Shown here: one piece after another, positions 1 to 64,000 of the stretch
Layout: the number at the start of each line of letters is the position of its first letter
Position numbering within the stretch: the first letter of the stretch is position 1
Assembly (NCBI GenBank): GCA_040386275.1
Contig: JAZKFU010000008.1
Span: 6,853-70,852 of the forward strand
Reading direction: 5' to 3'
Length of the DNA: 64,000 nt
Source: Patescibacteria group bacterium
GTDB lineage: Bacteria > Patescibacteriota > Minisyncoccia > Phycocordibacterales > UBA918
Notes under the pieces: generated by a model
What the model was told of the DNA's origin: nothing
Seen by the model: the letters and a program-made list of their open reading frames with translations, nothing else
Databases searched by the model: none
Position numbers and translations under genes: made by a program

Positions 1-843
1 CTCGCCATTCAAAAGTGGGGAAGCGAAGTCTTAGAACGCGTCGTCGTGATTACCGACGAAGGTTCTGTTTTTGCCGATACTGCTCAGACTAAAGGTATCG
101 CAGTACTAACCTTGCCGCCGATTATCGGTGGACGATTTTCAATGTTTACTGCCGTGGGTCTATTTCCCTTAGCGGCTTTAGGGGTATCAGTAACCGAGTT
201 ATTGAAGGGGGCCCAAGAAGTACGACGACAGAGTTTAAATCCTGACATTATGGTTAACCCGGCTGCACAGTCGGCGTTGGTAGCCTATCAGTGTTATCAG
301 CATGGGCAAATGGTGCATGATACCTTTGTGTTTAAACCCGAATTGGAGTCACTTGGTAAATGGTACCGCCAATTACTGGGAGAGAGTTTGGGAAAGACAG
401 TGGAAGGTGAAGGTGATACTGCACGGGTTGGGTTTGTTCCTACTGTGTCAGTAGGTTCAACTGATCTACATTCGGTCGCGCAATTATATCTCGGTGGTCC
501 GGCAAGAACGTTGACAACATTTATTCATTCAAATATAACAGCACATCCTCACACTAGTCCCGCCGAACGTGTTTTCCCAGAGCTGGCTCCGATGATAGCA
601 GGCAAAACGACCACCGAGATAATGGAGGCTATATTACAAGGGACTAAAACCGCCTACAATAATCAGTCATTGCCATTTATGGAAATTGTCTTTGATGATT
701 TGACCCCTTTTGAGCTAGGTGCCTTTATGCAATTTAAAATGATGGAAATAATGTACCTAGGGCGATTGTTCGGAGTCGATGCGTTTTCTCAGCCGGCGGT
801 GGAGTTGTATAAGGTAGAAACAAAGAAGTTGCTGGTAAGGTAA
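1..843 (+). CDS. pgi: glucose-6-phosphate isomerase, C-terminal part (5' end lies outside window)
   Basis: Reading frame open to the window edge; PGI signature PIIGGRFSMFTAVG and PGI-like C-terminal region. Confidence 0.8.
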   Translation, partial: LAIQKWGSEVLERVVVITDEGSVFADTAQTKGIAVLTLPPIIGGRFSMFTAVGLFPLAALGVSVTELLKGAQEVRRQSLNPDIMVNPAAQSALVAYQCYQHGQMVHDTFVFKPELESLGKWYRQLLGESLGKTVEGEGDTARVGFVPTVSVGSTDLHSVAQLYLGGPARTLTTFIHSNITAHPHTSPAERVFPELAPMIAGKTTTEIMEAILQGTKTAYNNQSLPFMEIVFDDLTPFELGAFMQFKMMEIMYLGRLFGVDAFSQPAVELYKVETKKLLVR

Positions 844-860
844 TAATAAAGTAATAACAA

Positions 861-887
861 AAAACCCCGGCAAACCGCAGGGGTTTT
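861..887. terminator. bidirectional hairpin AAAACCCC-N11-GGGGTTTT between convergent genes
   Basis: GC stem flanked by A/T runs immediately after pgi stop. Confidence 0.5.
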
Positions 888-894
888 CCGGAGA

Positions 895-1116
895 TTATGT
901 GACATCACCACGCCGTATTTCAAGGTGAAACACTCCGATTAGGAATGGTCCGCAGGCTATCACAAAGACAAAGTCAAGCACAATAGTTGATATATCCATC
1001 GCTTGCCCTCTTTTCTCACTGTAGGTTTTCAGTGAGTGGTACGCGAGCGGGATGGTATAGCATGTGCAGGCAACCCAGATTGCCAAAAGAACACTTAGAA
1101 AAATTGCCCAGTCCAT
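895..1116 (-). CDS. small hypothetical membrane protein (73 aa)
   Basis: ORF with two hydrophobic segments; no recognisable family. Confidence 0.3.
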   Translation of the reverse strand: MDWAIFLSVLLAIWVACTCYTIPLAYHSLKTYSEKRGQAMDISTIVLDFVFVIACGPFLIGVFHLEIRRGDVT

Positions 1117-1298
1117 TTTTTCGTCCCTTTTAACTAGCTGGTTTATTTCATTTAAAATAATAGCACAATTTTTTCAAATAGTCAATGTTTAGTAAATATT
1201 ATCGAAGCACTCATTTAATTTCTCCCCACAATATTAGGCTTTGATTATCAGCGTTTCTCTGGTATGATGCGGGCGCAACTGCAAAAGTTGCAAAAACG

Positions 1299-2084
1299 TT
1301 GATTTTTATGCTCGGAATTGCTACTGCGTACGCTGCTGAAGGCGGCATCCATGTTAAACTTGCTCCCTATATTGTGGGAGAGTTCCTTGGTGTGCCGATT
1401 ACCGCCACCATGCTCACCACCTGGCTTACGATGGCTATCTTGATTGGTTTGGCCTTTATGGTTAAAGCCAAAATTGCGACCGTACCCGGTAAATTGCAGA
1501 GTGTGTTTGAGCTCATGATTGGTGGGGTGTATGACTATATGAGTGATGTGCTTGAAAGTAAAAGCATGGCGCGGAAATATTTTCCGGTCATCATGACGAT
1601 TTTTTTGTTTGTGTTGGCGCTCAATTGGGTGGGGTTGTTACCCGGAGTAACTTCAATTGGACTCTATGAAGTACACGACGGCGCTGAACACTTTACACCC
1701 TTGTTATATCCAGCGGCGACTGACTTAAATATCACCATTGCTTTTGCGATTGTGGCGTTTTTCACCATTGAACTCGCGGGAGTGCTCGCGATTGGGTTGT
1801 TTAAATACACGGGCAAGTTTATTAATTTCAAATCACCGTTGGGGTTTGTGATTGGTATCATTGAATTAATTTCTGAATTGGCACGTCTGATTTCGTTTTC
1901 GTTCCGGTTGTTTGGAAATATCTTCGCCGGGAAAACGCTCTTGGTGGTCGTGATGTTTTTTGTGCCGTACATTGTACCGGTGCCACTGGTGGCGTTTGAA
2001 TTATTTGTGGGATTCATCCAGGCCTTTGTGTTTGCGATTTTGACCTTGTTCTTTATCAAGCTTGCCGTTGAAGCGCCACATTAG
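1299..2084 (+). CDS. atpB: F0F1 ATP synthase subunit a (TTG start)
   Basis: Polytopic membrane protein with subunit-a C-terminal helices (…FRLFGNIFAG…); first gene of the atp operon. Confidence 0.88.
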   Translation: MIFMLGIATAYAAEGGIHVKLAPYIVGEFLGVPITATMLTTWLTMAILIGLAFMVKAKIATVPGKLQSVFELMIGGVYDYMSDVLESKSMARKYFPVIMTIFLFVLALNWVGLLPGVTSIGLYEVHDGAEHFTPLLYPAATDLNITIAFAIVAFFTIELAGVLAIGLFKYTGKFINFKSPLGFVIGIIELISELARLISFSFRLFGNIFAGKTLLVVVMFFVPYIVPVPLVAFELFVGFIQAFVFAILTLFFIKLAVEAPH

Positions 2085-2182
2085 TAGATAGTCACGAGTT
2101 CCGTACATACTTCAATGTATAGGACGTAGCTCGTAGCTGTTTGGTAACACGCTAGAAGATTTATAAAAAAATAATTATATAA

Positions 2183-2446
<264 letters not shown>

Positions 2447-2464
2447 TCATTACAATATCACCCA

Positions 2465-2560
2465 GTCTACTGCGTTGTGCTGCAGTAAAATTATTTTCAC
2501 CGTACAAGGAGTACGGCTCAAACAATTTTCTTTGCACGCCTTGTATCTCGGGCAATCTTG
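2465..2560. repeat. intergenic hairpin repeat family member (CCGTAC-N5-GTACGG core)
   Basis: ctactgcgttg…cagtaaaat…caCCGTACaaggaGTACGGctc…attttctttg…cttgtatctc; the same architecture recurs at least 9 more times in the window. Confidence 0.7.
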
Positions 2561-2614
2561 TAAAGACTAGAGAAGTTAACGCCAGTTACATTAACTAGTA
2601 ATTAAATTAATAGC

Positions 2615-3064
2615 ATGGAAGAAATAATAAAAGCCTTCGGTATTGATGGTCGTCTGATCATCGTTCAAATCATCAACTTCGGGATTTTGATGGTGGCCTT
2701 GGTGTACTTCTTGTACAATCCGATTTTGAATCTCTTAGCCAGTCGCGAAGAGAAAATCGTGCAGGGTATCAAAGATGCTGAAGCCGCAGCAGCTGCTAAA
2801 GCCTCAGCCGATGCAGAGAAAAAAGTAATTTTAACTGACGCTCACAGTGAAGCGGCAGCGGTGAATGCGCGCGCTAAAGTGGCGGCTGACGCGACGGCAA
2901 GTGATATTCTCGCCAAAGCGCAAACTGACGCAGCAGCGGTGATTGCAGAAGCGGCAGTAAAGGCTGAACAATTAAAACTTCAAGCCGAACGTGATAGCGC
3001 TGCCGAGATTGCCAAAACTGCGATTCTTGCAGCCGAAAAAATTCTCACTCAAAAGAGTGCTTAA
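2615..3064 (+). CDS. atpF: ATP synthase subunit b
   Basis: N-terminal TM helix followed by a long Ala/Glu/Lys-rich helix; operon position. Confidence 0.8.
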   Translation: MEEIIKAFGIDGRLIIVQIINFGILMVALVYFLYNPILNLLASREEKIVQGIKDAEAAAAAKASADAEKKVILTDAHSEAAAVNARAKVAADATASDILAKAQTDAAAVIAEAAVKAEQLKLQAERDSAAEIAKTAILAAEKILTQKSA

Positions 3065-3070
3065 TAATTT

Positions 3071-3454
3071 ATGAAAGATACCTACGTTCACGCAGTGTTA
3101 GAACTTATTCAAGCCGGGCAACCGATTGAGACAGTTTTAACAAACCTTAAAAAGGTGCTGGCAACACGAGGTCATCTAAAATTACACGGTTCTATCTTGA
3201 ATGCGGTAATGACACAGTTAGAAGCAGCTCTCGCAAGTGAAGTGCCAACAGTAGTGCTCGCACGCGAAGGCGCAGTGACGGATGCCGCGATTAAAAATGC
3301 CCTAGCACAGCTCGGAGCTTCAGATGCTGACTATCGAGTGTCATATAATCCAAATATTATTGGCGGGCTTATCGCAACGTACAAGAGTAAACAGCTTGAT
3401 CAAAGTTACCAAACAAAGTTACGAGAATTATACCAATCCATTATTACCGCCTAA
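3071..3454 (+). CDS. atpH: ATP synthase subunit delta (short, 127 aa)
   Basis: Operon position between atpF and atpA; C-terminus IIGGLIATYKSKQLDQSYQTKLRELY resembles OSCP/delta. Confidence 0.6.
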   Translation: MKDTYVHAVLELIQAGQPIETVLTNLKKVLATRGHLKLHGSILNAVMTQLEAALASEVPTVVLAREGAVTDAAIKNALAQLGASDADYRVSYNPNIIGGLIATYKSKQLDQSYQTKLRELYQSIITA

Positions 3455-3471
3455 TTATTATCAAAACCACT

Positions 3472-5037
3472 ATGAGCACCACTATTATTGATCGCATTAA
3501 AAAAGAAATTGAAGCCCTAGACGTGGCTGTTGCTCCCAAAGAAATGGGGGTAGTGACTGCAGTCTCTGACGGAATCATTGAAATCACCGGCCTGACGAGT
3601 GCTCGGATGATGGAGATGGTTGTCTTTGGTGTCGGTGAAGGAGCAACGCTTGAAACTGCGCTCAAGCAAACGACTGTGCTGTATGGTTTGGTATTAAATC
3701 TTGAAGAGGATGTGGTGAAGGTGGTGGTCTTGGGTGAAAGTGCGGGCATTCGTGAAGGAATGACCGTGTTTCGTACAAACACCTTGCTTTCAGTACCTGT
3801 AGGTGACGGTATTGTGGGGCGGGTAGTTAATGCGCTTGGTGAAATGATTGATGGTAAAGGTGCTATTACGACAGATAAGAATATGCCGATTGAACGTGTA
3901 GCCTACGGTGTAATGGATCGCTCGTCGGTAAATGAACCGATTCACACGGGAATTAAAGCGATTGACGCGATGATTCCCATCGGACGTGGACAGCGCGAAC
4001 TTATTATTGGTGACCGCGGTACTGGGAAAACAACCATTGCAATTGATACTATCATCAACCAAAAGTACGAACCAAAAGAGAAACGACCAATTTGTATTTA
4101 CGTAGCAATTGGACAGAAGCGTTCTAAAACAGCGAACATCATGGCCCAGCTTGAAAAAGCCGGTGCGATGGAATACACAACGATTATCGCAACGAGTGCG
4201 TCTGAAGCCTCACCGCTACTTTTCCTTGCTCCGTTTACCGGTATGGCGATTGGTGAATACTTTATGGAACAAGGTCGGGATGTCGTTATTATTCTCGACG
4301 ATTTAAGTAAGCACGCGGTCGCGTACCGACAAATGTCACTCTTGCTCCGTCGTCCTCCAGGACGTGAAGCGTATCCAGGAGACATCTTTTACCTACACTC
4401 ACGTTTACTCGAACGATCAGCAAAGTTGTCTGCTGAACTCGGTGGGGGATCTATTACCGCCTTGCCGATTATTGAAACGCAAGAAGGTGACGTATCTGCG
4501 TATATTCCAACCAACGTAATTTCTATTACCGATGGTCAGATTTTCCTCGAGACTGATTTGTTTAACAAAGGAATTCGTCCAGCGCTTAACGTCGGTATCT
4601 CGGTATCTCGGGTAGGTTCTAGTGCACAAACTAAAGCCATGAAAGCCGTAGCCGGAAAGATTCGTCTTGAACTCGCACAATTCCGAGAGCTCGAAGCCTT
4701 TATGCAATTTGCGTCTGACCTGGATGCTGATACTAAAGCGCGGATTGATAGTGGTCGCAAGTATGTCGAGATGTTGAAGCAAACGCAAAACAACCCGATG
4801 CCGTTCTACAAACAAGTAATTTCAATTTATGGAGCTAACACTGGACTCTTCGACGGCGCTGATCCAAAAAACGTACGCGCTATTGAAGATGCGTACCAAG
4901 CCTTTATCGAGCGAGATCGAAAAGCGACGCTTGATGCGGTAGAAAGTACGCGCGCCTTGTCAGACGAACTAAAAGCTGATCTCGACAAATCAATTGTAGA
5001 TTTCAAAGAAGCCAATAGTAACTTGTATATTGCGTAA
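3472..5037 (+). CDS. atpA: ATP synthase F1 alpha subunit
   Basis: Walker A GDRGTGKTTIAIDTIINQK and alpha-subunit signature regions. Confidence 0.95.
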   Translation: MSTTIIDRIKKEIEALDVAVAPKEMGVVTAVSDGIIEITGLTSARMMEMVVFGVGEGATLETALKQTTVLYGLVLNLEEDVVKVVVLGESAGIREGMTVFRTNTLLSVPVGDGIVGRVVNALGEMIDGKGAITTDKNMPIERVAYGVMDRSSVNEPIHTGIKAIDAMIPIGRGQRELIIGDRGTGKTTIAIDTIINQKYEPKEKRPICIYVAIGQKRSKTANIMAQLEKAGAMEYTTIIATSASEASPLLFLAPFTGMAIGEYFMEQGRDVVIILDDLSKHAVAYRQMSLLLRRPPGREAYPGDIFYLHSRLLERSAKLSAELGGGSITALPIIETQEGDVSAYIPTNVISITDGQIFLETDLFNKGIRPALNVGISVSRVGSSAQTKAMKAVAGKIRLELAQFRELEAFMQFASDLDADTKARIDSGRKYVEMLKQTQNNPMPFYKQVISIYGANTGLFDGADPKNVRAIEDAYQAFIERDRKATLDAVESTRALSDELKADLDKSIVDFKEANSNLYIA

Positions 5038-5076
5038 TATTTTCTCTCTTCAATATTCCATCTTCAATATCCTCTC

Positions 5077-5979
5077 ATGGCACTCAAACAAATTAAAAAC
5101 AAAATAATCTCCACCAAGAAAACCGGTAAAGTTACCAAGGCGATGGAGGCGGTGTCGGCGGTTAAAATGCGCAAGAGTCAGATGCGTGCGTTTGAAAGCC
5201 GTCCGTATGTTCGTACGGCCATGCGAATCCTTTCTCGACTCGCTGATTCACACGAAGGACTGGCTCATCCGCTCGCGCAAAAACGTGAACGGGGACGACG
5301 CTTGCTGATTATTGTTACCAGTGACAAAGGGTTAGCCGGGAGTGTAAACAGTGCGGTTTTAAAACGAGTAGATCACACGGTACTAGCTCATCCGGAAACA
5401 GATGTGGTGTGTATTGGTCGCAAGGCAAGTGAGTATGCCCAAAGACAAAACCTCAAAGTGCTCTATGAGCACACGAATGTCTCGGATGATATTTCTCTAG
5501 CCGAAGTGTCTGAGATTTCTACACTAGCCGTGAACCATTTTACGCAAGGTACCTATACCGGTGTTGACGTGGTGTATCAAAACTTCCTTTCTACCTTTGA
5601 ACAAGAGCCCGTGAAGCGTCAAGTATTACCTCTTGATACTGCAGAAATTATGACCATTATGGAAGGTATTAAGCCACGCGCCGGGGCAAAGATTCCCGTA
5701 GAGTCTCAAGCTACCGCACAAGAAACCTATACCGTCGAACCTTCAGCTGAAGCAGTATTAAATATCCTGATTCCTCAATTGGTTCAAGTGGTGGTCTATC
5801 ACGCGTTGTTGGAAAGTAAGGCGAGTGAACATAGTGCTCGAATGGTAGCAATGAAAAACGCCACTGATAAGAGTAAGGAGGTAACAAGGTTCCTCACGCT
5901 TAAATACAACAAAGCCCGTCAAGCAGCAATCACAGCCGAAGTAGCAGAGATAACCGGCGGTATGGAAGCAATGAAATAA
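5077..5979 (+). CDS. atpG: ATP synthase F1 gamma subunit
   Basis: MALKQIKNKIISTKKTGKVTKAMEAVSAVKMRK N-terminus and conserved C-terminal helix (ITAEVAEITGG). Confidence 0.9.
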   Translation: MALKQIKNKIISTKKTGKVTKAMEAVSAVKMRKSQMRAFESRPYVRTAMRILSRLADSHEGLAHPLAQKRERGRRLLIIVTSDKGLAGSVNSAVLKRVDHTVLAHPETDVVCIGRKASEYAQRQNLKVLYEHTNVSDDISLAEVSEISTLAVNHFTQGTYTGVDVVYQNFLSTFEQEPVKRQVLPLDTAEIMTIMEGIKPRAGAKIPVESQATAQETYTVEPSAEAVLNILIPQLVQVVVYHALLESKASEHSARMVAMKNATDKSKEVTRFLTLKYNKARQAAITAEVAEITGGMEAMK

Positions 5980-5994
5980 ATCCTCGATATGACT

Positions 5995-6095
5995 TCATTT
6001 GCTTTGTCAGACTGCAGTAAAATAAAACTCACCGTACAGAAAGTACGGCTCGCATTATTTTCTTTGTCTTTCGCGCAACTAAAGCCATCTCAAGA
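5995..6095. repeat. intergenic hairpin repeat family member
   Basis: ctgcagtaaaat…tcaCCGTACagaaaGTACGGctcgc…attttctttg… downstream of atpG. Confidence 0.7.
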
Positions 6096-6120
6096 ATTTA
6101 TAAGTTAAATTCTTTGGAAC

Positions 6121-6496
6121 GTCAGACAAGACGTTAAAATCAATCTTAATCTATGAAAACTACATTAAAGTTAATATGTCTATTTACTGTACTGTATGCA
6201 ACTTTGCTATTAATTTGGTATGTAGTTTTTGATTTGGTTGGAGTGTCTAGTAATTTTAATACTTTGTATATCTACACAATTCTATATTTACCGCCTACGA
6301 TTTTTATAATTCTATTTATTAGAGCTTTGATAAATAAAAGTAATGTAAAGTCCATAGGTATGTATGTCCTTGTGGGTTTAATCCTAGGTCTGGTAACAGC
6401 CGGTATCTATAATGTTACTCACGGGGGTTTTGGTCCTGAGTCTCTTGATTCAATATCAGACCCATCATAAGTTTGTCAGACAAGACGTTAAAATCA
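6121..6496. mobile_element. putative insertion within the atp operon: small ORF flanked by perfect 22-bp direct repeats (6121-6142 and 6475-6496)
   Basis: gtcagacaagacgttaaaatca occurs identically on both sides of ORF 6153-6470; the segment is markedly AT-rich and splits atpG from atpD by about 600 bp. Confidence 0.4.
6153..6470 (+). CDS. hypothetical small membrane protein (105 aa, 3 predicted TM segments), AT-rich codon usage
   Basis: ORF with three hydrophobic segments, compositionally distinct from neighbouring atp genes. Confidence 0.45.
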   Translation: MKTTLKLICLFTVLYATLLLIWYVVFDLVGVSSNFNTLYIYTILYLPPTIFIILFIRALINKSNVKSIGMYVLVGLILGLVTAGIYNVTHGGFGPESLDSISDPS

Positions 6497-6555
6497 TAAG
6501 TACTTTTAAGTAGTGAGTATCTAAAATTTAGACTTTCACTACTCAGTGGTACTGA

Positions 6556-7953
<1,398 letters not shown>

Positions 7954-7956
7954 TCT

Positions 7957-8202
7957 ATGGCAAAACTGTTACAACTCTCTATATCTAAAGTTGATGCGTC
8001 GGTCTTTGATGGTCCGGTTGTTTCGGTGACGGTACCGGGGACAGAAGGGGAGATGACTATTTTGGCGGACCACACTGCTCTTATATCAGTGTTAAAACCG
8101 GGAGTGATTACCCTAATAGCCGAAGGGGGTGCTACACAGACTTTTGAAACTGCCGGAGGTACTCTGGAAATCAGTAACAATCACGCAACGGTATTAATTT
8201 AA
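7957..8202 (+). CDS. atpC: ATP synthase epsilon subunit, N-terminal beta-sandwich domain only (81 aa)
   Basis: 4 bp after atpD; sequence resembles epsilon N-domain; no C-terminal helical hairpin is encoded. Confidence 0.75.
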   Translation: MAKLLQLSISKVDASVFDGPVVSVTVPGTEGEMTILADHTALISVLKPGVITLIAEGGATQTFETAGGTLEISNNHATVLI

Positions 8203-8266
8203 CAGCACTATTAATTGGAGGGAAACTAAGCCTACCTCAAACACTATACCCAATTAGATTTTAGGT

Positions 8267-8295
8267 AAAACCTTCCATTCGAATGGAATGTTTTT
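8267..8295 (+). terminator. rho-independent terminator after atp operon
   Basis: aaaaCCTTCCATTCgAATGGAAtgttttt perfect hairpin plus T-run. Confidence 0.6.
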
Positions 8296-8347
8296 ACTTT
8301 GAAATTTTTCTATTAAACTCTGCGTAGTAAGAGTATAATTACAATAT

Positions 8348-8977
8348 ATGGATAAAAACCAAGTTACGATGATTGCAGTGGGAGCGGGTATTGTTGGTTT
8401 GCTCGTGGGTATGGCTGTTACTTCACTCGGTGATGCAGGGCGAGGAGGTAATCGCGAAAAGCATGAAGATAAAATGGGCATGATGGAACACCGTGATGAT
8501 GAAATGGGGATGGATCACTCTGGTATGGCGATGGAAAGTAACCGTGTAGAGAGCGAACGGGAATTTATTACCGAAATGATTCCACATCATGAAGAAGCGA
8601 TAAAAAGCGCCCAAGAAGTATTAGTGCGAGGCGGAACCACGCCCGAAATCAGAGCCTTAGCCCAAAATATTATTACCACGCAACAGGTTGAGGTAGATAG
8701 TATGAAAGCTATGTTTAAAGACTGGTATGGTGCTGACTATAAACCAGAAGGTAACTATGAAGCCATGATGCGCGATGTGCGTAGTCTCTCGGGAGTGGAA
8801 CTTGATAAAGCATTTTTGACCGACATGATTATGCATCACGAAATGGCTATTACTATGTCTAATGACGTGACCCCACACCTCGTCCATGAAGAACTAAAGA
8901 CGCTTTCAACGAATATCAAAACGACGCAAACCACTGAGTTAGAAACCATGAAAAAGCTCTTGGAAACCCTTAACTAA
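8348..8977 (+). CDS. DUF305 family metal-binding protein with His/Met-rich N-terminal linker
   Basis: N-terminal TM segment; two copies of the DUF305 MIPHHEEAI / MIMHHEMAI motifs. Confidence 0.7.
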   Translation: MDKNQVTMIAVGAGIVGLLVGMAVTSLGDAGRGGNREKHEDKMGMMEHRDDEMGMDHSGMAMESNRVESEREFITEMIPHHEEAIKSAQEVLVRGGTTPEIRALAQNIITTQQVEVDSMKAMFKDWYGADYKPEGNYEAMMRDVRSLSGVELDKAFLTDMIMHHEMAITMSNDVTPHLVHEELKTLSTNIKTTQTTELETMKKLLETLN

Positions 8978-9030
8978 CTATTTTTAAAAAAATGCTATAC
9001 TCCCCATACCATCTATAGAGGAGATGACAC

Positions 9031-9219
9031 GTGAAATTGTTCCTAAGTACTTTCCTGACGTTGGCAATCCAGACAGCGTCAGCACAGGCTTCATGTCCGG
9101 AAGGGCATATCAGCTGTGAGGAAGCAGCGCGACTCAATGGCGCCGCCAAAATCATGGGTATGATGACCGGGACCTCAATACCCACCATCCTCAACTGCGA
9201 AGAAACCACCACTTCATAA
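9031..9219 (+). CDS. small secreted Cys-containing peptide (62 aa; GTG start, RBS agaggag)
   Basis: Signal-peptide-like N-terminus, four Cys residues, strong terminator directly downstream. Confidence 0.3.
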   Translation: MKLFLSTFLTLAIQTASAQASCPEGHISCEEAARLNGAAKIMGMMTGTSIPTILNCEETTTS

Positions 9220-9223
9220 CGAT

Positions 9224-9262
9224 AAGGGCGACCCCGGCATATGCCAGGTCGCCCTTATTTTA
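9224..9262 (+). terminator. rho-independent terminator
   Basis: aAGGGCGACCccggcatatgccaGGTCGCCCTTatttt. Confidence 0.65.
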
Positions 9263-9343
9263 TGTATTACTCAAAAGCCCAAGTACAACGTCCTGCTCGT
9301 ACTTATTAAATAATTTAAATTAACATTACACCACGAAATTTTG

Positions 9344-9368
9344 AAGGAGGAGGCAAGACCTCCTCCTT
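9344..9368. terminator. hairpin AAGGAGGAGG-caaga-CCTCCTCCTT downstream of mutM (minus strand)
   Basis: Perfect 10-bp stem; its 19-nt core gaggaggcaagacctcctc is identical to the terminator at 28059-28077. Confidence 0.5.
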
Positions 9369-9370
9369 GG

Positions 9371-10237
9371 TTATTTTTGGCAAGTAGGGCAGTAGTGGGT
9401 GCCGCGGCCAGCGCAACGGATTTTTACTATGAGGGTTTTACACCGGGGGCAGGGGGTGCCTTGTTTGCCAAAAACTTGCAGGTACTCGGTAAAGTTACCG
9501 ACGTTTCCATTGCTATCAATAAAGTGTTTGAAGGTCGTGCCACCTACCTTGATAGATTCATTCATGACGTCTCCGGCAGCTTTGGCGAGCAATTTAGCTT
9601 CTTTATTAGTCAGTGTATTGGCGAGGCGAGTAGGGGCTATTTTGGCTCGCCAGAGGGCTTCGTCAACGTAGATGTTGCCGAGTCCGGCTACAAACGATTG
9701 ATTGAGTAAGGCGGCTTTGATAGGAGTTTTTCGGCGTTTAAGCGCAGTAGTGAACCAAGTTGTATCAAACTCACTATGAATTGGCTCTGGCCCATATTTT
9801 TCTTTTATCTTTTCTAGTTCCTCGTTGTTTACAATTTTAAGATAGCCAAATAAGCGCATGTCATTAAAATACATTGTGCCACTCGTGCCAAAATGTATCG
9901 CCAGGCGCGTGTGTTTGTGGGGAAACCCTGACCCATCACCATCAGACATTGAATGTCCACCTCCGATGACTGCACCTTTAGTATCAACAAAGAAAAACTG
10001 TCCGGTCATTTTGAGGTGTCCCAGCATAAATGTATCCGGTTGCTTAGCAAAGCAAAATATGAGCAACTTACCAACTCGGTCAATGTGATCGATGGTCAGG
10101 CCAACTATTTTTTTGGAAAATTGTGTATCACTGGCGGTAGTTTTAGGATGGTACACCGTAACACCAGAAATGGTTTTACCGCGTAGTTTATGGAGTAGTT
10201 GTAACCGTACAGTTTCGACTTCGGGGAGTTCGGGCAT
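9371..10237 (-). CDS. mutM: formamidopyrimidine-DNA glycosylase (Fpg/Nei family)
   Basis: N-terminal MPELPEVE catalytic motif and C-terminal CxxC…CxxC zinc finger (CPRCKTLIVKIRCAGRGTHYCPTCQK). Confidence 0.85.
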   Translation of the reverse strand: MPELPEVETVRLQLLHKLRGKTISGVTVYHPKTTASDTQFSKKIVGLTIDHIDRVGKLLIFCFAKQPDTFMLGHLKMTGQFFFVDTKGAVIGGGHSMSDGDGSGFPHKHTRLAIHFGTSGTMYFNDMRLFGYLKIVNNEELEKIKEKYGPEPIHSEFDTTWFTTALKRRKTPIKAALLNQSFVAGLGNIYVDEALWRAKIAPTRLANTLTNKEAKLLAKAAGDVMNESIKVGGTTFKHFIDSNGNVGNFTEYLQVFGKQGTPCPRCKTLIVKIRCAGRGTHYCPTCQK

Positions 10238-10315
10238 AATTACGCCATTTTACGTTAAATTTGTACAAAGCGCGATAATATTGTTTTTAAATAACGATAA
10301 CTGAGATAGAAAATA

Positions 10316-10594
10316 TTGACTTTTATATATAATTATGGTAATGTATTTCAGAAATCGCAAGCAGGAGAAAAAGAAATGTTTGTACTTGGAAGTTACAAGG
10401 GCAACATTCAGCTCGTAGAGGCTGATTTTCCCGGCGGCAATGTTGAGCCTGGCCAAAGGTTTGACCGTATGCCCACTACAGTTCTTGAAAAATGGCAAGT
10501 AATCAAGGCTTTCGACCATGAGAGCCAGCAGCGTCTCAAAGCATTGCAGGTTCTTATCGGGCACGTCGCCTTGTGCTCGCTGTTTGAAATTTAA
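10316..10594 (+). CDS. hypothetical protein (start may be ATG at 10376)
   Basis: ORF followed by two consecutive terminator hairpins (10600-10690). Confidence 0.35.
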   Translation: MTFIYNYGNVFQKSQAGEKEMFVLGSYKGNIQLVEADFPGGNVEPGQRFDRMPTTVLEKWQVIKAFDHESQQRLKALQVLIGHVALCSLFEI

Positions 10595-10656
10595 ATCAGG
10601 AGCATCGCAGATTGCTGGGGCAGCCTTGAGATTTTCAGGGCTGCTTTTTTTATATC

Positions 10657-10690
10657 AAAAATCCGGTCTTTCGACCGGATTTTTGTTAGC
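10657..10690. terminator. bidirectional terminator aaaaATCCGGTCtttcGACCGGATtttt
   Basis: Perfect hairpin flanked by A and T runs. Confidence 0.6.
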
Positions 10691-10923
10691 CTTCGCAACT
10701 GACACAGACAGATTCACTTGCCATGTGTATCCGCGGTTTAGTTGGAGCACTACTCGCGACTTCTGGTAAGTCAAAATCTACATTGAATGTGTTGTTTGCC
10801 ATATAAGACTATTTTACCATGTAGGAAAAATAGAAGTCTGACTGTAACTGTGTATAGAGACGTGATAGTGTTAGTTTTTGGTCGGTCAAGATACGCAATG
10901 TTTGGTTCGTCAAGATTAATGAG

Positions 10924-11109
10924 TTAATGAATGAGTTTAAAGGTGATATAAATTCCAATGAGTGCACCGATAGCGTTACCGATGAGGGCACTCATCGAAA
11001 ATGCTCCCGCATCCCACAACAGGCTTGGTACATACCCGCCAATTAAACCACCAATAAACATCCCGAAGTAAATCATGCGTTTTGATTCCATATCCTTGCA
11101 TCGTACCAC
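10924..11109 (-). CDS. small hypothetical membrane protein (Gly-rich TM helices)
   Basis: ORF with GxxxG-rich hydrophobic segments; hairpin downstream at 11110-11155. Confidence 0.3.
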   Translation of the reverse strand: MVRCKDMESKRMIYFGMFIGGLIGGYVPSLLWDAGAFSMSALIGNAIGALIGIYITFKLIH

Positions 11110-11192
11110 ACTAAAAAACCTCAGAATAAATCCTGAGGCCTTTTAGTGTGCTACTACGTCATAAGTTCGAGGCGAGACCTCGAACTTATATA

Positions 11193-11612
11193 TTAAGAGC
11201 CGGCAGGGAGGCTTTGGCAGGCGATGCCGTCACCATCTCGATCCAAGCCATGACGGTCACGATTCTCGGCTGAGGTACAGGTATCGTAGACTTCCTGGGC
11301 TTCTGGTTGCGTTGTAAAGTTACTACAATTGTAGACATTTTCTTCACAAGTGGCTCCATATAAGGCTTTGCCATTCTCGTCACGTTTAATCATTGATTCT
11401 GAGAGGGAACCAGTTTCCACCAGTCTGCCCAAATCAACATCAGTGTTACTCGCCTCAAGTCCTAAAGCGACCAGTAATACTACGCCGATACCAATCATGA
11501 ACAACCGAGTCTTTTCAAAGAAAAATCCGATTGCTACCACGAGTAGTAGTAAACCAATAATTATAATGAGTCGAGATTTTTTGTTTTGACGCCAATCTGC
11601 CACATCTTTCAT
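11193..11612 (-). CDS. membrane protein with C-terminal Excalibur calcium-binding domain
   Basis: N-terminal TM segments; C-terminal [10 protein letters not shown] matches the Excalibur DxDxDGxxCE motif; perfect hairpin terminator at 11161-11192. Confidence 0.55.
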
Positions 11613-11685
11613 ATATTCACATTAATAAATAATGATCTAAGTGTATGCCATTTTAATCCAATGTAAATATACAAGGGTATAGTAA

Positions 11686-12039
11686 TTATTCTTGTTGGTG
11701 GAGACGATCAGCCGCTTCAACGGTCGACACGTCTTGACCCATAAGCAGTAATTTTAGAATACCGTAGGCGAGTAAGTAGTAAATGAACATTGCTAATAAA
11801 GTTGTCCATTCAAACGCGGTACCAGCAGGGTAACTTGTTCTAAAGACTGAAACAAAGGGACTCACAAAGATACTGGTAATGGAATAAATAATATCAGTAA
11901 ACGTAGCGAGTGGATTTGCGCCGAGTAATTTTAGTATAAAGCGCAATCCTAATAACACCTCGATAATACCTAAAATGTACCAGACAATTTGTGTGCCGTG
12001 ATAAATGGGTTTTGTACTAGAAGCGTTGTATGTAGACAT
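11686..12039 (-). CDS. hypothetical integral membrane protein (possibly YggT-like)
   Basis: Three hydrophobic helices; weak resemblance to the YggT repeat (IVWYILGIIEVLLGLRFILKLLGAN). Confidence 0.4.
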   Translation of the reverse strand: MSTYNASSTKPIYHGTQIVWYILGIIEVLLGLRFILKLLGANPLATFTDIIYSITSIFVSPFVSVFRTSYPAGTAFEWTTLLAMFIYYLLAYGILKLLLMGQDVSTVEAADRLHQQE

Positions 12040-12155
12040 AGGTCGAAAAATTAAATATATAACATCCTTCTACCTACGCCGTATGAGGATGAAAATCATT
12101 GCAATCATGCCCCAAACAGCGTACAGTTTATATGTTACCATAAATTGTCAACTTT

Positions 12156-12713
12156 TTGTTGCGAAGGTATGTATTACGTATGAACCTATCAAAAGAAACT
12201 ATACAACTGCAGAATGTATTATCGAGCGCGCATACTGAATTTGAACAGGGGTTACTTAAACACGCTCGTTTTAAAGTAAGTGATAGCGGTACCTGTGATG
12301 ATTTGGTACAAGATACTTTTTTGAAGACGTGGGTGTATATGGTGAAGGCGGGGAAAATTAATCTCATGAAGCCATTTTTGTACCATGTATTAAATTGTCT
12401 TATCATTGATGAGTACCGCAAGAAAAAAAGTGTATCCCTCGATGTACTGATTGAAAATGGTTTTGAATTAGAAGAGGATGTACTCGAGCGCGCAATTAAT
12501 CAACTTGATGGTCAGGCGGCGGTATCCTTAATTGAAACGCTTCCGGTGGCGTATCAAAAAATTATTAGTTTGCGATACATTGATGATTTTTCATTGTCAG
12601 AAATTGCTGTTGAAACGGGGCTGACTAAAAATTTAGTAGCCGTAAAATCACACCGTGGTCTGGAAAAATTACGAACACTCTACGAAGAAAGGATGGTGGC
12701 AAAAATAGGGTAG
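12156..12713 (+). CDS. ECF-type RNA polymerase sigma-70 family factor
   Basis: Region 2 (FLKTWVYM…LYHVLNCLIIDEYRKKK) and region 4 HTH (LPVAYQKIISLRYIDDFSLSEIAVETGLTKNLVAVKSHRGLEKLR). Confidence 0.8.
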   Translation: MLRRYVLRMNLSKETIQLQNVLSSAHTEFEQGLLKHARFKVSDSGTCDDLVQDTFLKTWVYMVKAGKINLMKPFLYHVLNCLIIDEYRKKKSVSLDVLIENGFELEEDVLERAINQLDGQAAVSLIETLPVAYQKIISLRYIDDFSLSEIAVETGLTKNLVAVKSHRGLEKLRTLYEERMVAKIG

Positions 12714-12867
12714 TATGAGATGTGTGGTGTAATGTTGTCATTTGTTGATGACAAAGTGTAATAATAGACTGACTGAAGCGTCTTATAAAGGAAGGGAACG
12801 TATACGCTGTATGTGTACGCTAACCAAAGTTCAAAAGTGTTTCTATTAGCGATAATTTTATATTCTT

Positions 12868-13128
12868 ATGTTTACTAATACTCAATCAATGACTGGTATT
12901 GTTACTCTCGCAGTGACTGCCGCAGTTGTGTTTGCCGGCTTTACCGCTATGGCAAATGCCGCTACGTACGCCTACGTAGACGTAAATGGTGATGTTAAGT
13001 CAGTGGTGGCTGTCGATTGGAAAACAGCTATTGCAACTGCACCAAGCATTCACATGCACAGTGGCGTTTTGCTTTTAACTTCCGCAGCTGATTACGAAGT
13101 GGTGGGAGATTCTGTTTCAGGGTACTAA
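12868..13128 (+). CDS. small secreted hypothetical protein
   Basis: Signal peptide with AxA site (AMANAAT); terminator at 13146-13180. Confidence 0.4.
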   Translation: MFTNTQSMTGIVTLAVTAAVVFAGFTAMANAATYAYVDVNGDVKSVVAVDWKTAIATAPSIHMHSGVLLLTSAADYEVVGDSVSGY

Positions 13129-13201
13129 TACTTCTCAGACATGATCTAAAAGCTGAGCGCCTTGCGTTCAGCTTTTAGATTGTTCGCTCAAAATTATCCG
13201 T

Positions 13202-14323
13202 ATGTCACTTTTTACTTTTAACTCAAAATTTATGAATCAGGCTCTTTCTAAAAGCACTGCTTTTACCATTGCGCTGTGTCTCTTCGCTTCATTTGCATCA
13301 TTTGCAGTGCCGGCTGAAGCTGCTACCGCAAAACCTACCTGTACGCTAGCGTTTAGTTATGACGGCAAGACAGGTCAAACCAAATATGATGAAGAAATTT
13401 CTATCCTCAAAAATACTCCCATCACACTTGTCTGGAGTAGTAAAAATGCTACCAAGGCTATCGATGGAGATCGAAACACCGTGGCTACATCTGGAACTGC
13501 TACCGTCACACCAGCCGTTAAATCAGAGTATGCCTATACCTTTAGTCAGGGTAGTAAAAAGGTAACCTGTAGTGTGGAAGTGAGTATTATTTCTGGCACC
13601 ATTACTACCAAAACCGTAGCTAAAAATGGTGAAAAAATTAACCTAACCGGGAAAGTAACCGGTGTTAAAAAAGTAGCGGTAGTAGTGTATGCCGAAGGCA
13701 CCACCACCCCTGCCTATACCACCAAAGCCCTGTCGGTAAAAAACAAAAAATATAGTTTCAAAATGCCGAAGGCCTTGCCTGATGGAAATTACCGAATTGT
13801 GCTACAAACAACTGGTACAGCACCCGTAGTGCTCGCTTCTAGTACCTTGGCTGTTGGGAAAGTACAACCGCTTGCGCAATCACACTTGGTGGTAAAAACT
13901 ATTCCGTTACTCGTTGGTGGTACCGCCAAAGTGGGGAGTAGTGTAGCGGTGTCATACATCCAAGTTATTAACGTTGGTACCAAGCCCGCCAACCTGACTG
14001 GATTTACCTTTGCCCAAAATGGTACCGCTCCGGTGACTGCAATTGCCGGTATGACGATTAAAGATGAATCAGGGTTAATTCAAGGGTCAGTGGGGACTAT
14101 GGTAACCGGTACACCATTTGTGGGAACGAGTGCCGCTATTCCGGTAACTGCTACCTTGGCACCAAAAGAATCACGACTCTTTACGGCTCGGGCAGTGGTG
14201 AGTCCAACTGCCGTAGCAAACGTTGGACAAACTATGTCTTTGTCACTGCAAGCCATAACGGGTGATGCAAAAGTACAAAGTTCACTGCCACTTGCCGGTG
14301 TTACGTGGACGATTGTTCAGTAG
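13202..14323 (+). CDS. secreted Thr/Val-rich hypothetical protein (likely beta-sandwich surface protein)
   Basis: Signal peptide (…SFAVPAEAA), low-complexity T/V/G-rich body, perfect terminator downstream. Confidence 0.55.
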   Translation: MSLFTFNSKFMNQALSKSTAFTIALCLFASFASFAVPAEAATAKPTCTLAFSYDGKTGQTKYDEEISILKNTPITLVWSSKNATKAIDGDRNTVATSGTATVTPAVKSEYAYTFSQGSKKVTCSVEVSIISGTITTKTVAKNGEKINLTGKVTGVKKVAVVVYAEGTTTPAYTTKALSVKNKKYSFKMPKALPDGNYRIVLQTTGTAPVVLASSTLAVGKVQPLAQSHLVVKTIPLLVGGTAKVGSSVAVSYIQVINVGTKPANLTGFTFAQNGTAPVTAIAGMTIKDESGLIQGSVGTMVTGTPFVGTSAAIPVTATLAPKESRLFTARAVVSPTAVANVGQTMSLSLQAITGDAKVQSSLPLAGVTWTIVQ

Positions 14324-14337
14324 TCACTTATATAAAA

Positions 14338-14374
14338 TAAAAAGGGGGCCCGACAATGTCGGGCCCTTTTTTAT
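14338..14374. terminator. bidirectional terminator aaaaaGGGGGCCCGACAatgTCGGGCCCtttttt
   Basis: Perfect GC-rich hairpin between convergent genes. Confidence 0.7.
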
Positions 14375-14844
14375 GGTCGAGTAAATTTGTGAACGGTTTC
14401 TTCCATCACATCTTCAACGTGGACTTCAGCCTCGCTTTCGAAATCAAATACTCCAGCCATGATGCACGCGATCTTCCAGTCTTCCATGACCATTCGGTTG
14501 CTACGGGATTTCTTCCGTATTTTTGAAACAGACTGGTAGACAATTTTTTCTAGTTCCGCCACTTTTGTGGCGATTAAATCATCCAAGATGCGAATGGCGT
14601 GCTCACCCTCATCGGTATCCCATTCGTATTCTTGTGCTAGGCCGTACACCGTATCGCGACTAAGCATCATGAGAATAGATTTCAATGTTTGCTTAGTAAA
14701 TTGGCGATGATACTGATGGTGAAGGTGGTCAGGCTTCGAAATGGCTGAAAAAATCTCAGCACACAAATTAAGTATGATCTTCCCGTGAGAGTCCCGACTA
14801 TAGATTTCAGGAATCCCTATCACTTCCCAGACGCTTTTGTCCAT
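14371..14844 (-). CDS. hypothetical protein (157 aa)
   Basis: ORF only. Confidence 0.45.
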   Translation of the reverse strand: MDKSVWEVIGIPEIYSRDSHGKIILNLCAEIFSAISKPDHLHHQYHRQFTKQTLKSILMMLSRDTVYGLAQEYEWDTDEGEHAIRILDDLIATKVAELEKIVYQSVSKIRKKSRSNRMVMEDWKIACIMAGVFDFESEAEVHVEDVMEETVHKFTRP

Positions 14845-14942
14845 CGACGTGCCCTCGTGTTTTTATGACTGTCCACTACCTAGAGTGCCAAAATTATAGG
14901 TTTTTGGCAAGGTCAAAGGTTTAATTCCATAAACTTGCTATT

Positions 14943-16214
14943 TTGCGTGACGCTGGCATAATTTTGATAATATTATACTCATTAATAGAGATTATAGTGA
15001 TAATTTTAAAACACGGAACAATTGAAGCGGTTGAACTGGATAACGAGGTTTTTAAAACTTTGTTGGGTTTTTATCCTGAGGAAAATTTGGTTGAGTATCG
15101 TCTTTTTAAGGGTCCTATGGAAAAAGGTTCGATGACAATAACCGAGCTAAAGGACGCCAGTGAAAAAATTCACCTTCCATGGCAAATGTTCTTGTTAGAT
15201 ATGGTTAATCTAGAAAGAGAATTAAAAAATATTGAAGATAATCGACTTGATAAGTTCCCTAAAGGTACTTTAGAGATTCATAAGAGAAAAGGCGCTGGTT
15301 GTATTACCTCAAAACGTATTATAGACAGACAAATCAGAATTCAGGCGTTTGTAACTTCTCAGCTTCCAGCCAATTTTATTTGTGATTTTGTTGGTTCTCT
15401 GAAAAATAAAACAGTTGACCATGCAGTCAAGCATATCATTGAATATTTCCAAATCAACCTTAATCATTTTCGTACTTATGATGAAGCAGAGAAGGCGAAG
15501 AATTATTTGATCTCTCGTATACAGTCAAAACAAAACATAAATGTTGCCCAAGGGGTGCGAACAAATGGTATTTTACCTGAAATTAAAAATACTTTAGAGA
15601 TTTATAGAAATACGAGTGGTTTTGTGGTGCAAGACAAGAAACTTCCATTCATCTTTTTGCCAAGTGAAATAAATCCTGACGAAAATCATTATCGACAAAT
15701 TTACACCCTTCTTTATTTATTGGTAGTAGTTGGTATGAATGAGTTTTCTCACGCAATTGAAAATTACTCAATTAAGAAAATTAGAGAGGACAAAAAATTT
15801 AAAAAAATTAACATGATTGTTTCTGAGCTGTTTTTGCCGTCTTTAGTTACTAATACCCTAGATCAAAAAACGATAGATAAAGAAGCGATCAATAAATTGA
15901 AGATGGACTATAAGTTATCGTACTCTGCTGTGCTTTATGTCCTAAGAATGAGAAAAGTTATTGATGCTGATTTGGCTAAGGAGCTCGATTTGCCCAAGAG
16001 GCAACCTAGTAAGGTTAAAGAAGCTGTTGAATCAGCAAAGACATATTTCTCTCATCCTCACATTACTACTTCAGTTAAAAAATTCTGCGGGGACGTAGCA
16101 ACAGTAAGTATAAATACTGCTATTAGAGATGGACTATACCCTAATCGAAGTCAAATGATTGTGTTTGGTCGACCTAGAAAAGATAAATGGATTGAGCTCC
16201 GTTCAAGAATATGA
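14943..16214 (+). CDS. hypothetical protein of the AT-rich island; possible degenerate ImmA/IrrE (M78)-like domain. True start may be the internal Met at about 15115
   Basis: Segment VVVGMNEFSHAIENY…(about 25 aa)…SELFLPSLV resembles the M78 HExxH…E..F..L.P core but reads NEFSH, so it is probably inactive. The 3' end overlaps the next gene (ATGA). Confidence 0.45.
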   Translation: MRDAGIILIILYSLIEIIVIILKHGTIEAVELDNEVFKTLLGFYPEENLVEYRLFKGPMEKGSMTITELKDASEKIHLPWQMFLLDMVNLERELKNIEDNRLDKFPKGTLEIHKRKGAGCITSKRIIDRQIRIQAFVTSQLPANFICDFVGSLKNKTVDHAVKHIIEYFQINLNHFRTYDEAEKAKNYLISRIQSKQNINVAQGVRTNGILPEIKNTLEIYRNTSGFVVQDKKLPFIFLPSEINPDENHYRQIYTLLYLLVVVGMNEFSHAIENYSIKKIREDKKFKKINMIVSELFLPSLVTNTLDQKTIDKEAINKLKMDYKLSYSAVLYVLRMRKVIDADLAKELDLPKRQPSKVKEAVESAKTYFSHPHITTSVKKFCGDVATVSINTAIRDGLYPNRSQMIVFGRPRKDKWIELRSRI

Positions 16215-16675
16215 AAATAATCGATATGAACATTATTAGTAAGTATTGTGCTGGGGAAATTCAGGTTGATTTTACTGATCCGGTGTACGTTACTTCAGAA
16301 CTTAAGGATGAAATTGAAATACACAAAGCGTCTTTTCCAGGTCATCGTACAAAACTTCAAGGGATAAAGTTTGTAGATATTGAAATGTATCAATATCCTG
16401 GCGGAGAACATTTTGATGAAGCAAAATATTTATTCCATTACAAAAAACTTATTAATAAATATACCAAGATCACTTCATTCTACGGCCTAAAAGGTGTGGG
16501 CGATATGTCTATCTTGGCAGCTGTTGCAACACTTTTGGGTCGAAATAATCCATCTTTATTCGATGCACAAGAATCAATTGAAGTTATGACTCATGATATG
16601 GATTTAAAAGTAGCATTAACTGAAGAATTTGGAGATTTAATAGTTGTCATTGATCCGCTCACATTACAACAATAA
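16211..16675 (+). CDS. hypothetical protein, PIN-like nuclease fold suspected
   Basis: N-terminal IIDMNII motif, internal acidic residues, GDMSILAAVATLLG…THDMD pattern similar to PIN D…ilAaA…TrD; translationally coupled to the upstream gene. Confidence 0.4.
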   Translation: MKIIDMNIISKYCAGEIQVDFTDPVYVTSELKDEIEIHKASFPGHRTKLQGIKFVDIEMYQYPGGEHFDEAKYLFHYKKLINKYTKITSFYGLKGVGDMSILAAVATLLGRNNPSLFDAQESIEVMTHDMDLKVALTEEFGDLIVVIDPLTLQQ

Positions 16676-16781
16676 AACCAACAACAGCCCTCGGGTTTTT
16701 ACCCTCAAGCATCACAATAATCTCGTCTAGAAAAATAGGAATAAAATAGACCCGTATAGGTACTTCAGGTATACTCCAAAT

Positions 16782-18044
16782 ATGCCCGAAAAACGTTATG
16801 TGTTTAGAGTTAAGGAAAACAAACTCTATATAGTCTATATTGCTGAAGATGTAACTTGGGTGTTTGGTAATCTGGAACTTTCGGGCTCTGCTAGTCTGCG
16901 AGGAAAAGTTTTTACCGTTACAGGGGGTGAGATACTGAGTGGGGTTGAGCACTTATCACAAGAAGCAGAATTTCCAATAGGAAAAAAGGAAGGTGAGTAT
17001 TATAAAATTAGTCCTCAGATATTAAGTACTCAAAAACCTATTTTTATACATGAAAGTGTAATTGACGATTTTGAGCCCGAAGATTTTTTCGTAAGGCAGC
17101 CTTATTTTGAAAGAACTGCTGGTGACGGTTCTTCAATAGGAGTTCAAAATGAAAAATTTATTCCGATTTTCCCAGTACTAGAAAAAATGTTTGACGAAGT
17201 GTTGCGTATAGGAGGAGAGGAAGAAAATAGCATACCGTTAGAGGTGTTTAAAAAAGCCATTAGTGTTTTACCTGATAGAAAAGAAGTTAAAAGATATCTT
17301 GATGCAAGAATTGCACATATTATTGGTGAGTACATAACACCAAAAAGAGATTTTGACACTCATCACGAAAAGTTAATTGCACACCGTGAAGCACAACTAA
17401 CAAGGAGAAATTTAACTCCAACTCTGTTCCAAGAAACTAAAGAATTAAAAAAGGAAATTTTTCAGATTGCGTATGATGAACTTAAAAGGATGCTTAATGG
17501 CAATCTAGTAACTATACCTGAAAGTGAATGGCAAGATAAAATTTTGGACATCATATTACTTCTGTACCCCAAATACGTTCACAAAGAAAAGTCTGTGGAA
17601 GTCATTAAAGATCAAGGGTATGGTTTGGTCGATATTATGTTATTTGATGCTGCAGGATTTGTTGATTTGATTGAAGTTAAGAAACCTGAGGTAAATGGGG
17701 TGGGCGTGCTTAGAAAAGCTTTGTACCGTAAAAACTACGTACCGAGCAGAGAACTATCTGGTGCAATAATGCAGGTTGAGAAATATTCATTTTGGTTGTC
17801 TAGGTGGGGTAAAAAAGGAGAGGAAAAGATTCAGCAAAAATATGCGAACGAACTACCAGATGGTATGAAAGTTAAAATAGCGAATCCAACGGGAATAATT
17901 ATCTTCGGGCGAGATGAAGATTTCAACGAAGAAGAAAGACAGGATTTTGAGGTGATAAAAAGAAAATACAAGCATGTGGTCGATATATTGACCTATGATG
18001 ACTTACTAAGGAGGATTGCAAACATAATCAACATACTAGAATAA
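16782..18044 (+). CDS. Shedu-like (DUF4263) PD-(D/E)xK nuclease-domain protein
   Basis: C-terminal region GLVDIMLFDAAGFVDLIEVKKPE … ELSGAIMQVEKYSFWL … GIIIFGRDEDF…VVDILTYDDLLRRI matches my recollection of DUF4263 hallmarks (D…iElK, QxxxY, viiGr, iTYDdLl). Confidence 0.55.
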   Translation: MPEKRYVFRVKENKLYIVYIAEDVTWVFGNLELSGSASLRGKVFTVTGGEILSGVEHLSQEAEFPIGKKEGEYYKISPQILSTQKPIFIHESVIDDFEPEDFFVRQPYFERTAGDGSSIGVQNEKFIPIFPVLEKMFDEVLRIGGEEENSIPLEVFKKAISVLPDRKEVKRYLDARIAHIIGEYITPKRDFDTHHEKLIAHREAQLTRRNLTPTLFQETKELKKEIFQIAYDELKRMLNGNLVTIPESEWQDKILDIILLLYPKYVHKEKSVEVIKDQGYGLVDIMLFDAAGFVDLIEVKKPEVNGVGVLRKALYRKNYVPSRELSGAIMQVEKYSFWLSRWGKKGEEKIQQKYANELPDGMKVKIANPTGIIIFGRDEDFNEEERQDFEVIKRKYKHVVDILTYDDLLRRIANIINILE

Positions 18045-18268
18045 TAAGACAACCTAATTGGGGAGGTTGAGTATTTCACAAGACATACTTAGTTTAGCAG
18101 GGTATTTTTTTTACCCCTCTCTAAACGGCGCTTTTTGCAGGAATCGAACCTTTGTCAATAAAAGTATATACTTAAATAAGGGTCACTGAATCATGGACTT
18201 CAGAAAGTATCTACCTATCTATTTCTAAACGCTCTTTTAACAAAATGTAAAGTTCATTCTAATTAAGT

Positions 18269-18736
18269 ATGACCACCTCATCTAAAAAAAGTAGTAACCG
18301 AAGTGCGGGATTTACCCTGATGGAGCTGTTGGTTGTGATTGGTATTATTGCTATTTTAGCCTCCATTGTAGTGGTGGCGATAAATCCCTCGAGGCAATTT
18401 GCGCAATCACGTAATACGCAACGTGAGTCAAACGTGGCGACAATTCTCAATGCTATTGGGCAAAATATTGCAGACAATAAAGGTACATTTATTTGTACTT
18501 CTGACTCGGTGACGAACACTGAAACTAATATTGGAACAGCAGCGGGGAACATAGACCTTAGTTGCTTGGTGCCTACCTATATTCCGAGCGCCTTACCATT
18601 TGACCCTGATGGTGGCACTCCCGCAGATACGCAGTACACGGTACAAACAGACACGCTGGGTCGCTACACCGTGTGTTCACCTAATCACGCGGAGGCACCG
18701 ATAGCCGGCAGTAGTGAGTATTGTCTGACGCGGTAA
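18269..18736 (+). CDS. type IV pilin / pseudopilin with prepilin-type N-terminal methylation motif
   Basis: GFTLMELLVVIGIIAILASIVVVAI class-III signal peptide and cleavage motif. Confidence 0.8.
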   Translation: MTTSSKKSSNRSAGFTLMELLVVIGIIAILASIVVVAINPSRQFAQSRNTQRESNVATILNAIGQNIADNKGTFICTSDSVTNTETNIGTAAGNIDLSCLVPTYIPSALPFDPDGGTPADTQYTVQTDTLGRYTVCSPNHAEAPIAGSSEYCLTR

Positions 18737-18937
18737 ATAAATATCAGCTTAAAAAATCTTCAATCGTTTTTAAATTTTTTGCGTGACTGGTTTATTTTAT
18801 TAATTGAATCTAATAGAGAATCTATTGGTACAGCAGCACCTGTTTCTTTTTTAAAATCAATTATAGTTTCCCAAGTTTTTTTCATGTATCTAAAATTTTA
18901 CATCAAATAAACTATGTCAAAAATTACAATTCTAAGT

Positions 18938-19762
18938 TTACTGACACTGCGCTAAGTCGCCAGTTTCGTAACCGGTGGTGAACGCACCAACGCGTTGTTC
19001 AGAAGAACCGTGGGTCCACGATTCAGGGTGGACTTGGCCTTCGGTTTTGGTTTGGATGCTGTCGTCACCGACGGCGGAAGCTGCGTTTAAGGCTTCGGTA
19101 ATTTCATTTGTTTCAAAAATACCTTGGTCTTTAAGAGAGCTGGCCCAGAGTCCGGCGTAACAGTCGGCTTGGAGTTCGGTACGAACGGAATCTTCATTAC
19201 TGCCTTGGGCGCCATCAAGGGTGCCGGTGAGGTTTTGCACGTGGTGCGCTACTTCGTGTGCGATAACATACGCTTCAGCAACGTCCCCACCTTGGGCTCC
19301 TAGACGCGTGGTGAGCTCTTCAAAAAATGTTTCATCGAGATAGATGGTTGAATCAAGCGGGCAGTAGTGAGGTCCAACCGCGCTACTAGCGCCACTACAA
19401 CCAGAATTAGTGTATCCACGAAAAAGTACCAGGGTAGGGGGAACATACGGCGTGTCACTATTTTTCAGAGTCTCAGTCCAGTAATCATTGGTAGAGCCTA
19501 AGACGGCACTGACGAATTGTTCATAGGAGTCATTACCTTCAAATTCAGTCGAGTCAACCTGTGGAGCAGTTATTTGATTCACATCAACCTGTTGCAACAC
19601 ATCAAGCGGATTACCTCCCATAAGGTAGGTAACACCCATCATCAGTAAAATACCGGTGACACCAAGTCCACCCATGCCAGCGCCTGATAGACCACGTCTA
19701 TCCTGCACGTCGCCTCTACTCGTGAGTTTGTCCCAGTCGGCCATACTCTTATTATACAGCAT
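18938..19762 (-). CDS. YpfJ-family putative zinc metallopeptidase
   Basis: N-terminal TM segment, [30 protein letters not shown] and HEVAHHVQN motifs. Confidence 0.7.
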   Translation of the reverse strand: [274 protein letters not shown]

Positions 19763-19768
19763 TGAGGC

Positions 19769-20674
19769 CTAATCGCGTACCGTGACGGTGGTGCCGAGTT
19801 CTGCCCATTCAAAAATGGTACGGGCATCTGTGGGATTGAGATTTACACAGCCGTGAGAATATTTAGTTCCAAATTTATCGTGCCAGTACGCACCGTGAAT
19901 GACGGCACCACCATCGGTAAAGTATAAATTCCAAGGTACCCCCGGCAAGTCGTAGTAGTCGTCTGAATTAATATTTGGTAATGGTCCTTGCATATAGCGG
20001 CTGGGGGTCTTGCGGTAGACGGTAAAAATTCCGCGCGGAGTGGGTGTGCTATCCAGACCGGTTGAGGTGGTGGCTGACATAAATAACACTTCTCCGTCAT
20101 ATGCATACAGTCGTTGTTCGGAGCGATCAACTAAAATAGATTTAGTGGTAGGTGGGGTAGTAGAAGAAATTTCTTGGGTATCATAAGCGTCTACAATCGT
20201 GACATAGGTGCCAGCAATATACCAATCTCCCTTATGTCGTTCGGGGTAGCGTAACCACTCATCAAAAATTATTTTATGCCACGCAACACCATCGGTCACT
20301 ATAGTTTTATCAATTTTAAGCACCATACCATTACGTAGGGACGCTACTACGGGAAAGTCTGTGCCGGGGCCACTGCGAACACGTAGACATTCACCACCAA
20401 AATGAGCGCCACAGCTATCGGTGACTTCAAGATACTGTGCTTTGTTGTCGAGCGTTGATACGGGTGATACAGGAGCAGCAGGGACAGCTGCTACGACTGC
20501 CGCTTGTGATGACGAAGCGCTAGGGGTGACTAGTTTCGGTCGAATGGCTCTCTTTTCAACGGCTGATTTTTGAATATCGGTAGATATTTGTTTTGATATA
20601 GCAAAAAAGAGGCTTGCACTAACAAAAACAAACACCAGAAAATAAATTTGCATGGTGTTTGGTTTGTACCACAT
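19769..20674 (-). CDS. L,D-transpeptidase (YkuD domain) with N-terminal anchor
   Basis: Catalytic YSHGCVNLNPTDA motif near the C-terminus; signal/TM at the N-terminus. Confidence 0.7.
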   Translation of the reverse strand: MWYKPNTMQIYFLVFVFVSASLFFAISKQISTDIQKSAVEKRAIRPKLVTPSASSSQAAVVAAVPAAPVSPVSTLDNKAQYLEVTDSCGAHFGGECLRVRSGPGTDFPVVASLRNGMVLKIDKTIVTDGVAWHKIIFDEWLRYPERHKGDWYIAGTYVTIVDAYDTQEISSTTPPTTKSILVDRSEQRLYAYDGEVLFMSATTSTGLDSTPTPRGIFTVYRKTPSRYMQGPLPNINSDDYYDLPGVPWNLYFTDGGAVIHGAYWHDKFGTKYSHGCVNLNPTDARTIFEWAELGTTVTVRD

Positions 20675-20749
20675 ATACGATTTAGTATATGCCCAGAAGT
20701 GGAGGGGAGCAAATACCAGTTACGTATAGAGGATAATAAAATTTTTTGA

Positions 20750-21616
20750 CTAGCTACCCTCTGGAATCACTCCCGGATCATACGTTTCGCTGGCGCCTTC
20801 TCCGCGCTCACTCGCAAATAAATATGAGTCTACGGCAATGGCTTGGCGTGCCCGCATTATGAAGTTTATTGCTTCCGCAAATTTTCCATCAGAAATTGAT
20901 TCTCCGGCATCATCAATACGGGTTAACGCGAGACGTTGCGCGCGAGAATTTTGGGCCACCGTTTTGATTTCTTCTCCGACGAGGTTAATTTGCTCACCGA
21001 TAAATGCACTCACAATAGCGGAGTCCGTCGTGCTGGCAAATTTTTCAATTTCAGATTGTAGACTGTCTTGACTGAGGTTTTGAATATCACCACTGTAGTC
21101 TTTGATAGAATCAAATTCTTCCCAGTCATCAGTGAGAGTTTCAAAGGCACGGGTGGTATTCGTGATGCTTGCTAAAGAGTTAATTTTCTCTTGAGCAGAT
21201 AATGAGTTAGTGTTTTGAATAATCCAGACACTATCAGCGGTGTGTTGTTGGGTTAGACTCGCTAATCTATCGAGAGTTTGGGGAGTGGTGGTACTTTGGT
21301 CACTGTAGAGCGTTAAAAGTTCAGCTACTCGCTTCTGTAACAGGGAAGAGGTGTACTCTAACTTGCTATCATCGGATAATTTAGTAGAGCGAATAAACGG
21401 TTCAACTACATTAGTTTTAAAACCGTACAATTTTTGTTCGGGTGTACTCTTTTCAGATAAGACAGCAAGCGTAACACCGCCCAAAATAAGGGCAGTAACA
21501 ACACCTAAAAGACCTAATCCAAGGTATTTTTTGTTACTATTAAATGAATAAGGCTTTAATTTGGTTTGATCATGAACCGTTTGTGGGGGTTCGTTTGAAT
21601 TTGAAAGTGGGGGCAT
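20750..21616 (-). CDS. hypothetical membrane-anchored protein
   Basis: Single N-terminal TM segment, then hydrophilic Ser/Thr/Gln-rich domain. Confidence 0.5.
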   Translation of the reverse strand: MPPLSNSNEPPQTVHDQTKLKPYSFNSNKKYLGLGLLGVVTALILGGVTLAVLSEKSTPEQKLYGFKTNVVEPFIRSTKLSDDSKLEYTSSLLQKRVAELLTLYSDQSTTTPQTLDRLASLTQQHTADSVWIIQNTNSLSAQEKINSLASITNTTRAFETLTDDWEEFDSIKDYSGDIQNLSQDSLQSEIEKFASTTDSAIVSAFIGEQINLVGEEIKTVAQNSRAQRLALTRIDDAGESISDGKFAEAINFIMRARQAIAVDSYLFASERGEGASETYDPGVIPEGS

Positions 21617-21723
21617 AGGTTAATTATATAGCGAACAAAGGGGCATGTATATATTGCCGTTTTGGCACCAGATTTCTTACGAGAATTTTTCTAGAGACAA
21701 TATAACTGGTATACTGTAAACCT

Positions 21724-22254
21724 ATGCATCACATTTGTATTCGTTTGTTCTTTGTTGTTATTATTCTATTCTCATTACAGGTCCATACCGCAGAAACAGC
21801 TTCGGCCGCTACTGCGACCAGTACTCCGACTGTTATGACCACTCATGATGCGGTAGCGGTGGAAAAAAGAGTCCGTGAATATTTTGCGGATATTCCGGTT
21901 ATGATTGAAATTGCGCGCTGTGAATCAAAGTTTCGGCAGTTTACAGATAGCGGTTCGGTATTACGCGGAGGAGGCAATGCTGGCATGGTCGGCATTTTTC
22001 AGTTTTACGAAATAATTCACAAAAAAGCGGCGCTTGCGTTAGGGTTTGATATCGATACAGTTGAAGGTAACTTGGGCTACGCACGACATCTCTACACGCA
22101 GTCGGGTCATACACCCTGGGCATCATGTGTGCCTGACGTGATTCCTGTAGCCACCACTTTGTCTACCGCGAACAAAGAATTACAAATTAAACTGCTAACC
22201 CAAGTACTCGGATTATTACAAGAATTGCTTAAGATGGAGTTAGCTAGACGATAG
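21724..22254 (+). CDS. secreted transglycosylase-like (Rpf-type) domain protein
   Basis: Signal peptide; IARCESKFRQF…GMVGIFQF…GHTPWASC resembles the transglycosylase-like domain CES…G.fQ…W..C pattern. Confidence 0.5.
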   Translation: MHHICIRLFFVVIILFSLQVHTAETASAATATSTPTVMTTHDAVAVEKRVREYFADIPVMIEIARCESKFRQFTDSGSVLRGGGNAGMVGIFQFYEIIHKKAALALGFDIDTVEGNLGYARHLYTQSGHTPWASCVPDVIPVATTLSTANKELQIKLLTQVLGLLQELLKMELARR

Positions 22255-22324
22255 TTAGAAATTTTATTATAGATACGCCGCCGAACACAAAATGTGTTAG
22301 GCGGCGTTGCATGTGTGTGAGGCT

Positions 22325-22870
22325 TTAGGCGTGCATTTTATGGCGCGCGCAAGCCACATTTTGTTCGTACTCTTCACGGGTGAAGGTTCTTGGGGGGTTC
22401 AATCTTTCGAGAAAGAGAATGCCATCGAGGTGATCTTGCTCGTGTTGGCAGACTCGGGCTAGAAAACCTCTAAAGGTTTCCCGTACTCGTTTACCTTGGC
22501 GATTGGTGAAGGCCATGGTGACCGTTGCGTGTCGGGGGACTAACCCGTAAGTGTCCGGAATGCTCAGGCAGGATTCCCAGTCGGTAACCTTCCTCTTTGA
22601 TCGTCTGAGAATAACAGGATTGATCATTGCGGTTGGTTCGCGCGTGGGAGCGTCGGGGTAGAGGGGGCAGGGTTTTGAGGAGATAATGAAGATTCTCCGA
22701 TCCTCATTTACCTGCGGTCCAGCTATCCCAAGGCCATGTGCGTTCTGGTAGGTCTCAATCATATCGTCGATGAGTTTCTGAATAACAGGGTCATCGACCG
22801 CTTCAACTTCGTGGGCTTCCTCGGTGAGGATTGGATGCCCGATTTTTACGATGGGCAGCACGTTGGGCAT
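22325..22870 (-). CDS. def: peptide deformylase (copy 1; start taken at MPNVLPIV with RBS aaggaggg)
   Basis: GIAGPQV, CLSIPD and QHEQDHLDGILF motifs. Confidence 0.85.
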   Translation of the reverse strand: MPNVLPIVKIGHPILTEEAHEVEAVDDPVIQKLIDDMIETYQNAHGLGIAGPQVNEDRRIFIISSKPCPLYPDAPTREPTAMINPVILRRSKRKVTDWESCLSIPDTYGLVPRHATVTMAFTNRQGKRVRETFRGFLARVCQHEQDHLDGILFLERLNPPRTFTREEYEQNVACARHKMHA

Positions 22871-23196
22871 GATGCCCTCCTTTGAATTTGAATGATGGGG
22901 AACTGTTTCTGTAACTATCTTACAATTTGTTACTAACAAATACAAGCAATTGTACACACAAGTAGTTAACTAGGTTAAGATATTCGAAACGCAGCATGTC
23001 AACATACATTTCTACTATAATAATGAAATATAGGTTCAACCTGAATCTTAGAGACTTCGATTACTGTGCTAATCGCTGGGTAGGTTGGCTTTTTGGTCAT
23101 GGCTAACTCCTGTTAAGAACATCTACAATGTATAACGTACAAAATTAAAGTTTATTTCGGAAACTGATTTAATTAATACAAAAACTAACGTAAGAA

Positions 23197-23622
23197 TTAT
23201 TTTTCCGGAGAAAATTCAATTATCCACTCAATGCCGTATTTATCTCGGAACATTCCCGCATAGCTACCCCAAGGACTATCTCCCATTGCACCTTCAACTG
23301 AACCGTCAATTGAAAGTCCAGAAAATATTCTGTCAGCTTCTTCTTTGCTGTCGGTCTGAAGTGAAATTTTACTTCGGTTTTCGTTTTCACTCACCGTGCC
23401 CATAAACTCGGGAACGTCGTTCCCAATCAGTAGCGTATTACCGATAGGGAGGGCAATGTACATAATCTTGTTCTCCTCGCTTTCAGGAATCGTGACTTCG
23501 TCACTTGCTAAATCTTTAAAACGAATAATTTTAGTAAATTCACCACCAAAAACAGATTGGTAAAAGGTAAAGGCTTCAAATGCATTACCGTTAAAATTAA
23601 TCCAAGGGTGTATTGTTGTCAT
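23197..23622 (-). CDS. VOC/glyoxalase (PhnB-like) family protein
   Basis: MTTIHPWINFNGNAFEAFTFYQSVFGG… typical of the PhnB/VOC fold. Confidence 0.6.
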   Translation of the reverse strand: MTTIHPWINFNGNAFEAFTFYQSVFGGEFTKIIRFKDLASDEVTIPESEENKIMYIALPIGNTLLIGNDVPEFMGTVSENENRSKISLQTDSKEEADRIFSGLSIDGSVEGAMGDSPWGSYAGMFRDKYGIEWIIEFSPEK

Positions 23623-23646
23623 GGATTAATTTTACCACACTGTAAT

Positions 23647-24222
23647 TTAGGTTGATATGTAGGAGGCTATTGCAAGTTTAATTTCAGAATACGTCATATC
23701 ATCGGCATAATCAGTGCCATAGTGCACTTTTATAATGGTACCGTCAGAATCAATCAAAAACTGTGCGGGCACAAGCGTCACACTCCCATCAACTTCAGGT
23801 TGCTTGTAGTGGAGCTTGTACGACGAATATATCCATTCAGGAAGTTTTCTAAGAGACGTGAAATACTTAAGAGCACTTTCCTCAACTCCATATAATCCAT
23901 AGATTATTTTGTCGGGATCTGGAACCAGGTTGAATGGAGGTTTTACATCATGTCGGTTAATGACATTTTTCACGATATCTTCCTGTTTTGATTGCACGAA
24001 ACAAACGACTTTAACTCCTTGTGATTCTAATTCAGGCGCCATTTCGGTCAACCTATAGATTGCAAGATTACACCAGGGACACCCTGAGTATCTAAAAAAA
24101 GAAAGTAAGATTTTCTTCCCGTTATCTTTATTGATTTCTACTTTTCCACCGTTAATATCGACCACTGAAAAATATGGAGCTACATCTCCATCTTTAAGTT
24201 TCGGCGCTTCTTGCTTTGCCAT
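23647..24222 (-). CDS. redoxin/peroxiredoxin-like thiol-disulfide oxidoreductase
   Basis: Thioredoxin-fold with SGCPWC active site. Confidence 0.6.
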   Translation of the reverse strand: MAKQEAPKLKDGDVAPYFSVVDINGGKVEINKDNGKKILLSFFRYSGCPWCNLAIYRLTEMAPELESQGVKVVCFVQSKQEDIVKNVINRHDVKPPFNLVPDPDKIIYGLYGVEESALKYFTSLRKLPEWIYSSYKLHYKQPEVDGSVTLVPAQFLIDSDGTIIKVHYGTDYADDMTYSEIKLAIASYIST

Positions 24223-24376
24223 AGGTATTATAATAGCAAATTAAATAGGGGATAGCGGGAGTTATTATTGTATATGCTCTATGGAGGGATGATTTTAGGT
24301 TAATGGTAATGGGGGCGACTGAGCATATAAAAAGAAAGAGGTCAGCAAAACTTGCTGACCTCTTGCGCTTGGCGCC

Positions 24377-24793
24377 TTAATGACCCTGAAACACCAGTTC
24401 CCGGTATTCATAAGCGAGGACATCAACAGGTGGCTCTTCGATCGCCTTGTGTCGAACAAAGAGAACACCATTCCGTAGAAGCATGTTTGGCCCTGCGCTA
24501 CCCAGGTAGCGTCCGAACGAACCCACAACAGCGCCTGACTTAGCAAAGGCCTTACAAAGCTCGACAAGCAACTCTGTCGGCTTGTCGTCTTCGGAAATAT
24601 ACTTTTCAATCTGACCATCTACATCAATGTGGACTGTGCTGTGGTCAGAGCAATTCAGCACCTTGCTTTTATCACCCATCAGGTTAAGAACAAGAAAAGG
24701 TTGCTTGAACGGCAAAGGATTATCTGCATTTGCAGACATATGCGGATTGAACCGCATCATAATTCTTGCCATAAAGTCTGCTGCATCGGTCAA
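24377..24793 (-). CDS. hypothetical protein (138 aa)
   Basis: ORF only; alternative overlapping frame 24295-24618 judged less likely. Confidence 0.4.
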   Translation of the reverse strand: MTDAADFMARIMMRFNPHMSANADNPLPFKQPFLVLNLMGDKSKVLNCSDHSTVHIDVDGQIEKYISEDDKPTELLVELCKAFAKSGAVVGSFGRYLGSAGPNMLLRNGVLFVRHKAIEEPPVDVLAYEYRELVFQGH

Positions 24794-24910
24794 TTTAAAA
24801 TCCTCCTTGGATTGCTGGGAACAGGGTTTGAGTTCAACTAATAAATTAGAACACTAAGTGTGTTATGTCAATGTAAAGCTCGCAGGGCTGGATTCGAAGC
24901 TCACAGCTTC

Positions 24911-25140
24911 AGTACAGGTTGTCGCTCGTTTGTTTCCTTTCAGTCACAAACGTGACAGGCTACCTTTTCGAATCCTGCCGTAATTGACATTTAGTCACTT
25001 ACTCCCGGGGCAGGAATTTCGGTTGTTACACAACCAGTATCCCAATTGGTTCTTTTATTTCCTTTCAGTCATAAAAGTGCTCAATTGGGCTTCGAATCCT
25101 GACGTAAGGCACATTTAGTGCCTTACTCCCGGGGAGCATT
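24911..25140 (+). repeat. two tandem ~123-bp units containing tRNA-Asn 3'-end-like segments split by a stable 9-bp hairpin
   Basis: Units start tttcctttcagtca…; each has …cttcgaatcctg[c/a]cGTAA..CAtttaG..TTACtcccgggg…; a further tRNA-3'-end-like fragment in opposite orientation at 24868-24898. Confidence 0.6.
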
Positions 25141-25149
25141 AAAATCAAA

Positions 25150-25172
25150 AACACACCCGCAGGTGTGTTTAA
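25150..25172. terminator. bidirectional hairpin AAACACACC-cgca-GGTGTGTTT
   Basis: Perfect 9-bp stem between the tRNA 3' end (minus) and the plus-strand repeat array. Confidence 0.6.
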
Positions 25173-25183
25173 GATTTTATATG

Positions 25184-25506
25184 CTCCCCGGGCAGGATTC
25201 GAACCTGCGACCAATCGATTACACGTATTCATGCGTTACTGCATGGGTGGACTATATCATCACCGGTCACATTATTGTGCTGACGGTGCAAGGCGCTTCG
25301 AAAGTTTTCACTTCCTACTCCCGTTAGGGATAGTCTCTGAACCTTCAATTGGATTTCTCCAAAAGCTTGGCTGCTGATTGCCCTGGCTTGCGCCGTGGGG
25401 GTTCCAGCAATTCACCTTGTTTGCAATATCGATTTCTCGATAAGGCTGCTATTTTGAACATTGTTCAATGTTACAGTCGACTGCTCTACCGCTGAGCTAC
25501 CGAGGA
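25184..25506 (-). tRNA. tRNA-Asn(GUU) interrupted by a 251-nt group I intron (exon 1 = 25506-25473, exon 2 = 25221-25184)
   Basis: Minus strand: TCCTCGG-TA-GCTC-AGCGGTA-GAGC-A-GTCGA-CTGT | intron | TAA-TCGAT-TGGTC-GCAGG-TTCGAAT-CCTGC-CCGGGGA-G. All stems pair; the spliced anticodon loop CTGTTAA and discriminator G match bacterial tRNA-Asn. Confidence 0.8.
25222..25472 (-). ncRNA. group I (IC3-like) self-splicing intron in the anticodon loop
   Basis: Contains P (GAATTGCTGGAA), Q (AATCAGCAGCC), R (GGTTCAGAGACTATCC) and S (GATGATATAGTCC) core elements; IGS GCAG pairs with exon CUGU giving U:G at the 5' splice site; intron ends in G. Confidence 0.8.
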
Positions 25507-25665
25507 AGGTAACTTACTTCAACTTTATCCTAATGCTTAGGGTTCATGACTCTGGTTCGCAGTCGACCAAGGTCGACCTTCTTACTTTCAACTGAGTGAA
25601 CAAAGTGGACAAAATTATTTTGTACATTTTTGAACGAGGGAAGAAAGGAAGTTTACTTACAGAAG

Positions 25666-25746
25666 CTGTTCACTCATTGGGTATTTTTACAAAATCCCTC
25701 AATGAGTCTTGCGAACTGACATTGAGTCAGTTCTCACTCTACCGCT
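25666..25746 (+). ncRNA. structured RNA-like motif, copy 1 (two hairpins between conserved CUUACAGAAGCUGUUCA … UCUUGCGAA … UUCUCAC)
   Basis: Conserved single-stranded segments and hairpins whose stems differ from copies 2 and 3 by fully compensatory changes. Confidence 0.4.
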
Positions 25747-25859
25747 TACGCTACCTCAGGAAGGTGGCTACTTTTTCCTTGAAAATGCTTAACAAATTCA
25801 AGTGCCTGTATTGTACAGAAAAATAGAATATATTCAATACGATGGGCGGGGAGGGGAGT

Positions 25860-26396
25860 TTAGTGGTCTTCCCGGTGTTTTTGATTATTGAGTACCACCG
25901 TTTTCATAACGGTAATAAAACCTTTAACATCAAGTGGGCCAACGCCTTTGAGCCACTGTCTACTCGCATTACGTAAGATGGGTTCAATGGTAGTAACTAG
26001 GGTTGTGCCAGCGGGAGTGATGGTTGCTAAGCGTTCGCGTTTGTCAGTAGCCCCACTTTTTATGCTAATAAGCTGGCGTGCATGGAGTCGTTTAACACGG
26101 AGCGTGACAAATGGTGCTTCAACCCCGAGTTCTTCGGAGAGATCAATTAGTTTCATACCTACCGCCTTATCATCATATAAAAGGCCTAAGATAGCCCAGT
26201 CTACACTGGTGAGCTCATACGGAGATAACACAGCGTCAGTATGCGCCTTCAGGACCCGATGGGTACGCGCCACCAATACCCCTATCTGGTAGGTGGTGAG
26301 GAGATGTTTGGAAATTAGGCGTTTAATTAAAGACATACTGTAGCTTAGAACTTTACGGGAATTTAGTAAATACTTGGTATGTAATAAGTTTCCCAC
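25860..26396 (-). CDS. MarR-family transcriptional regulator
   Basis: Winged-helix region LSPYELTSVDWAILGLL…LIDLSEELGVEAPFVTLRVKRLHARQLISIKSGATDKRERLATITPAGT. Confidence 0.7.
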   Translation of the reverse strand: MGNLLHTKYLLNSRKVLSYSMSLIKRLISKHLLTTYQIGVLVARTHRVLKAHTDAVLSPYELTSVDWAILGLLYDDKAVGMKLIDLSEELGVEAPFVTLRVKRLHARQLISIKSGATDKRERLATITPAGTTLVTTIEPILRNASRQWLKGVGPLDVKGFITVMKTVVLNNQKHREDH

Positions 26397-26510
26397 TGAG
26401 TCGGCATAACTTATGTTGCGTAAGTAAGTATCTTTACGTATACTAACATAAATACTTAATTAAGTTAAGTATATTACAAATTTACTACATTAAGAAATCA
26501 AGTCACTCGT
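26397..26510. promoter_or_regulatory. divergent promoter region with AT-rich palindromes (candidate MarR operators)
   Basis: ttacgtaagtaagtatctttacgtatacta and atacttaattaagttaagtat dyad-like repeats between the marR-like gene and the fasciclin gene. Confidence 0.3.
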
Positions 26511-27167
26511 ATGAACAATTATGTAATAGCAGCGATTGTCGGAATTCTCCTGATTGGAGGAATTATTTATGCTTCACAGCAAAATACCGGCGACATGGTA
26601 ACGATGGAAGAAAAAGCTTCAATGGAACAAGCAGCCATGGCAAAAATGGAAGCTGAAGCCCAAGCTAAAGCTGATCGAGACCAAAAAGCGCAAATGGAAG
26701 CTGAAACTGAAGCAGGAGTTATGGTGGGGGGCGCAATGATGTTGCCTTCACTTGATATTGTTGATAATGCAGTTAAAGCAGGTAATGTGACTACCGTTGT
26801 GGCAGCTGTTAAAGCGGCAGGCTTGGTAGACACCTTAAAGGGTCCTGGACCATTTACGGTATTCGCACCAACAAATGATGCGTTTGCAAAATTGCCAGCG
26901 GGAACAGTTGATACTCTGCTTAAAGCAGACATGAAAGCTGATTTAACCAGTATCCTCACGTACCACGTGGTGCCGGGACGCTACACAGCAGCTGATCTTA
27001 AGGACGGGATGACTCTCAAAACAGTTAATGGCGCTACTCTTAAAGTAAGTAATGTAAATGGGGTAGTGAAGATTAACGGGGCAGCCATGGTTGAAACGGC
27101 TGATGTGATTTCAAGTAACGGCGTAACGCACGTTATTGATACGGTGTTAATGCCTCCAAAGGCCTAA
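26511..27167 (+). CDS. fasciclin (FAS1) domain protein with N-terminal anchor
   Basis: [17 protein letters not shown]…TYHVVPGRY…[17 protein letters not shown]1 hallmarks. Confidence 0.8.
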
Positions 27168-27182
27168 CCCTCACAGCGTGAT

Positions 27183-27215
27183 AAAAAATGCGGGCTTAGA
27201 GAGCCCGCATTTTTT
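27183..27215 (+). terminator. rho-independent terminator
   Basis: aaaaaaTGCGGGCTtagagAGCCCGCAttttttg. Confidence 0.7.
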
Positions 27216-27268
27216 GTATCACTCTGTCTATACGGTATAATGAAAGTATTAGCCACTAAGTAATTCGT

Positions 27269-27556
27269 ATGCTTAATCTCTATATTAAAACCCACTGTCC
27301 ATATTCAATTCGGGTTTTGGAGGCCAATGCTGTGATTCAAGCACCACTTACTATACTCGACATGAATGTACAGCCTGAATTAAAAAATGAATTGTTAGAG
27401 AAGGGTGGAAAAATTCAAGCGCCCTATTTAGAAGACACTGACCGCGGTGTATCAATGTACGAATCAATTGATATTATCGAGTACCTCAAGGAACACTACG
27501 GAAACGGAGAAGAGGTTACGGTAAAAAATGTCGGCAATGTCTGCCCGATTGATTAG
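27269..27556 (+). CDS. glutaredoxin-like protein (CPYS active site)
   Basis: Short thioredoxin-fold ORF with HCPYS motif near the N-terminus. Confidence 0.5.
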   Translation: MLNLYIKTHCPYSIRVLEANAVIQAPLTILDMNVQPELKNELLEKGGKIQAPYLEDTDRGVSMYESIDIIEYLKEHYGNGEEVTVKNVGNVCPID

Positions 27557-27653
27557 AAGCGGGGAAAGCGGTCTCTAAGTGGTATACTTAAGGTGTCAGT
27601 AAGTCCGGTGGTGTCAGTAAGATAAACTGTAGTTATCAGTGTAATTCTACATA

Positions 27654-28016
27654 ATGTCATTCCCAAACATTTCTTTTAAGCATTCACAAACGGAAGTAAA
27701 TTATAAACTGCAAAATATAATTACCTCCAAGTTAGCAACACTCGAACGATACATTGGTGGGAAGGGGGATAATCGGTGTGAGGTGGAGTTTTCAAAAGTT
27801 GCTCCCCATCAAAATGGAGACATCTATCGTGTTGAAGTAAATATCTGGAGTGACGGCGTGTTATACCGAGCCGCTGAAACAGCCAGCAGTTTTGAAAACG
27901 CGATCGACGCAGTGCGGAGTGCACTTGATGCTGAACTCAAGCGAGCTCGAACGCGAAAAATGAGTTTATGGCGCAAAGGAGCGAGAAAAATGAAAATGAT
28001 GATGCGCTTTGGTTAG
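27654..28016 (+). CDS. hpf: ribosome hibernation-promoting factor / RaiA family
   Basis: Beta-alpha-beta-beta-beta-alpha pattern with RVEVNIWSDGVLYRAAETASSFENAIDAVRSALDAELKRARTRK. Confidence 0.7.
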   Translation: MSFPNISFKHSQTEVNYKLQNIITSKLATLERYIGGKGDNRCEVEFSKVAPHQNGDIYRVEVNIWSDGVLYRAAETASSFENAIDAVRSALDAELKRARTRKMSLWRKGARKMKMMMRFG

Positions 28017-28050
28017 AAGTAACCACGTAAAAATGATTACACCACAAAAA

Positions 28051-28083
28051 TCACCACGAGGAGGCAAGACCTCCTCGTGGTGA
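28051..28083. terminator. bidirectional terminator TCACCACGAGGAGG-caagac-CTCCTCGTGGTGA
   Basis: 13-bp perfect stem; loop and inner stem identical to the hairpin at 9344-9368. Confidence 0.7.
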
Positions 28084-28106
28084 TTTTTTTGTTGTTAATT
28101 GATGGG

Positions 28107-28982
28107 TTAACGGAAGTATTGGGACCAGTCCATTTCGTTTTTTCCTTCGGGGATGATGCGAGTGATTACTAACGTGCCATCGGCTGCCAGGTTGGCGTGT
28201 TTAATTTTGATACGTTTCCCTTCGTGCATAAAAAATGTTTCAGGCCAACCATCAAACGCGCGAATAGTGCAGAGGTACTCAATGGCGGTAGTGCCTGAGG
28301 GTAGGTTATGTGGGTCAATCGCAAGTTCACTCATGCTTTTATTAATCTTGGTACAAAACGTTGCGTCGGCGTGATTTTGCTCTTGGGCGATAATTGTACC
28401 TTCAATCCAGGCCGGAATGACGGACGCTAGTAATGCACCGCCTTGACGGGCGAGACCTTCATCTAAAATTGAACCAGAAACCGGCCAGTGTTCGGCGGGA
28501 ATATTGGCAGGTAGTTGGGCAATGATGGGGCCGTGATCAAGTTCCGCATCTAGCTTCATAATCGTGACGCCGGTTTCACGGAGGTTATGTAAAATGGCAC
28601 TGCGAATGGGGCTCGCTCCTCTTAGTTTCGGTAGTAACGACGGGTGCACATTTAAAATTCCGTGCTTGGGTAACGCGAGCAACCATTCCGGGATAATTTT
28701 GCCGTAAGCAGCAACTATCATAAGGTCCCAGTCAGTTCCCGTTAATTCAGGTACTGCACGAGCGTCTTTAAGGGACGAGGGCTGGATGACAGGAACTTTG
28801 TTTTCTTCCGCCCAGGTTTTTGCTGGCGGGGGAGTAAGGATTTGTTTCCGACCGACCGGGGCATCAGGGTTCGTGACAATAAGTGCGGGTACATACCCAG
28901 CTTTTTTAAGCTCATCTAAAATTATCACCGCAATATCGGGGGTTCCAAAAAAAGCGAATTTGAGGCGACTTGTGTTTTCCAT
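28107..28982 (-). CDS. fmt: methionyl-tRNA formyltransferase
   Basis: FFGTPDIAV N-terminus, NVHPSLLPKLRGASPI active-site region. Confidence 0.9.
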   Translation of the reverse strand: MENTSRLKFAFFGTPDIAVIILDELKKAGYVPALIVTNPDAPVGRKQILTPPPAKTWAEENKVPVIQPSSLKDARAVPELTGTDWDLMIVAAYGKIIPEWLLALPKHGILNVHPSLLPKLRGASPIRSAILHNLRETGVTIMKLDAELDHGPIIAQLPANIPAEHWPVSGSILDEGLARQGGALLASVIPAWIEGTIIAQEQNHADATFCTKINKSMSELAIDPHNLPSGTTAIEYLCTIRAFDGWPETFFMHEGKRIKIKHANLAADGTLVITRIIPEGKNEMDWSQYFR

Positions 28983-29032
28983 ATATTGTCATACTATACC
29001 CGATAGAAACGTATCAGCAACAGGAGTTTGCA

Positions 29033-29410
29033 ATGTCATCACTGCAATTCATAAAAGCACCTCCACGTCCAAATCATATAGATTCACAATTGTGGGAATC
29101 TGAATGGATTGGTCTCATGGTTGGTCTGGCCTCAGTTTTTCCACGTTACATTGGCTATTTAGGTGAGGGGCACGCACGTATTTTTGATGATGCACTTAAA
29201 GTGTATCGGAATCCTATCCCAGGTGACGCAATGAATTTCATTACGAATCAGTTGATTGACCCAATGTGGGTTTCAAGGGACGCACTCATTCATACCTGTA
29301 AGTTTTCACTACCACCGCGGCCTATAATTCTCGCTTGGTTGGATGAAGAGGGTCAAATAAATCGCGAAATGTTTGCCGTCCCTCATTCGATAGCGACCTA
29401 TCTGCCCTAG
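29033..29410 (+). CDS. hypothetical protein (start chosen at ATG 29033 with RBS caggag)
   Basis: ORF between def and fmt on the opposite strand; no known family. Confidence 0.35.
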   Translation: MSSLQFIKAPPRPNHIDSQLWESEWIGLMVGLASVFPRYIGYLGEGHARIFDDALKVYRNPIPGDAMNFITNQLIDPMWVSRDALIHTCKFSLPPRPIILAWLDEEGQINREMFAVPHSIATYLP

Positions 29411-29494
29411 AAAAACCCGCACGGCAACGTGCGGGTTTTCATCTTATTAATTAACTCTATCATCAGGAAACTTAGGAAACAGTAAAATTAAATT

Positions 29495-30097
29495 TTACGT
29501 TACCAACTTTTCTTTCTCTTCTTTCTTTAATTTCTTTTTAGCTTTTTCGAGTTCGTCCTTGTGCCAGATTTCTTCGGCGCGATCGGTGAATAAAATGCCA
29601 TCAAGGTGGTCATATTCGTGTTGGATGATTTGCGCAAGTAGAGAACCGGCGCCACGTTCGTACACTTTGCCGTGTTCATCTTGAGCACGAATGGTGACGT
29701 TGGTGGACCGGCGGACAATACCGTAGTACTCAGGAATTGAAAGGCAGCCTTCGCCCACTTCATGTGTCTTTTTTGAATACTTCACAATTACGGGATTGAT
29801 GGCAATGAGAGACGGTAAGGCGTCACGATCTTTACTTTGGTCTTCAATCAGGAAAATACGCTTACTGACACCAATTTGCGGAGCAGCAATGGCTACTGCG
29901 GTGTATCCGTCTACTTTGTAAGTATGAAGCGCAGACCGCATATCTTTTAAGATTTTAGCAACCGTGCCATCAGAAAATTCTCCCGAAGTAATTTCTTCGG
30001 CAATGGTATGGAGGGCAGGGTGATTTTCGGGTACGAGCTTGGCCATAATTAATGAGCGTACTATAGCGTATTTACAGAGAAAAATGAAGTAAAACAA
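29495..30097 (-). CDS. def: peptide deformylase (copy 2; true start probably MAKLVPEN at 30046)
   Basis: GIAAPQIGV, GCLSIPE and QHEYDHLDGILF motifs. Confidence 0.85.
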   Translation of the reverse strand: MFYFIFLCKYAIVRSLIMAKLVPENHPALHTIAEEITSGEFSDGTVAKILKDMRSALHTYKVDGYTAVAIAAPQIGVSKRIFLIEDQSKDRDALPSLIAINPVIVKYSKKTHEVGEGCLSIPEYYGIVRRSTNVTIRAQDEHGKVYERGAGSLLAQIIQHEYDHLDGILFTDRAEEIWHKDELEKAKKKLKKEEKEKLVT

Positions 30098-30256
30098 CCA
30101 CTGCCAGGTGGTATGTTTTTACTTCGTTTCCGATTGGTCCTCCTCAAGTAAATCGCTGGAACTTAAACTCTCAGTGAGGGCAAAATCACCCAAGTCAAAA
30201 GGTTCTGCTTAGTTAGTAAAAACCGCGCAACCAAAATTGATGCGCGGCGATACTGA

Positions 30257-30724
30257 TTATTGTTGGGTCAAAATTGAAGCTACTTCTTCGGAGTTCACGG
30301 AGATTTTGTAGTAAAATCCTCCGAAGGTAATTGTTTCGATAACAATTTTTTTGTATTGAGCTTTTGCTTGTTTACACAAGAAAGATTTTTTGGTTTCAAA
30401 GGTGCAAGCACTCTCATAATTTTGTTCGATGGTTTCGAACATCAACCTTCCTCGTTTTTTCATACGCACGAGCACATGATTTGTTTGATCAACATATAGT
30501 TGAAATCCCTCCATTTCATCCGGGGTCAGCGGGAGAAAAGAAGGTCGAGAGCTCAAAATCTCATCGCGTCTCTTTGCTGCCATAAGATTAAGCATCTCAA
30601 GCGTTTGCTTGTCATACGCTTGATCAGCAAATGACTTCTCAATAGTTGGTGGCAGGGTGGTATCTGCCATTATATTACTAGCACACAACGCGATGAGCGT
30701 GAGAGTGAGTAGAACACTACGCAT
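30257..30724 (-). CDS. secreted hypothetical protein
   Basis: Signal peptide MRSVLLTLTLIALCASNIMA. Confidence 0.5.
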   Translation of the reverse strand: MRSVLLTLTLIALCASNIMADTTLPPTIEKSFADQAYDKQTLEMLNLMAAKRRDEILSSRPSFLPLTPDEMEGFQLYVDQTNHVLVRMKKRGRLMFETIEQNYESACTFETKKSFLCKQAKAQYKKIVIETITFGGFYYKISVNSEEVASILTQQ

Positions 30725-30867
30725 GATTAGTCCCCCTGGTGTGAAGATCAGTTTCCCTATTTCGTATAGTAGGCGCAGAACCCCAAACGGTCAATGAACA
30801 AAATGTTTAAAACAAAAAATATCGCGCAGTCCCTTGGGATTGCGCGATACGTCTCATTGCCCCATGA

Positions 30868-31146
30868 CTAAGGTGCTTGTTTGCCGTGAATCAGTTGGAC
30901 CAAAATGTCCGCTTGCAGTTGGTAATGTTCTCTTGCCCGTTTACAATCATCCGGCAGTCTACCAAAAATTCTATTTTTGGCTTTCTCATCTTTGTCCAAG
31001 TTAATGCAGGTTTCCACATACTGAGCATACGCATCATGGAACCGCGTCGCTTGTAGATTGATGACCTTTTCGGCTGTACTCATTCCCTGAGCCGCTACTG
31101 GCGAGCACATCATCAGAGCAAACAATACCTGCAAAGTATTCCGCAT
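30868..31146 (-). CDS. small secreted hypothetical protein (start MRNTLQVL)
   Basis: Signal peptide; helical Cys-containing body. Confidence 0.4.
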   Translation of the reverse strand: MRNTLQVLFALMMCSPVAAQGMSTAEKVINLQATRFHDAYAQYVETCINLDKDEKAKNRIFGRLPDDCKRAREHYQLQADILVQLIHGKQAP

Positions 31147-31289
31147 CTCATTTCCTTCCGAGGTTAAATCTACCAAAAACTATACTATTAATAAAATAAA
31201 TGTCAATAATTTTAGTTATCTCAAAAATATTGAGAAGTATTGGATTAAATTTTAGTTTCGTCAAAAAGTACTTAGATGCAAGGCAGTCA

Positions 31290-31330
31290 AAGAAAATAAT
31301 GCGAGCCGTACTTCTTGTACAGTGAGAATT
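31290..31330 (-). repeat. hairpin repeat family member (reverse orientation)
   Basis: gcgagCCGTACttcttGTACagtgag = reverse complement of the ctcaCCGTAC…GTACGGctc core. Confidence 0.55.
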
Positions 31331-31374
31331 TTTAAATAACCTAATTTGTTTCAAAAAGCGTTCAGATACTAGGT

Positions 31375-31454
31375 GTGAGAAAGTCTGGGAGACTTTCGTA
31401 AGACTCATTGTGGTATTTTGAAAAAATACCCAATGAGTGGATAGTTTCTGTAAG
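31375..31454 (-). ncRNA. structured RNA-like motif, copy 2
   Basis: Reverse complement gives CUUACAGAAACUAUCCA-[CUCAUUGGGUAUUUUUUCAAAAUACCACAAUGAG]-UCUUACGAA-AGUCUCCCAGACU-UUCUCAC. Confidence 0.4.
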
Positions 31455-31464
31455 AAAGAAGTAA

Positions 31465-31505
31465 AATGATGCGAGACGTACTTTTTGTACGTTGAACAGC
31501 ATTTT
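31465..31505 (-). repeat. hairpin repeat family member (reverse orientation)
   Basis: gcgagACGTACtttttGTACGTtgaac. Confidence 0.55.
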
Positions 31506-31546
31506 GCGCACCACAACAACGTAGATGAATGTTTTTTGAAACAAAT

Positions 31547-33445
31547 TTATACGATGCGGTCGGGGTTGATGGTGATGGCTACATACGGCGGCACATGTCG
31601 CAACGTGTCTATCAAATCTTTAGTATCTACACTCGGGTCAAGCCGAAGCAAACAATGCCGTAATTGCTCTTTGGCTTTGGAGTGCGGGTTGGTGTAAAAC
31701 GAGCCGGTAAGATTGTGCATGGCGAGCATCTTTTTAATTACTGCTTCGGTCTCAGTGATAACCGTAGCGTTTCCTTGCCAGGAAAAGAAAATAAACTTGG
31801 CAAACGGTGGATACTTGAGCATTTGTCTGAGGGCAATCTCATCATCATGAAAACGGTCTACTGCAGCGCGAGAGGCGTATATAAGTAAGTCATCGGTCTC
31901 GCTACGCGTTTGAATCATTACTTCGCGACTACTGTGTTCGCGAAGTTCTAAAATCATACGAAATACTGTCTCGTCGGCTCGCCAGGAGGGAATTGCGCGC
32001 ACCGCGTCGAGGGATACAATAGCCGACATACTAATGTTGGTTGGGATATAGGGCATGACCATCTGCGTGCCCAGTAAAATTGCCCCTTTTTGTTTTTCAA
32101 AATCTTTTGTCAGTTGGGTTGCGCGTTTGTGAGTGGTCGCTGTCGTGTGGTCAAAAATAGTGAGGGGAGTTTTGGGAAATACTTTGCGGCACTCATCTTC
32201 AACTTGTTGGATACCAATCCCACGTTCACGCAATCGCCAAGAACCACATTGAGCACACACATCAGCAGCCCGAACTCGTTTGCCTGAGGTGCTTGAGACA
32301 AACCATCGTTCTTCAACGTGTTCTTTGTTTAGGGTACGCAAAAGTGAGTAGGGTGTACCTGAATCAGGACAGCGAAAAATATACCCACAGTCAACACACG
32401 CAACAACTGGTGCGAGGCCGCGCCTCGCAGCAAATAAAAATACATTGTGCCTGCCTTCGAGAGTAGTTTCTATGCGCTTAATCAGTTCCGGCGAAAATAA
32501 TTGAAACGGAATATCGTTTTTAGGTTTATCGGTTTGATTGATGATGGTTAATTTCGCGGGGAGCTCGAGACGAATGGGATGTTCACCAAAAGTCTGGTAG
32601 ATATCATTTCTTCGTTTGTATTCATCTTCAGTAGCGATAAGTGTGTCACCTAAAATAATGCTGCGTTTAGTGATAGCAGCTAAAGTTTTAAGGACGGCAC
32701 GGTGGTCAAGGTGCGGTCGCGTTCGCATTACGTAATGTGGACTGGCGGCATTTTCCATAATGATGGTTGTGCTGTCGGCTCGTTCCAAATAGGCAAAGCT
32801 CGGAGTGGCGATAGTGAGGGTGGCGTGGGTGAGGTCACCAAAGGCCGTGTACGCTCGTTCACGTTCTTTTTTGGTTTGGTGGCTTGAGAAACAAATGACG
32901 CGTTCGCTAATGCCTCGTTCGAGCGCCCGTTTCATTGTATCGACGGCAGTACTTGTTGGTACAACAAGCAGGACTGATCCGCGGTGGGCAAATGCGCTAC
33001 GAATTATAGTTTGGTACTGAATGATACGGTCACCTTCACTAGCACAGAGAATTTGGGGCGTGCTATCTTCGTTGTTTATTTCATTAAGGGGAGTGCTGGG
33101 GTATGGGGCGACTCCTGTGCGGATATCAGGTGGTAAAAGACTAAATAAAATCGCTCCTCGTTTGGAAGGATTTTCAGTATACAGTTTGTCGACGGTAGCG
33201 AGTAAGCTTGGCGCAATTTTTTGGACGTCTTTTTGTTCCGGAAGTTTCCGCAGAGAAAAGGTAGCCGCTTTAAGCGCCGTTTTAGTGGTGGAAACAGCTT
33301 TGCCGTCGACGACAATGCCGCGAATAGTCTTGCCACGTACCGGAATGGCTATAATTGAACCCACATCATAGTTGGTGCTGGAAAAATACGATAAGGACTC
33401 AATTTGGATACCGCGAACGAGAGGAATTACTTCAATAACAAACAT
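31547..33445 (-). CDS. priA: primosomal protein N' (PriA helicase)
   Basis: Helicase core (LLVVPTSTAVD…), Cys-rich zinc-binding insert (CVDCGYIFRCP…CAQCGSWRL), C-terminal domain. Confidence 0.85.
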   Translation of the reverse strand: MFVIEVIPLVRGIQIESLSYFSSTNYDVGSIIAIPVRGKTIRGIVVDGKAVSTTKTALKAATFSLRKLPEQKDVQKIAPSLLATVDKLYTENPSKRGAILFSLLPPDIRTGVAPYPSTPLNEINNEDSTPQILCASEGDRIIQYQTIIRSAFAHRGSVLLVVPTSTAVDTMKRALERGISERVICFSSHQTKKERERAYTAFGDLTHATLTIATPSFAYLERADSTTIIMENAASPHYVMRTRPHLDHRAVLKTLAAITKRSIILGDTLIATEDEYKRRNDIYQTFGEHPIRLELPAKLTIINQTDKPKNDIPFQLFSPELIKRIETTLEGRHNVFLFAARRGLAPVVACVDCGYIFRCPDSGTPYSLLRTLNKEHVEERWFVSSTSGKRVRAADVCAQCGSWRLRERGIGIQQVEDECRKVFPKTPLTIFDHTTATTHKRATQLTKDFEKQKGAILLGTQMVMPYIPTNISMSAIVSLDAVRAIPSWRADETVFRMILELREHSSREVMIQTRSETDDLLIYASRAAVDRFHDDEIALRQMLKYPPFAKFIFFSWQGNATVITETEAVIKKMLAMHNLTGSFYTNPHSKAKEQLRHCLLRLDPSVDTKDLIDTLRHVPPYVAITINPDRIV

Positions 33446-33557
33446 TATGATCAGTATAGCATTTTTGCCATTTAATTTTTTTGGTATTATTGGTAGATAT
33501 TCAAAGTGAAATATTGACGTACTTGGGTGTAATATTTTATAATAAAACAGTGATCAG

Positions 33558-33992
33558 TTGAGCATATCCAGGGAAAAGGAGTACATAATGCCCTTAGCGT
33601 CACGTCTTGTCAGCAATCGCAATCAAGTTGCAGTTGGAGAAATCCTGATTGCTGTTGAAGCCAATAACTACCAATTATCTGTTACTACCCTATTGGTTTC
33701 AAAAATTCCGTCCATATACGATTTTAACGGCCCATACTTTTTTTGTAGCTTAAATAAACATTATAAGTTTATTGACTACAATCTTCCTCCGAATAACTAT
33801 AATCAGAATTCCTTGTGGCGTTTTTCATTACCTATATGGCGAAACTTACAAGATTTACAGATGCGAGGAGAGTCGGGGTACCAACTATACCTCCGCGCGC
33901 TCACTGATTGTCGGCAGGGACGCATACCAATAATGTCTGAAGAAACTGAACAAAACCCCACTGATAAGATGCTGTCCGGGGTAGATGCTTAA
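33558..33992 (+). CDS. hypothetical protein (weak)
   Basis: AT-rich ORF between two minus-strand genes; could be non-coding. Confidence 0.2.
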   Translation: MSISREKEYIMPLASRLVSNRNQVAVGEILIAVEANNYQLSVTTLLVSKIPSIYDFNGPYFFCSLNKHYKFIDYNLPPNNYNQNSLWRFSLPIWRNLQDLQMRGESGYQLYLRALTDCRQGRIPIMSEETEQNPTDKMLSGVDA

Positions 33993-33999
33993 ATAAAAA

Positions 34000-34031
34000 A
34001 CGGACATCGTCACTGATGTCCGTTATTTTAT
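34000..34031. terminator. bidirectional terminator aaaaAACGGACATCgtcactGATGTCCGTTatttt
   Basis: Perfect hairpin directly 3' of murA. Confidence 0.65.
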
Positions 34032-35540
34032 TTAAAATTCGTCTAGATATTTTATATCCGCTCCTAAGGAAGCGAGGCGGGCTACTAGATTTTCATAACC
34101 CCGATTGATACTGTAGATGTTACGCAAGACCGAGCGACCAGAACCACCAAGCATCGCGATGAGAAGAATTGTTGCAGGACGCAGAGCGGGCGGACAGATA
34201 AGCTCGGCTGATTTAAGTGGGGTCGGGCCCGTAATGTAAATACGGTGCGGGTCCGCCAAGACCGTGTCCGCTCCAAGTTTCTCGAGTTCAGTAAAATAGA
34301 TGGCTCGCTTTTCATACATCCAATCGTGAATCAGGGTTTGGCCCGAGGCTTGAGTAGCAATCACCGCAAAGAAGGGGAGGTTGTCTGCGTTGAGTCCCGG
34401 GTACGGGCGAGAGTGAACTTTTTCTGGTGAAGCTACTAATTTGCTTGGTTTGATTTTTAGGTCCACCAACTTGGTGTATCCATTTACTGCCAAGTACGGT
34501 TTGGAGGTTGAGTATTGCAAGCCCATTTTTTCCAGCACCAACAGTTCTAGTTCTAAAAACTCAATCGGTGCGCGAGTTATGGTGACTGCTGAGTTAGTTA
34601 CAATCGCTGCTGCGATAAAGAACATACTATCGGTTGGATCTTCTGCTAAGGTGTATTCAATATCTGTATGGATGTCGGCCACCCCGGTGACAGTTAAGGT
34701 GGTAGTCCCAATACCTTCAATCTGTACGCCAAATAGTTTAAGAAAGACACAAATTTCTTGCACCATGTAGTTAGCACTCGCATATTTAATCACCGTTGTG
34801 CCTTCATGTAAGGCTGCGGCAAATAAAACATTTTCCGTAACCGTGTCACCTGATTCATAAAGAATAATTTCAGTCGGTTTTTTTACGTCAGTTGTGACTT
34901 TAAATTCTTTTTCGGTTGTCTCGATGTGCACGCCATAATGTTCAAGCGCGTAAAAATGAGGACGAACGGTCCGACTACCCAATTTACATCCACCAGACTG
35001 TGGGAGACTAAATGAAGACATCTTGTGAATCAGTGCGCCGATGAACATGACGATGCTGCGGGTTTTTCGCGCGGCTTCAACATCAATTTTTTTGAGGTCA
35101 AACTTTTTTGGGGGTGTAATGGTGATGGTGCTACCGGTCCAGACTATGTGCATCCCGATACTTTGCAGTACCTCGATGATTCGGTGTACTTCTTCTATGC
35201 GGGGCATACGATGGAGGGTAGTCACGCCACGGTTTAATAACGAAGCACACAATAGGCCGACAGCGCCGTTTTTACTGGTATTGGTTTCAATGGTACCGGA
35301 GAGTTTTTTGCGTCCGTTAATTTCAACGTTCACCGTGCCAGGTGAAAGGGTAATTAGATTTTTACCTAACGCTACACCAATTTTTTTTAACATCTCAGCA
35401 CTGATATTTTGTGTGCCTGATTCTAAACGAGCGACGGCACTTTGGGTGGTTTTTAATTTTTTAGCCAGTTGGGTTTGCGTAAGGCCGACGGATTCTCTTA
35501 AATCTGCAATTCGATTTCCAATATTTTCCATAGTTCTCAA
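34032..35540 (-). CDS. murA: UDP-N-acetylglucosamine 1-carboxyvinyltransferase fused to an N-terminal XRE-type HTH domain
   Basis: Residues 1-62 (…IADLRESVGLTQTQLAKKLKTTQSAVARLESGTQNISAEMLKKIGVALG) are a Cro/C1 HTH. The remainder is MurA (INGRKKLSGTIETNTSKNGAVGLLCASLL…LPQSGGCKLGSRTVRPHFYALEHYGV with the catalytic Cys). Single uninterrupted 502-aa ORF. Confidence 0.85.
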   Translation of the reverse strand: MRTMENIGNRIADLRESVGLTQTQLAKKLKTTQSAVARLESGTQNISAEMLKKIGVALGKNLITLSPGTVNVEINGRKKLSGTIETNTSKNGAVGLLCASLLNRGVTTLHRMPRIEEVHRIIEVLQSIGMHIVWTGSTITITPPKKFDLKKIDVEAARKTRSIVMFIGALIHKMSSFSLPQSGGCKLGSRTVRPHFYALEHYGVHIETTEKEFKVTTDVKKPTEIILYESGDTVTENVLFAAALHEGTTVIKYASANYMVQEICVFLKLFGVQIEGIGTTTLTVTGVADIHTDIEYTLAEDPTDSMFFIAAAIVTNSAVTITRAPIEFLELELLVLEKMGLQYSTSKPYLAVNGYTKLVDLKIKPSKLVASPEKVHSRPYPGLNADNLPFFAVIATQASGQTLIHDWMYEKRAIYFTELEKLGADTVLADPHRIYITGPTPLKSAELICPPALRPATILLIAMLGGSGRSVLRNIYSINRGYENLVARLASLGADIKYLDEF

Positions 35541-35618
35541 AATATAGCATATCTGCTATATAGCATCAAAATATAACATGGTGGAAAAGTAGCGGGGATG
35601 ATACACTAGGTACCTTAT

Positions 35619-36632
35619 ATGTTCGAGAGATTTACTCCAAAAATTGGTATCGATTTGGGAACTACCAATGTTTTAGTGTTTGTACCTGGTCAGGGGATTG
35701 TATTAAATGAACCATCGGTCGTGGCCGTAGGAGAAAATAATCAAGTTCTGGCGGTAGGAGTTGAAGCTAAGCGTATGATTGGGAGAACACCTGAGAGTAT
35801 TAAGGCCTACAGGCCAATGAAAGACGGTGTCATCGCTGACTATCGCGTGACGGAGGCGATGTTACGGTACTTTTTGCAAAAGGCCCTCAGTAAATACAAT
35901 ATCTTTAAACCAGATGTGATGGTATCGGTTCCCGCGGGAGTAACATCAACAGAAAGACGAGCGGTAGTTGAGGCCACGATTAAAGCTGGTGCTCGTAATG
36001 CGTACGTGGTGAAAGAACCTATCCTCGCAGCGATTGGTGCGGGTGTACCGATTTATGAGCCCCAAGGGCACATGATTGTTGATATTGGTGGTGGAACGAT
36101 TGACGTGGCGGTGATTTCGCTTGGAGGGATTGTAGCTGCTAACTCGGTGAAGTGTGCGGGGAATCGGATTGATGCAGCGATTATTAACTTTGTGAAAAAA
36201 ACGCGGAACCTATCAATTGGTGAAAAAACTGCTGAAGAAGTAAAAATTAAGGTTGGTTCGGCGTTACCCTTGGAAGAAGAGCTCGTGATGGAACTAAAAG
36301 GACGAGATGTGTTTACGGGACTTCCGCGAACTACCGAAATTAAAACCAATGAAGTTGTGCGGGCAATCGCCGTTGAATTACGCGAAATGATTAAAGCGAT
36401 TAAAGATGTGTTTCAAGATACGCCACCCGAGTTAGCTTCAGATATTATTGATGGCGGAATTATTATGACTGGTGGGACTTCTCAATTACGAAATTTTCCA
36501 GAATTAGTAAAACGCAGGACAGGAGTGAAAGCGCAGTTGGCGGATCAGGCGTTGTTTTGTGTGGTGAAAGGGACTGGCGTGGCTCTGGAGCATTTAACTA
36601 CCTACAAGCGAGCTATTTTGACTAAAAGGTAG
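35619..36632 (+). CDS. mreB: rod shape-determining protein MreB (paralog 1)
   Basis: IGIDLGTTNVLVF, actin-fold phosphate and adenosine motifs (DIGGGTIDVAVIS). Confidence 0.9.
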   Translation: MFERFTPKIGIDLGTTNVLVFVPGQGIVLNEPSVVAVGENNQVLAVGVEAKRMIGRTPESIKAYRPMKDGVIADYRVTEAMLRYFLQKALSKYNIFKPDVMVSVPAGVTSTERRAVVEATIKAGARNAYVVKEPILAAIGAGVPIYEPQGHMIVDIGGGTIDVAVISLGGIVAANSVKCAGNRIDAAIINFVKKTRNLSIGEKTAEEVKIKVGSALPLEEELVMELKGRDVFTGLPRTTEIKTNEVVRAIAVELREMIKAIKDVFQDTPPELASDIIDGGIIMTGGTSQLRNFPELVKRRTGVKAQLADQALFCVVKGTGVALEHLTTYKRAILTKR

Positions 36633-36639
36633 AGTCGGT

Positions 36640-37010
36640 CGTGCATTTCACTGCATCTACGTCGTCAGCCTACGCAACACTGCGCTCACCGTATAAAAAT
36701 ACGGCTCTCTTGCGTTACTTGTCTTCCTAGTATCTACAGCAAACTGCCCAACCGTTTCATTACTTTACATTCGACTCGCACCATTTCGTTTGAGCGCCTA
36801 GCCCCTACTGCAAAATAACCTCTTCTCTATAGGTTGATGAATATTTAAAGTACGGCTCACGCGTTCGTTCGGTCGCGCCTAGCATCTACCATAAATTAAG
36901 CAGTCCTCGGATTTTTAAATCACATATTAGCTTTAAGTGTAGAGATAAGTAAGGCTCCCTTGCGTTACTTGTCTTTCTCGTATCTACAGCAATGGGTGTG
37001 CAGAGACTGC
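36640..37010. repeat. cluster of three to four copies of the intergenic hairpin repeat family
   Basis: …ctgcatctacg…ctcaCCGTATaaaaATACGGctc…gtatctacagcaa… ; …aaaGTACGGctcacg… ; …cttgcgttacttgtctttctcgtatctacagcaa. Confidence 0.6.
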
Positions 37011-37061
37011 CGGTTATTATAGAAGTGGTGCGGTACACTATGGGTATACTTTGTACCTACA

Positions 37062-39830
37062 ATGTTCGAGCGTTCATCAAAACAATTTGCGTCGCCAGAG
37101 GAGGAAGTGCAATATTTGCGCGAGCGGATTGCGGTGCGCGAACGAGAAATATTAGGACGGACAACGGAAGTTGATCACGCTGATTACGAAACCATTGCCA
37201 AACAAGAGTTACACGACTATGGCATGTTTACACCCAAGGTTATTCTAAATCCCGACCACGCGTTAACTGATCATGAAGTGGCGTCTCATAAAGAAGCACT
37301 CATCACCAGTCGGGACCCGGCTGAACAAATCGTGCAAGTTGCCTTTGAAAAGGGAATTCGCAATGCGCTAACGCTTTTGGAAAAAGTATCCAACCCCTTT
37401 GTGATTGATGAAGTGCATCGGCAATTAATTGAACACATAAAACAAGGGCAAACGGTCCAAGATATGAAAGAAGGGGTACCACCCTGGGGCATATTACACA
37501 TGACGCTGTTTGAAGTGACCTTGCCCGAACTTAAGGGAGTGAATGATAAAGAGTATCAACTAGCTGATTTGGTGGGGATGATGGAGCAGTTGTTTGCGGG
37601 TATGCGCAGTATTGCACATACCGATACCCGTAATACTTTTGTGTTTGAAATTGCGGTGGCTGACAATAGTGATGACATTATTTTTTATACCGCGGTACCA
37701 ACGCAGTTCGTTACCTTGTTTGAAAAACAAACTTTGTCCCTATTCCCGCATGCCGTAATTATCGAACAGCTCCATGACTACAATATTTTTGTACCTAATG
37801 GTACGAGTATTATTGCTGATGTCACCTTAGAGAAACATCCCATTTATCCATTACGCAGTTACGATCAATTTAGTGCTGATCCACTCAATGTAATTTTAAA
37901 TGCTTTTTCAAAAATCGAACGCGAAGGAGGAGGTGCGGCGATGCAATTTATTGTCCGGTATCCAAAAAACGATTACCGTAAAACGTATTCCGAAATATTA
38001 AAGAAAGTGCAAAAAGGCACCAAGCCAAAAGAAGCCATTGCGCGCAGTACGATTGGTGGCGAAATCGGAGCGTCGGTTTCTGAGTTGTTTTTCTCTAAAC
38101 CAAAAAAAGAAGGGGAGTATGAACCACCAAAGGAAGTAGATACTGAAGCGGTAGAATTATTCTCTAAAAAAATTACGAGTCAGATAGTCGAAACTAATAT
38201 TCGGATTGCGGTTTCAGCTACCGTGCCTCACCGAGCTGGTCAAATCATGTCTGAGCTTGCCGCCACCCTGCATCAATTTGCGACGGTTGATAGTAACCAG
38301 TTTGTCATTACTGAACGAAAGGGAACTGCTCTTAAGGTAGCCGAGAAAGCATTTTCATTCCGAGAATTTAATCCTAAAGTCACCATTCCGTTGTCCTTGA
38401 CTGAATTATCTACCATCATGCACTTTACGGGTAATGGTATCTCAACGTCGCCACAATTTAAACAATCAGGCGCCCTGACCGCAGCTGCACCAACTGAAAC
38501 TCCGACCGAGGGGACTCTGCTTGGGATAAACAAACACCGCAACTTGGAGAAGAAAATATTTATGACCGAGAAGGACCGCATGCGCCATTTCTACGTCATT
38601 GGGCAAACCGGTACCGGTAAGTCAGTGTTTTTGAAAAACCTCATTACACAGGATATTTTGCGCGGGGACGGAGTCTGTATGATTGATCCGCACGGGACTG
38701 ATATCGTTGATATATTAGGAGCAATTCCACCGGAACGAGAAAAGGATGTGATTTATTTTGATCCCTCTAATTTGGATATGCCAATTGGGCTTAACATGTT
38801 GGAGTACGACCAAAACAAGCCCGAGCAAAAGACGTTTGTGGTTAATGAGTTGTTTTCAATTTTCCAAAAGTTATACGGTGGCAACCCAGAATCAATGGGT
38901 CCAATGTTTGAACAGTATTTCCGAAATGCGACGTTACTCGTGATGGAAGATCCCGATTCAGGAAATACCTTAATGGATATTTCGCGCGTAATGGCAGACG
39001 CCAAGTACCGTCGAATGAAATTAGAGAAAGCCAAAAATCCAGTGGTGGTGCAATTTTGGCGTGAGATTGCAACCAAAGCCGGTGGGGAGGCATCGCTCGA
39101 AAACATTGTGCCGTACATCGTATCTAAATTTGATGTGTTTACCGCCAACGATTACATGCGTCCAATTATTGGCCAGCAAAAATCAGCGTTTAATTTCCGT
39201 GAAATCATGGATGAGAAAAAAATTCTTCTCGTGAATCTTTCTAAAGGACGATTGGGTGAGATTAACGCTAACTTAATTGGGATGATAATTGTCGGCAAGC
39301 TGTTGATGGCGGCGTTGTCTCGCGTAGATAATGAAGCGATGGATTTCCCACCGTTTTATTTACACATTGATGAGTTCCAAAACGTATCAACACCGTCAAT
39401 TGCCTCAATTTTGTCTGAAGCGCGCAAGTACAAATTAAGTCTCACCATGGCCCATCAGTTTATTGCTCAGCTTGATACTGATATTAAAGATGCGGTGTTT
39501 GGTAACGTAGGCTCTATAGCGTCATTCCGAATTGGTTCAGATGACGCGCAGTTTTTAGAGAGTCAATTTGCTCCCGTATTCCAAGCATCAGATTTAATGC
39601 AGGTACCTAATTACAACGCGATGATTAAAATGCTCGCTAATGGTACGCCAACTAAACCGTTTAGTTTAGCCACGATGCCACCGTTTACCGCCAATAGTAG
39701 TAAGGTGGCCGAACTTAAATCTCGTTCAGCACAACGGTATGGACGCCCGAGAGCCGAAGTAGAAGCTGAAATTGACGCTCGCTATGTGAAAGAGCCACTG
39801 TTGCCACCACCACTTAGTGGTATGATGTAG
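37062..39830 (+). CDS. VirB4/TraC/TraG-superfamily (type IV secretion-like) P-loop ATPase, 922 aa
   Basis: Walker A GQTGTGKS, Walker B LHIDEFQNV, C-terminal ARKYKLSLTMAHQFIAQLD (RKY…Q motif of T4SS ATPases); about 500-aa N-terminal domain without homology I can name. Confidence 0.55.
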   Translation: MFERSSKQFASPEEEVQYLRERIAVREREILGRTTEVDHADYETIAKQELHDYGMFTPKVILNPDHALTDHEVASHKEALITSRDPAEQIVQVAFEKGIRNALTLLEKVSNPFVIDEVHRQLIEHIKQGQTVQDMKEGVPPWGILHMTLFEVTLPELKGVNDKEYQLADLVGMMEQLFAGMRSIAHTDTRNTFVFEIAVADNSDDIIFYTAVPTQFVTLFEKQTLSLFPHAVIIEQLHDYNIFVPNGTSIIADVTLEKHPIYPLRSYDQFSADPLNVILNAFSKIEREGGGAAMQFIVRYPKNDYRKTYSEILKKVQKGTKPKEAIARSTIGGEIGASVSELFFSKPKKEGEYEPPKEVDTEAVELFSKKITSQIVETNIRIAVSATVPHRAGQIMSELAATLHQFATVDSNQFVITERKGTALKVAEKAFSFREFNPKVTIPLSLTELSTIMHFTGNGISTSPQFKQSGALTAAAPTETPTEGTLLGINKHRNLEKKIFMTEKDRMRHFYVIGQTGTGKSVFLKNLITQDILRGDGVCMIDPHGTDIVDILGAIPPEREKDVIYFDPSNLDMPIGLNMLEYDQNKPEQKTFVVNELFSIFQKLYGGNPESMGPMFEQYFRNATLLVMEDPDSGNTLMDISRVMADAKYRRMKLEKAKNPVVVQFWREIATKAGGEASLENIVPYIVSKFDVFTANDYMRPIIGQQKSAFNFREIMDEKKILLVNLSKGRLGEINANLIGMIIVGKLLMAALSRVDNEAMDFPPFYLHIDEFQNVSTPSIASILSEARKYKLSLTMAHQFIAQLDTDIKDAVFGNVGSIASFRIGSDDAQFLESQFAPVFQASDLMQVPNYNAMIKMLANGTPTKPFSLATMPPFTANSSKVAELKSRSAQRYGRPRAEVEAEIDARYVKEPLLPPPLSGMM

Positions 39831-39836
39831 GTATTT

Positions 39837-42314
39837 ATGGAGCGACAGCCGACTGTAATTCGTCCCAACATTGTGTCTTCTGAGGCTTTTTTGCAGCCTC
39901 CGGTGAATAATGAGCGAATTGAACCCCAAGCAATTGATCCAGCCTACCCACGGTACGAAAAAACTACTACAGAAATACTGCCCACCATCCCAACTAAAAT
40001 TGTTCCCATTATTCCAGAAAATATTGTAGTGATGGATGCGTCATTACAAGCGCTCAAAAAATTTATTGATAATCCGGTTACGGCCGAAGAAATTCCCAAC
40101 AAAGAAGCATTTATGCGGAATGTTTTTCCATGGATTGTTAACGCGCTTTCAAACGCCGAATATGATGCTGCCGGAATTGATGCATTTTTAAAGCAATCAA
40201 TTGATACGATTGATTTTCACGCCCCAACCGAAAAATATTTACATGATATCAACCGAGTGTTACAAAATATCTGGAAGCAGGTAGTGGTAGAAAAAGGAGC
40301 TACACCGCATGAGGTACGACCGGTAGTGCCTGTTAGTGAACCTTTACTGCTTACGAAAAAGGAACAAGTACAAGATATACTTGTTTCAAGTGGCCCAATG
40401 GTAGAAAAGGTTGATGCAAGCAAAGTGTCCAGCGCGACTACAAAAGCGTTTGAGAATACATTAGAATCTTTGGATAGCGAGCCGTTTAATCGAGAAGCGT
40501 ATTTGCAGTTTGTGTATGAAGTACATACGTCACTTCGTGATCGGTATGATGCGGTAACAAAAAGTGCTCAACAAAATCTCAAACGGTATAGCGAATTTTA
40601 CACACCTTCACCAACCGAAAAAGAAGCGTTACAGTTTTTGTCTACCCTTAAATCACAGTATGTACGTTTGCAGTCAAAAAACTCGCTTTTGGGAGTTACG
40701 CGCGCTGAAGTAATGAATAGCTTAAATAAAACTGATGGGTTTACCAAAGAAGACGAGGTGAAAACATTTATCCATGATTACCTCGCGGGGACAGAAAATT
40801 TGTTTACCAGTATTGAACGGCTCGAAGCAATGATTGAGTCGGCTAAAGGAGAAGAAAAGCCAGCCTTGGGCGAGGCGTACCGCACCCAGTTTGAAAGTTT
40901 GCGTGTTGCCGGTGAAAAAATTCTCACCACGTTACCTACCAGTCATCCACTGTATAACGATTTTAAAGTAGTAGTTGAAAAAGGGATAGGGGATTTAATT
41001 ACGGCCGCGGCCGTAGAAAATAACGGAGACAAAGCAGTCCTCGAGCGTTCATCATATTTTATAATTTTGCGTGACCGGGTAAAAGCATCTATCGCGTATA
41101 TTCAAGCGGAGCAAGAATTTGAAAACTTTAAACAACGACAACTTCGGTTAGTGCAAACATTAGAGTCGTCCCTAACGGCTGGCACCGAAATGTTACCGCA
41201 AGAAAAGGTAGTGCTTAAAAAAACAATTCTTGAAAATATTGAAAAGATTAATCATGCGCTTACTAAAGCGGGTGCCTTGCCCGCGGGCGCCAGTTTGTTG
41301 TCATTATCGCAATCAACTCTAGAGAGCGCCACAAAAGACTTTGCGACTGAACGTGAACAAGTGAAGTTGCTGTTGGGTGAAACAAAAGAAATCCTGAAAG
41401 AATTACAAAACGATACATCGTTATTGATGACTACCGAGTCACCAGATACAGAGAAAGTGAGTGAGTCAGTGCCAGAGCCAACTCCAGTAGTAGACGCCAT
41501 ACTAGTGCCGTTACATGAACGTTCGCAAAGGTACGCATCGGAAATTTCTGAATCGGCAGTTAGTCGTGACCGTTTACGTCAAATCCGCTCACTTTTTAAA
41601 CCAGCGCGTATCGGGATGTTGGCTCTTGTAGCCGCTGCGTTTGGTTCAGATCAATATAAACCAACTAACACTAATGGGGGAGCATTATCACTTTCTACGT
41701 TAATGGGTGTATCAACTTCCGCTATCACCCCGGAATTATCGCTTGATAGAATGGCGATTGAAGAATTTTTAAAGCATGCAACGCAATCTAAAGAAGAGGT
41801 ACAAGGAAACGTTGACAGTCTGCCGTTGGTAGAAATTCCTAAGCTGACATCGATACCTGAAGTGACTGAAGAAGTGCCGGGGGTAGTGTTGCCTTCTACG
41901 GTGTATTCTGTGCCTGAAGCAAATATTCCACGGGAATTAAAAATATTTGGTGCAGCTGACACGATACCGTTTGACCCGAAAATGAGTTTTAATTCGCCAA
42001 CCCAATCAGAACAAGGAGCGATGTATACCGAAAAAGACTTTCATACCCTACAGTACGGCGATATATTTTGGGATATTAGTGAAGGCGAGACGCTTGCCGG
42101 GACGTTGCCGGTAATGAAGCAAATCAATCCTTATTTTAAGCAGCATCTGATTGATCGTCTGCGAGATCGAATCAACAAGAGTCCTGAATTACGTAAAAAA
42201 ATTGGTGGCTTTGGCGATACCGCTAATGAATTAGTTACCGGAGCACGTATGAATCTCAAAGTCCTTAATGAAGAGTTTACGATAGAAGCAGTTAACGCGG
42301 GTTATTTACAATAA
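39837..42314 (+). CDS. large hypothetical protein (825 aa), mostly alpha-helical with one probable TM segment
   Basis: Starts 7 bp after the ATPase gene; coiled-coil-like; hydrophobic stretch ARIGMLALVAAAFG. Confidence 0.55.
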   Translation: MERQPTVIRPNIVSSEAFLQPPVNNERIEPQAIDPAYPRYEKTTTEILPTIPTKIVPIIPENIVVMDASLQALKKFIDNPVTAEEIPNKEAFMRNVFPWIVNALSNAEYDAAGIDAFLKQSIDTIDFHAPTEKYLHDINRVLQNIWKQVVVEKGATPHEVRPVVPVSEPLLLTKKEQVQDILVSSGPMVEKVDASKVSSATTKAFENTLESLDSEPFNREAYLQFVYEVHTSLRDRYDAVTKSAQQNLKRYSEFYTPSPTEKEALQFLSTLKSQYVRLQSKNSLLGVTRAEVMNSLNKTDGFTKEDEVKTFIHDYLAGTENLFTSIERLEAMIESAKGEEKPALGEAYRTQFESLRVAGEKILTTLPTSHPLYNDFKVVVEKGIGDLITAAAVENNGDKAVLERSSYFIILRDRVKASIAYIQAEQEFENFKQRQLRLVQTLESSLTAGTEMLPQEKVVLKKTILENIEKINHALTKAGALPAGASLLSLSQSTLESATKDFATEREQVKLLLGETKEILKELQNDTSLLMTTESPDTEKVSESVPEPTPVVDAILVPLHERSQRYASEISESAVSRDRLRQIRSLFKPARIGMLALVAAAFGSDQYKPTNTNGGALSLSTLMGVSTSAITPELSLDRMAIEEFLKHATQSKEEVQGNVDSLPLVEIPKLTSIPEVTEEVPGVVLPSTVYSVPEANIPRELKIFGAADTIPFDPKMSFNSPTQSEQGAMYTEKDFHTLQYGDIFWDISEGETLAGTLPVMKQINPYFKQHLIDRLRDRINKSPELRKKIGGFGDTANELVTGARMNLKVLNEEFTIEAVNAGYLQ

Positions 42315-42323
42315 TTATTTGGT

Positions 42324-42614
42324 ATGCACATTACACCCACTATGATGCAAGAGATATCGCAGGTACTGCAAATTGATACGCTATCAGAAGCAGAGCAAAA
42401 TGCTCTTAATGAACGAGTAGGAAATGAAGTGTTGGAAAATACCTTGCTTTTGTATTTGAACGGGTTAAATGAGTGGGAACAATCTTCGTTTCAACAATGG
42501 ATAACTGCTCATGCTGGTGATGCTGATATGATGGCCGATTTATTATTGCTGTATCCTGATTTTGGAAAAATACTCTCCCAACAAATAATATTACTTGCCC
42601 AAAAATCTCAGTAA
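42324..42614 (+). CDS. small hypothetical protein (96 aa)
   Basis: Tightly linked ORF in the same cluster. Confidence 0.4.
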   Translation: MHITPTMMQEISQVLQIDTLSEAEQNALNERVGNEVLENTLLLYLNGLNEWEQSSFQQWITAHAGDADMMADLLLLYPDFGKILSQQIILLAQKSQ

Positions 42615-42662
42615 TATATTTTTACGTTTCAGTAATACACAGGTGATGGTGAGTGGTCAGTA

Positions 42663-44441
42663 ATGACTGACAGATATCAATGGTATGATAGGGTATCTAT
42701 GACAGCAGACGTACGTTCTTTGCAGGCGACAGTGCCTGAAACATTTGATTTTGATTCTCAGTCGGGAATACTTTTTATTCTGCGTGCCATTCGTGTTGCT
42801 CCGATTGAACAAGCGGTTAAAAACTCGCTTAAAGACCAAGTTTTTTTGTATAACACCGGTGCCAAAGACCCAACAATTAAACAAAAATTAGAACAAAGTC
42901 TTCATGATGCAGCGGTGACTCCAGAAGTAGTTGCGCATGATATCGCGCGGACGGCTGAAGCTACAAAAGCGACGGTAGAGACCGCACCAGTTTCTGGGTT
43001 TGGGTTGGGTAGATTAGCACCAGTTTTTGCGACCAGTGCCGTTACGAGCGAACCAGTGTCCGCACCTGTGGCAAATGTCACTGACGCCCCAATTAAAAAA
43101 ATTGCACCGAGCATCCCGATGCCTTCTCGACCAGTAGTAGCGGTACCGGTTGCACCAACTATTGTTAAAGTTTCAGTACCAACCGCACCAAGTGCTGATC
43201 AAGCTCTTGTTGATGTGGTGGTTCCCGAAAAAAATCCTGAACCAATTGTACCGGTGGCACCAGTAGTTCCGATTGCAGTGGTGGCTCCAGCTCCCGTTGC
43301 TCCGCCAGTTATAGCTCCAGAACCGGTAGCTCCGCAAGCACCCACTATGTCACATGATGCAGCCTCCCGCATGGAGCGAATTCGGGTAATAAAATCTACC
43401 GTTAATGACCGCATTGGTAATCCCGTTAATTTGGTGGATGTCGACAATGGGTTAGGACGTGAATATATGAGTGCCTTGCTTGAAGCCATGAAGTTACTCA
43501 GCAGTGCTTCTGAAGCCGAATCTATGCAGGCTATGAATCGGTTGGAGTCTGTCTACACGCAAGTGCTCACGTTACTTGATACCTTAGAAGCAAAATCGCA
43601 ACCGGCCCCCGTTGCTGCACCAGCCCCCGCACCAACTCCTGTGATTACGCCAATTACTCCGGTACCTCCTATCAGTGCTCCGGTTGTTCCAGCTCCTATG
43701 GTGGATGCGTCTGCGGTTGAACGAATTGCTCCGGTAGTCCCTCTGGCAGCAGCACCGGTAGCGCAAACCCCGGCACCTGACTTTTTAATGCGCAGTAAAG
43801 TAGTTGATAAGATTGTTCCGGAAGGTCCGGTGAGTGGTTGGAGTCAGAGTGAACAGGTTGAGAGTGTATCACCAGTAGCTTCGATGGAGACACTTGATTC
43901 GGTTGCTAATCGGGTCGCACCTCAAGATGCGGTAGTGGTTAATCGTTTATCAACCCCTCCAGCCGAACCCCTACGACAAATTAAAGCTACTAGTGTGCCG
44001 TCATACCAACCTGAATCGGTACAGTCAGTTACTGATCAAGCGGCGCCATTACGTAATTTAAGCGAACTTAAAACTGCTGATGAAGTGAGTGCTATTGAGG
44101 CGATGCAAAACAATCCTTTGTATACCAAAGATGTAGATGCAGGCCTGGAGCAGTTACTAGGAGAATGGTCAATCTTTAAAAAGAGTGGACTGTTTGGTAC
44201 GGGACCTAAAGGACGGGAACACCCGTTGTACCAAAAAATTTCCACCATGCACCTTCCGCTAATTTTGGCAGGACGATTTGAAGGATCAACCCAAGAAATA
44301 AAGCAAAGTATTACCGACTATATGAACGGTTGGCGCTATGAACAGGGAATTGTCTATGATCAGGGAGAGACACTTGATCAGTATTTGCGCCGTGTCATCC
44401 GCCATATCATTGATTTGCAGAAATCTAAACGTCGTCCATAA
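42663..44441 (+). CDS. Pro/Ala/Val-rich hypothetical protein (592 aa)
   Basis: Two long PAPVxP low-complexity linkers separating globular segments. Confidence 0.5.
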   Translation: MTDRYQWYDRVSMTADVRSLQATVPETFDFDSQSGILFILRAIRVAPIEQAVKNSLKDQVFLYNTGAKDPTIKQKLEQSLHDAAVTPEVVAHDIARTAEATKATVETAPVSGFGLGRLAPVFATSAVTSEPVSAPVANVTDAPIKKIAPSIPMPSRPVVAVPVAPTIVKVSVPTAPSADQALVDVVVPEKNPEPIVPVAPVVPIAVVAPAPVAPPVIAPEPVAPQAPTMSHDAASRMERIRVIKSTVNDRIGNPVNLVDVDNGLGREYMSALLEAMKLLSSASEAESMQAMNRLESVYTQVLTLLDTLEAKSQPAPVAAPAPAPTPVITPITPVPPISAPVVPAPMVDASAVERIAPVVPLAAAPVAQTPAPDFLMRSKVVDKIVPEGPVSGWSQSEQVESVSPVASMETLDSVANRVAPQDAVVVNRLSTPPAEPLRQIKATSVPSYQPESVQSVTDQAAPLRNLSELKTADEVSAIEAMQNNPLYTKDVDAGLEQLLGEWSIFKKSGLFGTGPKGREHPLYQKISTMHLPLILAGRFEGSTQEIKQSITDYMNGWRYEQGIVYDQGETLDQYLRRVIRHIIDLQKSKRRP

Positions 44442-44450
44442 TAGAGAGTA

Positions 44451-45077
44451 ATGATTCGTCATCACGCACTGTTACTCCAGGGGAAGTCTTTTACTGACAG
44501 TGAATATTTCACCCGTGATTTTGATTCTACTTCAGAATATGAAGTCTTTCACTTTGAAACCCTCTCAATCGGGGAAGTGCGAAAAATAATTCAAGCTGCC
44601 TACGTAAAGCCATTTCATGGTGAAGTCAAAACCATGGTTTTAGAAGCGCAGTCAATTGCCATTGAAGCCCAGCACGCGCTCTTAAAGGTTCTCGAGGAAC
44701 CACCGCTGACCACCCAGTTTATTTTAGTACTTAATTCAACCGAGGGGTTGTTGCCGACATTACTGTCCCGGGTGATGCAACCGGCGGACACAAGTCGGTT
44801 ACCGAGAACAACCAATTCATTTTTTACCATATTTCAAACCAGTTCGTACGCAGCGCGGCTCGATGTTATTAGTCGAATTACTAAAGACAAAGATGTTAGT
44901 CAAATAGATTTACTCCGCGATGGGATATTGTGGTATTTAGAACAACAACCTCCAACTCCGAGTTCTGCAGTGATGCTCGACTGTGTCACTAAATTAAACC
45001 TCCGTGGGTCATCAAAAAAAATGCTGTTGGAAGAGATAGCGTTGACGTTGCCTATCACTAATCCTGAAACTAAATAA
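44451..45077 (+). CDS. holB: DNA polymerase III delta-prime-like subunit (minimal, no Walker A)
   Basis: HALLLQG, ALLKVLEEPP and LLPTLLSRV correspond to HolB HALLIQA / ALLKTLEEPP / LLATLRSRC. Confidence 0.55.
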   Translation: MIRHHALLLQGKSFTDSEYFTRDFDSTSEYEVFHFETLSIGEVRKIIQAAYVKPFHGEVKTMVLEAQSIAIEAQHALLKVLEEPPLTTQFILVLNSTEGLLPTLLSRVMQPADTSRLPRTTNSFFTIFQTSSYAARLDVISRITKDKDVSQIDLLRDGILWYLEQQPPTPSSAVMLDCVTKLNLRGSSKKMLLEEIALTLPITNPETK

Positions 45078-45081
45078 TAAA

Positions 45082-45284
45082 GAAGCTATGAAAACGGCAC
45101 ATTGCGTTGTCACTGCTGCGGTACATTTCCTTCCGCCGTGAGAAAGTCTGGGAGACTTTCGCAAGAGGTTGCCAGCTCTTTTGTAAAAGAGCGATAACCT
45201 GAACAGCTTCTGTAAGAAGCAAGAAGTACGTCTACAGAAAATGTCCTTGCGTTCCTAGCACTGCACTCGTTTTCATAGCTTCTT
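45082..45284. mobile_element. MITE-like element with perfect 16-bp terminal inverted repeats
   Basis: agaagctatgaaaacg (45082-45097) and cgttttcatagcttct (45269-45284) are exact reverse complements; interior carries structured-motif copy 3 and a hairpin-repeat fragment. Confidence 0.45.
45138..45216 (-). ncRNA. structured RNA-like motif, copy 3
   Basis: Reverse complement gives CUUACAGAAGCUGUUCA-[GGUUAUCGCUCUUUUACAAAAGAGCUGGCAACC]-UCUUGCGAA-AGUCUCCCAGACU-UUCUCAC. Confidence 0.4.
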
Positions 45285-45330
45285 ATGATATACTCATAAA
45301 AACAACAATATAAATTAATTTGACCACGGT

Positions 45331-45873
45331 ATGGATTCTGAATACGAAAAAAAATTAAAAGAGGTCATTGAATTTTTACAAAAGGAATTCGTGACAATTC
45401 GAACAGGGCAGGCAACTCCGGCTTTGCTTGATAGTATCAAGGTAGAATCCTACGGTACGTATATGCCAATTGTGCAGGTGGGATCAATTGGGGTAGAAGA
45501 TGCCCGCACGTTGCGTATTTCTACCTGGGACGCGTCTTTGATTCCCGCTATTGAACGGGCGATTCGTGATTCAGATTTAGGGGTATCGGTATCTTCGGAT
45601 TCAGCGGGGTTGCGAGTTATCTTTCCTGATCTCACTGCTGAACGACGTCAACAAATTGTAAAAATTGCAAAAAGTAAATTAGAAGATGCACGCGTAGCGG
45701 TTAGAGCGGTACGGGATGATGCCATGAAGGCTATTGATAGTGCGCTAAAAGCTGGTGACATTAGTGAAGATGATAAACACACGCAACGCGAAAAGGTTCA
45801 AAAAGCGGTAGATGTAACCAATCGCACCCTGGAAGCGGTCTTTGAAAAGAAAGAAGTTGAAATTTCTAAATAA
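45331..45873 (+). CDS. frr: ribosome recycling factor
   Basis: Full-length RRF similarity (…VESYGTYMPIVQVGSIGVEDARTLRISTWD…). Confidence 0.9.
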   Translation: MDSEYEKKLKEVIEFLQKEFVTIRTGQATPALLDSIKVESYGTYMPIVQVGSIGVEDARTLRISTWDASLIPAIERAIRDSDLGVSVSSDSAGLRVIFPDLTAERRQQIVKIAKSKLEDARVAVRAVRDDAMKAIDSALKAGDISEDDKHTQREKVQKAVDVTNRTLEAVFEKKEVEISK

Positions 45874-45878
45874 TATCT

Positions 45879-46976
45879 ATGTCAACCATCCTCATTTTTT
45901 TGGCTGTATTGTTCGTACTCATTTTAGTCCATGAATGGGGGCATTTTATTGTTGCCAAGTTAACCAAAATGCGCGTTGACGAATTTGCGATTGGCTTTCC
46001 ACCGCGATTATTCTCGTGGAAACGAGGGGAAACTGAATACAGTTTAAATGCATTGCCATTAGGTGGTTATGTTCGTATTTACGGGGAAGACCCAACAGCT
46101 GTCGCAGGAACTGATCCTGATAGTGCCCGCGCGTTTGGATCACGACCAAAATGGGCTCAGGCATTAGTGTTAATTGCCGGGGTAACCATGAACTGGATTT
46201 TTGCCTGGCTATTGCTCGTAATTATTATGTTGGTCGGTGTGCCTACTCAAATTGAGGAACAAAACGCCACACCACAATCCGTGGTCTATATTGATAGTGT
46301 ATTACCGGGAGCCCCCGCTGATACCGTATTACCGCCTCAATCAAAAATCGTAAGCGTCGTACAAGGTGACAATGAGCTCTCGCCCATACTCCCGTCAACC
46401 TTTAGTGACTTTGTAGCCGAAAATGCGGGTAACGCAATTGATGTGACCTACGAAACCAGTGCCGGTGTAGTAGAAACAGCAACACTTATTCCGCAAACTG
46501 GCGTTATTGAAAGTTCGCCTGATCGAGCGGCGTTGGGAGTTGGATTGACGCTTGTTGATACCGTTAAGAAATCATTTGGCGATGCAATTATTGAAGCGAG
46601 TGTACAAACTTACACTCTGACGAAAGCGATAACCGTAGGGTTATTTAGTTTAATTGGTTCAGTATTTCAAGGAGACGCTGACTTTTCACAAGTGTCGGGA
46701 CCAGTGGGAATTGTAAAGTACGTAGGGGAAGCTGCTTCGGTAGGGCTCACCTCATTGTTATTTTTCACCGCGATAATTTCTATTAACTTAGCGGTAATAA
46801 ACTTATTACCAATCCCTGCGCTTGACGGCGGACGGTTAGTGTTTGTAGCTATAGAAGCTATCACTCGTCGACCAATTCCACCGGTTTGGGCTTCGAGAGT
46901 TAACTTGGTTGGGTTTGCGGCTTTGATGCTGCTGATGCTAGCAGCAACCATCAGCGACATTAACAAGTTGTTTTAA
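45879..46976 (+). CDS. rseP: RIP metalloprotease RseP (site-2 protease)
   Basis: HEWGHFIVAKL HExxH motif, PDZ-like middle region, NLLPIPALDGGRLVF motif. Confidence 0.85.
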   Translation: MSTILIFLAVLFVLILVHEWGHFIVAKLTKMRVDEFAIGFPPRLFSWKRGETEYSLNALPLGGYVRIYGEDPTAVAGTDPDSARAFGSRPKWAQALVLIAGVTMNWIFAWLLLVIIMLVGVPTQIEEQNATPQSVVYIDSVLPGAPADTVLPPQSKIVSVVQGDNELSPILPSTFSDFVAENAGNAIDVTYETSAGVVETATLIPQTGVIESSPDRAALGVGLTLVDTVKKSFGDAIIEASVQTYTLTKAITVGLFSLIGSVFQGDADFSQVSGPVGIVKYVGEAASVGLTSLLFFTAIISINLAVINLLPIPALDGGRLVFVAIEAITRRPIPPVWASRVNLVGFAALMLLMLAATISDINKLF

Positions 46977-46989
46977 CGGCTTTCGTAAG

Positions 46990-47095
46990 CGGCGCACTTC
47001 TGCGTTGAATTTCATAAAATAAACTTCAACGTACAAAAAGTACGCCTCAGCTTATTTTCTTCATTCGCCTTGAATTGCATCCACTTACAAAACCC
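46990..47095. repeat. intergenic hairpin repeat family member (variant AACGTAC…GTACGCC)
   Basis: ttctgcgttgaatttcataaaat…tcaACGTACaaaaaGTACGCctc…attttcttca…ccttgaattgcatc. Confidence 0.6.
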
Positions 47096-47144
47096 TCACA
47101 AGTCTAAACTTGGAGAATTTATTTTTTAATGGTATTTTTAAAAT

Positions 47145-48401
47145 ATGCGACAGACACATTTGTTTACGAAGACTCGGAAGGAGGCACCAGCGGATGAAGT
47201 GGCCAAGAATGCTCAGTTATTGATTCGTGCTGGATACGTTTATAAGAATATGGCGGGAGCGTATACGTTTTTGCCGTTAGGGCTTCGGGTGATTAGTAAA
47301 ATTAACCAGATTATCCGTGAAGAAATGGATGCTATCGGTGGGCAAGAGCTCACTATGCCAGCCCTGCAGGACACTGAATTGTGGGAGAAATCGGGACGCT
47401 GGAGTGATGATGTGGTGGATGTGTGGTTTAAGTCTGAACTTAAAGCCGGTGGCGTGATTGGTTTTGGGTGGACTCACGAAGAAGTGATAACAAACTTAAT
47501 GCGACAGTTTATTTCATCGTATAAAGATTTGCCAAAATTCCCCTACCAAATTCAAAAAAAGTTTCGTAACGAAATGCGCGCTAAGAGTGGCATTATGCGT
47601 ACGCGCGAGTTTGATATGAAAGATCTCTATTCTTTTTGTGCTACGCAAGAACAGCACGATGCGTTTTATGCAGCTTGTGCCGGAGCGTACAAAAAAGTAT
47701 TTATACGCTTAGGAATAGGCGAGCAAACGTTTCAGACGTTTGCCTCGGGCGGAGCGTTTTGTAAGTTTAGTCATGAATTCCAAACAATAGCTGAAGCTGG
47801 CGAAGATATTGTGTATGTAAACGAAGGTAAGGGAATTGCCGTGAATGAAGAAGTGCTTGAAGAAGCAGATTTAAGTGAACTCGGTGTTACGAGAGAAGAG
47901 CTTGTGAAAAAGAGTAGTATTGAAGTCGGTAATATTTTCTCACTCGGAACTAAATTCTCAGAAGCACTCGACCTCACCTTTACCGATGAAAACGGAGAAC
48001 AAAAACCAGTCATTATGGGTAGTTACGGTATTGGACCGGCGCGGTCTATGGGTACTATCGTTGATTTACTCTCAGACGAGAAAGGAATTGTCTGGCCCGA
48101 ATCAGTGGCACCGTTTCTAGTGCACTTGGTAGCACTTAATACTGATGATGCTGAAATTCGAGATTACGCTGAGGGGGTATACGCGTCGTTTAAAGATCGT
48201 GGTGTTGAAGTATTGTTTGATGATCGAGACGCGCGAGCCGGGGAGAAATTTGCCGACAGTGATTTATTAGGGATGCCGTACCGCGTGGTAGTAAGTAAAA
48301 AACTCAAAGAATCAGGACAATTTGAAGTAGTGACGCGTAAAACCGGTGAAGTGCGGTTACTGACAGAGGAGGAATTATTTGCGGATTTAGTGGGTGAATA
48401 G
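47145..48401 (+). CDS. proS: prolyl-tRNA synthetase, short bacterial form lacking the INS editing domain
   Basis: MRQTHLFTKTRKEAPADEVAKNAQLLIRAGYV N-terminus, class II motifs, anticodon-binding domain; only 418 aa. Confidence 0.85.
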   Translation: MRQTHLFTKTRKEAPADEVAKNAQLLIRAGYVYKNMAGAYTFLPLGLRVISKINQIIREEMDAIGGQELTMPALQDTELWEKSGRWSDDVVDVWFKSELKAGGVIGFGWTHEEVITNLMRQFISSYKDLPKFPYQIQKKFRNEMRAKSGIMRTREFDMKDLYSFCATQEQHDAFYAACAGAYKKVFIRLGIGEQTFQTFASGGAFCKFSHEFQTIAEAGEDIVYVNEGKGIAVNEEVLEEADLSELGVTREELVKKSSIEVGNIFSLGTKFSEALDLTFTDENGEQKPVIMGSYGIGPARSMGTIVDLLSDEKGIVWPESVAPFLVHLVALNTDDAEIRDYAEGVYASFKDRGVEVLFDDRDARAGEKFADSDLLGMPYRVVVSKKLKESGQFEVVTRKTGEVRLLTEEELFADLVGE

Positions 48402-48467
48402 GCAACTACACATCAATTAGTGTAATCTTTTGGTAATACTGCCCATTCGTAGTAAGATAAGTCATCT

Positions 48468-49544
48468 ATGAGTTTTATTGGTCGCAGCTTTGGAAAACTA
48501 CTTAATTCGTTGTCGACGGACATTGGAATTGATTTGGGAACAGCCAATACATTAATGTATGTCAAAGGAAAAGGCATCATTTTAAATGAACCAACCATTG
48601 TTGCGATAAATAAAAAAACCGGTCAGTTGGTAGCAGTGGGAAATGAAGCGCGTGCGATGCAGGGTCGTACGCCGACACATATTGAAGTAGTGCGCCCTTT
48701 AGTTGATGGGGTGATTTCTGACTTTGAAGTGACCGAAGAAATGTTAGGGTATTTGATTGCCAAGGTACGGAGTGAAATGCGAACATTAATTGCCCCGCGC
48801 GTACTCGTGGGGGTGCCGTCAGGTATTACCAACGTAGAGATGCGCGCCGCGCGAGATGCCGCTCGTAACGCTGGCGCCCGTGAAGTATTTTTAATTGAAG
48901 AACCGATGGCGGCCGCTATTGGTGCAAAATTACCGGTGGGTAAAGCGGTAGGGAGCATGATTATTGATATTGGTGGCGGGACTACTGACATTGCCGTCAT
49001 TTCACTTAATGGAATAGTGGTTGCAAAAAATCTACGGGTAGCCGGTGATCATTTGAGTACTGCCATTTCCACCTACATTCGTGATCAGTTTAAGGTGTAT
49101 GTTGGAGAAAAAACTGCTGAAGATGTTAAAATTGCGTTAGCGGCCGTTGAACATAAAGATGGTGCCAAAGAACATGTTATTCGCGGTCGCGATGTGATGA
49201 CGGGTCTTCCCCGTGAAGTAGTTATTACCGACAGTGATGTGCGAGATGCAATTGCGCCACAAGTTGATAGTATAGTAGAAGCAGTACGTACGGTACTGGA
49301 GAAAACCCCACCGGAAGTATTAGCTGATATCATGCAACGAGGCATCCATCTTTCAGGCGGTGGAGCCCTAATTCCTGGACTCCAACAACTATTACAAGAA
49401 GTGCTTGAAGTGCCAGTGATTGTAGTGCCTGATCCACTTCGGGCTGTGGTACGCGGGACGGGAATCGTAATCGAGAACTTAGAATTCTATGCAGAAATCC
49501 TCATTGATAAAGAAGGCGAACTCTCGCCGCACCTCACCGACTAG
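48468..49544 (+). CDS. mreB: rod shape-determining protein MreB (paralog 2, heads the mreBCD-mrdA cluster)
   Basis: IGIDLGTANTLMYV, DIGGGTTDIAVIS. Confidence 0.9.
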   Translation: MSFIGRSFGKLLNSLSTDIGIDLGTANTLMYVKGKGIILNEPTIVAINKKTGQLVAVGNEARAMQGRTPTHIEVVRPLVDGVISDFEVTEEMLGYLIAKVRSEMRTLIAPRVLVGVPSGITNVEMRAARDAARNAGAREVFLIEEPMAAAIGAKLPVGKAVGSMIIDIGGGTTDIAVISLNGIVVAKNLRVAGDHLSTAISTYIRDQFKVYVGEKTAEDVKIALAAVEHKDGAKEHVIRGRDVMTGLPREVVITDSDVRDAIAPQVDSIVEAVRTVLEKTPPEVLADIMQRGIHLSGGGALIPGLQQLLQEVLEVPVIVVPDPLRAVVRGTGIVIENLEFYAEILIDKEGELSPHLTD

Positions 49545-50466
49545 AAAAACGTTTCTGGTGGTTTTATTAATGTTAGGTATCGGAGGGGTTTTATTTGTAG
49601 CGCCATTTTTTATACGAACTGCAGTCACCATTGCATGGTATCCATTTGATATGGTGCGCGTGTGGGTAGCCGAATCAGGGAGTTCACTCCCGATGTATAT
49701 CAGAGAGCGAGGTGTACTCGTGCGGGAGTTAGAGGATTTAAAAATTAAAATTGCGACCGAGCAGGGGACTGATAGTACGATTAAAAAATTGCAGATTGAA
49801 AATACTGAGTTACGTAATCTCGCTGGCGCGCTCCCAGAAGCACGAGTGCTCGCGCGCGTGATTGGTCGACCAAACTCATTACCGTACGATATGTTGATGC
49901 TCGATCGGGGCAGTAATCATGGTGTGTTACAACATGCACCAGTGTTTTTAGGGGCTGACCAAGTTATCGGGTTTGTGTCTAAGGTGACCGAAAAAACCTC
50001 GCTCGTCACATTGGTCACGACGGCCGGCTTTACGTCCTCGGCGTACGTAATTGGACCTAACATATATACCTATGCTGAAGGTATGGGTGGTGGGATATTA
50101 CGTGTACGGGTACCACAAGGGATTATGCTTCGAACGGGCGATTTAGTGTTGCTACCGGCAATTGATTCTGGTTTGTATGGCACTATTAGTTACATCGAAA
50201 CATCAGCCACCCAACCTGAACAATATGGCTTTGTGACCACTTCGATTCCAATTCAAAGTCTGTATTACGTATCGGTAGGGAGAGAGGCAGTTGTCCCGCA
50301 TACCTACGAAGAAGCTGAAACGTTAATTGATGAAACGAAAGCCACGTTATTTAAAGTAGAGCTACCCGAAGGTGTGCTTGTCACGCCTGAAACCAGTACG
50401 ACGACAGTTGTGGGAAGTACTACTATTTCTAACACAGCCACTACGGCAGCGACCACCACACCATAA
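49489..50466 (+). CDS. mreC: rod shape-determining protein MreC (start uncertain; annotated ORF overlaps mreB 3' end)
   Basis: N-terminal TM segment, coiled coil, beta-rich C-terminal domain; position between mreB and mreD. Confidence 0.65.
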   Translation: MQKSSLIKKANSRRTSPTRKTFLVVLLMLGIGGVLFVAPFFIRTAVTIAWYPFDMVRVWVAESGSSLPMYIRERGVLVRELEDLKIKIATEQGTDSTIKKLQIENTELRNLAGALPEARVLARVIGRPNSLPYDMLMLDRGSNHGVLQHAPVFLGADQVIGFVSKVTEKTSLVTLVTTAGFTSSAYVIGPNIYTYAEGMGGGILRVRVPQGIMLRTGDLVLLPAIDSGLYGTISYIETSATQPEQYGFVTTSIPIQSLYYVSVGREAVVPHTYEEAETLIDETKATLFKVELPEGVLVTPETSTTTVVGSTTISNTATTAATTTP

Positions 50467-50471
50467 TAATT

Positions 50472-50741
50472 ATGATTTCTAGCCCACTTTTTATTCGGTT
50501 ACTCACTTTTTTCGGGGTTACTCTCGGGTGGTATTTTGGTATTTTATTGCTGGCGTTTCCGCTCACGCTCTGGTACCTGCTTAATTTTAAAGCCTATGAA
50601 TTGATTGCCTTGGGCATGCTCATTGATATGTATTTTATGCCCATACGGTTAGTCCCAGTGTATACAATCTGTTTTGCTGGTGCGTTTATCATTATTGAAA
50701 TTATAAAACCGCGATTTAAAAGTGGTGTTACTACAATATGA
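50472..50741 (+). CDS. mreD: MreD-like small polytopic membrane protein
   Basis: 89-aa three-helix membrane protein between mreC and mrdA; 3' end overlaps the mrdA start. Confidence 0.45.
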   Translation: MISSPLFIRLLTFFGVTLGWYFGILLLAFPLTLWYLLNFKAYELIALGMLIDMYFMPIRLVPVYTICFAGAFIIIEIIKPRFKSGVTTI

Positions 50742-52453
50742 AATTTCGCTCCAAAAAAAAGCGAATAGTGGAACTCGACGAGATTTTACTTGATGTATCT
50801 AATCTCCCTTCTTTTAACACCGGCCGGATGGAAGGTCGTCGCGAGTTGCCCATAAAACCGGTCAACGTCTATTTAATTGGTGTGTGTTTTATAATTGTGG
50901 CCATCGCTTTTTTTGGAAAAATATTTCACCTGCAAGTCACCGAAGGGGCACGTTTCCGAACTATCAGTGACAATAATAGTGTGAATACCAGCGTCATCAT
51001 TGCCGAACGGGGAGTTGTGTTTGATCGAAAAGGTGAGCCGTTAATTTGGAATGAACATGATTTTACCGATCAGTATGATTTTCCGGTACGTGCGTATACG
51101 GACCGGCTCGGGATGGGGCAATTGATAGGGTACGTGAGTTACCCGCAACGAGATAAAAAAGGTGTGTACTACCGAACCGAATACCTCGGCAGAACGGGGG
51201 TAGAGAGTGCGTTTGAAGATGACCTACATGGCACTAATGGTGAAAAAATTATCGAGCAAGATGCGCTCGGGGAAATTATCGGTGAACATGCCTTATCTGC
51301 CCCGGTTGAGGGTAAAGCCATCACACTTTCAGTAGATGCTGGTTTATCGGAAGCTATGTACCAAATCATCGCCACCAGTAGTGCGCAAGCTGGGTTTCGG
51401 AGTGGAGCGGGGGCAATTATGGATATTCATACCGGAGAGATTTTAGCCATGACGAGCTATCCTTCGTACGATCCTGAAGTTATGGCTGATGGAGACAACA
51501 CGACCTTGATTAGTGAATACAACAAAGATGATCGGTTGCCGTTTTTAAATAAAGTAGTGAGTGGTGTCTATACACCTGGCTCGATTGTAAAGCCATTTGT
51601 GGCCTACGCGGCATTGTCAGAAAAAATTATCGATCCCAATAAAACTATCGTCAGTAACGGGTACTTAGTTGTGCCTAATCCGTATAATCCTAGTAACCCG
51701 TCACGATTTAATGACTGGCGAGCGCATGGGGCGATGACAATGCGTGAAGCAATTGCATTCTCCTCTAACGTCTATTTTTATATCATTGGTGGTGGCTTTG
51801 GTGATCAGGCGGGACTCGGGATTACAAAAATGAGTCAGTACTACAAATTATTTGGGATGGGTAGTACAACGGGCATTACCATCGCGTCCGAACAGGAAGG
51901 AGTTGTACCAACCCCGGCCTGGAAAAAAGAAACATTTGATGATGATTGGCGACTAGGAGACACGTACTTTACCGCTATTGGTCAGTATGGTTTCCAGGCT
52001 ACACCCCTACAAATGTTACGTGCCTACGGTGCGCTAGCTTCTGGCGGAACCCTCGTTACGCCACACGTAATAAAAGGTGAGGTGAGTAGTACTACCGACA
52101 TAGGACTAAATCGCGAGTATTTAAAGGTGGTGCACGAAGGAATGCGCAAGACAGTGATTATCGCGGGCGGTACCGCGCGGGGATTAGAGCGAAAAGATGT
52201 AGCCATTGCGGCCAAGTCAGGTACAGCAGAAATTGGAGCCGGTAATGCGTTTGTGAATTCTTGGGCGGCTGGTTTTTGGCCGTACGAAGACCCGAAGTTT
52301 GCGTTTATATTGCTGATGGATAAGGCACCTCGTAGTAATGCGCTGGGGGCTACACGAATCATGGGTGGGGTATTTGATTGGATGGCACTCAATCGTCCAG
52401 AGTACATTAATCCAGATAAAGCCATTGAAATACCTGATAATACATCAGAGTAG
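50738..52453 (+). CDS. mrdA: penicillin-binding protein 2 (elongasome transpeptidase)
   Basis: SxxK (GSIVKP), SxN (FSSNVYF), KSGT (AAKSGTAE) motifs; N-terminal anchor. Confidence 0.85.
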   Translation: MKFRSKKKRIVELDEILLDVSNLPSFNTGRMEGRRELPIKPVNVYLIGVCFIIVAIAFFGKIFHLQVTEGARFRTISDNNSVNTSVIIAERGVVFDRKGEPLIWNEHDFTDQYDFPVRAYTDRLGMGQLIGYVSYPQRDKKGVYYRTEYLGRTGVESAFEDDLHGTNGEKIIEQDALGEIIGEHALSAPVEGKAITLSVDAGLSEAMYQIIATSSAQAGFRSGAGAIMDIHTGEILAMTSYPSYDPEVMADGDNTTLISEYNKDDRLPFLNKVVSGVYTPGSIVKPFVAYAALSEKIIDPNKTIVSNGYLVVPNPYNPSNPSRFNDWRAHGAMTMREAIAFSSNVYFYIIGGGFGDQAGLGITKMSQYYKLFGMGSTTGITIASEQEGVVPTPAWKKETFDDDWRLGDTYFTAIGQYGFQATPLQMLRAYGALASGGTLVTPHVIKGEVSSTTDIGLNREYLKVVHEGMRKTVIIAGGTARGLERKDVAIAAKSGTAEIGAGNAFVNSWAAGFWPYEDPKFAFILLMDKAPRSNALGATRIMGGVFDWMALNRPEYINPDKAIEIPDNTSE

Positions 52454-52511
52454 TCCACAAGTTGACCTGATAGAGTAAGTGCGTATAATTGTGGTACATT
52501 AATTTTGCATT

Positions 52512-52982
52512 ATGAACGATCAACAATCCTATTTGACTGCTGAGAAGTTTGACGAATTGAAGAAAGAATTAGATCATTTAAAAACAGTTCGTCGTAAAGA
52601 AGTAGCTGAATCTTTGGAGTACGCTCGAAGTCTCGGTGACCTTTCTGAAAACGCTGAATATCAAGAAGCTCGTGATATGCAGGCTGCCATTGAGGAACGT
52701 ATTGCTCACCTCGAAAAGGTAATCAAAGAAGCAAAAATCGTTGCCCATGACAAAAAAGGTGATGTGATTGTGCTCGGTTCAACCGTAACTATTCAAAAAG
52801 ACAAAGATAAAGATAGTCACAGTTACACCATCGTCGGAGCTGAAGAAGCCAACATCCACGAAAAGAAACTCTCATACCTTTCACCACTAGGAGAATCACT
52901 GATGGGAAAGTTTAAGGGAGATGAGTTTAGTTTTGAGACGCCGGGAGGGAAGCAAAAATACAAGGTATTGAAAGTCGAATAA
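52512..52982 (+). CDS. greA: transcription elongation factor GreA
   Basis: Full-length GreA similarity including the acidic coiled-coil tip (DLSENAEYQEARD). Confidence 0.9.
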   Translation: MNDQQSYLTAEKFDELKKELDHLKTVRRKEVAESLEYARSLGDLSENAEYQEARDMQAAIEERIAHLEKVIKEAKIVAHDKKGDVIVLGSTVTIQKDKDKDSHSYTIVGAEEANIHEKKLSYLSPLGESLMGKFKGDEFSFETPGGKQKYKVLKVE

Positions 52983-53004
52983 AGGGGGTGAAAGTCCAAA
53001 AATA

Positions 53005-53090
53005 ATTTTATACTGCGTTGCCTGCATTATTTTAGTCCTCACCGTACAAAAAGTACGGCTCGAACAAAAATAACTAGTCGCCTTGTCTAA
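53005..53090. repeat. intergenic hairpin repeat family member
   Basis: tactgcgttgcctgcattatttt…tcaCCGTACaaaaaGTACGGctcgaac…. Confidence 0.65.
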
Positions 53091-53131
53091 AAAGATTTTT
53101 GAACTTCCATCGATGAATTACATTTTATTTC

Positions 53132-53162
53132 AAAAAACCAATCGCTTTGCGATTGGTTTTTT
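53132..53162. terminator. bidirectional terminator aaaaaACCAATCGCtttgGCGATTGGTttttt
   Basis: Perfect hairpin with flanking A/T runs. Confidence 0.65.
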
Positions 53163-53227
53163 GTTGTGGATGTTTATAAATGTGGTAGTGTTTATGCGGA
53201 ATCGACATTCTCATGCAGGAGCTTTAG

Positions 53228-53503
53228 ATGGAACAGATGGACAGAATTGCGCATTTGACGTATTCGATACAACATAATCCAAATTGTCCGAGTAAATATT
53301 TGATTCGGTTAATTGGGGATGAAGCGGGAATAATTGATAATCTCCCTCATAGTTCGTATATAGTAAAAAGAACTAATGACAGATTATTTTACGGCAAGAC
53401 TTTAGAAGAGGCGATTGATAAAGTGCTGGCTGATGAACGAGTGGCTCGCACTCGCCGAATGCAAAAGATGCACTATAAACCCTCATTAGTCTTGCAGGAA
53501 TAA
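53228..53503 (+). CDS. hypothetical protein (weak)
   Basis: AT-rich 91-aa ORF without family assignment. Confidence 0.2.
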   Translation: MEQMDRIAHLTYSIQHNPNCPSKYLIRLIGDEAGIIDNLPHSSYIVKRTNDRLFYGKTLEEAIDKVLADERVARTRRMQKMHYKPSLVLQE

Positions 53504-53712
53504 TATTTTAAAATCGACCTTTCCGTACCACGGGGAGGTCTTATTTTAAATACCACTTAATTTTAAATAGACTTACGATAATAGATGCAGTTCTAGACGA
53601 CGTGTTAAAAATGCTGCGAGGCGTATCGAGTATACGATGAGTGGCATTTTTGACTCGTCACCAACGAAATGCGCTATTTGCGTAAGTTGCTGTTACCCGC
53701 TAATATACACAA

Positions 53713-55212
53713 ATGTCTACACATGATGACCTAATGAACGAACGTCGGAAAAAGCGGGATGTGCTTGTGGCGGCGGGGATGAACCCTTACACAGCCAAGG
53801 CCAATGCTACTCACACAAATGGGGTTGTTTTAGAGAAGTTTAGCGAACTAGTCGCTTCGGGAGAATCAGTTACTATTGCCGGGCGGGTGATGGCTTTGCG
53901 CTTGCATGGAGCGCTTGCGTTTGCTGATATCTTTGATGGCTCGGCTCGCGTACAGGCGATGTTTACCAAAGAGAACATCGGTGAAGAACTATTTGCCCTC
54001 TTTGTAGATACTATTGATGGGGGAGATTTTATTGAAATAACGGGGAATGCGTTTATTACTAAACGCGAAACCCAGGCGCTACAAGTGGCGTCATGGCGTA
54101 TTTTAACGAAGTCTCTTGCTCCATTACCGGCTGAACACTTTGGTATTAAGGACGAAGATATGCGGTACCGCAAGCGGTATCTCGATTTGTTGCTTGATGA
54201 TGAAGCCCGAGCCTTGTTTATTCAAAAAGCAAAATTCTGGGAAGTGACACGTCGGTTTATGGTGGATCATGGGTTTCTAGAAGTGGAAACACCCACGCTT
54301 GAAGTAACGACCGGCGGAGCTGAAGCACGTCCGTTTAAAACCTACCATAATGATTTTGATATGCAGGTGTATATGCGTATCTGTATTGGTGAACTCTGGC
54401 AGAAGCGCTTGATGGCTGCTGGCTATGCTAAAACGTTTGAAATTGGACGAGCGTATCGCAATGAGGGTACCAGTCCTGAACACCTCCAAGAATTTACCAA
54501 CTGTGAATTCTACTGGGCCTATGCTGATTACCGGGACGGCATGACGTTTGTGCGTGATCTCTACCGCACCATTGCTACCGAAGTATTTGGTACGACAAAA
54601 TTCACTATGCGGAATCACACCTTTGATTTGGCAGACGAATGGGTTGAAATTGATTATGTCGAAACCATTAAAGATAAAACGGGTATCGACATTTTAACGG
54701 CCACAACCGAGGCTATGGAAGAAAAGCTCGCAGAACTGGGAGTGAAGTACGATGGGAACAATCGCGAGCGCCTAACCGATACTCTTTGGAAGTACTGTCG
54801 CAAACAAATTGCCGGACCAGCCTTTCTCATTAATCACCCAACACTCGTGGCACCGCTTGCGAAAACACGACCGGGCACTGATACGGTTGAAATGTTCCAA
54901 CCAATTATCGCGGGAAGTGAAGTAGGGCGGGGGTACAGCGAGTTAAATGACCCGGATGACCAGCGCGCTCGGTTTGAAGCGCAAAAGAAATTGCTCGATG
55001 CAGGTGATGATGAGGCGATGATGTCTGACTGGGAATTTGTGGAGATGCTCGAACATGGTATGCCACCAACCTGCGGGTTTGGTTTTGGCGAGCGCTTGTT
55101 TGCGTTCCTCGCGGGTAAGCCACTACGTGAAGTGCAATTATTCCCGTTGATGAAACCAAAAGTTGAAGTAGAGGAACAATCGCTTCCAGACTGCGTAGCG
55201 TGTGAAGGGTAA
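53713..55212 (+). CDS. lysS: lysyl-tRNA synthetase, class II
   Basis: OB-fold N-domain plus class II motifs (FLEVETPTL…, FEIGRAYRNEG, GFGFGERL). Confidence 0.9.
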   Translation: MSTHDDLMNERRKKRDVLVAAGMNPYTAKANATHTNGVVLEKFSELVASGESVTIAGRVMALRLHGALAFADIFDGSARVQAMFTKENIGEELFALFVDTIDGGDFIEITGNAFITKRETQALQVASWRILTKSLAPLPAEHFGIKDEDMRYRKRYLDLLLDDEARALFIQKAKFWEVTRRFMVDHGFLEVETPTLEVTTGGAEARPFKTYHNDFDMQVYMRICIGELWQKRLMAAGYAKTFEIGRAYRNEGTSPEHLQEFTNCEFYWAYADYRDGMTFVRDLYRTIATEVFGTTKFTMRNHTFDLADEWVEIDYVETIKDKTGIDILTATTEAMEEKLAELGVKYDGNNRERLTDTLWKYCRKQIAGPAFLINHPTLVAPLAKTRPGTDTVEMFQPIIAGSEVGRGYSELNDPDDQRARFEAQKKLLDAGDDEAMMSDWEFVEMLEHGMPPTCGFGFGERLFAFLAGKPLREVQLFPLMKPKVEVEEQSLPDCVACEG

Positions 55213-55354
55213 ATAATATAGAAAATTGAAGAGGGAATATTGATAATATACAAAACAGTGAGAACTTTGTTCTCGCTGTTTTGTGTTATGAGGCAAAGCC
55301 TCTGTACAAAAAACACCTTTGTGTTGTTTTTTTGTTTTTTATTGGTTATCCACC

Positions 55355-55430
55355 GGGAAAGTGTGGGGAAATACTGCAGGGTGGGTCAAAGTGGTGTATA
55401 GTGTAAGTGTGGTGGGAGATAGTGGTATAC
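55355..55430 (+). promoter_or_regulatory. array of GTGG(G/T) direct repeats upstream of mraZ (candidate MraZ operator)
   Basis: gtgtgggg…gggtgggt…agtggtgt…gtgtggtggg…agtggta spaced roughly one helical turn apart. Confidence 0.35.
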
Positions 55431-55534
55431 GCGACCGCAAGGAACCGTATACAGGAGGGAGGTACTCTCTAAACCTACTGGAATCACTCCACTGATTGCG
55501 GTTGGTTTAGAGGGTACCTTCAAACTTTTAAGAT

Positions 55535-55969
55535 ATGCTAATTGGCGAATACAAGCACACGTTGGACCCCAAGAAAAGGCTGTCACTTCCGTCTAAATGG
55601 CGGGGTGAACTTGGGGCATCGCTTGTCGTCACACGCGGTCTTGATAATTGTCTCTTTGTATATCCGCTTCTTGAGTGGCAGAAAATCACCGACAAAATTG
55701 GTGAACTGCCACTGGGGACCGCGGACACCAGAAGTTTCAATCGATTCTTCTTATCAGGAGCAGTAGAGGTGGAGGTAGATTCAGTTGGACGTATTCTCGT
55801 GCCAGATTTTTTAAAGGAGTTTGCTCACTTAGACTCAAAGGTAGTCTTAGCGGGTATCCATAACCGAATAGAAATTTGGGATGAGAACAAGTGGACAGAG
55901 TACAAAGCACAAATCGAACTACAAGCAGATTCCCTCGCGGAAAAGCTCGGAGCGATTGGTGTCCTCTAA
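55535..55969 (+). CDS. mraZ: division/cell wall cluster transcriptional regulator MraZ
   Basis: MLIGEYKHTLDPKKRLSLPSKWR…, two SpoVT/AbrB-like halves. Confidence 0.9.
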   Translation: MLIGEYKHTLDPKKRLSLPSKWRGELGASLVVTRGLDNCLFVYPLLEWQKITDKIGELPLGTADTRSFNRFFLSGAVEVEVDSVGRILVPDFLKEFAHLDSKVVLAGIHNRIEIWDENKWTEYKAQIELQADSLAEKLGAIGVL

Positions 55970-55993
55970 GTCACCCAACCACTCTCTATATAT

Positions 55994-56881
55994 ATGAAGC
56001 ACATTACTGTTTTGCTCGAAGAAGCGATAGACGCCTTAGCGCTTAGTAAAAACGCAACCGTGGTCGACGCTACCTTGGGTGCTGGAGGACATGCCAGGCA
56101 CATACTCAAGCAATTGGGTGCCAAGGGAACCTTTATCGGGTTTGATGCCGACAGTACTGCTTTATCGGAATTACATGATTTAAAGAAATCAAAATCCACC
56201 GTGCATTTAGTGCATAGTAATTTTGCACACATTCAATCAGAACTTCTGAAATTAAATATAGAACACGTTGATGCGATTCTCGCCGACCTTGGTTGGCGTA
56301 CGGATCAATTCACGGATGGGGGAAAGGGGTTCTCGTTCACTTCAGACGATAGCTTGTACATGACGTATGGAGCGCCAGACACGTATTCATTTACGGCCGG
56401 AGACATCGTCAACGACTGGAAAGAGGAAGATATTGCGAACGTATTGTATGGGTACGGGGAAGAGCGATATTCAAGACCGATTGCCAAAGCAATCGTTGCC
56501 TATCGCAAGAACAAAAAAATTATGACCGCCGCAGAACTGGCAGAAATAATTTTTACTTCTGTCCCTGTGTCATATCGCCATGGTCGCATTCATCCAGCAA
56601 CAAAATCCTTTCAGGGTTTACGCATTGCAGTGAATGACGAGTTTACGGTCCTGGAGCAATTCATCGCGGGAGCCTGGCAATGCTTAGCTCCCCAAGGACG
56701 TTTGGCTATCATTTCCTTCCATAGTCTTGAAGATAGAATTGTAAAACATACATTCAAAAATTACGTACAAGCTGCCGCCGGTGTCCTCATAACCAAAAAA
56801 CCGATAGTAGCAAGCAGAGAAGAGTTGGTAGCAAACCCCCGATCCCGCAGTGCCAAATTACGAATTATTCAAAAAATTTAA
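55994..56881 (+). CDS. rsmH: 16S rRNA (cytosine1402-N4)-methyltransferase
   Basis: HITVLLEEAIDAL…DATLGAGGHARHIL SAM-binding motif. Confidence 0.9.
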   Translation: MKHITVLLEEAIDALALSKNATVVDATLGAGGHARHILKQLGAKGTFIGFDADSTALSELHDLKKSKSTVHLVHSNFAHIQSELLKLNIEHVDAILADLGWRTDQFTDGGKGFSFTSDDSLYMTYGAPDTYSFTAGDIVNDWKEEDIANVLYGYGEERYSRPIAKAIVAYRKNKKIMTAAELAEIIFTSVPVSYRHGRIHPATKSFQGLRIAVNDEFTVLEQFIAGAWQCLAPQGRLAIISFHSLEDRIVKHTFKNYVQAAAGVLITKKPIVASREELVANPRSRSAKLRIIQKI

Positions 56882-56892
56882 TTATTACTACA

Positions 56893-57207
56893 ATGCTCGC
56901 GAATGTAATTTCCAAACCCACCCATGCATTCTACTTTAATGCTGGCGTTGCCACCCTTTTTACATTGGTCTTTTTGTACATGTATTTCCTCTCAATGTCG
57001 GTAGTACACGTAGTACTGCGCAAGGAAATTATGAATGATGTTGCCAAAGTTGAGTCTCAAATTGCTCAACTAGAATCTTCTTATATTACTGCGCAACACA
57101 AAGTGAGTAATAAAATTGCCGCCCTAGAAAACTTCACCGCTAACGAAACCAAAATCTTTGTCAGTCGTGAGGAATCAACGTTGGTACTCTCTGAATCGGC
57201 CCGGTAG
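56893..57207 (+). CDS. ftsL: FtsL-like cell division protein
   Basis: Single TM segment then coiled coil; canonical position between rsmH and ftsI. Confidence 0.5.
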   Translation: MLANVISKPTHAFYFNAGVATLFTLVFLYMYFLSMSVVHVVLRKEIMNDVAKVESQIAQLESSYITAQHKVSNKIAALENFTANETKIFVSREESTLVLSESAR

Positions 57208-58932
57208 TTGTTCTCTATGCGTAAAAGTACCACAGCGCGAATACGAATTATCTCCGCGGTGATTTTTTTTATAGGCTTTTTATTGATTGTTCGTTTGTAT
57301 CATATACAAATAAATCAAGCTGAAGCCTATCGCGAAAAAGCCCAACGCCAATACGTACACACCGCTAAAGACGTCTATAACCGAGGCAGTATATATTTCA
57401 CCACCAAAGATGGAGAAAAAGTTTCAGCTGCCTCAGTCACCTCAGGGTATCTCGTGGCGGTGAATCCAACCATCATTACTGATCCCGAAGCAGTCTACGA
57501 AAAGATAAAGATGCACGTAGCAATATCAAAAGATGACTTTATTGCTAAAGCCACGTTACCGAACCGTACCTATGTAGAAATTGATCCAAAGGTAAATGAA
57601 GCGACTTACGAATTATTATCTAAAGAATCAGTCGAAGGAGTGATGTTGTACCGAAATCAGTGGCGATACTATCCGGGCGATACGATGTCTGCTCGGTCAA
57701 TTGGGTTTGTGGGATTTGGTAGTGATGACGGACAGTTACGCGGGAAGTATGGTCTTGAACGTTACTATGACGAAACCCTCTACCGGGACAATACCAAACT
57801 TTCAGTGAACTTTTTTGCAGAGATCTTTTCTAATCTCGGTAGTTTAGTGTTTGAAAACTCTGAACAAAAAAGTGGGAGTGTAGTAACGACAATTGAACCA
57901 ACCGTAGCACGTATGCTTGACCGGGTGTTACAAGAAACCCAAGACGAGTATAAAAGTAAACTCACGGGTGGAATCATCATGGATCCTAAAACGGGAGCAA
58001 TTTATGCGTTAAACGTGGCGCCAACCTTTGATTTAAACACTCGTGGCACAAGTTCAATCGATCAATTCCAAAATCCGTTAGTGGAAAACGTGTACGAGAT
58101 GGGTTCGATTATTAAAGCCCTTACCATGGCAGCTGGACTTGATAGTAAAGTAGTAACACCTCAATCGACGTACTACGACGCCGGATTCCTTGATCTTAAT
58201 GGATACACTATTAAAAACTTTGACGGTAAAGGTCGTGGTACCGTTCCGATGCAAACGGTCTTGGATCAATCACTCAATACCGGAGTATCACACATTGTAA
58301 AATTAATGGGGCGAGAAAAATTCCGCAGCTATTTTGAAGGTCTGAAATTAGGAAGTGAAACAGGAATTGATTTACCGAGTGAAGCCCAGGGACTGATGAA
58401 GAACCTGCAGTCTCCGCGTGATGTAGAGTACGCAACCGCCTCATTCGGGCAGGGAATTGCGATGACTCCGATAGCAACCGCGAGAGCCTTAGCGACGTTA
58501 GGTAATGGTGGTCATCTAGTAACTCCTCATATTGTTAAAGCTATTGAATACGATGATGGTACTAAAAAAGAAGTGGTCTACCCAAATGGTGCTCAAGTCT
58601 TTACGCCCGAAACAAGCGAAACCGTATCACGCATGCTCACGAGCGTCGTCGACACTGCTTTGCGTGGGGGAGATGTAGCACTTCCACACCATACTATTGC
58701 CGCCAAAACCGGTACAGCGCAGATGTCTAATCCAAATGGGGGTGGGTATTATGAAGACAAATACCTCCACTCATTCTTCGGGTATTTCCCCGCCTATGAT
58801 CCGAAGTTTATTGTGTTCTTGTATACGGTAGATCCACGAGGCGTGCAGTATGCGTCTGAGACGTTGACGACGCCGTTTATGGATATAACCAAGTTTTTAA
58901 TAAATTACTACAGCATCCCCCCAGACCGATAA
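57208..58932 (+). CDS. ftsI: penicillin-binding protein (FtsI/PBP3-like divisome transpeptidase)
   Basis: SxxK (GSIIKA), SxN (SLNTG), KTGT (AAKTGTAQ). Confidence 0.85.
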   Translation: MFSMRKSTTARIRIISAVIFFIGFLLIVRLYHIQINQAEAYREKAQRQYVHTAKDVYNRGSIYFTTKDGEKVSAASVTSGYLVAVNPTIITDPEAVYEKIKMHVAISKDDFIAKATLPNRTYVEIDPKVNEATYELLSKESVEGVMLYRNQWRYYPGDTMSARSIGFVGFGSDDGQLRGKYGLERYYDETLYRDNTKLSVNFFAEIFSNLGSLVFENSEQKSGSVVTTIEPTVARMLDRVLQETQDEYKSKLTGGIIMDPKTGAIYALNVAPTFDLNTRGTSSIDQFQNPLVENVYEMGSIIKALTMAAGLDSKVVTPQSTYYDAGFLDLNGYTIKNFDGKGRGTVPMQTVLDQSLNTGVSHIVKLMGREKFRSYFEGLKLGSETGIDLPSEAQGLMKNLQSPRDVEYATASFGQGIAMTPIATARALATLGNGGHLVTPHIVKAIEYDDGTKKEVVYPNGAQVFTPETSETVSRMLTSVVDTALRGGDVALPHHTIAAKTGTAQMSNPNGGGYYEDKYLHSFFGYFPAYDPKFIVFLYTVDPRGVQYASETLTTPFMDITKFLINYYSIPPDR

Positions 58933-58939
58933 TTTATTC

Positions 58940-59045
58940 CAGAATCCCTGCATCTACTGCGTTGCTGCTCAGTAAAATGAAGTTCAACGTACTAATGTAC
59001 GCCTCACTTTATTTTCTTCGCGCGTCTTGTATCTACAGCAATTCT
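58940..59045. repeat. intergenic hairpin repeat family member
   Basis: cctgcatctactgcgttgctgctcagtaaaat…tcaACGTACtaatGTACGCctc…attttcttcg…cttgtatctacagcaa. Confidence 0.65.
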
Positions 59046-59074
59046 GAAACAAATTAAAATTTGCGCCAAACTAC

Positions 59075-59175
59075 GCCCATCTGCTGCGTTGTTGCTGTTC
59101 GCTTTTTCACTCACCGTACATTTAGGTACGACTCGCAAAAAAGCGAACAGCACGCCTTGCATCTGGACGCATTTT
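59075..59175. repeat. intergenic hairpin repeat family member
   Basis: cccatctgctgcgttgttgctg…tcaCCGTACatttagGTACGActcgc…cgccttgcatctggacgc. Confidence 0.6.
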
Positions 59176-59224
59176 GACACAAATTTGGTCAAACCGGCTA
59201 CTTAAAAAATATTTTACTTTAATA

Positions 59225-59290
59225 AAAACAAAAACCGCCACCTCGTTGAAACGAAGCTTTGGCTTTCGTTTCGTGGGTAGCGGCTATATT
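59225..59290. terminator. long compound hairpin (CCGCCACC…AAACGAAGCtttgGCTTTCGTTT…GGTAGCGG)
   Basis: Nested inverted repeats downstream of the minus-strand ORF 59312-59533. Confidence 0.5.
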
Positions 59291-59311
59291 CTAGGTGGCT
59301 CCTGAAAGATT

Positions 59312-59533
59312 TCAGATTACGCGTTCAGCGAGCCATGCTTGTTCGGTAGGGAACATGCTGGAAATTTTGAAGCTGAGATCCCAGTCAAGCTGGGTACGGT
59401 CAGCTGCGGTCAGTACCACCTGGATGTCAGGATCCTTTTCCGCCAGACACTGAGGACAAGGTGTCATCGGGATGCCGTGCTTACCGCACGATCCGACTTG
59501 TTCGTCCCATTCAGGATGATAGAGATTTGGCAT
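59312..59533 (-). CDS. small Cys-rich (CxxC-type) hypothetical protein, compositionally GC-rich
   Basis: MPNLYHPEWDEQVGSCGKHGIPMTPCPQCLAEK…; visibly higher GC than flanking DNA. Confidence 0.4.
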   Translation of the reverse strand: MPNLYHPEWDEQVGSCGKHGIPMTPCPQCLAEKDPDIQVVLTAADRTQLDWDLSFKISSMFPTEQAWLAERVI

Positions 59534-59680
59534 AGTATTCTCCAAAAGTTCAATTCGAATAATATAATACACTTATTATGTATTTTTGTCAAGTAAATTC
59601 AGTATATTTGATAATTAGAGGATTTAATAATAAGACAATGCTAATATAATCAAATATATTTATAGTTTTACGAATTTACA

Positions 59681-60970
59681 ATGAAAAACGCGTTAAAAAA
59701 AGTGGTGGTGGCTGTTTTAACTTTTGAGGCTAAGGTGTTGTTACGGCGGACAAAGCCGACTATTATTGCGGTGACGGGAAGTGTGGGAAAAACTTCAACC
59801 AAAGATGCAATTTTTTCAGTGCTTAAAAATCATCGAAAGACACGGAAGAGTCAAAAAAGTTTTAACTCTGAGATTGGAGTGCCGTTATCTATCCTAGGAC
59901 TACCAAATGCGTGGGATAACCCGTTCTCGTGGCTCAAAAACTTTTTTGATGGATTTATTATTGCCTTCTTTAGTCGCAACTATCCAGAAGTGTTAGTGCT
60001 TGAATGTGGAGTAGATAGACCGGGTGATATGGCCGCGCTAACTAAATGGTTATCGCCGGATATTGTGGTCATGACACGATTGCCAGATGTGCCGGTGCAC
60101 GTTGAGTTTTTTGGCACACCTGAAGCCGTAGTAGCTGAAAAGATGGAGTTGCTCAAAGCACTTAAACCTGAGGGAGTGTTTGTCTACAACCATGACGATA
60201 TTAAGCTACAAAATGCCGTCAAAGAAGTACGGCAGTCCGCAGTTGGGTTTAGTCGATATTTACCAACTCACTTCACTGCTTCATCAGATGCTATTGTCTA
60301 CCACAACGACGAACCAGTTGGCTCAACCTTTACCCTGACTCATTTAGATGAATCGGTACCAGTTAAAGTGATGGGTTCAATAGGTATGCAAAACGCGTAT
60401 ACCTTTGCCGCCGCGGCAGCTGTAGCTGCACAGTTTGATATTAGTTTGCCTGAAGTCGCTCAATCGGTCCTAGAGCACCAAAGCCCACAGGGACGGATGC
60501 GCATGATTTCGGGAATCAAAGGTACCTTGATTATTGATGATACGTACAACTCTTCACCGGTAGCGGTAGAAGCAGCGCTCACCTCGCTCTCAGAAATCCG
60601 CGGGGCCAAGCGTAAAATTGCAGTGATTGGTGATATGTTGGAACTGGGACAATTCTCAAGTCGAGCACATGAAAAAGTAGGGGAGCAAGTACCAAAGTGT
60701 GCGGATGTTCTCTTTACTTTGGGCGTTCGGGCGCGAAAAATTGCGGAAACAGCAATTGAATTTGGGATGCACGAAAAAAATGTATTTCAACATGAAGACA
60801 CTGCGCGAGCTGGACGGGAATTACAAGCGTTTATCAATCCCGGAGACGTCATCTTGATTAAAGCCTCTCAAGGCATTAGAGCCGAGAAAATTGTGGAAGA
60901 GATAATGGCCCATCCCGAGACCGCTTCTCAACTTTTGGTGAGACAAGACTCATCGTGGAAATCACGATAA
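59681..60970 (+). CDS. murF: UDP-N-acetylmuramoyl-tripeptide--D-alanyl-D-alanine ligase
   Basis: Mur ligase P-loop IIAVTGSVGKTSTK, NSEIGVPLSILGL, C-terminal domain TLIIDDTYNSSP…RKIAVIGDMLELG. Confidence 0.8.
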   Translation: MKNALKKVVVAVLTFEAKVLLRRTKPTIIAVTGSVGKTSTKDAIFSVLKNHRKTRKSQKSFNSEIGVPLSILGLPNAWDNPFSWLKNFFDGFIIAFFSRNYPEVLVLECGVDRPGDMAALTKWLSPDIVVMTRLPDVPVHVEFFGTPEAVVAEKMELLKALKPEGVFVYNHDDIKLQNAVKEVRQSAVGFSRYLPTHFTASSDAIVYHNDEPVGSTFTLTHLDESVPVKVMGSIGMQNAYTFAAAAAVAAQFDISLPEVAQSVLEHQSPQGRMRMISGIKGTLIIDDTYNSSPVAVEAALTSLSEIRGAKRKIAVIGDMLELGQFSSRAHEKVGEQVPKCADVLFTLGVRARKIAETAIEFGMHEKNVFQHEDTARAGRELQAFINPGDVILIKASQGIRAEKIVEEIMAHPETASQLLVRQDSSWKSR

Positions 60971-61044
60971 TAGTCTTTAATATAAGGTTATTTTGACGGA
61001 CCTCTTGGTTGTATTTACTTCAAAATATGATATAATGTGTTTAT

Positions 61045-61959
61045 ATGAATAAATATATATTTACGTTAGCGTGTATTCCACTGGTACTTGGTATGGTAAT
61101 CATTCCAAATGCTGCCCTAGCCGATAATAGTAAAAGTTACGGTAATGGTAAGGCACATCAAAACCAGATGAATCCGTATCACCAATCAAATCTGGTTAAA
61201 CAAAACAAGAATAAATACAATTATTACTATGCTTCGCAGGATCAACAAGTAGCTCAGCTGTATGCACTACTTGCTCAATTGCAAGCCCAATTAGCAGCCT
61301 TACAAGGTAATATTCCAAATTATCAAGGCGGAAATAGTAGTACTCGTGACATTAGTCGTGTAATTACAGGGGGAGTAGAAGCTGATGAAGATGATAATTC
61401 TGTATGGTTTGACGGTGAAGTAGTGTTCGCTCGCGATGCTGAAGCTCGGGTGTGGTTTGAATATGGAACTAACACCAATATGCCATACAGTACCGCTTCA
61501 ATTAGTATTGATGGCGATGCTCGAGAAACCCAAGAGTTTGAACTCGAAGCGACTAATCTCGACGATGATGGAACGTATTACTACCGCTTGGTAGCCGAAG
61601 ATGAGGACGGTGATTATGCTGAAGGAGTTATTAAATCATTCCGTTTTGACAGTCGAAACGATGATGACGACGATGATGATGACAACAACGATTGGTCACT
61701 TGAAATCGATGATGACATGTATGAAACCGGTGACAATGTACGCGTTGATTACGAAGTAGAGGATGAAGACAATGACAACTGGATTGGACTATACGAAACA
61801 GGAGATAATGATGACGACTACATTTCTCGAGTCTACGTTGATGATGAAGAAGGATACGTAAACTTCCGTGTGAATAACGAAGGAGAATACGAATTCCGAC
61901 TCTTTGACGAAGATGATGACGAACAAGCTACTAGTGATGAATTTGAAGTAGAGGATTAA
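61045..61959 (+). CDS. secreted highly acidic repeat protein (D/E-rich)
   Basis: Signal peptide, Gln/Ala coiled segment, then repeated acidic blocks (DDDDDDDDNND, YEVEDEDNDNW…). Confidence 0.55.
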   Translation: MNKYIFTLACIPLVLGMVIIPNAALADNSKSYGNGKAHQNQMNPYHQSNLVKQNKNKYNYYYASQDQQVAQLYALLAQLQAQLAALQGNIPNYQGGNSSTRDISRVITGGVEADEDDNSVWFDGEVVFARDAEARVWFEYGTNTNMPYSTASISIDGDARETQEFELEATNLDDDGTYYYRLVAEDEDGDYAEGVIKSFRFDSRNDDDDDDDDNNDWSLEIDDDMYETGDNVRVDYEVEDEDNDNWIGLYETGDNDDDYISRVYVDDEEGYVNFRVNNEGEYEFRLFDEDDDEQATSDEFEVED

Positions 61960-61971
61960 TCACTTCACACA

Positions 61972-62006
61972 AAAAAAGCGCGACTCTATGGGCCGCGTTT
62001 TTTTGT
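61972..62006. terminator. bidirectional terminator aaaaaaAGCGCGACtctatgGGCCGCGTttttttg
   Basis: GC hairpin with flanking A/T runs. Confidence 0.65.
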
Positions 62007-62034
62007 GGTTGCTTTATTAGTAATAATGAATAGT

Positions 62035-63054
62035 TTATTGAGGATGGGCAAAGTGCACTACCATATAGATATTGGTATCATCAAACGTTACGCCAATACC
62101 TTGATGCGTGAACGCTGTAGAGAGTAGATTTTTGCGGTGGCCGGCACTCTTTTGCCATTGCGTCATAAAATAGTTAGCAATGTACTCAACGCTTGGTTGT
62201 TCCTCGTAGGTCATCATGGCGAGGTTTTCACCCCAGGCGTCTGCTTCGTAGCCTTTGTTTAGAAAGCGACAACTAATATCACAGCCTTTCTTGTCGGTAT
62301 GAGAAAGAAATGAATGGGTAAATAAATACGCGCTGTATTGCGTCGCATTGCGGGCTAGCGCGGTATCTATAGAGAGCGGGGAACGTTTATTACGTTTTCG
62401 AAATTCATTGGTTTGCTTTTCTATCTCTGCAATCAGAGCTTGTTTAAAATCTGCGGTGGGGGCAGGAACACTTGTTGTTCGAGCTGGTTTGTTAGTGTTG
62501 GGCTTAACGGTAGTCTTGGTGGTAAGCGGTGCTTTTGTGGCGTTTGGAACAGTAGTTGCAGTAGTGGTAGCGATAAGAACAACCGGTGTGCTTATTGGTG
62601 TAATAATAATGGTAGCTTCGCTTTCTGAAGTATTTACGAGCGTAAACGTATAGTCTGACGTTTGAAATTTGGTCGTGCGAACTGAACCCAGTACCACGGT
62701 ATCGCTCGTGGTGCCTGTTTTAGTTTGAATTAAAAATTCCGGCGCCAGTTCACCGGCCCAGATACATTGTACTTCCGGTTTGCAACGGGAATCGCTAATA
62801 GCTCGGAGGGTAATCATGCTCCCGTCGGGATATATGTTAGTCGCACCAATTTTGTAGGTTATGGGAACGGTAAACGGTTGATTGTTCGGCGTGGGAGGTA
62901 CGGGGGTAGTTTGTTCAACAATGGGTGGTGTTACCGTTGCTACAAGATACGGAGTAGGGGGTGTGGTAGTCGTTGGTTTAATTTCACTTAAAAAGGCTAC
63001 TGACGTAATCAGTGCAAGGAAACAACATCCCATAACAATGGCCACTGTTTTCAT
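62035..63054 (-). CDS. secreted CAP/SCP/PR1-like domain protein with Thr/Pro-rich linker (start taken at MKTVAIVMG)
   Basis: C-terminal region …NATQYSAYLFTHSFLSHTD…GENLAMM…HRKNLLSTAFTHQGIGV… typical of the CAP domain. Confidence 0.6.
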   Translation of the reverse strand: MKTVAIVMGCCFLALITSVAFLSEIKPTTTTPPTPYLVATVTPPIVEQTTPVPPTPNNQPFTVPITYKIGATNIYPDGSMITLRAISDSRCKPEVQCIWAGELAPEFLIQTKTGTTSDTVVLGSVRTTKFQTSDYTFTLVNTSESEATIIITPISTPVVLIATTTATTVPNATKAPLTTKTTVKPNTNKPARTTSVPAPTADFKQALIAEIEKQTNEFRKRNKRSPLSIDTALARNATQYSAYLFTHSFLSHTDKKGCDISCRFLNKGYEADAWGENLAMMTYEEQPSVEYIANYFMTQWQKSAGHRKNLLSTAFTHQGIGVTFDDTNIYMVVHFAHPQ

Positions 63055-63100
63055 TCCAATTAGTATATCATTTCCACCCACTGAACCGTTTACCACATAC

Positions 63101-63126
63101 TAAAAGCCCGCGTACGCGGGCTTTTA
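63101..63126. terminator. terminator AAAAGCCCGCGtaCGCGGGCTTTT
   Basis: Perfect palindromic hairpin between two minus-strand genes. Confidence 0.65.
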
Positions 63127-63144
63127 GGGGTATTTATGGGCTGA

Positions 63145-63642
63145 TTAGATTGCTTTGATGTAGAATCCTTCGCTTCCATAGAGGGTATACGTCCCGTCGG
63201 CCATTACTTGCGCGTACACTTCCACTTGTTTACCAATGTGTTGTTCCAAATCGCCAAAACCTTCGACTCCCATTACTTTACCAACAATATCAGTACTAAA
63301 ACCAATAAGTGCGGTTACTTTTTTACCATCAACCACTACAAAACATTCACCGTCAGCAAAACATCCGGTATCTACTTTTGTGAGCGTTCCGGTAAAGGTG
63401 TCGGCTTTTAGTTTGCCGTCTGGTGACGTTGTTGTGACAGTAGTGGTACTGTTCGTGGTTACTGATAATCCCGAATTTTCATCCATGGTTGATTCTGATC
63501 CTGATTGTGGAATGGTGGTAGCAGTGTCAGTACTTGAACTCATGGTGTTAAGCGTTTCGGCAGTATCTTTGGTACCACCCAGCACTAATATTAATCCCAG
63601 CACAACAATAATAATGGCTCCTAAAATTAAAATATTTTTCAT
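63145..63642 (-). CDS. secreted/membrane-anchored Thr/Ser-rich hypothetical protein (start MKNILILG)
   Basis: N-terminal TM/signal segment, low-complexity S/T linker, Cys-containing C-terminal domain. Confidence 0.5.
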   Translation of the reverse strand: MKNILILGAIIIVVLGLILVLGGTKDTAETLNTMSSSTDTATTIPQSGSESTMDENSGLSVTTNSTTTVTTTSPDGKLKADTFTGTLTKVDTGCFADGECFVVVDGKKVTALIGFSTDIVGKVMGVEGFGDLEQHIGKQVEVYAQVMADGTYTLYGSEGFYIKAI

Positions 63643-63800
63643 ATCTCTTATTATCGCACACGCCAACAAGCGAGCCTAGAAAGTGCTTCAGGAGGACGTT
63701 TTAACGGTACGTTTAGCTGTATCGCAAAAGTAAATTAGGTAGCTGTCAAAGTATCTATTCGTGGCTTGCTCCAAGTACACGGTACGTTTACAATAGATGC

Positions 63801-64000
63801 ATGATATATACAACCACCCCGACACTACAGGGAAAAACCATCACCGCGTATAAAGGCATTGTAACCGGAGAAACTATTTTTGGTGCCAATGTCGTAAAAG
63901 ATATTATGGCAAGTATTCGAGATTTGGTGGGTGGGCGATCAACGACCTACGAAAAAACTATTATTGACGCACGCGAAGCTTCGTTCAAAGAAATTCAAGA
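63801..64000 (+). CDS. YbjQ/UPF0145-family protein, N-terminal part (3' end outside window)
   Basis: [47 protein letters not shown] matches the UPF0145 pattern; frame open to the window end. Confidence 0.5.

Follow-up and report, generated by a model that had tools for sequence, protein, structure and literature searches.

The window, as we call the whole 64,000-nucleotide stretch analysed here, carries on its minus strand a tRNA-Asn(GUU) gene that is interrupted by a 251-nt group I intron after anticodon position 35. Rfam matched the intron (Intron_gpI, 25229-25467, 79.9 bits), and the exons were read from the sequence, with exon 1 at 25506-25473, the intron at 25472-25222 and exon 2 at 25221-25184. 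ARAGORN made no call on this intron-bearing gene, although it called the intron-less orthologues as tRNA-Asn(gtt); given the intron match, the exon reading and the calls on the orthologues, we took the gene to be real. Beyond its 3' end lies an intrinsic terminator, a G+C-rich hairpin followed by a T run on either strand, and equivalent hairpins were present in all related loci. This bidirectional terminator separates the gene from an array of two tandem 124-bp units on the plus strand, U1 (24878-25013) and U2 (25003-25138). Tandem units beside the terminator and the intron-containing tRNA had been described in an earlier note on this DNA, and both a repeat search and a covariance model confirmed them. 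The features of the locus are as follows.

24878-24898, plus strand: 5' arm of U1 (GCTCGCAGGGCTGGATTCGAA), an antisense-type copy of the tRNA-Asn 3' end (repeat search).
24896-24910, plus strand: U1 hairpin hp0 (GAAGCT-CAC-AGCTTC; fold, covariation, covariance model).
24915-24965, plus strand: U1 long hairpin hpA, delta type, loop TTCCTTTCAGTC (fold, covariation).
24966-24979, plus strand: U1 copy, in sense orientation, of the T-loop and the 3' strand of the T-stem of tRNA-Asn (TTTCGAATCCTGCC; complementary at 13/13 positions to the tRNA gene).
24980-25002, plus strand: U1 hairpin hpB (GTAATTGAC-ATTT-AGTCACTTAC; fold, covariation).
25003-25022, plus strand: acceptor-like tail of U1 (TCCCGGGG) joined straight to the 5' arm of U2 (CAGGAATTTCGG) (sequence).
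25021-25035, plus strand: U2 hairpin hp0 (GGTTGT-TAC-ACAACC; fold, covariation, covariance model).
25041-25089, plus strand: U2 long hairpin hpA, alpha type (CCCAATTGG...CTCAATTGGG; fold, covariation).
25090-25103, plus strand: U2 copy, in sense orientation, of the T-loop and the 3' strand of the T-stem of tRNA-Asn (CTTCGAATCCTGAC; repeat search).
25104-25126, plus strand: U2 hairpin hpB (GTAAGGCAC-ATTT-AGTGCCTTAC; fold, covariation).
25127-25138, plus strand: U2 copy, in sense orientation, of the 3' acceptor strand of tRNA-Asn, the discriminator and the next two bases of the gene (TCCCGGGGAGCA; sequence and repeat search).
25128-25192, unstranded: extended palindrome, formed by pairing of the U2 tail with the 3' end of the tRNA and enclosing the terminator (dG -49.1 kcal/mol, z -9.2).
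25149-25170, both strands: intrinsic terminator.
25184-25506, minus strand: tRNA-Asn(GUU) with its group I intron (Rfam match and exon reading).
25652-25735, plus strand: a further copy of the three-hairpin core, the third, located within the tRNA-Asn 5' leader (covariance model, 27.6 bits, E 3e-5).
25737-25764, plus strand: antisense pseudo-copy of tRNA-Asn positions 27-1, its 5' end (CTCTACCGCTTACGCTACCTCAGGAAGG); the genuine counterpart lies at 25484-25509.
25810-25837, minus strand: promoter-like site TTGAAT-16-TACAAT, ~300 nt from the tRNA (promoter scan).

Two direct-repeat families, in register with one another, mark out the units: TTCGAATCCTG(C/A)CGTAA..TTACTCCCGGGG at 24967-25010 and 25091-25134 (repeat search; 86%, spacing 124), and TCGTTTGTTTCCTTTCAGTCACAAACGTG at 24926-24954 and 25051-25079 (86%, spacing 125). 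U1 and U2 are 81% identical across ~127 nt, and a 22-nt loop motif has two occurrences in the window, where 0 are expected. At the head of each unit is an antisense copy of the 3' end of the tRNA, followed by the three hairpins hp0, hpA and hpB. The tRNA-like sequence of a unit consists of two copies of the last ~21 nt of tRNA-Asn, one antisense and one sense, and in tRNA-linked units hpB splits the sense copy. The layout proposed before, a T-loop, T-stem 3' strand and acceptor 3' strand with an inserted hairpin, held for the sense copy, but the unit is larger and has three hairpins rather than one. The supposed third fragment on the minus strand at 24868-24898 also exists (24 nt, 83% against the tRNA end) but, rather than standing alone as a relic, is the 5' arm of U1, which pairs with the TTCGAATCCTGCC of the same unit (13 nt, 92%). 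Units begin GCTCC... and end ...GGAGC. There is no terminator between U1 and U2, and the same junction of tail and 5' arm was seen in two related loci (L015 and L041; related loci are cited by L numbers throughout). No ORFs lie between the two units in the window, and we consider the units non-coding because homologues differ by non-triplet indels.

Homologous units were located by a pattern scan and, independently, through the neighbouring glutaredoxin gene; a first three-part pattern scan of genome contigs had found nothing because the pattern demanded the window-specific hpA loop. The same unit followed tRNA-Asn in every related Patescibacteria contig covering the region, whether or not the tRNA had an intron, and the glutaredoxin route likewise recovered it in every lineage with a contig across the region (L053/54, L056, L057, L061/62 and L063/64). 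The unit-bearing genomes are labelled Kaiserbacteria, Parcubacteria and Paceibacteria. Of the other neighbouring genes, one of 131 aa was not syntenic in relatives and led to L001, and a look-up of the AhpC neighbour returned no exact record. The search of other contigs that had been proposed for the unit thus yielded 30 distinct units from genome and metagenome contigs, which were aligned. A covariance model built from the homologues scored U2 at 127 bits (E 4e-30) and U1 at 99 bits (E 4e-23), and with such a model the family, which is missing from Rfam, can now be annotated.

The three hairpins were strongly supported by this alignment. RNAalifold and pair counts both backed hp0, hpA and hpB, in which 93.5% of cells paired versus 36-43% with slid partners; the hairpin covariation score was 0.73 versus at most 0.135 in slid controls, and two-sided changes were found at 25/28 pairs. 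The hp0 loop is UUACA or CUACG and the core linkers are CAGUAY, CUUNCGAA and CUCNC, whereas the hpA loop sequences are not conserved among units. The two ends of the element make a further, closing stem, in which 87% of cells paired versus 30-57% for slid partners, with the 3' strand fixed by the search pattern; this stem appears in predicted minimum-energy folds, and its pair CAGGA/TCCTG becomes TAGGA/TCCTA in other units. Non-Watson-Crick pairs showed a G.U excess on the plus strand (61 versus 33), which hints at a strand-specific single-stranded form. The strand cues conflict, however: wobble counts point to the plus strand, topology points to the minus strand, and the fold energies of full units (-56.3 versus -57.0 between strands, p 0.92) point to neither, while the energy of the body slightly favours the antisense strand.

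The tRNA-like ends follow the tRNA of their own genome. The acceptor copy reads CCGGGGAGC in the window, CCGCGGAGC in L015, TCGCGGAGCC in L061 and GGTCGCGGAGC in L063, each tracking the local tRNA-Asn, and a unit with the same alpha-type core beside a tRNA-Leu(CAA) gene carries tRNA-Leu sequence instead (TGGTGCTGGAGGAGGGACTCGAA ... TTCGAGTCC-hpB-CCTCCAGCACA). Copy number near tRNA-Asn varied, with 0, 1 or 2 copies in the leader and 1 to 4 units downstream. The arrangement of a leader core followed by a pseudo-copy of the tRNA 5' end is shared with L005, L034, L047, L053, L057 and L061; leader copies are absent in L010, L025 and L063. The promoter-like site is kept upstream of tRNA-Asn in relatives, within a conserved block TGTATTGTACAGAAA.

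Gene content on the unit side of tRNA-Asn varied between genomes, with syntenic core on the opposite side; in the relatives the 3' flank of this tRNA is a hotspot of recombination, for which the unit serves as a marker. In L057 a 217-bp, 98.6%-identical repeat, consisting of the unit, the terminator and 16 nt of the tRNA end, flanks a 2.2-kb island, the boundary falling in the T-loop. Near-identical units adjoin three different right flanks, and displaced pseudo-3'-end blocks occur in L028, L033, L038, L040, L042 and L043. These 'X' blocks were considered as another tRNA, but ARAGORN called no gene there and they look like diverged, displaced ends of tRNA-Asn.

The hairpin core is also a dispersed repeat. 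The covariance model detected five core copies in the 64 kb, namely U1, U2 and three more, and two of these three have terminal inverted repeats (TIRs) and TA flanks.

31344-31547, minus strand: dispersed copy with its core at 31368-31460 and TIRs AATTTGTTTCAAAAA.. / ..TTTTTGAAACAAATT, outer ends approximate (covariance model).
45080-45283, minus strand: dispersed copy with its core at 45131-45223 and TIR AAGAAGCTATGAAAACG (covariance model).

The first of these copies, whose TIRs match at ~16/22 positions, adjoins the TA of the stop codon of a 632-aa gene. The second has 17/17 TIRs with TA on both sides, and it is missing from the holB-frr spacer of five relatives (L066-L070), where the spacer measures 39-56 nt versus 253 nt; one of the five has a 94%-identical frr. 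A comparable insertion of ~225 bp, with TIRs matching at ~15/17 and TA flanks, was found in the grx-hpf spacer of L034 and is absent from 7 other genomes; deletion of the element together with TA restores a TAG stop. All three dispersed copies, the two in the window and the one in L034, have TA on both sides, a 2-bp repeat that is weak evidence of target-site duplication. They are ~205-225 bp long, have their own 15-17-bp TIRs and correspond to empty sites in close relatives; their terminal repeats differ and their core is conserved. Within the window all units and copies are short (124-205 bp), non-coding and multi-copy. [quoted passage not shown]

Together these data indicate that the family is an undescribed, small, non-coding and strongly folded repeat of Patescibacteria that matches nothing in Rfam. 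With a probability of about one half, we read U1 and U2 as members of a new family of MITE-like structured repeats, those linked to a tRNA having copies of the tRNA end for terminal repeats. The conserved core, hp0-hpA-hpB, would be closed by a long stem formed from the two ends of the element; in copies adjacent to a tRNA this stem would be drawn from the antisense and sense tRNA end, from the T-loop to one base past the discriminator. Because the closing stem is built from the neighbouring tRNA, the pieces taken for tRNA-Asn 3' fragments would be the terminal repeats of the element and not relics of integrase sites, and incomplete tRNA 3' ends next to a tRNA gene do not have to be integrase scars. 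Arrays of 1 to 4 units could grow and shrink through unequal recombination between the copies of the tRNA end and terminator, and the match to the tRNA may be kept by templated correction between nearby inverted repeats, either quasi-palindrome template switching or gene conversion. The element would presumably be mobilised in trans by an enzyme encoded elsewhere, for which the TA flanks suggest an IS630/Tc1-like transposase. At the locus itself, a very stable hairpin or cruciform and the shared bidirectional terminator may divide the tRNA-Asn operon from the variable gene region.

In support of a MITE-like repeat are the 30-unit family with its supported fold, the lineage-wide linkage to tRNA-Asn, the flanks that copy the neighbouring tRNA (Asn or Leu) and pair as a closing stem, the empty sites of the dispersed copies, the changes in copy number near the tRNA, and the lack of coding capacity or of any Rfam match to the unit. 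Bacterial MITEs with TA duplication include the Correia elements of Neisseria and other IS630/Tc1-type MITEs, and the present family resembles them in being ~100-250 bp, non-coding and multi-copy, with flanking TA and with TIRs that fold as a long hairpin; its copies are likewise intergenic, often just after stop codons, and insertion-polymorphic between close relatives. Ordinary MITE families, however, conserve their terminal repeats rather than the core; in the present family the terminal repeats vary by copy and conservation lies in the internal three-hairpin core. The tRNA-linked members also depart from the pattern: their inverted ends are tRNA-derived, and neither U1, U2 nor the other tRNA-linked units have TA flanks. 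No parent transposase and no autonomous element sharing the TIRs were found in the window or scanned flanks, and we know of no transposition chemistry that would explain an inverted plus a direct 21-nt copy of the target. Across genomes, units that occupy one position have retained their hairpins despite many two-sided changes, which points to a constraint unexpected of a dead insertion; template switching could partially mimic such covariation. The G.U excess on the plus strand also counts against a MITE-like repeat, though fold energies show no strand preference. If the reading is right, the family would provide a first indication that MITE-like elements move in these very small genomes; a literature search found no description of it.

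The enzyme searches covered the window ORFs, the scanned flanks and the island ORFs of L001, L010, L011, L029, L031, L043, L047, L057 and L063, and in none of these did Pfam or NCBIfam identify an integrase, transposase or reverse transcriptase; in the window and island ORFs, tyrosine and serine recombinases were equally absent. The earlier observation that no integrase lies between the tRNA fragments therefore stands, and an integrase-bearing element bounded by the unit, which had been suggested as something to look for, was not found in the window or the scanned islands.

A serious alternative, though less probable than a MITE-like repeat, is that the units are functional small RNA genes mimicking the top half of the neighbouring tRNA, and that the dispersed copies are escaped derivatives. 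As the two ends form the acceptor plus T stem helix of tRNA-Asn or tRNA-Leu, such an RNA could be recognised by RNase P, RNase Z, the CCA-adding enzyme or another tRNA-reading protein. The constant position of the unit in all lineages examined, the two-sided changes in the hairpins of same-position units, and a closing stem that equals the acceptor and T stems and follows the sequence changes of the tRNA are all consistent with this. Read on the tRNA strand, a unit presents the acceptor stem, the hpB arm on the 5' side, the T stem and an expanded 'T loop', and on that strand it is often followed by a second terminator (L006, L019, L029, L030 and L037); the one-strand G.U excess, and 5' arms that start TGG as if complementary to an added CCA, would fit as well. 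Against a small RNA, no promoter before the units is conserved on either strand, and on the tRNA strand the gap from terminator to unit is only ~10 nt; the strand cues disagree, the hpA loops are not conserved, unit number ranges from 1 to 4 with dispensable leader copies, and homologues of the core are plainly insertion-polymorphic. Nor do the units resemble a tRNA gene, as they lack the T-stem 5' strand and any cloverleaf; ARAGORN called no tRNA or tmRNA on them and the Rfam tRNA model had no match on 24868-25172 at E up to 10. The family does share with tRNA-derived SINEs, the tRNA-like domain of YrlA/Y RNA, and mascRNA a tRNA-related part within a multi-copy or small-RNA element, and a helix equivalent to acceptor plus T stem. 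It differs in containing only ~21 nt of tRNA, in both orientations, with no intact T arm or D arm, in showing no internal promoter logic, and in having no YrlA match in Rfam. The previous suggestion of a SINE-like array or tRNA-derived small RNA was correct in that this is a multi-copy family with insertion polymorphism, but only the flanks are tRNA-derived, not the core.

It is also conceivable, though unlikely, that the closing stem is a programmable copy of the last ~21 nt of the tRNA in both polarities. It might act as a guide or landing site that steers the element, or gene islands travelling with it, to the 3' ends of tRNAs by way of a folded single strand of RNA or DNA; or it might imitate a tRNA 'minihelix' and so be bound or processed by tRNA enzymes. 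In that case the Asn-, Leu- and third-type versions with their shared core would be retargeted variants of one machine, and a functional tRNA-matching stem would be a compact, natural, retargetable and sequence-matched recognition module for tRNA genes. Integron attC sites and CTXphi attP(+) offer a structural parallel, in that two inverted target-like copies pair into a stem imitating a double-stranded target, structure is conserved over sequence and tandem arrays occur. Unlike those systems, the window has no IntI/Xer-type context, R'/R'' motifs or cassette ORFs; an integron attC was rejected on the lack of an integrase, the unit ends (GCTCC.../...GGAGC, which are not R''/R' core sites of the form GTTRRRY) and the lack of ORFs between units. 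An IS110-type bridge or seek RNA was rejected as well, since no DEDD-type IS110 recombinase gene was adjacent in the scanned ORFs, none of which matched DEDD_Tnp_IS110 or Transposase_20.

Quite unlikely, in our estimate, is that the units are attL/attR-type remnants of islands that entered the tRNA-Asn segment from T-loop to 3' end, with the unit forming part of the att region and possibly a folded single-stranded site of the CTXphi attP or integron attC kind. The tRNA similarity starts exactly in the T-loop and reaches the 3' end, as at the sites of T-loop-type integrases, a type of tRNA attachment site reportedly recognised in Williams' 2002 classification, and on the tRNA strand the tRNA end and the 5' arms of U2 and U1 are direct repeats. 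The variable unit side facing a syntenic core, the 217-bp repeat of L057 around its island with a boundary in the T-loop, the displaced blocks in six genomes and the three right flanks of near-identical units also favour it, and a tRNA 3' end repeated in tandem from the T-loop on, with variable genes on that side, is what tRNA-gene island sites and CIMEs display. Yet one copy here is inverted and the other is split by a hairpin, and the repeats hold a structured core rather than cargo: those of the window enclose only 124-bp non-coding units. An inverted copy and three conserved hairpins are not known from ordinary att cores; no tyrosine or serine recombinase was found in the window or islands, the same core stands at tRNA-free sites with TA flanks, and leader copies duplicate the tRNA 5' end, which is not known as an integrase target. 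The attachment-site idea of the earlier note thus survives in the recombination hotspot and the L057 island, without an integrase to go with them. Its stronger form, scars of repeated integrase-mediated integration and excision, does not agree with a lineage-conserved unit, covarying hairpins, an inverted arm and the lack of any integrase in the window and scanned islands; the note itself had named lineage-wide conservation as telling against it, and we found the unit beside tRNA-Asn across the lineage.

Marginally less likely again is that the units act in cis within the transcription unit of tRNA-Asn, as a terminator extension, an insulator or a platform for processing, and that their distal arm base-pairs with the 3' end of the tRNA in read-through transcripts. 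The tRNA 3' end, terminator and U2 tail do form a conserved 65-nt perfect-stem palindrome (dG -49, z -9.2) whose arm co-varies with the tRNA, and the leader core copy would be transcribed if TTGAAT-16-TACAAT is a real promoter, but termination at the U-tract precedes synthesis of the distal arm, folding of the tRNA would face competition from pairing of its T arm and acceptor strand with the trailer, three loci have no leader copies, unit number varies, and the core is also present away from any tRNA.

Other known elements were set aside. Rfam 15 gave the group I intron as the only passing match in the window, and permissive scans of three loci returned only chance miRNA- or lncRNA-like matches; a known RNA family, ribozyme, Y RNA or T-box was rejected for want of an Rfam match at E up to 10, and a hammerhead-type core because the linkers misfit by eye and Rfam had none. 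A phage origin was dismissed since only the intron core matches phage records, and scans of viral contigs gave four chance matches without the core, or nothing. The TGG at the start of some 5' arms occurs in three lineages (L007/L019/L057, L040 and L041); as a sign of a primer-binding site or retro-copy origin it is only suggestive, because other units copy the gene's own trailer.

ARAGORN called no tRNA anywhere in the window. Rfam placed a group I intron (79.9 bits) at the locus, and the exons beside it read as tRNA-Asn(GUU), interrupted after anticodon position 35; orthologues lacking the intron were called as tRNA-Asn(gtt). The hairpin beyond the tRNA 3' end obtained a terminator score on both strands, and across it lie two tandem 124-bp units, U1 and U2:

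24878-25013, + strand: unit U1
25003-25138, + strand: unit U2
25149-25170, both strands: terminator hairpin
25184-25506, - strand: tRNA-Asn gene (exons 25506-25473 and 25221-25184)
25229-25467: group I intron

The intron was variable among the related genome and metagenome contigs compared with the window (L-numbers), being present in some and absent from others (L005, L010, L029-L031, L036, L037, L049, L051, L061, L063), and every intron-containing copy was missed by ARAGORN.

U1 and U2 are 81% identical, and their repeat families are in register on the + strand with spacings of 124 and 125 nt. As the earlier note described, each carries TTCGAATCCTG(C/A)C, a 9-bp hairpin and TCCCGGGG; the two pieces match the T-loop, T-stem 3' strand and acceptor 3' strand of tRNA-Asn over 13 + 10 nt, with the tRNA gene itself on the other strand. 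Those pieces are part of a larger unit, as related loci revealed, with the order (window + strand) 5' arm, hp0 (a short stem with TAC in its loop), the linker CAGTAY, hpA (a long hairpin), TTCGAATCCTG(A/C)C, hpB and TCCCGGGGAGC. In the related loci the 5' arm, GCTCCCCGGG-CAGGATTCGAA, is the exact antisense of the last 21 nt of the tRNA, and what had been taken for a separate minus-strand third fragment (24868-24898) is actually the 5' arm of U1 (24878-24898). The U1 tail is fused directly to the U2 5' arm at 25003-25022. A closing stem forms between the 5' arm and the split 3' copy (87% of cells paired, versus 30-57% with slid partners), and minimum-energy folds of whole units, ranging from -42 to -74 kcal/mol, contained this stem plus the three hairpins. 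The tRNA-proximal unit of L041 (535-677, - strand) has an enlarged hpB region, apparently forming two hairpins, so hpB can accommodate insertions.

When one genome per species was scanned by pattern, eight Patescibacteria contigs yielded the unit, which faced the tRNA-Asn 3' end over a terminator hairpin wherever the contig extended far enough; a metagenome scan supplied about 20 further loci. When an independent sample was drawn via the glutaredoxin-like neighbour gene, units were present in every lineage with a contig covering the region (L053/54, with two units; L056; L057; L061/62; and L063/64, with a divergent form). Because the unit occurs both with and without the tRNA intron, its link is with the tRNA rather than with the intron. 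On related contigs the flank on the tRNA side is syntenic core (glutaredoxin-like gene, HPF, fmt, def) and that on the unit side is variable. The acceptor copy within the unit matches each genome's own tRNA (CCGGGGAGC in the window, CCGCGGAGC in L015, TCGCGGAGCC in L061/62, GGTCGCGGAGC in L063). Opposite tRNA-Leu(CAA) in L038 stands a unit that shares the alpha-type core (alpha being one of the hpA types) but has tRNA-Leu sequence where the others have tRNA-Asn sequence (5' end, TGGTGCTGGAGGAGGGACTCGAA; 3' end, TTCGAGTCC-hpB-CCTCCAGCACA), and L051 carries the core with a third kind of tRNA-like 5' arm. Since the arms track the adjacent tRNA while the core is common, we reasoned that the flanks are taken from, or kept matched to, that tRNA. 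The L038 units are perfect tandem repeats of about 136 nt (1-344) that face the gene and contain tRNA-Leu 3'-end copies, and the gap between unit and tRNA-Leu contains no terminator hairpin.

Three further core copies in the window emerged from a search with a covariance model built on hp0-hpA-hpB and the 3' strand, whether or not filters were applied:

25652-25735, + strand: E 3e-5, inside the tRNA-Asn 5' leader
31368-31460, - strand: E 4e-6, just after the stop codon of a 632-aa gene
45131-45223, - strand: E 8e-9, between holB and frr

All three lack the TTCGAATCCTG insert, and they have in common the hp0 loop CTTACAG, the linkers CTGTNC, CTTGCGAA and CTCAC, and the three stems; none had a match in Rfam. 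The holB-frr copy belongs to an element (45080-45283) whose terminal inverted repeats match at 17/17 positions (AAGAAGCTATGAAAACG) and which is flanked by TA at either end; the spacer is 253 nt in the window versus 39-56 nt in five relatives, which lack the core and one of which has a 94% identical frr. An insertion of ~225 bp in the glutaredoxin-HPF spacer of L034, missing from seven other genomes, likewise has terminal repeats (AAGAACAAGCATAAATG) and TA flanks, and subtraction of the element and one TA leaves a TAG stop, as in the relatives. The 31368 copy (element about 31344-31547) has terminal repeats AATTTGTTTCAAAAA.. and begins at the TA of the stop codon. These dispersed copies behave like MITEs; they differ from textbook MITEs in that their terminal repeats are unlike each other though the core is homologous, and in that no transposase was found in the window or scanned islands. 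Each of the three is no more than two bases from a stop codon (TA of TAA/TAG; window 31547 and 45078; L034 about 4682), and the L034 element provides the third base of the stop codon.

We favor, with a probability of about 0.5, the reading that U1 and U2 are members of a new MITE-like structured repeat family, in which the terminal repeats of tRNA-linked members are a direct and an inverted copy of the tRNA 3' end. The element is classed here as a structured non-autonomous repeat, of which no description was found in Rfam or in the literature searched. Unequal recombination would have generated the unit arrays, and templated correction may account for the match between arms and tRNA. Its unusual trait is that the terminal repeats copy, and track, the adjacent tRNA end, for which we know of no explanation in established transposition or integration chemistry.

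After the leader copy comes a pseudo-copy (25737-25764) of antisense sequence from the tRNA 5' end (positions 27-1); the original occupies 25484-25509. A conserved promoter-like site, TTGAAT-16-TACAAT (25837-25810, - strand), lies outside the leader copy, so that the leader measures about 300 nt in the window; leaders of about 30-75 nt in L010, L025 and L063 have no core copy. Single leader copies were present in L005, L034, L041, L047, L057 and L061, and two in tandem in L053. Together, the leader copy and downstream units indicate that insertions on either side of the tRNA bring a duplicated tRNA-end piece of 21-28 nt.

The hairpins of the unit are conserved as structure. Among 26 distinct sequences, hairpin pairing reached 93.5% of cells (36-43% with slid partners), the covariation score was 0.73 (<=0.135 with slid partners), and two-sided changes affected 25 of 28 hairpin pairs, with RNAalifold in agreement; U1 and U2 themselves show compensated pair differences in hpA and hpB. 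The chief alternative, less probable, is that the units encode a conserved small RNA mimicking the acceptor-T helix of the neighbouring tRNA. Read on the tRNA strand, a unit looks closer to a tRNA in topology: hpB separates the acceptor and T stems on their 5' side, and frequently a further terminator comes next. Non-Watson-Crick pairs on the + strand comprised 61 G.U and 33 A.C, and several units have TAGGA/TCCTA in place of CAGGA/TCCTG in the closing stem, where U.G intermediates occur on the + strand. Fold energies of full units showed no strand preference, and the dispersed copies occur in both orientations relative to neighbour genes. Quasi-palindrome template switching can transfer a change between the arms of a DNA hairpin, and two-sided changes alone are therefore no proof of RNA selection.

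Recombination has occurred near units. In L057, a 217-bp direct repeat (1820-2036 and 4265-4481, 98.6% identical), composed of unit, terminator and 16 nt of tRNA-Asn 3' end and bounded within the T-loop, flanks a 2.2-kb island encoding YecM, NUDIX and one unknown gene, in which no recombinase was found; L040 has the same island-side junction sequence adjoining its unit. What look like displaced tRNA-Asn 3' ends of the same kind, in diverged form, recur in L028, L033, L038, L042 and L043 as a ~28-nt block, GCTCCGCTGGGTRRAGGAYGTTCGAACC, followed by its own hairpin; two such blocks flank a small gene in L043 (3024-3051, about 3497-3524). Three different right flanks occur beside near-identical units. 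Such arrangements might suggest that the units are integrase att scars; the window and the scanned islands yielded no integrase, transposase or reverse transcriptase, and this lack of a recombinase, with the conserved inverted, structured anatomy of the unit, renders that origin improbable. A cis role in tRNA-Asn termination or processing is about equally improbable; the data are explicable without it.

The window is bacterial chromosome (G+C about 43-44%) whose genes include ATP synthase, PBPs, MreB, aminoacyl-tRNA synthetases, fmt and def. Proteins encoded near the units match MAGs labelled Patescibacteria group bacterium, and a 282-kb contig with that label encodes glutaredoxin-like and frr proteins 100% identical to those of the window; labels on related contigs are Kaiserbacteria, Parcubacteria, Pacebacteria and Paceibacteria. 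A Shedu anti-phage gene (SduA_C, E 2e-33; 16782-18044, + strand) sits in a low-G+C patch within 14000-18000 (35.5-38.8% versus about 44% elsewhere) that looks like a small foreign island; just downstream, GGTTCGATTCCTGCAAAAAGCGCC (18128-18151, - strand) is similar to the stretch from T-loop to 3' end in another tRNA and is perhaps the remnant of an attachment site. Two peptide deformylase genes are present (22325-22957 and 29495-30097, both - strand), one in the conserved block adjoining fmt and the second accompanied by AhpC-like and glyoxalase-like genes on the variable flank of tRNA-Asn, resembling island cargo. An HTH-EPSP synthase fusion (34032-35540, - strand) is kept in all relatives, and a 922-aa HerA/VirD4-like ATPase (37062-39830, + strand) precedes two large ORFs without family matches. 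A 131-139-aa protein family without domain matches recurs beside units or tRNA-end fragments in several genomes, at varying distances (window 24377-24772, - strand; L001 5001-5402 and 5678-6079; L003 1061-1480).

Follow-up and report, generated by a model that had tools for sequence, protein, structure and literature searches.

On the minus strand of the window (the whole stretch of DNA that was analyzed, 64,000 nucleotides), a tRNA-Asn(GUU) gene occupies positions 25506..25184, and a group I intron splits its anticodon between positions 35 and 36. With introns allowed, ARAGORN called one gene in the 64-kb window, a tRNA-Asn(gtt) with a 251-nt intron and identical borders; in default mode, it called zero tRNAs in the same 64 kb. 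For three T-loop-like fragments, at 14730, 18138, and 24888, relaxed ARAGORN settings yielded nothing but noise, and the fragments were set aside. An earlier sequence-only reading of this DNA had assembled a tRNA-Asn cloverleaf from two minus-strand exons and had named an intron-aware tRNA finder as a check on it. The ARAGORN call agrees with that assembly, and all the stems that were quoted pair (acceptor TCCTCGG/CCGGGGA, D arm GCTC/GAGC, anticodon GTCGA/TCGAT, T arm GCAGG/CCTGC). The parts of the gene are as follows, where L121 is a relative with an uninterrupted tRNA-Asn gene.

25473..25506, minus strand: tRNA-Asn 5′ exon, 34 nt, as called by ARAGORN -i and equal to the first 34 nt of the uninterrupted L121 gene; it holds positions 1-35, that is, the acceptor 5′ strand, the D arm, the anticodon stem 5′ strand, and loop nucleotides C32 U33 G34 U35
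25222..25472, minus strand: group I intron, 251 nt, ORF-free, matched by RF00028; the terminal (omega) G is 25222
25184..25221, minus strand: tRNA-Asn 3′ exon, 38 nt, as called by ARAGORN -i and equal to the 3′ 38 nt of the L121 gene; it holds U36 A37 A38, the anticodon stem 3′ strand, the variable loop, the T arm, and the acceptor 3′ strand
25184, minus strand: discriminator G73; CCA is not encoded
25149..25170, minus strand: intrinsic terminator, a hairpin plus U run, 13 nt past the discriminator base

Compared with annotated tRNA-Asn genes, the joined exon body shows 91.7% identity, the reference set being annotated phage tRNAs, which took the place of tRNAs from the fetched loci; the latter numbered only 15, with Asn and Thr both absent. 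A hairpin followed by a T run, read from the sequences, stands at the place equivalent to the terminator in L121 and in a second relative, L122. The gene neighborhood is of a housekeeping kind and comprises priA, def, fmt, hpf, a glutaredoxin-like gene, a fasciclin-domain gene, MarR, tRNA-Asn, AhpC, and a second def. Elsewhere in the window lie genes for ATP synthase, LysRS, ProRS, and two PBP2-like proteins.

The intervening sequence had been read as a 251-nt group I intron with P, Q, R, and S elements, for which a covariance-model search was the proposed check. Rfam Intron_gpI (RF00028) matches 25467..25229 on the minus strand at 79.9 bits (E=1.1e-18), where the gathering score is 50. The match spans the full model (positions 1-253), is the sole Rfam match in the window, and lies far beyond chance. 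The catalytic core P3-P9, with its P/Q/R/S elements, is present in the intron, and a search of the intron's strand for ORFs of at least 60 aa returned none. Helices were assigned on the window sequence, and every helix pairs.

25476..25473 with 25449..25446, minus strand: P1, exon CUGU paired to the internal guide GCAG; the U35 (25473)•G25449 wobble is the 5′ splice site
25472..25457, minus strand: L1 hairpin, 6 bp, inside P1, at the location of the HNH endonuclease ORF in relatives
25427..25442, minus strand: P2 hairpin, UAUCGA-GAAA-UCGAUA, with compensatory changes at 6/6 pairs
25419..25413 with 25295..25289, minus strand: P3, 98.6% paired; it encloses P4/P5, P6, the P7 5′ strand, P7.1, and P7.2
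25409..25372, minus strand: P4/P5; P4 is 98.4% paired, and 5/6 of its pairs covary
25370..25342, minus strand: P6, a helix that pairs in the window
25335..25331 with 25254..25250, minus strand: P7 pseudoknot, GACUA with UAGUC, the guanosine-binding helix formed by the R and S elements; invariant in 31/31
25330..25319, minus strand: P7.1, UCCC-UAAC-GGGA, between P7 and the P3 3′ strand, 98% paired across homologues
25315..25300, minus strand: P7.2, GGAAGU-GAAA-ACUUUC, between P7 and the P3 3′ strand, 88% paired, 6/6 pairs covarying
25263..25286, minus strand: P8 hairpin, imperfect, 5/6 pairs covarying
25245..25230, minus strand: P9 hairpin, which covaries
A25248 C25247 with G25224 U25223, minus strand: P9.0, presenting the terminal G25222 at the 3′ splice site

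The structure was evaluated on an alignment of 31 endonuclease-free relatives that share the window's structural variant. Here, 91% of cells are paired in the proposed structure, as against 36-46% when the partners are slid by 1-3 columns; compensatory (two-sided) changes occur in 62/89 pairs, and none of 500 shuffles matches the observed values. Helices P2, P3, P4, P5, P6, P7.1, P7.2, P8, and P9 covary, and P1 and P7 show no variation. The hairpin pair between P7 and the P3 3′ strand belongs to a variant (UCCC-NNNN-GGGA, GUA, then a variable hairpin) that is found in 51/130 sequences examined. Paired elements P7.1/P7.2 at this place are reportedly a hallmark of subgroup IA, as Michel and Westhof are said to have set out in 1990, and we take the two hairpins of the window to be this feature.

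The sequence-only reading had also singled out the guide GCAG with its exon partner CUGU, the U•G pair at the splice site, and a final G; all are in place. The CUGU/GCAG pairing does not vary among the aligned homologues (31/31), and 128/130 of those examined have GCAG. The exon part of P1 amounts to 4 bp only. We considered an extension of P1 into the anticodon stem and rejected it because it showed no covariation: the base after GCAG is C regardless of exon position 31 (G 93, C 19, A 11). With four exon base pairs and no covarying extension, binding of the 5′ exon therefore looks weak on paper. P10 has at most 2 bp in the window and proved unconserved when GCA_016699245.1 and one Saccharimonadia sequence were inspected; judged on the window and these two published relatives, it was excluded from the evidence.

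A search of metagenome contigs with the neighboring fmt protein yielded L121 and L122, the two closest relatives found. In L121, whose fmt is 59% identical, the tRNA-Asn gene is uninterrupted (L121:2035-2107) and lies downstream of fmt, as in the window. It is identical at 72/72 positions to the window exons joined between CTGT and TAA, and this answers the comparison with orthologous loci that the sequence-only reading had proposed. L122, with an fmt 58% identical, has the same exons and a 247-nt intron, giving a precursor 88% identical to that of the window. The intron-bearing and intron-less alleles, which have the same exons and lie downstream of fmt, form a natural pair that documents a recent gain or loss. 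The exons of both relatives are 100% identical to those of the window despite fmt identities of 58-59%, which indicates strong purifying selection.

These alleles also bear on whether the intron is decaying or inactive, in which case the gene would be a pseudogene and Asn would be decoded by another tRNA-Asn copy elsewhere in the genome. The lack of a homing endonuclease and the short exon part of P1 could be read in this way, and the sequence inspected covers 64 kb of the genome, beyond which a second, uninterrupted tRNA-Asn gene may lie. Against such decay, every core helix is intact in the window, the differences from the L122 intron are compensatory (in the L1 hairpin, P6, P7.2, P8, and P9), and the exons have been kept without change while fmt has diverged. 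We consider an inactive intron very improbable.

The register of splicing required separate scrutiny. If both borders are moved 2 nt upstream, to after U33 and after ...ACG, the gene reads as a tRNA-Thr(UGU) whose intron lies at 33/34 and whose loop is CUUGUAA, an outcome that the sequence-only reading had named among those that would speak against it. Software does lean this way at times: among the matches listed, ARAGORN -i reads Thr for 44/120 homologous loci, and tFind often gives the Thr reading too (PMC13011429, Table 1). In the window, both registers leave a loop of 7 nt, with U preceding the 5′ site and G preceding the 3′ site. The pairings of the intron nevertheless distinguish the two. 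In P1, U33 forms a Watson-Crick pair with A, and the wobble that marks a group I 5′ splice site is formed only at U35. P9.0 pairs the two nucleotides before the terminal G with a dinucleotide in J7/9; it can be formed in 129/130 homologues in the Asn register and in 1/130 in the Thr register. P9.0 is built from at least 8 distinct dinucleotide combinations, among them AC/GU, AA/UU, AU/AU, GC/GC, GA/UC, and AG/CU. The nucleotide that would have to be the terminal G in the Thr register is a G in just 86/130 homologues.

The exons point in the same direction. The product of splicing in the Thr register still finds its best matches in tRNA-Asn genes, the same ones as before, and the uninterrupted L121 allele reads CTGTTAA. 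Homologues that were spliced in vitro and sequenced have the junction at 35/36 (PMC13011429). Insertion after anticodon position 35, as first proposed and as ARAGORN -i places it, thus stands on the wobble pair, P9.0, the exon body, and the L121 allele. We regard the junction between CTGT and TAA as settled in silico and the Thr register as refuted in silico, with a practically negligible chance of being correct. Covariation of P9.0 (129/130 versus 1/130) is a purely computational means of fixing a disputed splice register.

To gauge the spread of the family, one genome per GTDB species was scanned with a pattern made of an R element, a gap, an S element, a gap, TAA, and a T-loop, which returned at least 120 loci. 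In 118 of 118 parsed loci among the matches listed, CTGT closes the 5′ exon, the last intron nucleotide is G, and TAA opens the 3′ exon; all are therefore tRNA-Asn genes split at 35/36. tRNA-Asn introns at this site thus occur in genomes of at least 118 species from many phyla. The matches listed are mostly from Patescibacteria, and other labels among them include Acidobacteriota, Nitrospirota, Cyanobacteria, Elusimicrobia, Omnitrophota, delta- and gammaproteobacteria, and more. The order tRNA-Asn ... fmt, def, priA recurs in several intron-bearing loci labeled Patescibacteria, Saccharibacteria, or Parcubacteria. From this synteny and from the similarity of the intron to those in metagenome-assembled genomes that carry the label Patescibacteria, the host of the window is probably Patescibacteria-like.

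An Asn(GUU) host with an insertion at 35/36 had been called unusual in the sequence-only reading, with a hedge. The published record does not bear this out. The four classical intron-bearing bacterial tRNAs were widened to 21 types by Williams 2020 (bioRxiv 10.1101/2020.01.27.920355), whose Asn type is termed Asn.4Ug in PMC13011429. Nakagawa et al. 2026 (mSystems, PMC13011429) describe 15 tRNA-Asn 35/36 introns in complete Patescibacteria genomes, where this is the predominant tRNA intron. One Asn intron and one Asp intron self-spliced precisely in their in vitro assays, and they report that software confuses Asn with Thr in the same way. In their tally, 25 of 28 introns at 35/36 are of subgroup IA, and none of the Patescibacteria tRNA introns is of subgroup IC. 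Four published Asn 35/36 introns from other phyla appear among their entries as IA1 or IA2.

The window intron is 69%, 66%, and 61% identical to published Patescibacteria tRNA-Asn introns (sequences from PMC13011429, Table S3); the first figure is for the Asn intron of GCA_016699245.1 (Paceibacteria), and the last is for that of GCA_016700035.1 (Saccharimonadia), which was spliced in vitro (PMC13011429). It shares with the published Asn 35/36 introns the host tRNA, the insertion site, the CUGU/GCAG P1, the R/S core, the insertion between P7 and P3′, and the ambiguity between Asn and Thr in ARAGORN and tFind, as well as a 3′ border that reads ...GUG before UAA, found in most members. It differs in that its sequence is not among the published ones, its L1 holds a small hairpin, and an HNH ORF is absent. 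Between P7 and P3′, the assayed Saccharimonadia intron has a single stem with a large loop, whereas the window intron has two small hairpins.

Kinship with the cyanobacterial pre-tRNA-Leu intron, suggested by the near identity that the sequence-only reading saw in the R and S regions, is not supported. Introns of subgroup IC3 in cyanobacterial and plastid tRNA-Leu(UAA) are indeed alike in being group I ribozymes of ~250 nt in the anticodon loop of a bacterial tRNA, ending in G, with a U•G pair at the 5′ site and an AGAGACU / AGUCC core. R and S, however, are generic group I core elements, and the likeness therefore carries little weight. The tRNA-Leu intron is inserted at 34/35, unlike that of the window at 35/36 of tRNA-Asn. 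The Nostoc tRNA-Leu intron is 49% identical to the window intron, compared with 61-88% for other tRNA-Asn introns, and, on reading its sequence, has no counterpart of P7.1/P7.2. The tRNA-Leu intron is classed as IC3, and the four published Asn 35/36 introns from other phyla are classed as IA1 or IA2. On the strength of the 49% identity and the different architecture, we rejected this kinship.

Some relatives carry an endonuclease. Long introns of 536-602 nt make up 32 of the 130 related introns, and 29 of these 32 contain an ORF of ~100-135 aa, which in most cases begins in L1, after the 5′ splice site and ahead of the guide sequence. Three of the ORFs were submitted to Pfam. Two matched HNH, one at 28.1 bits (E=2e-6), above the curated cut-off, and one at 19.1 bits against a cut-off of 21.4; the third had no match. 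HNH genes have been reported in four Patescibacteria Asn introns (PMC13011429). These HNH-bearing introns have the same ribozyme and the same site as that of the window, with an ORF in L1 where the 251-nt window intron has only a 6-bp hairpin. The window intron most likely descends from a version that carried an HNH homing endonuclease in L1. Such a version would have spread into intron-less tRNA-Asn alleles; the window's copy would later have lost the endonuclease, and the ribozyme would persist through clean splicing. The polymorphism, in which L121 lacks the intron that L122 and the window have, is consistent with a homing-competent ancestor, endonuclease loss, and retention of the ribozyme.

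Alternatively, the intron may be kept as a regulator of tRNA-Asn supply, for instance through splicing that depends on guanosine, Mg2+, or stress, and not as a neutral selfish element. Nakagawa et al. (PMC13011429) speculate on such regulatory retention, and the wide retention of the intron in very small genomes, in at least 118 species and in a conserved priA-def-fmt neighborhood, would agree with it. It sits less well with the presence/absence polymorphism among the two closest fmt relatives, whose exons are identical, and with the endonuclease ORFs of about a quarter of the relatives (29/130 ORF-bearing, Pfam HNH in two of the three tested); both are as predicted for a mobile, dispensable element. 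A ligand-sensing domain is not indicated anywhere in the sequence. We judge a regulatory role to be unlikely.

In the account that we hold with high confidence, the tRNA-Asn(GUU) gene is split between U35 and U36 by an endonuclease-free 251-nt group I ribozyme, most likely with an HNH-bearing ancestor. The gene, its borders, the fold, and its evolutionary conservation are shown by the sequence analysis; catalysis is suggested by the precise self-splicing at 35/36 in vitro of the 61%-identical homologue (PMC13011429). One precursor of ~323 nt would be transcribed, ending at the terminator, and the intron would adopt the P1-P9 fold, with P7.1 and P7.2 as peripheral hairpins. A free guanosine, held in P7, would attack the phosphate after U35, in the U•G wobble of P1. 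P9.0 would then set the terminal G25222 in the same site, and ligation of the exons would produce the loop CUGUUAA. The resulting tRNA-Asn would be an ordinary one of 72 nt and, as CCA is not encoded, would need its addition afterward.

Directly after the tRNA-Asn terminator, on the same minus strand, lies a further structured element of ~137 nt (25137..24999), followed by a degenerate second tandem copy that extends to ~24878. The ends of the element pair as GCUCCCCGGG/CCCGGGGAGC in L121, and with one mismatch in the window copy, in mimicry of the tRNA-Asn acceptor stem. The final ~21 nt of the element are similar to the stretch of tRNA-Asn from the T-loop to the discriminator, and the element's 5′ strand shows complementarity both to the 3′ end of the real tRNA-Asn and to its trailer. 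RNAalifold predicts a multi-hairpin fold for four copies of the element, and a covariance model built from these four copies gave strong matches in L121, L122, L052, L037, L067, L063, L084, and L062 and weak matches in L028 and L044. The element stands immediately behind tRNA-Asn in the window and in L121, L122, L052, L067, L062, L028, and L044, and ~3.6 kb from it in L037 and L063. Across nine sequences, 93% of cells are paired, versus 35-48% when slid, and double changes occur in 35/48 pairs. At least nine Patescibacteria-like contigs conserve the element, usually directly behind tRNA-Asn, and compensatory changes in it are abundant.

A search of Rfam with the element returned no match at E up to 10, and a literature search for a similar RNA returned nothing relevant. 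The element is also found beside the intron-less allele of L121 and is therefore independent of the intron. We considered an integration scar (attR) and find this unlikely: an integrase was not found nearby, and the hairpins covary. The genes that lie between tRNA-Asn and the element where the two are 3.6 kb apart are ordinary (radical SAM, NUDIX, kinase). As a tentative proposal, which we think possible rather than probable, the element could be an undescribed tRNA-minihelix-mimic sRNA functionally tied to tRNA-Asn (for instance, in processing, CCA addition, or aminoacylation), or else it could pair with the tRNA 3′ end, to which it is complementary, in an alternative fold that would govern how the intron-containing precursor matures.

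Judged by its sequence, the window intron is a further, endonuclease-free member of the known tRNA-Asn 35/36 family, and the locus adds little new biology. The family itself, in at least 118 species, is far wider than the 28 cases tallied in complete genomes. Default tRNA finders miss the interrupted gene, and the genome would therefore wrongly seem to be without tRNA-Asn and receive a lower completeness score, a point already made in the literature. The structured element downstream of tRNA-Asn is the only part of the locus with real discovery potential.

The two metagenome contigs L121 and L122, found through the fmt protein encoded beside the window tRNA-Asn, are the closest relatives of the window by fmt identity. 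On both, the tRNA-Asn gene lies downstream of fmt, as in the window, and its exons are 100% identical to the window exons.

L121:2035-2107, tRNA-Asn without an intron
L122:7152-7471, tRNA-Asn with a 247-nt intron

Between these contigs, the intron is a clean presence/absence polymorphism.

Among the related intron-bearing tRNA-Asn loci listed (L001-L120), an ORF was found in 29 long introns (for example, L016 and L022). In relatives whose intron has an HNH endonuclease, the ORF begins within loop L1, between the 5′ splice site and the guide sequence of intron P1. In the ORFs read (L001, L016, and L022 among them), the guide sequence and P2 region, GCAGCUUCC, also encode the C-terminal part (...QLP), so that this stretch serves both the protein and the ribozyme.

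Directly behind the tRNA-Asn terminator lies a structured element of ~137 nt, accompanied by a degenerate second copy. Two weak matches to its covariance model, each at 24 bits (E about 0.01), may be due to chance.

24999-25137, minus strand, downstream element
about 24878-25011, minus strand, degenerate second copy
25637-25743, minus strand, weak match just upstream of the tRNA-Asn gene
45131-45241, plus strand, weak match

In its terminal stem, the element mimics the acceptor stem of tRNA-Asn, and at its 3′ end it is similar to the T-loop and 3′ strand of the tRNA; one of its hairpins has a conserved UGUAA pentaloop. Covariation was found at 35 of 48 pairs across nine sequences. The element adjoins tRNA-Asn on eight contigs, the intron-less allele being among them, and a search of Rfam with it matched no family.

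Other features noted in the window are several protein-coding genes and a pair of T-loop-like fragments.

14730-14740 and 18138-18148, T-loop-like fragments
16782-18044, plus strand, gene encoding a Shedu SduA C-terminal nuclease domain
22325-22957 and 29495-30097, both minus strand, two peptide deformylase paralogues
34032-35540, minus strand, 502-aa protein
37062-42314, plus strand, 922-aa protein, then 825-aa protein

The peptide deformylase paralogues flank the tRNA-Asn locus on either side, within 8 kb. Shedu SduA is an anti-phage defense family, and the gene, which sits between the two T-loop-like fragments, lies inside a low-GC patch (16001-18000; 35.5% versus about 43-44% flanking) that may be a small defense island. 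The 502-aa protein fuses an N-terminal helix-turn-helix (HTH_3) to a full EPSP-synthase/MurA-type carboxyvinyltransferase domain, a combination that looked uncommon. The 922-aa protein bears a VirD4/TraG-type coupling-ATPase signature, the 825-aa protein 3′ of it matched no family, and the pair may form a module for type IV secretion or DNA transfer.

ARAGORN in default mode reported zero tRNAs across the 64-kb window. Standard annotation would therefore miss the tRNA-Asn of this genome, and genome completeness would consequently be understated.

Follow-up and report, generated by a model that had tools for sequence, protein, structure and literature searches.

Motif A is an interspersed repeat of ~85-105 nt that folds into three hairpins (P0, P1 and P2) and carries no enzyme gene of its own. 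The stems of these hairpins are variable, while the unpaired bases are near-invariant, comprising the CUUACAG loop, the C-UGU-N-CA linker, UCUUGC and the 3'-terminal UCUCAC. Three copies occur in the window, the whole stretch of 64,000 nucleotides of Patescibacteria DNA analysed here. The evidence leans towards motif A being mobile but non-autonomous, a repeat whose folded single strand is recognised and which is copied into new sites from its 3' end.

A sequence-only reading of the window had described three copies with shared single-stranded segments and two intervening hairpins, all of which are present. When aligned, the three copies have CTTACAGAAGCTGTTCA, TCTTGCGAA and TCTCAC in common, and in the two hairpins between these segments the arms change in sequence from copy to copy with complementarity kept. 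Copy 1 lies at 25656-25737 on the plus strand, ten bases earlier at its start than the 25666 originally assigned, and runs through CTTACAG, the linker, P1, UCUUGCGAA, P2 and UCUCAC (covariance model 90.2 bits, E 5e-19; the match including the P0 arm is 25650-25739). The coordinates first given to the other two copies were exact, with copy 2 on the minus strand at 31375-31454 (31373-31460 with the P0 arm; 88.5 bits; identical in the related contig L119) and copy 3, also on the minus strand, at 45138-45216 (45136-45222; 84.1 bits), reversed within a hairpin of a second repeat, motif B. The 17-mer CTTACAGAAGCTGTTCA, allowing up to three mismatches, has four sites in the window against 0.12 expected; three of the four are the copies, and the fourth (16014, three mismatches) is not a copy of motif A. 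On either strand, each copy forms a better fold than its shuffled versions (z -2.8 to -6.5).

Both hairpins of the earlier structure are real, but a third one at the 5' end had been overlooked. This hairpin, P0, has the form YUUCU-UAC-AGAAR, in which the bases ahead of CTTACAG pair with AGAAR (120 instances inspected). Its closing Y-R pair covaries (CG in 87, UA in 35), and each position of the heptamer CUUACAG is 96-100% conserved. In the covariance-model alignment, conservation falls steeply three bases ahead of P0, and again after TCTCAC save for a weak YC preference. In copy 1 the left end has been pushed off by a 70-nt secondary insert in the P0 loop (25586-25655, plus strand), with a CTTAC duplication at both sides. 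The displaced end lies at 25572-25585 on the plus strand, where GTCGAC, a copy of tRNA anticodon-stem sequence, is followed by the P0 5' arm CTTCT and TAC, and this left junction is identical to that in L021, L069 and L070. A similarly placed insert has been observed in the CTTACAG loop of P0 in L010 (upstream of 3323), a locus from a genome unrelated to that of the window; the two inserts have only short strings in common (GAACAAA, AACGAGGG). In L118, a public contig of the same organism, the contig end falls inside copy 1, which suggests that motif A breaks short-read assemblies.

The structure was assessed across the family with a covariance model. This model rests on 37 copies aligned with MAFFT, for which the RNAalifold consensus has three hairpins and shows double changes in 13 of 22 pairs. 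On the window, the model recovers the three copies at 84-90 bits together with two weak ones (25019-25114 and 24894-25000). Preservation of structure under changed sequence had been claimed from the three window copies, with a covariance-model search and a significance test for covariation proposed as checks. Many further covarying copies were found by that search (136 over 100 loci totalling 723 kb, all full length), and the claim is borne out on them: double changes occur in 22 of 22 pairs, standard pairs fill 92.4% of cells as opposed to 68.5% in shuffles, and covariation scores 0.553, compared with 0.172 for shuffles (none of 500 attained 0.553) and 0.04-0.13 with the partners slid, figures that overstate independence since the alignment was fitted to the model and the copies are mutually related, and with which the MAFFT result agrees. 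P1 and P2 types are shuffled among copies. A protein-coding repeat, already thought improbable from the three copies, is ruled out by copy lengths of 74-100 nt that do not go in steps of three and by one copy being frame-shifted relative to the others.

The model alignment also indicates which strand folds. On the strand as originally written, G-U pairs outnumber A-C pairs by 142 to 40, and by 120 to 3 at two P1 positions, a count inflated by family relatedness, yet two different P1 types each have a wobble. The opposite strand would have mismatches at these wobble positions, and therefore the constrained strand is the one first written, in the form of either RNA or single-stranded DNA. The two strands could not be told apart by minimum-energy folds, so that the model-based alignment is needed for this distinction.

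A scan of one genome per species with the pattern CTTACAGAARCT-N30-60-TCTTRCGAA-N14-30-TCTCAC gave at least 113 loci from at least 72 assemblies, the assemblies being counted by accession prefixes among the matches listed. Nearly all of the listed loci are labelled Patescibacteria (Saccharibacteria, Kaiserbacteria, Paceibacteria, Nomurabacteria, Parcubacteria, Taylorbacteria and Gracilibacteria), and several MAGs give five to seven loci each among the matches listed. As far as these data show, motif A is confined to Patescibacteria. It was also observed on contigs L032, L036, L101, L107, L050 and L110, which come from two MAGs labelled Patiriisocius (Bacteroidota) and Azotimanducaceae (Proteobacteria); these carriers may reflect mis-binning or mislabelling, or else spread beyond Patescibacteria. 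Searches of viral contigs, phage genomes and plasmids gave no match to motif A, and a phage or plasmid origin is ruled out on this ground. A known RNA family or ribozyme is likewise ruled out, as Rfam 15 run against the whole window holds no family for motif A, its sole gathering-level match being RF00028 (group I intron, 25229-25467, 79.9 bits); a permissive Rfam search near copy 3 (E up to 10) returned chance-level matches only. No description of motif A was found in a literature search.

Copies of motif A are intergenic and stand in every orientation to their flanking genes, with 28 of the (-,-) class, 19 (+,+), 17 (+,-) and 12 (-,+). A cis-regulatory leader or riboswitch, which would have a fixed sense orientation, is ruled out by the similar numbers of the four classes. 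No consistent promoter or terminator consensus was detected in or beside the window copies, and upstream flanks are unrelated from copy to copy. The neighbours of the window copies are genes for MarR, fasciclin, a holB-like protein, frr, an M50 protease and proteins without Pfam match, and the clustering of 579 neighbouring ORFs from the loci revealed no gene family enriched by the copies. Genes between same-orientation copy pairs encode MFS, HhH-GPD, YidC, RnpA and DivIC; since these are ordinary genes and no family is enriched near copies, the reading of motif A as the end of a larger transposon is rejected. No match to a transposase, reverse transcriptase or integrase was found among the window's 57 ORFs, and neither TnpA (Y1) nor TnpB was found among those ORFs or beside copies. 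A transposase in a fixed position, which the sequence-only reading had named in advance as grounds for its own refutation, was looked for, and none co-occurs with the copies. No replication-strand bias was seen, GC skew being positive window-wide with copies on both strands. Elsewhere in the window, an EPSP-synthase-family (MurA-like) enzyme with an N-terminal HTH_3, an unusual fusion, is encoded at 34032-35540 (minus strand), and a Shedu defence gene (SduA C-terminal domain; 16782-18044, plus strand) and a large VirD4/TraG-like coupling-protein homologue (37062-39830, plus strand) occur in an otherwise housekeeping stretch.

Copies 2 and 3 are contained in motif B, a second repeat of the form ..CTCACC-GTACAAAAAGTAC-GGCTCG..ATTTTCTT, which has six matches in the window against 0.16 expected. 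Four of these are on the plus strand (2502-2519, 6034-6051, 47031-47048 and 53044-53061), and the two on the minus strand, at 31473-31490 and 31303-31320, are hairpins that bracket copy 2 in a unit spanning 31303-31490. Motif B is an imperfect long hairpin with an A-tract before it and a T-tract after it. It is always oriented in the sense of the flanking genes, lies 50-62 nt past the stop codon where measured, is present even within the atp operon, and looks like a REP-like intercistronic module. The modules are ordered with B followed by C (CCTTGAATTGCA), and with D ahead of B in some loci. Motif A is placed in them either forward between B and C or within the B hairpin in reverse orientation, in the latter case taking the place of GTAC or TAC. 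An ORF of 102 aa without Pfam match, with ~400 nt, at 30868-31176 (minus strand) is absent from the otherwise identical L119 (GCA_040384005.1), and this indel starts directly after a motif-B module.

The cassette that holds copy 3 lies between the holB-like gene and frr (45078-45284, plus strand), and perfect inverted repeats of 17 nt (45080-45096 and 45268-45284) form its two ends; its fold reaches -80.8 kcal/mol (z -6.7). This copy had been placed within a MITE-like element bounded by terminal inverted repeats. The 17-nt inverted repeats exist, but they belong to the host cassette and not to motif A, whose own 5' end (YTTCTTACAG) and 3' end (TTCTCAC) are not complementary, so that a DDE-derived MITE with terminal inverted repeats of its own is rejected. 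The fixed-length target duplication of such elements is lacking as well, with flanking repeats of 13-131 nt in only 24 of 116 copies and 2-4 nt replaced.

Comparison contigs, retrieved by an identical frr protein, revealed that these spacers turn over between related genomes. In their genes, L002 and the window are 94-95% identical. In the holB-frr spacer, the difference between the two begins at the stop codon and extends through the right inverted repeat, with L002 (2117-2234) having a B-C cassette without motif A where the window (45078-45284) has copy 3, and the closing inverted repeats differ on both arms in a compensating manner. The spacer between the M50 protease gene and hisS presents the reverse situation, with B-C only in the window (46977-47144) and D, motif A and C in L002 (3928-4314); this L002 copy is 95% identical to copy 1 of the window, which occupies a different locus beside tRNA-Asn. 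The position of motif A therefore changes on the time scale of ~5% gene divergence. As whole spacers were replaced, turnover alone does not separate transposition from cassette exchange. A search for empty sites of copies 1 and 2 gave related contigs that end in the repeat (L118) or have the same copy (L119).

These observations bear on the possibility that motif A is a host-kept, REP/BIME- or BOX-like cis module of mosaic cassettes (motifs B, C and D), spread mainly by cassette recombination, with an influence on DNA topology or on the processing or stability of mRNA. Modular B-(A)-C cassettes, some with long closing stems whose arms change together, do hold copies 2 and 3 along with many more; motif B is sense-oriented 50-62 nt past stop codons, even in the atp operon; whole cassettes are exchanged between related genomes; and P1 and P2 types are shuffled among copies. 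However, motif A takes either orientation in cassettes and relative to transcription, a poor fit to an RNA-level role of a strand-specific fold, and not all copies are in cassettes: some are found in fragments of tRNA D-arms and T-loops or at gene starts, and their junctions are precise to the nucleotide, for which homologous exchange alone is insufficient. A cis module of this kind is considered unlikely, though worth keeping in mind.

The junctions were analysed by aligning the two 200-nt flanks of each copy with one another. Significant flanking direct repeats were detected in 24 of 116 copies, the other 92 being without them. In at least 13 loci the downstream repeat begins exactly after TCTCAC (+0) and is 13-54 nt long, and a further locus has a repeat of 131 nt that begins 2 nt beyond TCTCAC. 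The unit that is repeated represents the first part of the neighbouring gene, which lies on the opposite strand and encodes either a tRNA or a GH1 glycosidase. It corresponds to tRNA-Asn or tRNA-Val positions ~-3 to 23 in eight loci, the window included, and to the first 34 nt and the ribosome-binding region of the GH1 gene in L006, L008 and L054; the same GH1 gene-start fragment is found at the same junction in L073. An exception in orientation is L025, where motif A has a tRNA T-loop as its target and shares its orientation.

On the strand of motif A, the order at these junctions is the intact unit (the real gene), a repeat of 5-14 nt, CTT, the element and the rest of the unit. The 5-14 nt repeat the sequence just ahead of the insertion point, and CTT is the P0 arm. 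Between two and four target bases are replaced by CTT and motif A, namely TGC in tRNAs, GATC, CC, and TAC in motif B, where insertions display a 3-nt replacement without any duplication. The targets end in GGTAGA, TTGGG, GGGAGG or CTCACC. The main tRNA junction is located at positions 23-27, in the D-stem and position 26, and not in a loop. In L054 and L073 a second, different and degenerate copy abuts the first.

Copy 1 illustrates this arrangement. The window carries an intact tRNA-Asn(GUU) gene at 25182-25507 (minus strand), interrupted after anticodon position 35 by the group I intron (RF00028, 79.9 bits; exons read), for which ARAGORN, run on the 64 kb window, reported no tRNA. Hidden, intron-interrupted genes for tRNA-Asn and tRNA-Asp have been described in Patescibacteria, and the window arrangement matches them (PMC13011429). 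Copy 1 had been placed 160 bp upstream of an intron-containing tRNA. The tRNA is real, but the distance is 148 nt and the copy points away from it. The actual link is that copy 1 lies within a duplicated 5' fragment of tRNA-Asn: at 25738-25765 (plus strand), beginning exactly after TCTCAC, stands the reverse complement of tRNA positions ~-3 to 23, the original of which is found at 25485-25510.

At the GH1 loci (L006, L008, L054 and L073), the gene is preceded by its own first 11-14 codons fused to motif A. The fusion nucleotide is identical in the four genomes (TGGG joined to GTGAGA), and the fragment still encodes FPEGFYWG-like residues; the GH1 proteins of these genomes are clearly diverged. 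The reverse strand starting with GUGAGA, an intron in the GH1 gene or the tRNA was considered and rejected, since a complete gene with its own start follows and the pseudo-tRNA has no 3' half. A guide-like pairing between the P2 loop and the target was noticed by eye in L054 only and is not general.

The same junctions could be read in terms of a small-RNA family, with a three-hairpin protein-binding scaffold and, 3' of UCUCAC, an antisense tail targeting the neighbouring tRNA or mRNA, or motif B. Strand-specific G-U pairs and invariant unpaired bases would suit such RNAs, as would the precise boundary between the body and a variable 3' sequence, the identity of that sequence in at least 13 loci as the reverse complement of the adjacent gene start or tRNA 5' half, and the retention of the GH1-start arrangement in four genomes despite the divergence of the GH1 proteins. 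Against this, there is neither a conserved promoter upstream nor a terminator downstream, upstream flanks are unrelated between copies, such a tail is missing from 92 of 116 copies, no gene for a partner protein is found repeatedly near the copies, and the antisense tails in some genomes are decaying duplicates (~70% identical in L054). A small-RNA family is thus distinctly unlikely. The sequence-only reading had left open whether the three copies represent a functional RNA or a structured recognition site of a mobile element; the latter is favoured by the orientations, the lack of a consistent promoter or terminator, the near-identical copies at non-orthologous loci, and the precise 3' junction with duplications.

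A subfamily, A2, is represented in the window by two degenerate copies. One, at 25019-25114 (plus strand; 24.3 bits, E 9e-4), carries P0 and P1 within a palindrome resembling a T-arm, after which comes a tRNA-Asn 3'-end fragment, and a second A2-type copy stands in tandem with it at 24894-25000 (plus strand; 15.7 bits, E 0.08). Both are on the far side of tRNA-Asn, with tRNA-Asn 3'-end fragments coming next. The subfamily also occurs in L026, L030, L061, L070 and L084, with P0 and P1 in the middle of a T-arm-like palindrome (GGAATTTCG ... TTCGAATCC). The window region 24880-25145 (plus strand) was seen to consist of two tandem units, each a T-arm-like palindrome split by P0/P1, a 23-nt hairpin (GTAAGGCAC..GTGCCTTAC) and TCCCGGGG(AGCA), the last being the tRNA-Asn 3' end on the strand opposite the real gene.

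The tRNA anticodon or T stem-loop is the usual core of tyrosine-integrase att sites. Motif A might accordingly be a site-specific recombination site, with P0 mimicking such a stem-loop and the fragments being att-type duplications left by a small integrating DNA. This would account for the tRNA-loop geometry of P0 with its invariant 7-nt centre CTTACAG, the CTTAC-flanked small insert in the heptamer in the window and L010, the A2-type copies in mid T-arm palindromes and the L025 copy in a tRNA T-loop. It is nevertheless very improbable, given that no integrase was found by the copies or in the window, that the main tRNA junction avoids the loops, that the DNA between the repeats is motif A alone, and that phage, viral and plasmid matches are lacking.

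The mobile-repeat reading would bring these features together as follows. A putative trans-acting enzyme would recognise the folded single strand, as RNA or single-stranded DNA, on the strand originally written. Copying into new sites would proceed from the precise 3' end in a template-switching or target-primed fashion, and insertion would replace 2-4 target bases. Landing would mostly take place in tolerant intergenic hairpin modules such as motif B cassettes. Where a tRNA or a gene start is hit, the only survivors would be products with a tandem duplication that leaves an intact copy of the gene, this duplication being either a second slip or the sole survivable outcome where the target is essential. 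Copies would then diversify by compensatory mutation and by recombination shuffling the P1 and P2 types. A copy-choice or target-primed scheme would account for the exact 3' junction, the small replacement and the few target bases continuing after the element. The geometry of duplication plus replacement needs two template switches, or selection on rare products.

Caution is warranted with this reading because no enzyme was found, nor a clean filled/empty pair with flanks otherwise identical, and most copies lack duplications. Also speaking against it are the lack of 5'-truncated copies and of any replication-strand bias. Near-constant unpaired bases in lineages with different labels are unusual in a selfish repeat, as is the retention of motif A at one GH1 junction in four genomes, and both would fit a host function as well. 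In addition, the two polymorphic spacers were replaced wholesale, which homologous cassette exchange could also explain.

In behaviour, motif A most resembles the mosaics of REP/BIME and BOX elements and the miniature elements that derive from IS200/IS605, while its junction anatomy is closest to SINE-type retroposons. REP/BIME elements (REPIN) of Proteobacteria are likewise short, structured, extragenic and non-coding, present in multiple copies in both orientations, clustered and organised as mosaic units. A REP, however, is a single palindrome of 20-40 nt with a 5' GTAG that is mobilised by RAYT (Y1) and is species-specific, whereas motif A has three hairpins with long invariant unpaired segments and spans many differently labelled Patescibacteria lineages. 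The REP/RAYT system is rejected on the three hairpins with other conserved bases, the absence of GTAG and the finding of neither a RAYT nor a flanked enzyme gene. The BOX elements of Streptococcus pneumoniae (boxA-boxB-boxC) resemble motif A in being modular and intergenic, with optional internal modules and strong secondary structure, but are genus-restricted and bear no sequence relation to it. To our knowledge, no transposase is known for BOX elements, and we know of no report in them of precise 3' junctions with duplicated gene starts.

Miniature elements derived from IS200/IS605 (PATEs) share with motif A the lack of terminal inverted repeats of their own, asymmetric hairpin ends, a strand-specific fold and a defined junction nucleotide. 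Within a PATE family the hairpins, which are read by TnpA, are near-identical, and the elements insert 3' of a fixed target of four or five nucleotides, with no bases duplicated or lost. In motif A, by contrast, the stems differ completely within one genome, 2-4 nt are replaced and long duplications occur. An IS200/IS605-type miniature is therefore rejected, as P1 and P2 differ completely between the window copies and the targets are varied, with replacement and duplication. Integron attC sites are also recognised by structure, with short conserved boxes only, a strand-specific fold and variable length. An attC, however, is a single imperfect hairpin that bears R and L boxes and is located at the 3' end of gene cassettes forming arrays beside an integrase, none of which applies to motif A, and this identity is ruled out by the three hairpins and by the scattering of copies between housekeeping genes. 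Rickettsia palindromic elements (RPE) are, like motif A, small structured repeats of reduced, host-dependent genomes that occur also in stable-RNA genes, but they insert in frame into coding genes and are translated, whereas copies of motif A are intergenic or in dead gene fragments.

With SINEs, motif A has in common that it is short, non-coding and non-autonomous, with a precise 3' junction, long variable target duplications, 5'-junction filler and a link to tRNA sequence. Of the features typical of SINEs, the precise 3' end with variable-length duplications is present (at least 13 loci at +0 with 13-54 nt, and one of 131 nt at +2). Unlike SINEs, motif A has no A-tail or other 3' tail, no 5'-truncated copies (none among the 136 covariance-model matches, all of them full length) and no reverse transcriptase in the window. 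We know of no bacterial SINEs. It is quite improbable, though conceivable, that motif A is their bacterial counterpart, a structured RNA or single-stranded DNA copied from its exact 3' end by a DNA end priming on it; this would account for the long target duplications of variable length, the 5'-junction filler and the spread across Patescibacteria without an element-encoded enzyme. Patescibacteria have been reported to be without group II introns (PMC13011429). Motif A is placed here among the small structured non-autonomous interspersed repeats, with a modest chance that its mechanism is new for bacteria.

Patescibacteria have tiny genomes with short spacers, yet dozens of copies of motif A with near-invariant unpaired bases have been kept across many lineages. 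Such invariance of unpaired bases across lineages indicates that something conserved must read motif A. If this reader is a mobility enzyme, it would represent a new way for small DNA to move, and the repeat would be a tool for following how strains of uncultured bacteria turn over. Should the reader instead be a host factor, motif A would constitute a widespread and uncatalogued RNA or DNA signal. Motif A also generates pseudo-tRNA and pseudo-gene-start fragments by which annotation can be misled, and its covariance model could seed a new RNA or repeat family entry.

Follow-up and report, generated by a model that had tools for sequence, protein, structure and literature searches.

The window, the whole 64-kb stretch of DNA analysed here, carries a gene in which a helix-turn-helix (HTH) domain of the XRE/Cro type is joined in frame to MurA, the enzyme of the committed step of peptidoglycan synthesis and the target of fosfomycin (Table 1). 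The longest unbroken open reading frame (34032..35540, reverse strand) encodes 502 aa when counted from a TTG; the ATG at 35531 (MENIGNR..., 499 aa) is the more likely start, given that orthologues open with M-x-x-IG and that no nucleotide separates the TTG from the predicted -10 hexamer (35541-35546). Pfam identifies both parts of the product: in the numbering of the 502-aa form, HTH_3 spans residues 11-62 (E 2.3e-13; 50.4 bits, cutoff 23) and EPSP_synthase residues 75-488 (E 2.9e-45, profile positions 2-416 of 417). The two domains are separated by a variable linker. Within the window there is one such HTH and one MurA/EPSP homologue. A 78-nt intergenic region separates the gene from a divergent mreB and holds a putative operator 60 nt from the mreB start, an adjacency that is limited to the closest Paceibacteria (L001-L012). 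The convergent neighbour on the other side encodes 134 aa and gave no match in Pfam. A search of Rfam for an RNA element around the gene, at a permissive threshold, returned one meaningless miRNA match.

Table 1. Features of the HTH-MurA locus, with positions in the window; residue numbers refer to the 499-aa form
Feature	Position	Strand	Details and basis
Bidirectional intrinsic terminator hairpin after the murA stop	33999..34024		Scan of both strands; shared with the convergent small gene
HTH-MurA fusion CDS	34032..35531	-	499 aa + stop, ATG at 35531-35529; ORF list, Pfam, NCBIfam, full-length orthologues
MurA (UDP-GlcNAc 1-carboxyvinyltransferase) domain, residues 69-499	34035..35327	-	End-to-end alignment with solved MurA structures
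Catalytic Cys loop SLPQSGGCKLGSRTVR, residues 175-190, with Cys182 and Arg187	34962..35009	-	Aligned to E. coli and solved MurA
Linker, residues 57-68 (KNLITLSPGTVN)	35328..35363	-	Little conserved, low model confidence
XRE/Cro-type HTH domain, residues 3-56	35364..35525	-	Pfam HTH_3; four AF2 helices (4-15, 19-26, 30-38, 45-55)
Operator-like site in the HTH coding region, ATATCA-GTGC-TGAGAT, 9 of 10	35392..35407		Possible auxiliary site
Recognition-helix region TTQSAVARLES, residues 28-38	35418..35450	-	Invariant alignment columns
Promoter-like site	35541..35569	-	-35 TTGATG (35569-35564), 17-nt spacer, extended -10 TG-n-TATATT (35546-35541); consensus scan
Putative operator, perfect 6-4-6 palindrome ATAGCA-GATA-TGCTAT (read on the - strand)	35544..35559		Inverted repeat, conservation
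Second overlapping palindrome TGCTATATAGCA	35554..35565		Extra half-site 35560-35565 abutting the operator; read from sequence
mreB, divergent	35619..36632	+	Pfam MreB_Mbl, E 7.7e-128

The original prediction, that a single 502-aa frame joins a Cro/C1 HTH to a full-length MurA with its catalytic Cys loop, is borne out by the Pfam matches to both domains, by the presence of the loop and by the conservation of the fusion itself. The accompanying worry, that a frameshift or an assembly error had created the fusion, can be set aside: the best 120 database relatives (77-96% identity, on contigs of up to 1.09 Mb) come from independent samples, are of uniform length and contain both domains. The fusion is found in at least 553 GTDB species-representative genomes of the Paceibacteria, Saccharibacteria and Actinomycetota, the last including the cultured genera Streptomyces, Nocardioides and Nonomuraea, at native GC contents of 29-73%; fused representatives reach down to 30% identity, and the Streptomyces protein alone forms a 90%-identity cluster of 4337 sequences. 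Judged by this comparison the fusion is real and ancient. It was also proposed as a lineage marker, and this holds in part: the fusion is typical of Paceibacteria and Saccharibacteria, yet Streptomyces and other Actinomycetota widely carry it as well. In a neighbour-joining tree the actinobacterial copies nest among the saccharibacterial ones, which hints at gene exchange between Saccharibacteria epibionts and their actinobacterial hosts.

The full-length two-domain enolpyruvyl transferase fold is indicated by Pfam, by solved MurA structures that align over the whole domain (5ujs, E 1.4e-49) and by an AF2 model with pLDDT >90 over residues 68-499, in which the Cys loop appears flexible (low pLDDT at 182-184). 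Residues K22, N23, R91, C115 and R120 of E. coli MurA correspond to K87, N88, R158, C182 and R187 of the fused protein, and D305, R331, R371 and R397 to D383, R409, R451 and R477, the E. coli reference sequence having been checked at the compared positions. All nine of these catalytic and substrate-binding residues are kept in 81/81 catalytic fused proteins; at the position of E. coli D369 the whole clade has Pro. With NCBIfam models, the window protein scores above the cutoff for the MurA subfamily PRK09369 (310.6 bits, cutoff 297) and below that for the strict equivalog TIGR01072 (303 bits, cutoff 392.7), and the latter points to a divergent subfamily, since unfused CPR MurA proteins found beside the catalytically dead fused copies described below show the same threshold behaviour. 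The fused MurA looks catalytically intact. Nevertheless, residue conservation alone is no proof of a housekeeping role, because the Streptomyces fused copy retains all of the catalytic residues despite the presence of two other MurA enzymes in that genus (PMC12161575). An identification of the Streptomyces fused copy with SCO5998 (MurA2) was rejected: SCO5998 adjoins aconitase and has a different promoter, and the fused gene sits between an MmyB-like regulator and ROK/MFS genes.

The HTH half combines an HTH_3 match with the helical fold of the XRE/Cro-C1 class, and the nearest solved relatives of its profile are the DNA-binding XRE proteins SinR, HipB, C.BclI and the 434 repressor. HTH_3 is found in 22/22 sampled family members. 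Residues T28, Q30, S31, A32, R35 and E37, in the recognition-helix region, are invariant across the fused family, and 17 of the first 62 residues are invariant even among members at 28-53% identity. Identity between clades is 0.48-0.64 in the HTH and 0.54-0.62 in MurA, so that, on sequence comparison, selection acts as strongly on the HTH as on the enzyme. The linker has an identity between clades of 0.18-0.36, against about 0.5-0.6 in both domains, and is flexible and of low confidence in the AF2 model (pLDDT <50 at residues 61-64). Its first residues retain an alternating hydrophobic pattern.

The 16-bp putative operator fills the spacer of the promoter-like site and takes in part of the -10 box; 12 nt separate it from the ATG, and its symmetry extends to 35542-35561. 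It has no other exact match in the 64-kb window. A dyad-symmetric site at a promoter, as expected for an XRE factor, is present in the sequence. Only 9 nt lie between the -10 hexamer and the ATG, so the transcript is probably leaderless or nearly so, and promoters of the leaderless type are common in these genomes. Orthologous loci were searched within 120 nt upstream of the gene with the model ATnnCA-N4-TGnnAT, requiring symmetric inner bases and scored out of 10. A perfect operator is found in 52/77 loci and one of 9 of 10 or better in 66/77, counts that represent about four lineage-level observations plus the antitoxin cassettes described below, the loci being related by descent and not independent events. 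The background elsewhere is 7 perfect sites in 930 kb. All orthologous loci are fused by construction, because they were collected through the HTH motif, and part of the operator conservation is promoter conservation, because the right half-site doubles as the extended -10. The distance from operator to ATG is 11-13 nt in most lineages, and the loci with an operator span 29 to 73% GC, including Streptomyces at 70% GC; in one locus (L083) a consensus TTGACA immediately precedes the operator.

The half-sites vary by lineage (ATAGCA, ATATCA, ATCTCA) and the dyad symmetry is kept. Residue 29 of the protein is T (TTQSA) where the half-site is ATAGCA and S (TSQSA) where it is ATATCA, and one switch of this kind lies inside the window's own clade (L009). 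Additional sites may contribute: the extra half-site abutting the operator is possibly a third half-site, and the operator-like site within the HTH coding region is possibly an auxiliary one. The TGAGAT half-site of the latter is created by CTT, a rare codon for Leu that 32/32 Streptomyces and Nonomuraea orthologues have at this position; elsewhere in those genes CTT makes up 1.5% of Leu codons. A further 9-of-10 site at 33456-33471, before a 632-aa gene, was rejected as a second operator and is judged to be chance, because orthologous loci show a -10 box only.

Relatives that lack the HTH or the catalytic residues serve as natural controls. In four unfused relatives (MurA 45-57% identical) there is no operator site of at least 9 of 10, and an unfused relative keeps the -10 half (TGCTATACT) with the left half gone. 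Conversely, in a rare sister clade of fused proteins the catalytic residues are gone but the HTH and the operator remain, the operator being present in 5/5 loci with examinable promoter sequence. Here the dead-enzyme gene diverges from a canonical unfused murA-murB together with Mur ligase/Ddl genes, and the operator lies between -35 and -10, a setting that fits a regulatory role for the HTH-MurA architecture. The nearest relatives of the unfused MurA beside these dead copies belong to other CPR groups (Collierbacteria, WWE3), and none of them is fused. One dead-enzyme gene is adjoined by a gene for a sugar-1-phosphate nucleotidyltransferase that was assignable to neither MurU nor GlmU. The family preserves all stages from enzyme to regulator: unfused enzyme, fused active protein, and fused dead protein beside a separate enzyme.

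The palindrome is shared beyond murA. The possibility that the exact 18-mer TATAGCATATATGCTATA is specific to murA promoters was rejected, with 4/80 metagenome matches only; 52/80 of these loci encode, within 900 nt, an XRE protein matching the HTH profile. Most such proteins are small and antitoxin-like, often lie downstream of a Gp49/HigB-like gene, and have the recognition helix TTQSAVARIE or TKQSVISRLE. The XRE antitoxins of these cassettes (HigA/Y4mF/HipB-like) resemble the fused protein in the HTH (56% identity, BLASTP residues 12-59), in a recognition helix of TTQSAVAR(I/L)E and in the identical 18-bp palindrome between -35 and start codon. They differ in being of about 90-170 aa and often paired with a toxin, whereas the window has no Gp49-like neighbour, and in having a toxin-binding tail where the fusion has an enzyme as C-terminal partner. 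By eye, the C-terminal tails of the small operator-sharing XRE proteins show a pattern resembling that of the linker, outside the BLASTP match, which stops at residue 59. The fused protein was not assigned to the type II antitoxins (HigA/Y4mF-like): its best NCBIfam HTH match, the Y4mF antitoxin model TIGR03070, scores 33.8 bits against a family cutoff of 71.65, its neighbours are mreB and the convergent 134-aa gene, and what it has in common with these antitoxins is limited to HTH and operator. The HTH and its operator were probably captured as a unit from a self-regulated antitoxin-like XRE cassette.

Given these observations, the protein is likely to be a bifunctional, self-repressing MurA, or 'trigger enzyme', in which an active MurA carries an N-terminal DNA-binding domain of the XRE type. 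A pair of HTH domains would bind, as a dimer, the 16-bp dyad ATAGCA-N4-TGCTAT, whose half-site centres lie 10 bp, or one helical turn, apart; as the protein accumulated it would block RNA polymerase at its own promoter and so repress its own synthesis, and the outcome would be homeostatic control of the committed peptidoglycan step. In the window clade the divergent mreB might also be affected. From the sequence we infer DNA binding, repression as opposed to activation, and dimerisation; MurA enzymes are generally described as monomers, and the dimer would therefore have to come from the HTH module or the DNA. Autoregulation through the region 35541-35618 had been suggested in the original prediction, and comparison strongly supports it: inside that region lies the operator, which three lineages conserve, which changes together with the recognition helix and which unfused relatives lack. 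Nucleoid tethering, suggested alongside it, is not supported, the site being specific and present in one exact copy. It is more speculative that binding of substrate or product to the MurA domain (UDP-GlcNAc, PEP, UDP-MurNAc) modulates DNA binding. A wider proposal, put forward tentatively and rather more apt to fail than to hold, is that the MurA fold serves as the allosteric sensor of an unrecognised transcription-factor family reading the UDP-sugar/PEP state. The working MurA of Paceibacteria and Saccharibacteria would then couple substrate or product occupancy to its own repression, the sister clade would be a dedicated repressor of the murA-murB-mur ligase cluster, and Saccharibacteria would have exchanged the module with their actinobacterial hosts.

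It is possible to read the same data as indicating a protein that is a regulator only, in which the MurA fold is a ligand sensor and another, unfused MurA performs the catalysis. The dead sister clade adjoining a canonical murA, the Streptomyces fused gene that comes on top of two other MurA enzymes, and the window protein's score under the strict TIGR01072 cutoff are all consistent with this. However, this is unlikely, given that the nine residues, the Cys among them, are invariant in the catalytic proteins and have decayed in precisely the clade that has a neighbouring murA, and that neither the 64-kb window nor any of 80 loci, searched within 6 kb, holds a second MurA/EPSP homologue. Redundancy would also be unlikely in small genomes, and, as a weak point in the same direction, none of the best 120 relatives of the unfused CPR MurA lies on a large contig equal in length to one with the fused gene. 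Less probable still is that the HTH is left over from the fusion and now contributes nothing beyond a promoter and a folded tag at the N terminus, the palindrome being a mere element of the promoter or the target of some other factor. That the right half-site coincides with an extended -10 box, and that the palindrome occurs at many unrelated metagenome promoters, would be explained in this way, but the unrelated promoters mostly belong to genes for HTH proteins of the same subclass, and the fused gene is the sole gene common to all loci. Furthermore, recognition-helix residues would not be expected to stay invariant across members as divergent as those above, and the left half-site, although it plays no part in the promoter, is conserved too and changes in step so that the dyad persists even in Streptomyces, while the unfused relative retains the -10 half minus the left half.

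The divergent mreB raises the further possibility that the HTH does not contact DNA but is a RodZ-like protein-protein module tethering MurA to MreB filaments. RodZ itself binds MreB through an XRE-like HTH (see also PMC9804626), and the likeness extends to the cell-wall setting and to the mreB adjacent in the window and in L001-L012. Nevertheless, this is very improbable: the window HTH has no match to Pfam HTH_25 at E 0.1, and HTH_25 matches 10/22 family members with a best value of 7.5e-4, against HTH_3 in 22/22 at 7e-18. Beyond this signature, the fused protein differs from RodZ in having no transmembrane segment, MurA following the HTH, and no general linkage to mreB, since type-2 Paceibacteria, Saccharibacteria and Actinomycetota lack that linkage yet keep both HTH and operator. 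A tether of this kind would also leave the conserved, co-varying palindrome unexplained. Finally, an assembly or sequencing artefact joining two genes, or non-specific nucleoid tethering, has next to no probability; no point in support of either was found, the artefact is refuted by an architecture of 499-509 aa in hundreds of independent assemblies, among them isolate genomes of Streptomyces, Nocardioides, Nonomuraea and Knoellia, and tethering is at odds with the one specific site in 64 kb.

If the self-repressing reading is true, an enzyme that brings along both repressor domain and operator would regulate cell-wall precursor supply in a new and minimal way, and a built-in repressor would suit CPR bacteria, which are poor in regulators. 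It is directly testable, as genetically tractable Streptomyces and cultivable Saccharibacteria share this protein and its operator. No published description of an HTH-MurA fusion was found in the literature searched, with subscription-only papers a possible exception, and to our knowledge there is no trigger enzyme for peptidoglycan synthesis.

Among known systems, the trigger enzymes BirA (biotin ligase), PutA (proline dehydrogenase) and NadR likewise combine a DNA-binding domain and an active metabolic enzyme in one chain, with an operator at their own or a pathway promoter, so that the level or state of the enzyme feeds back on transcription. An intact active site, a DNA-binding domain and an operator at its own promoter are all predicted for HTH-MurA. 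These enzymes differ in that a winged HTH or ribbon-helix-helix is joined to other enzymes, as opposed to an XRE HTH to an enolpyruvyl transferase, and in that ligand control, speculative for HTH-MurA, is proven for BirA and PutA. BzdR of Azoarcus has the same order of N-terminal HTH_3, linker and enzyme-derived domain, here a shikimate-kinase-like sensor, and the NCBIfam model of its regulator class matches the window HTH (PRK08154, E 6e-8). Its enzyme-like domain is a sensor only and it controls a catabolic operon, whereas the window protein keeps every catalytic residue; it is to the dead sister clade that BzdR offers the best parallel. The ROK repressors NagC and Mlc (sugar-kinase fold) and MocR/GabR (aminotransferase fold) also belong to families in which active enzymes coexist with HTH-fused regulatory relatives, although with other folds and HTH classes, and their fused members are regulators only. 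The known controls of MurA, namely proteolysis by ClpCP/ReoM/ReoY/PrkA in Firmicutes, activation by CwlM in mycobacteria and feedback by UDP-MurNAc (PMC7286690, PMC8959180, PMC4946905), similarly adjust flux through the committed peptidoglycan step. They act post-translationally through partners or metabolites, whereas the control proposed for HTH-MurA would be transcriptional and built into the enzyme.

The uninterrupted murA ORF of the window encodes two Pfam domains, HTH_3 at the N-terminus (E 2.3e-13) and then EPSP_synthase/MurA at full length (E 2.9e-45), bearing out the original prediction that an XRE HTH is fused to a complete MurA in one ORF and that its N-terminal region is recognised by an HTH profile. 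Among NCBIfam models, the protein passes PRK09369, a MurA subfamily (310.6 bits, cutoff 297), and misses the strict TIGR01072 cutoff. Translation likely starts at the ATG at 35531, giving 499 aa, since orthologues begin M-x-x-IG and the upstream TTG touches the predicted -10 box. An AlphaFold2 model from 54 homologues (mean pLDDT 89, pTM 0.84) comprises a four-helix HTH (residues 4-55), a low-confidence linker (56-67) and a confident MurA body, with a flexible loop around Cys182; no solved structure spanning both domains was found. Comparison with E. coli MurA, its sequence checked at the key positions, shows that K22, N23, R91, C115, R120, D305, R331, R371 and R397 are kept in 81 of 81 catalytic-type fused proteins (K87, N88, R158, C182, R187, D383, R409, R451 and R477 in the window protein) and that D369 is replaced by Pro in this entire clade; the enzyme half looks active. 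The window holds one HTH of this type and one MurA homologue.

The candidate operator in front of the fused gene is the only exact copy of this palindrome in the 64 kb, and the same architecture is present almost everywhere in the aligned upstream regions of 80 loci. With ATnnCA-N4-TGnnAT and symmetric inner bases as the scoring pattern, and up to 120 nt upstream of the fused gene, 52 of 77 loci carry a perfect site and 66 of 77 carry one of 9/10 or better; outside these regions there are 7 perfect sites in 930 kb, four of the seven being the same upstream site where the start codon was placed too far upstream. The gap between palindrome and ATG is 11-13 nt in most lineages, which puts the start of the -10 box within the right half-site and makes a leaderless or almost leaderless mRNA probable; promoters with such geometry are common in these genomes. 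In this genome an extra half-site adjoins the operator, giving three in a row and an overlapping second palindrome, TGCTATATAGCA. A site 10 nt before the start of a 632-aa gene (31547-33445) was rejected as a second operator because relatives do not conserve it; probably it is a chance match built on an extended -10 box. The HTH coding region itself contains an operator-like site, within the codons for QNIS-x-E-M and at the same position in the fused-gene loci L020, L025 and L029-L080. Its TGAGAT half-site is made by the rare Leu codon CTT, which all 32 orthologues from Streptomyces and Nonomuraea have at this point; elsewhere in the same 32 genes CTT accounts for 1.5% of Leu codons, and neighbouring synonymous positions vary. 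This site may be an auxiliary operator.

Positions of features in the window and in dead-enzyme loci, with half-sites by lineage
Feature	Position	Strand	Detail
Fused murA ORF (ORF list)	34032..35540	-	uninterrupted
Palindrome (inverted repeat)	35544-35559		ATAGCA-GATA-TGCTAT, perfect 6-4-6, 12 nt before ATG
Promoter-like site			-35 TTGATG, 17 nt, extended -10 TG-n-TATATT; palindrome fills spacer, overlaps extended -10
Half-sites, window's Paceibacteria clade			ATAGCA-N4-TGCTAT
Half-sites, other Paceibacteria and Saccharibacteria			ATATCA-N4-TGATAT
Half-sites, Actinomycetota			ATCTCA-N4-TGAGAT
Overlapping second palindrome	35554-35565
Intragenic operator-like site	35392-35407
Rejected second operator	33456-33471	-	ATGGCA-AAAA-TGCTAT, 9/10
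Dead HTH-MurA region, L081	4275-11518
Dead HTH-MurA region, L082	95-6201
Dead HTH-MurA region, L083	7532-14295
Dead HTH-MurA region, L085	6686-9554
Small convergent gene, 134 aa	33588-33992	+	strong ribosome-binding site AAGGAG
Promoter of 134-aa gene	33514-33543		TTGACG-18-TATAAT
Bidirectional terminator	33999-34024
VirD4/TraG-like coupling ATPase (922 aa), then 825-aa ORF	37062-42314	+
tRNA-Asn(GTT) gene	25183-25506	-	ARAGORN
Group I intron in tRNA	25229-25467		251 nt; Rfam RF00028, 79.9 bits

The left half-site has no promoter role and is still conserved, changing together with the right half such that dyad symmetry is maintained even in Streptomyces at 70% GC. Residue 29 of the recognition helix is Thr with ATAGCA half-sites and Ser with ATATCA, with one switch within the window clade (locus L009). 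Between lineages, the HTH is conserved on a par with the enzyme (identity 0.48-0.64 and 0.54-0.62) and the linker drifts (0.18-0.36). Of the first 62 residues, 17 do not vary in an eight-sequence alignment of family members with 28-53% identity to the window protein, and T28, Q30, S31, A32, R35, E37, G39 and N42 are invariant in both family alignments. Neither the palindrome nor an upstream HTH gene was found for four unfused relatives of the same MurA subfamily, one of which retains the -10 half TGCTATACT with the left half gone. Beyond being a promoter element, the palindrome is the predicted site of the fused HTH, and the autoregulation originally proposed gains comparative support from a lineage-conserved palindrome at the gene's own promoter, its covariation with the helix and its absence in unfused relatives.

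A metagenome scan identified the exact 18-mer TATAGCATATATGCTATA at 80 loci, of which only four precede HTH-MurA genes and 52 have, within 900 nt, a gene for an XRE protein that matches the window HTH profile. These proteins are mostly 90-170 aa and antitoxin-like, with recognition helices TTQSAVARIE, TTQSVIARME or TKQSVISRLE; the window HTH shares 56% identity with one of them. Some of the genes directly follow the palindrome, with TTGACA just ahead, and others lie behind a Gp49/HigB-like first gene. TATAGCATATATGCTATA recurs as promoter/operator for small XRE genes and two-gene Gp49(HigB-like)-XRE cassettes in many uncultured bacteria, typically between a TTGACA box and the start codon. Helix and site therefore both recur in an unrelated architecture, that of type II antitoxins, for which repression of the own promoter is classical; it is suggested that HTH, operator and promoter were captured together as a single cassette.

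Each of the 120 top-ranking relatives (77-96% identity; on contigs as long as 1.09 Mb) has both domains at the same length, and a scan of one genome per species confirmed at least 553 relatives with the fusion; an assembly artefact or an artificial fusion by sequencing error is thereby ruled out. Among the representatives of a library clustered at the 50% level, fused proteins occur at identities as low as 30%, and unfused relatives at up to 57%. The best 80 of the at least 553 relatives (L001-L080) come from Paceibacteria (Kaiser-, Taylor- and Zambryskibacteria), Saccharibacteria (Nanosynbacter, Saccharimonadales) and, unexpectedly, cultured Actinomycetota (many Streptomyces, Nocardioides, Nonomuraea, Knoellia; 54-56% full-length identity, native GC ~70%); among the binned assemblies grouping with Paceibacteria, some carry the label 'Saccharibacteria', which looks generic there and is not trustworthy. 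As a lineage marker, the fusion is therefore found across Paceibacteria and Saccharibacteria but is not confined to CPR. Clustering at 90% identity puts the Streptomyces orthologue in a group of 4337 sequences, and NCBI names it either 'helix-turn-helix domain-containing protein' or 'UDP-N-acetylglucosamine 1-carboxyvinyltransferase'. Two other MurA enzymes are reported in Streptomyces coelicolor (PMC12161575); the fused gene is a further paralogue, given its MmyB-like regulator, ROK and MFS transporter neighbours. A neighbour-joining distance tree built on the MurA domain places the fused proteins in a single group, with a long-branched, catalytically dead clade at its base and the actinobacterial sequences (L029-L080) nested among Saccharibacteria (L018-L063). 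Saccharibacteria are epibionts living on Actinobacteria, and this nesting may reflect transfer of the fused murA between epibionts and their hosts.

The divergent fused proteins of the dead clade (P0132, P0133, P0304, P0143 and others) have lost R91, C115, R120, R371 and R397 and fall under the MurA cutoffs (167-235 bits). Nevertheless, they keep the HTH, and the operator is present in all five loci with examinable promoter sequence. In L081-L084 the dead gene is divergent from an adjoining canonical unfused murA (437-438 aa, above cutoff; closest relatives named Collierbacteria and WWE3), and genes for MurB, Mur ligases and Ddl surround it; the L083 operator comes immediately after a consensus TTGACA. 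The L085 operator is placed between TTGCAA and TATAAT, before a NUDIX / sugar-1-phosphate nucleotidyltransferase / HTH-pseudoMurA operon. These proteins appear to be regulators dedicated to cell-wall precursor genes. The window protein, too, might act as a regulator only, but this is less probable: its catalytic residues are perfectly kept, versus decayed wherever a second murA adjoins, which argues for an active enzyme. Given that mreB is the divergent neighbour in the window, the HTH might instead tether MurA to MreB in the manner of RodZ. This is unlikely, as the HTH_25 signature was not found and mreB is adjacent only in L001-L012. Non-specific nucleoid tethering, the other function originally proposed, is rejected, as there is one exact palindrome in 64 kb.

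Elsewhere in the window, the 134-aa gene has a near-consensus promoter but no Pfam match, and it shares its bidirectional terminator with murA. The VirD4/TraG-like ATPase is kept beside mreB in related Paceibacteria (L004, L006, L007), and may be part of the type IV secretion-like apparatus of Patescibacteria; the 825-aa ORF after it has no Pfam match. The anticodon loop of the tRNA-Asn is split by the intron; at default settings no tRNA was found in the whole 64 kb.

No published description of the HTH-MurA fusion, its operator or its dead-enzyme derivatives was found in the literature, and no dedicated curated family exists for the architecture, which is already in public databases, auto-annotated. 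The sequence comparisons favour, as the most probable reading of the fused protein, a bifunctional MurA that would repress its own gene through the HTH on the operator at its own promoter. It would thereby be a new example, at the committed step of peptidoglycan synthesis, of the trigger-enzyme principle of BirA, PutA and NadR, with BzdR as the analogue for the dead clade.
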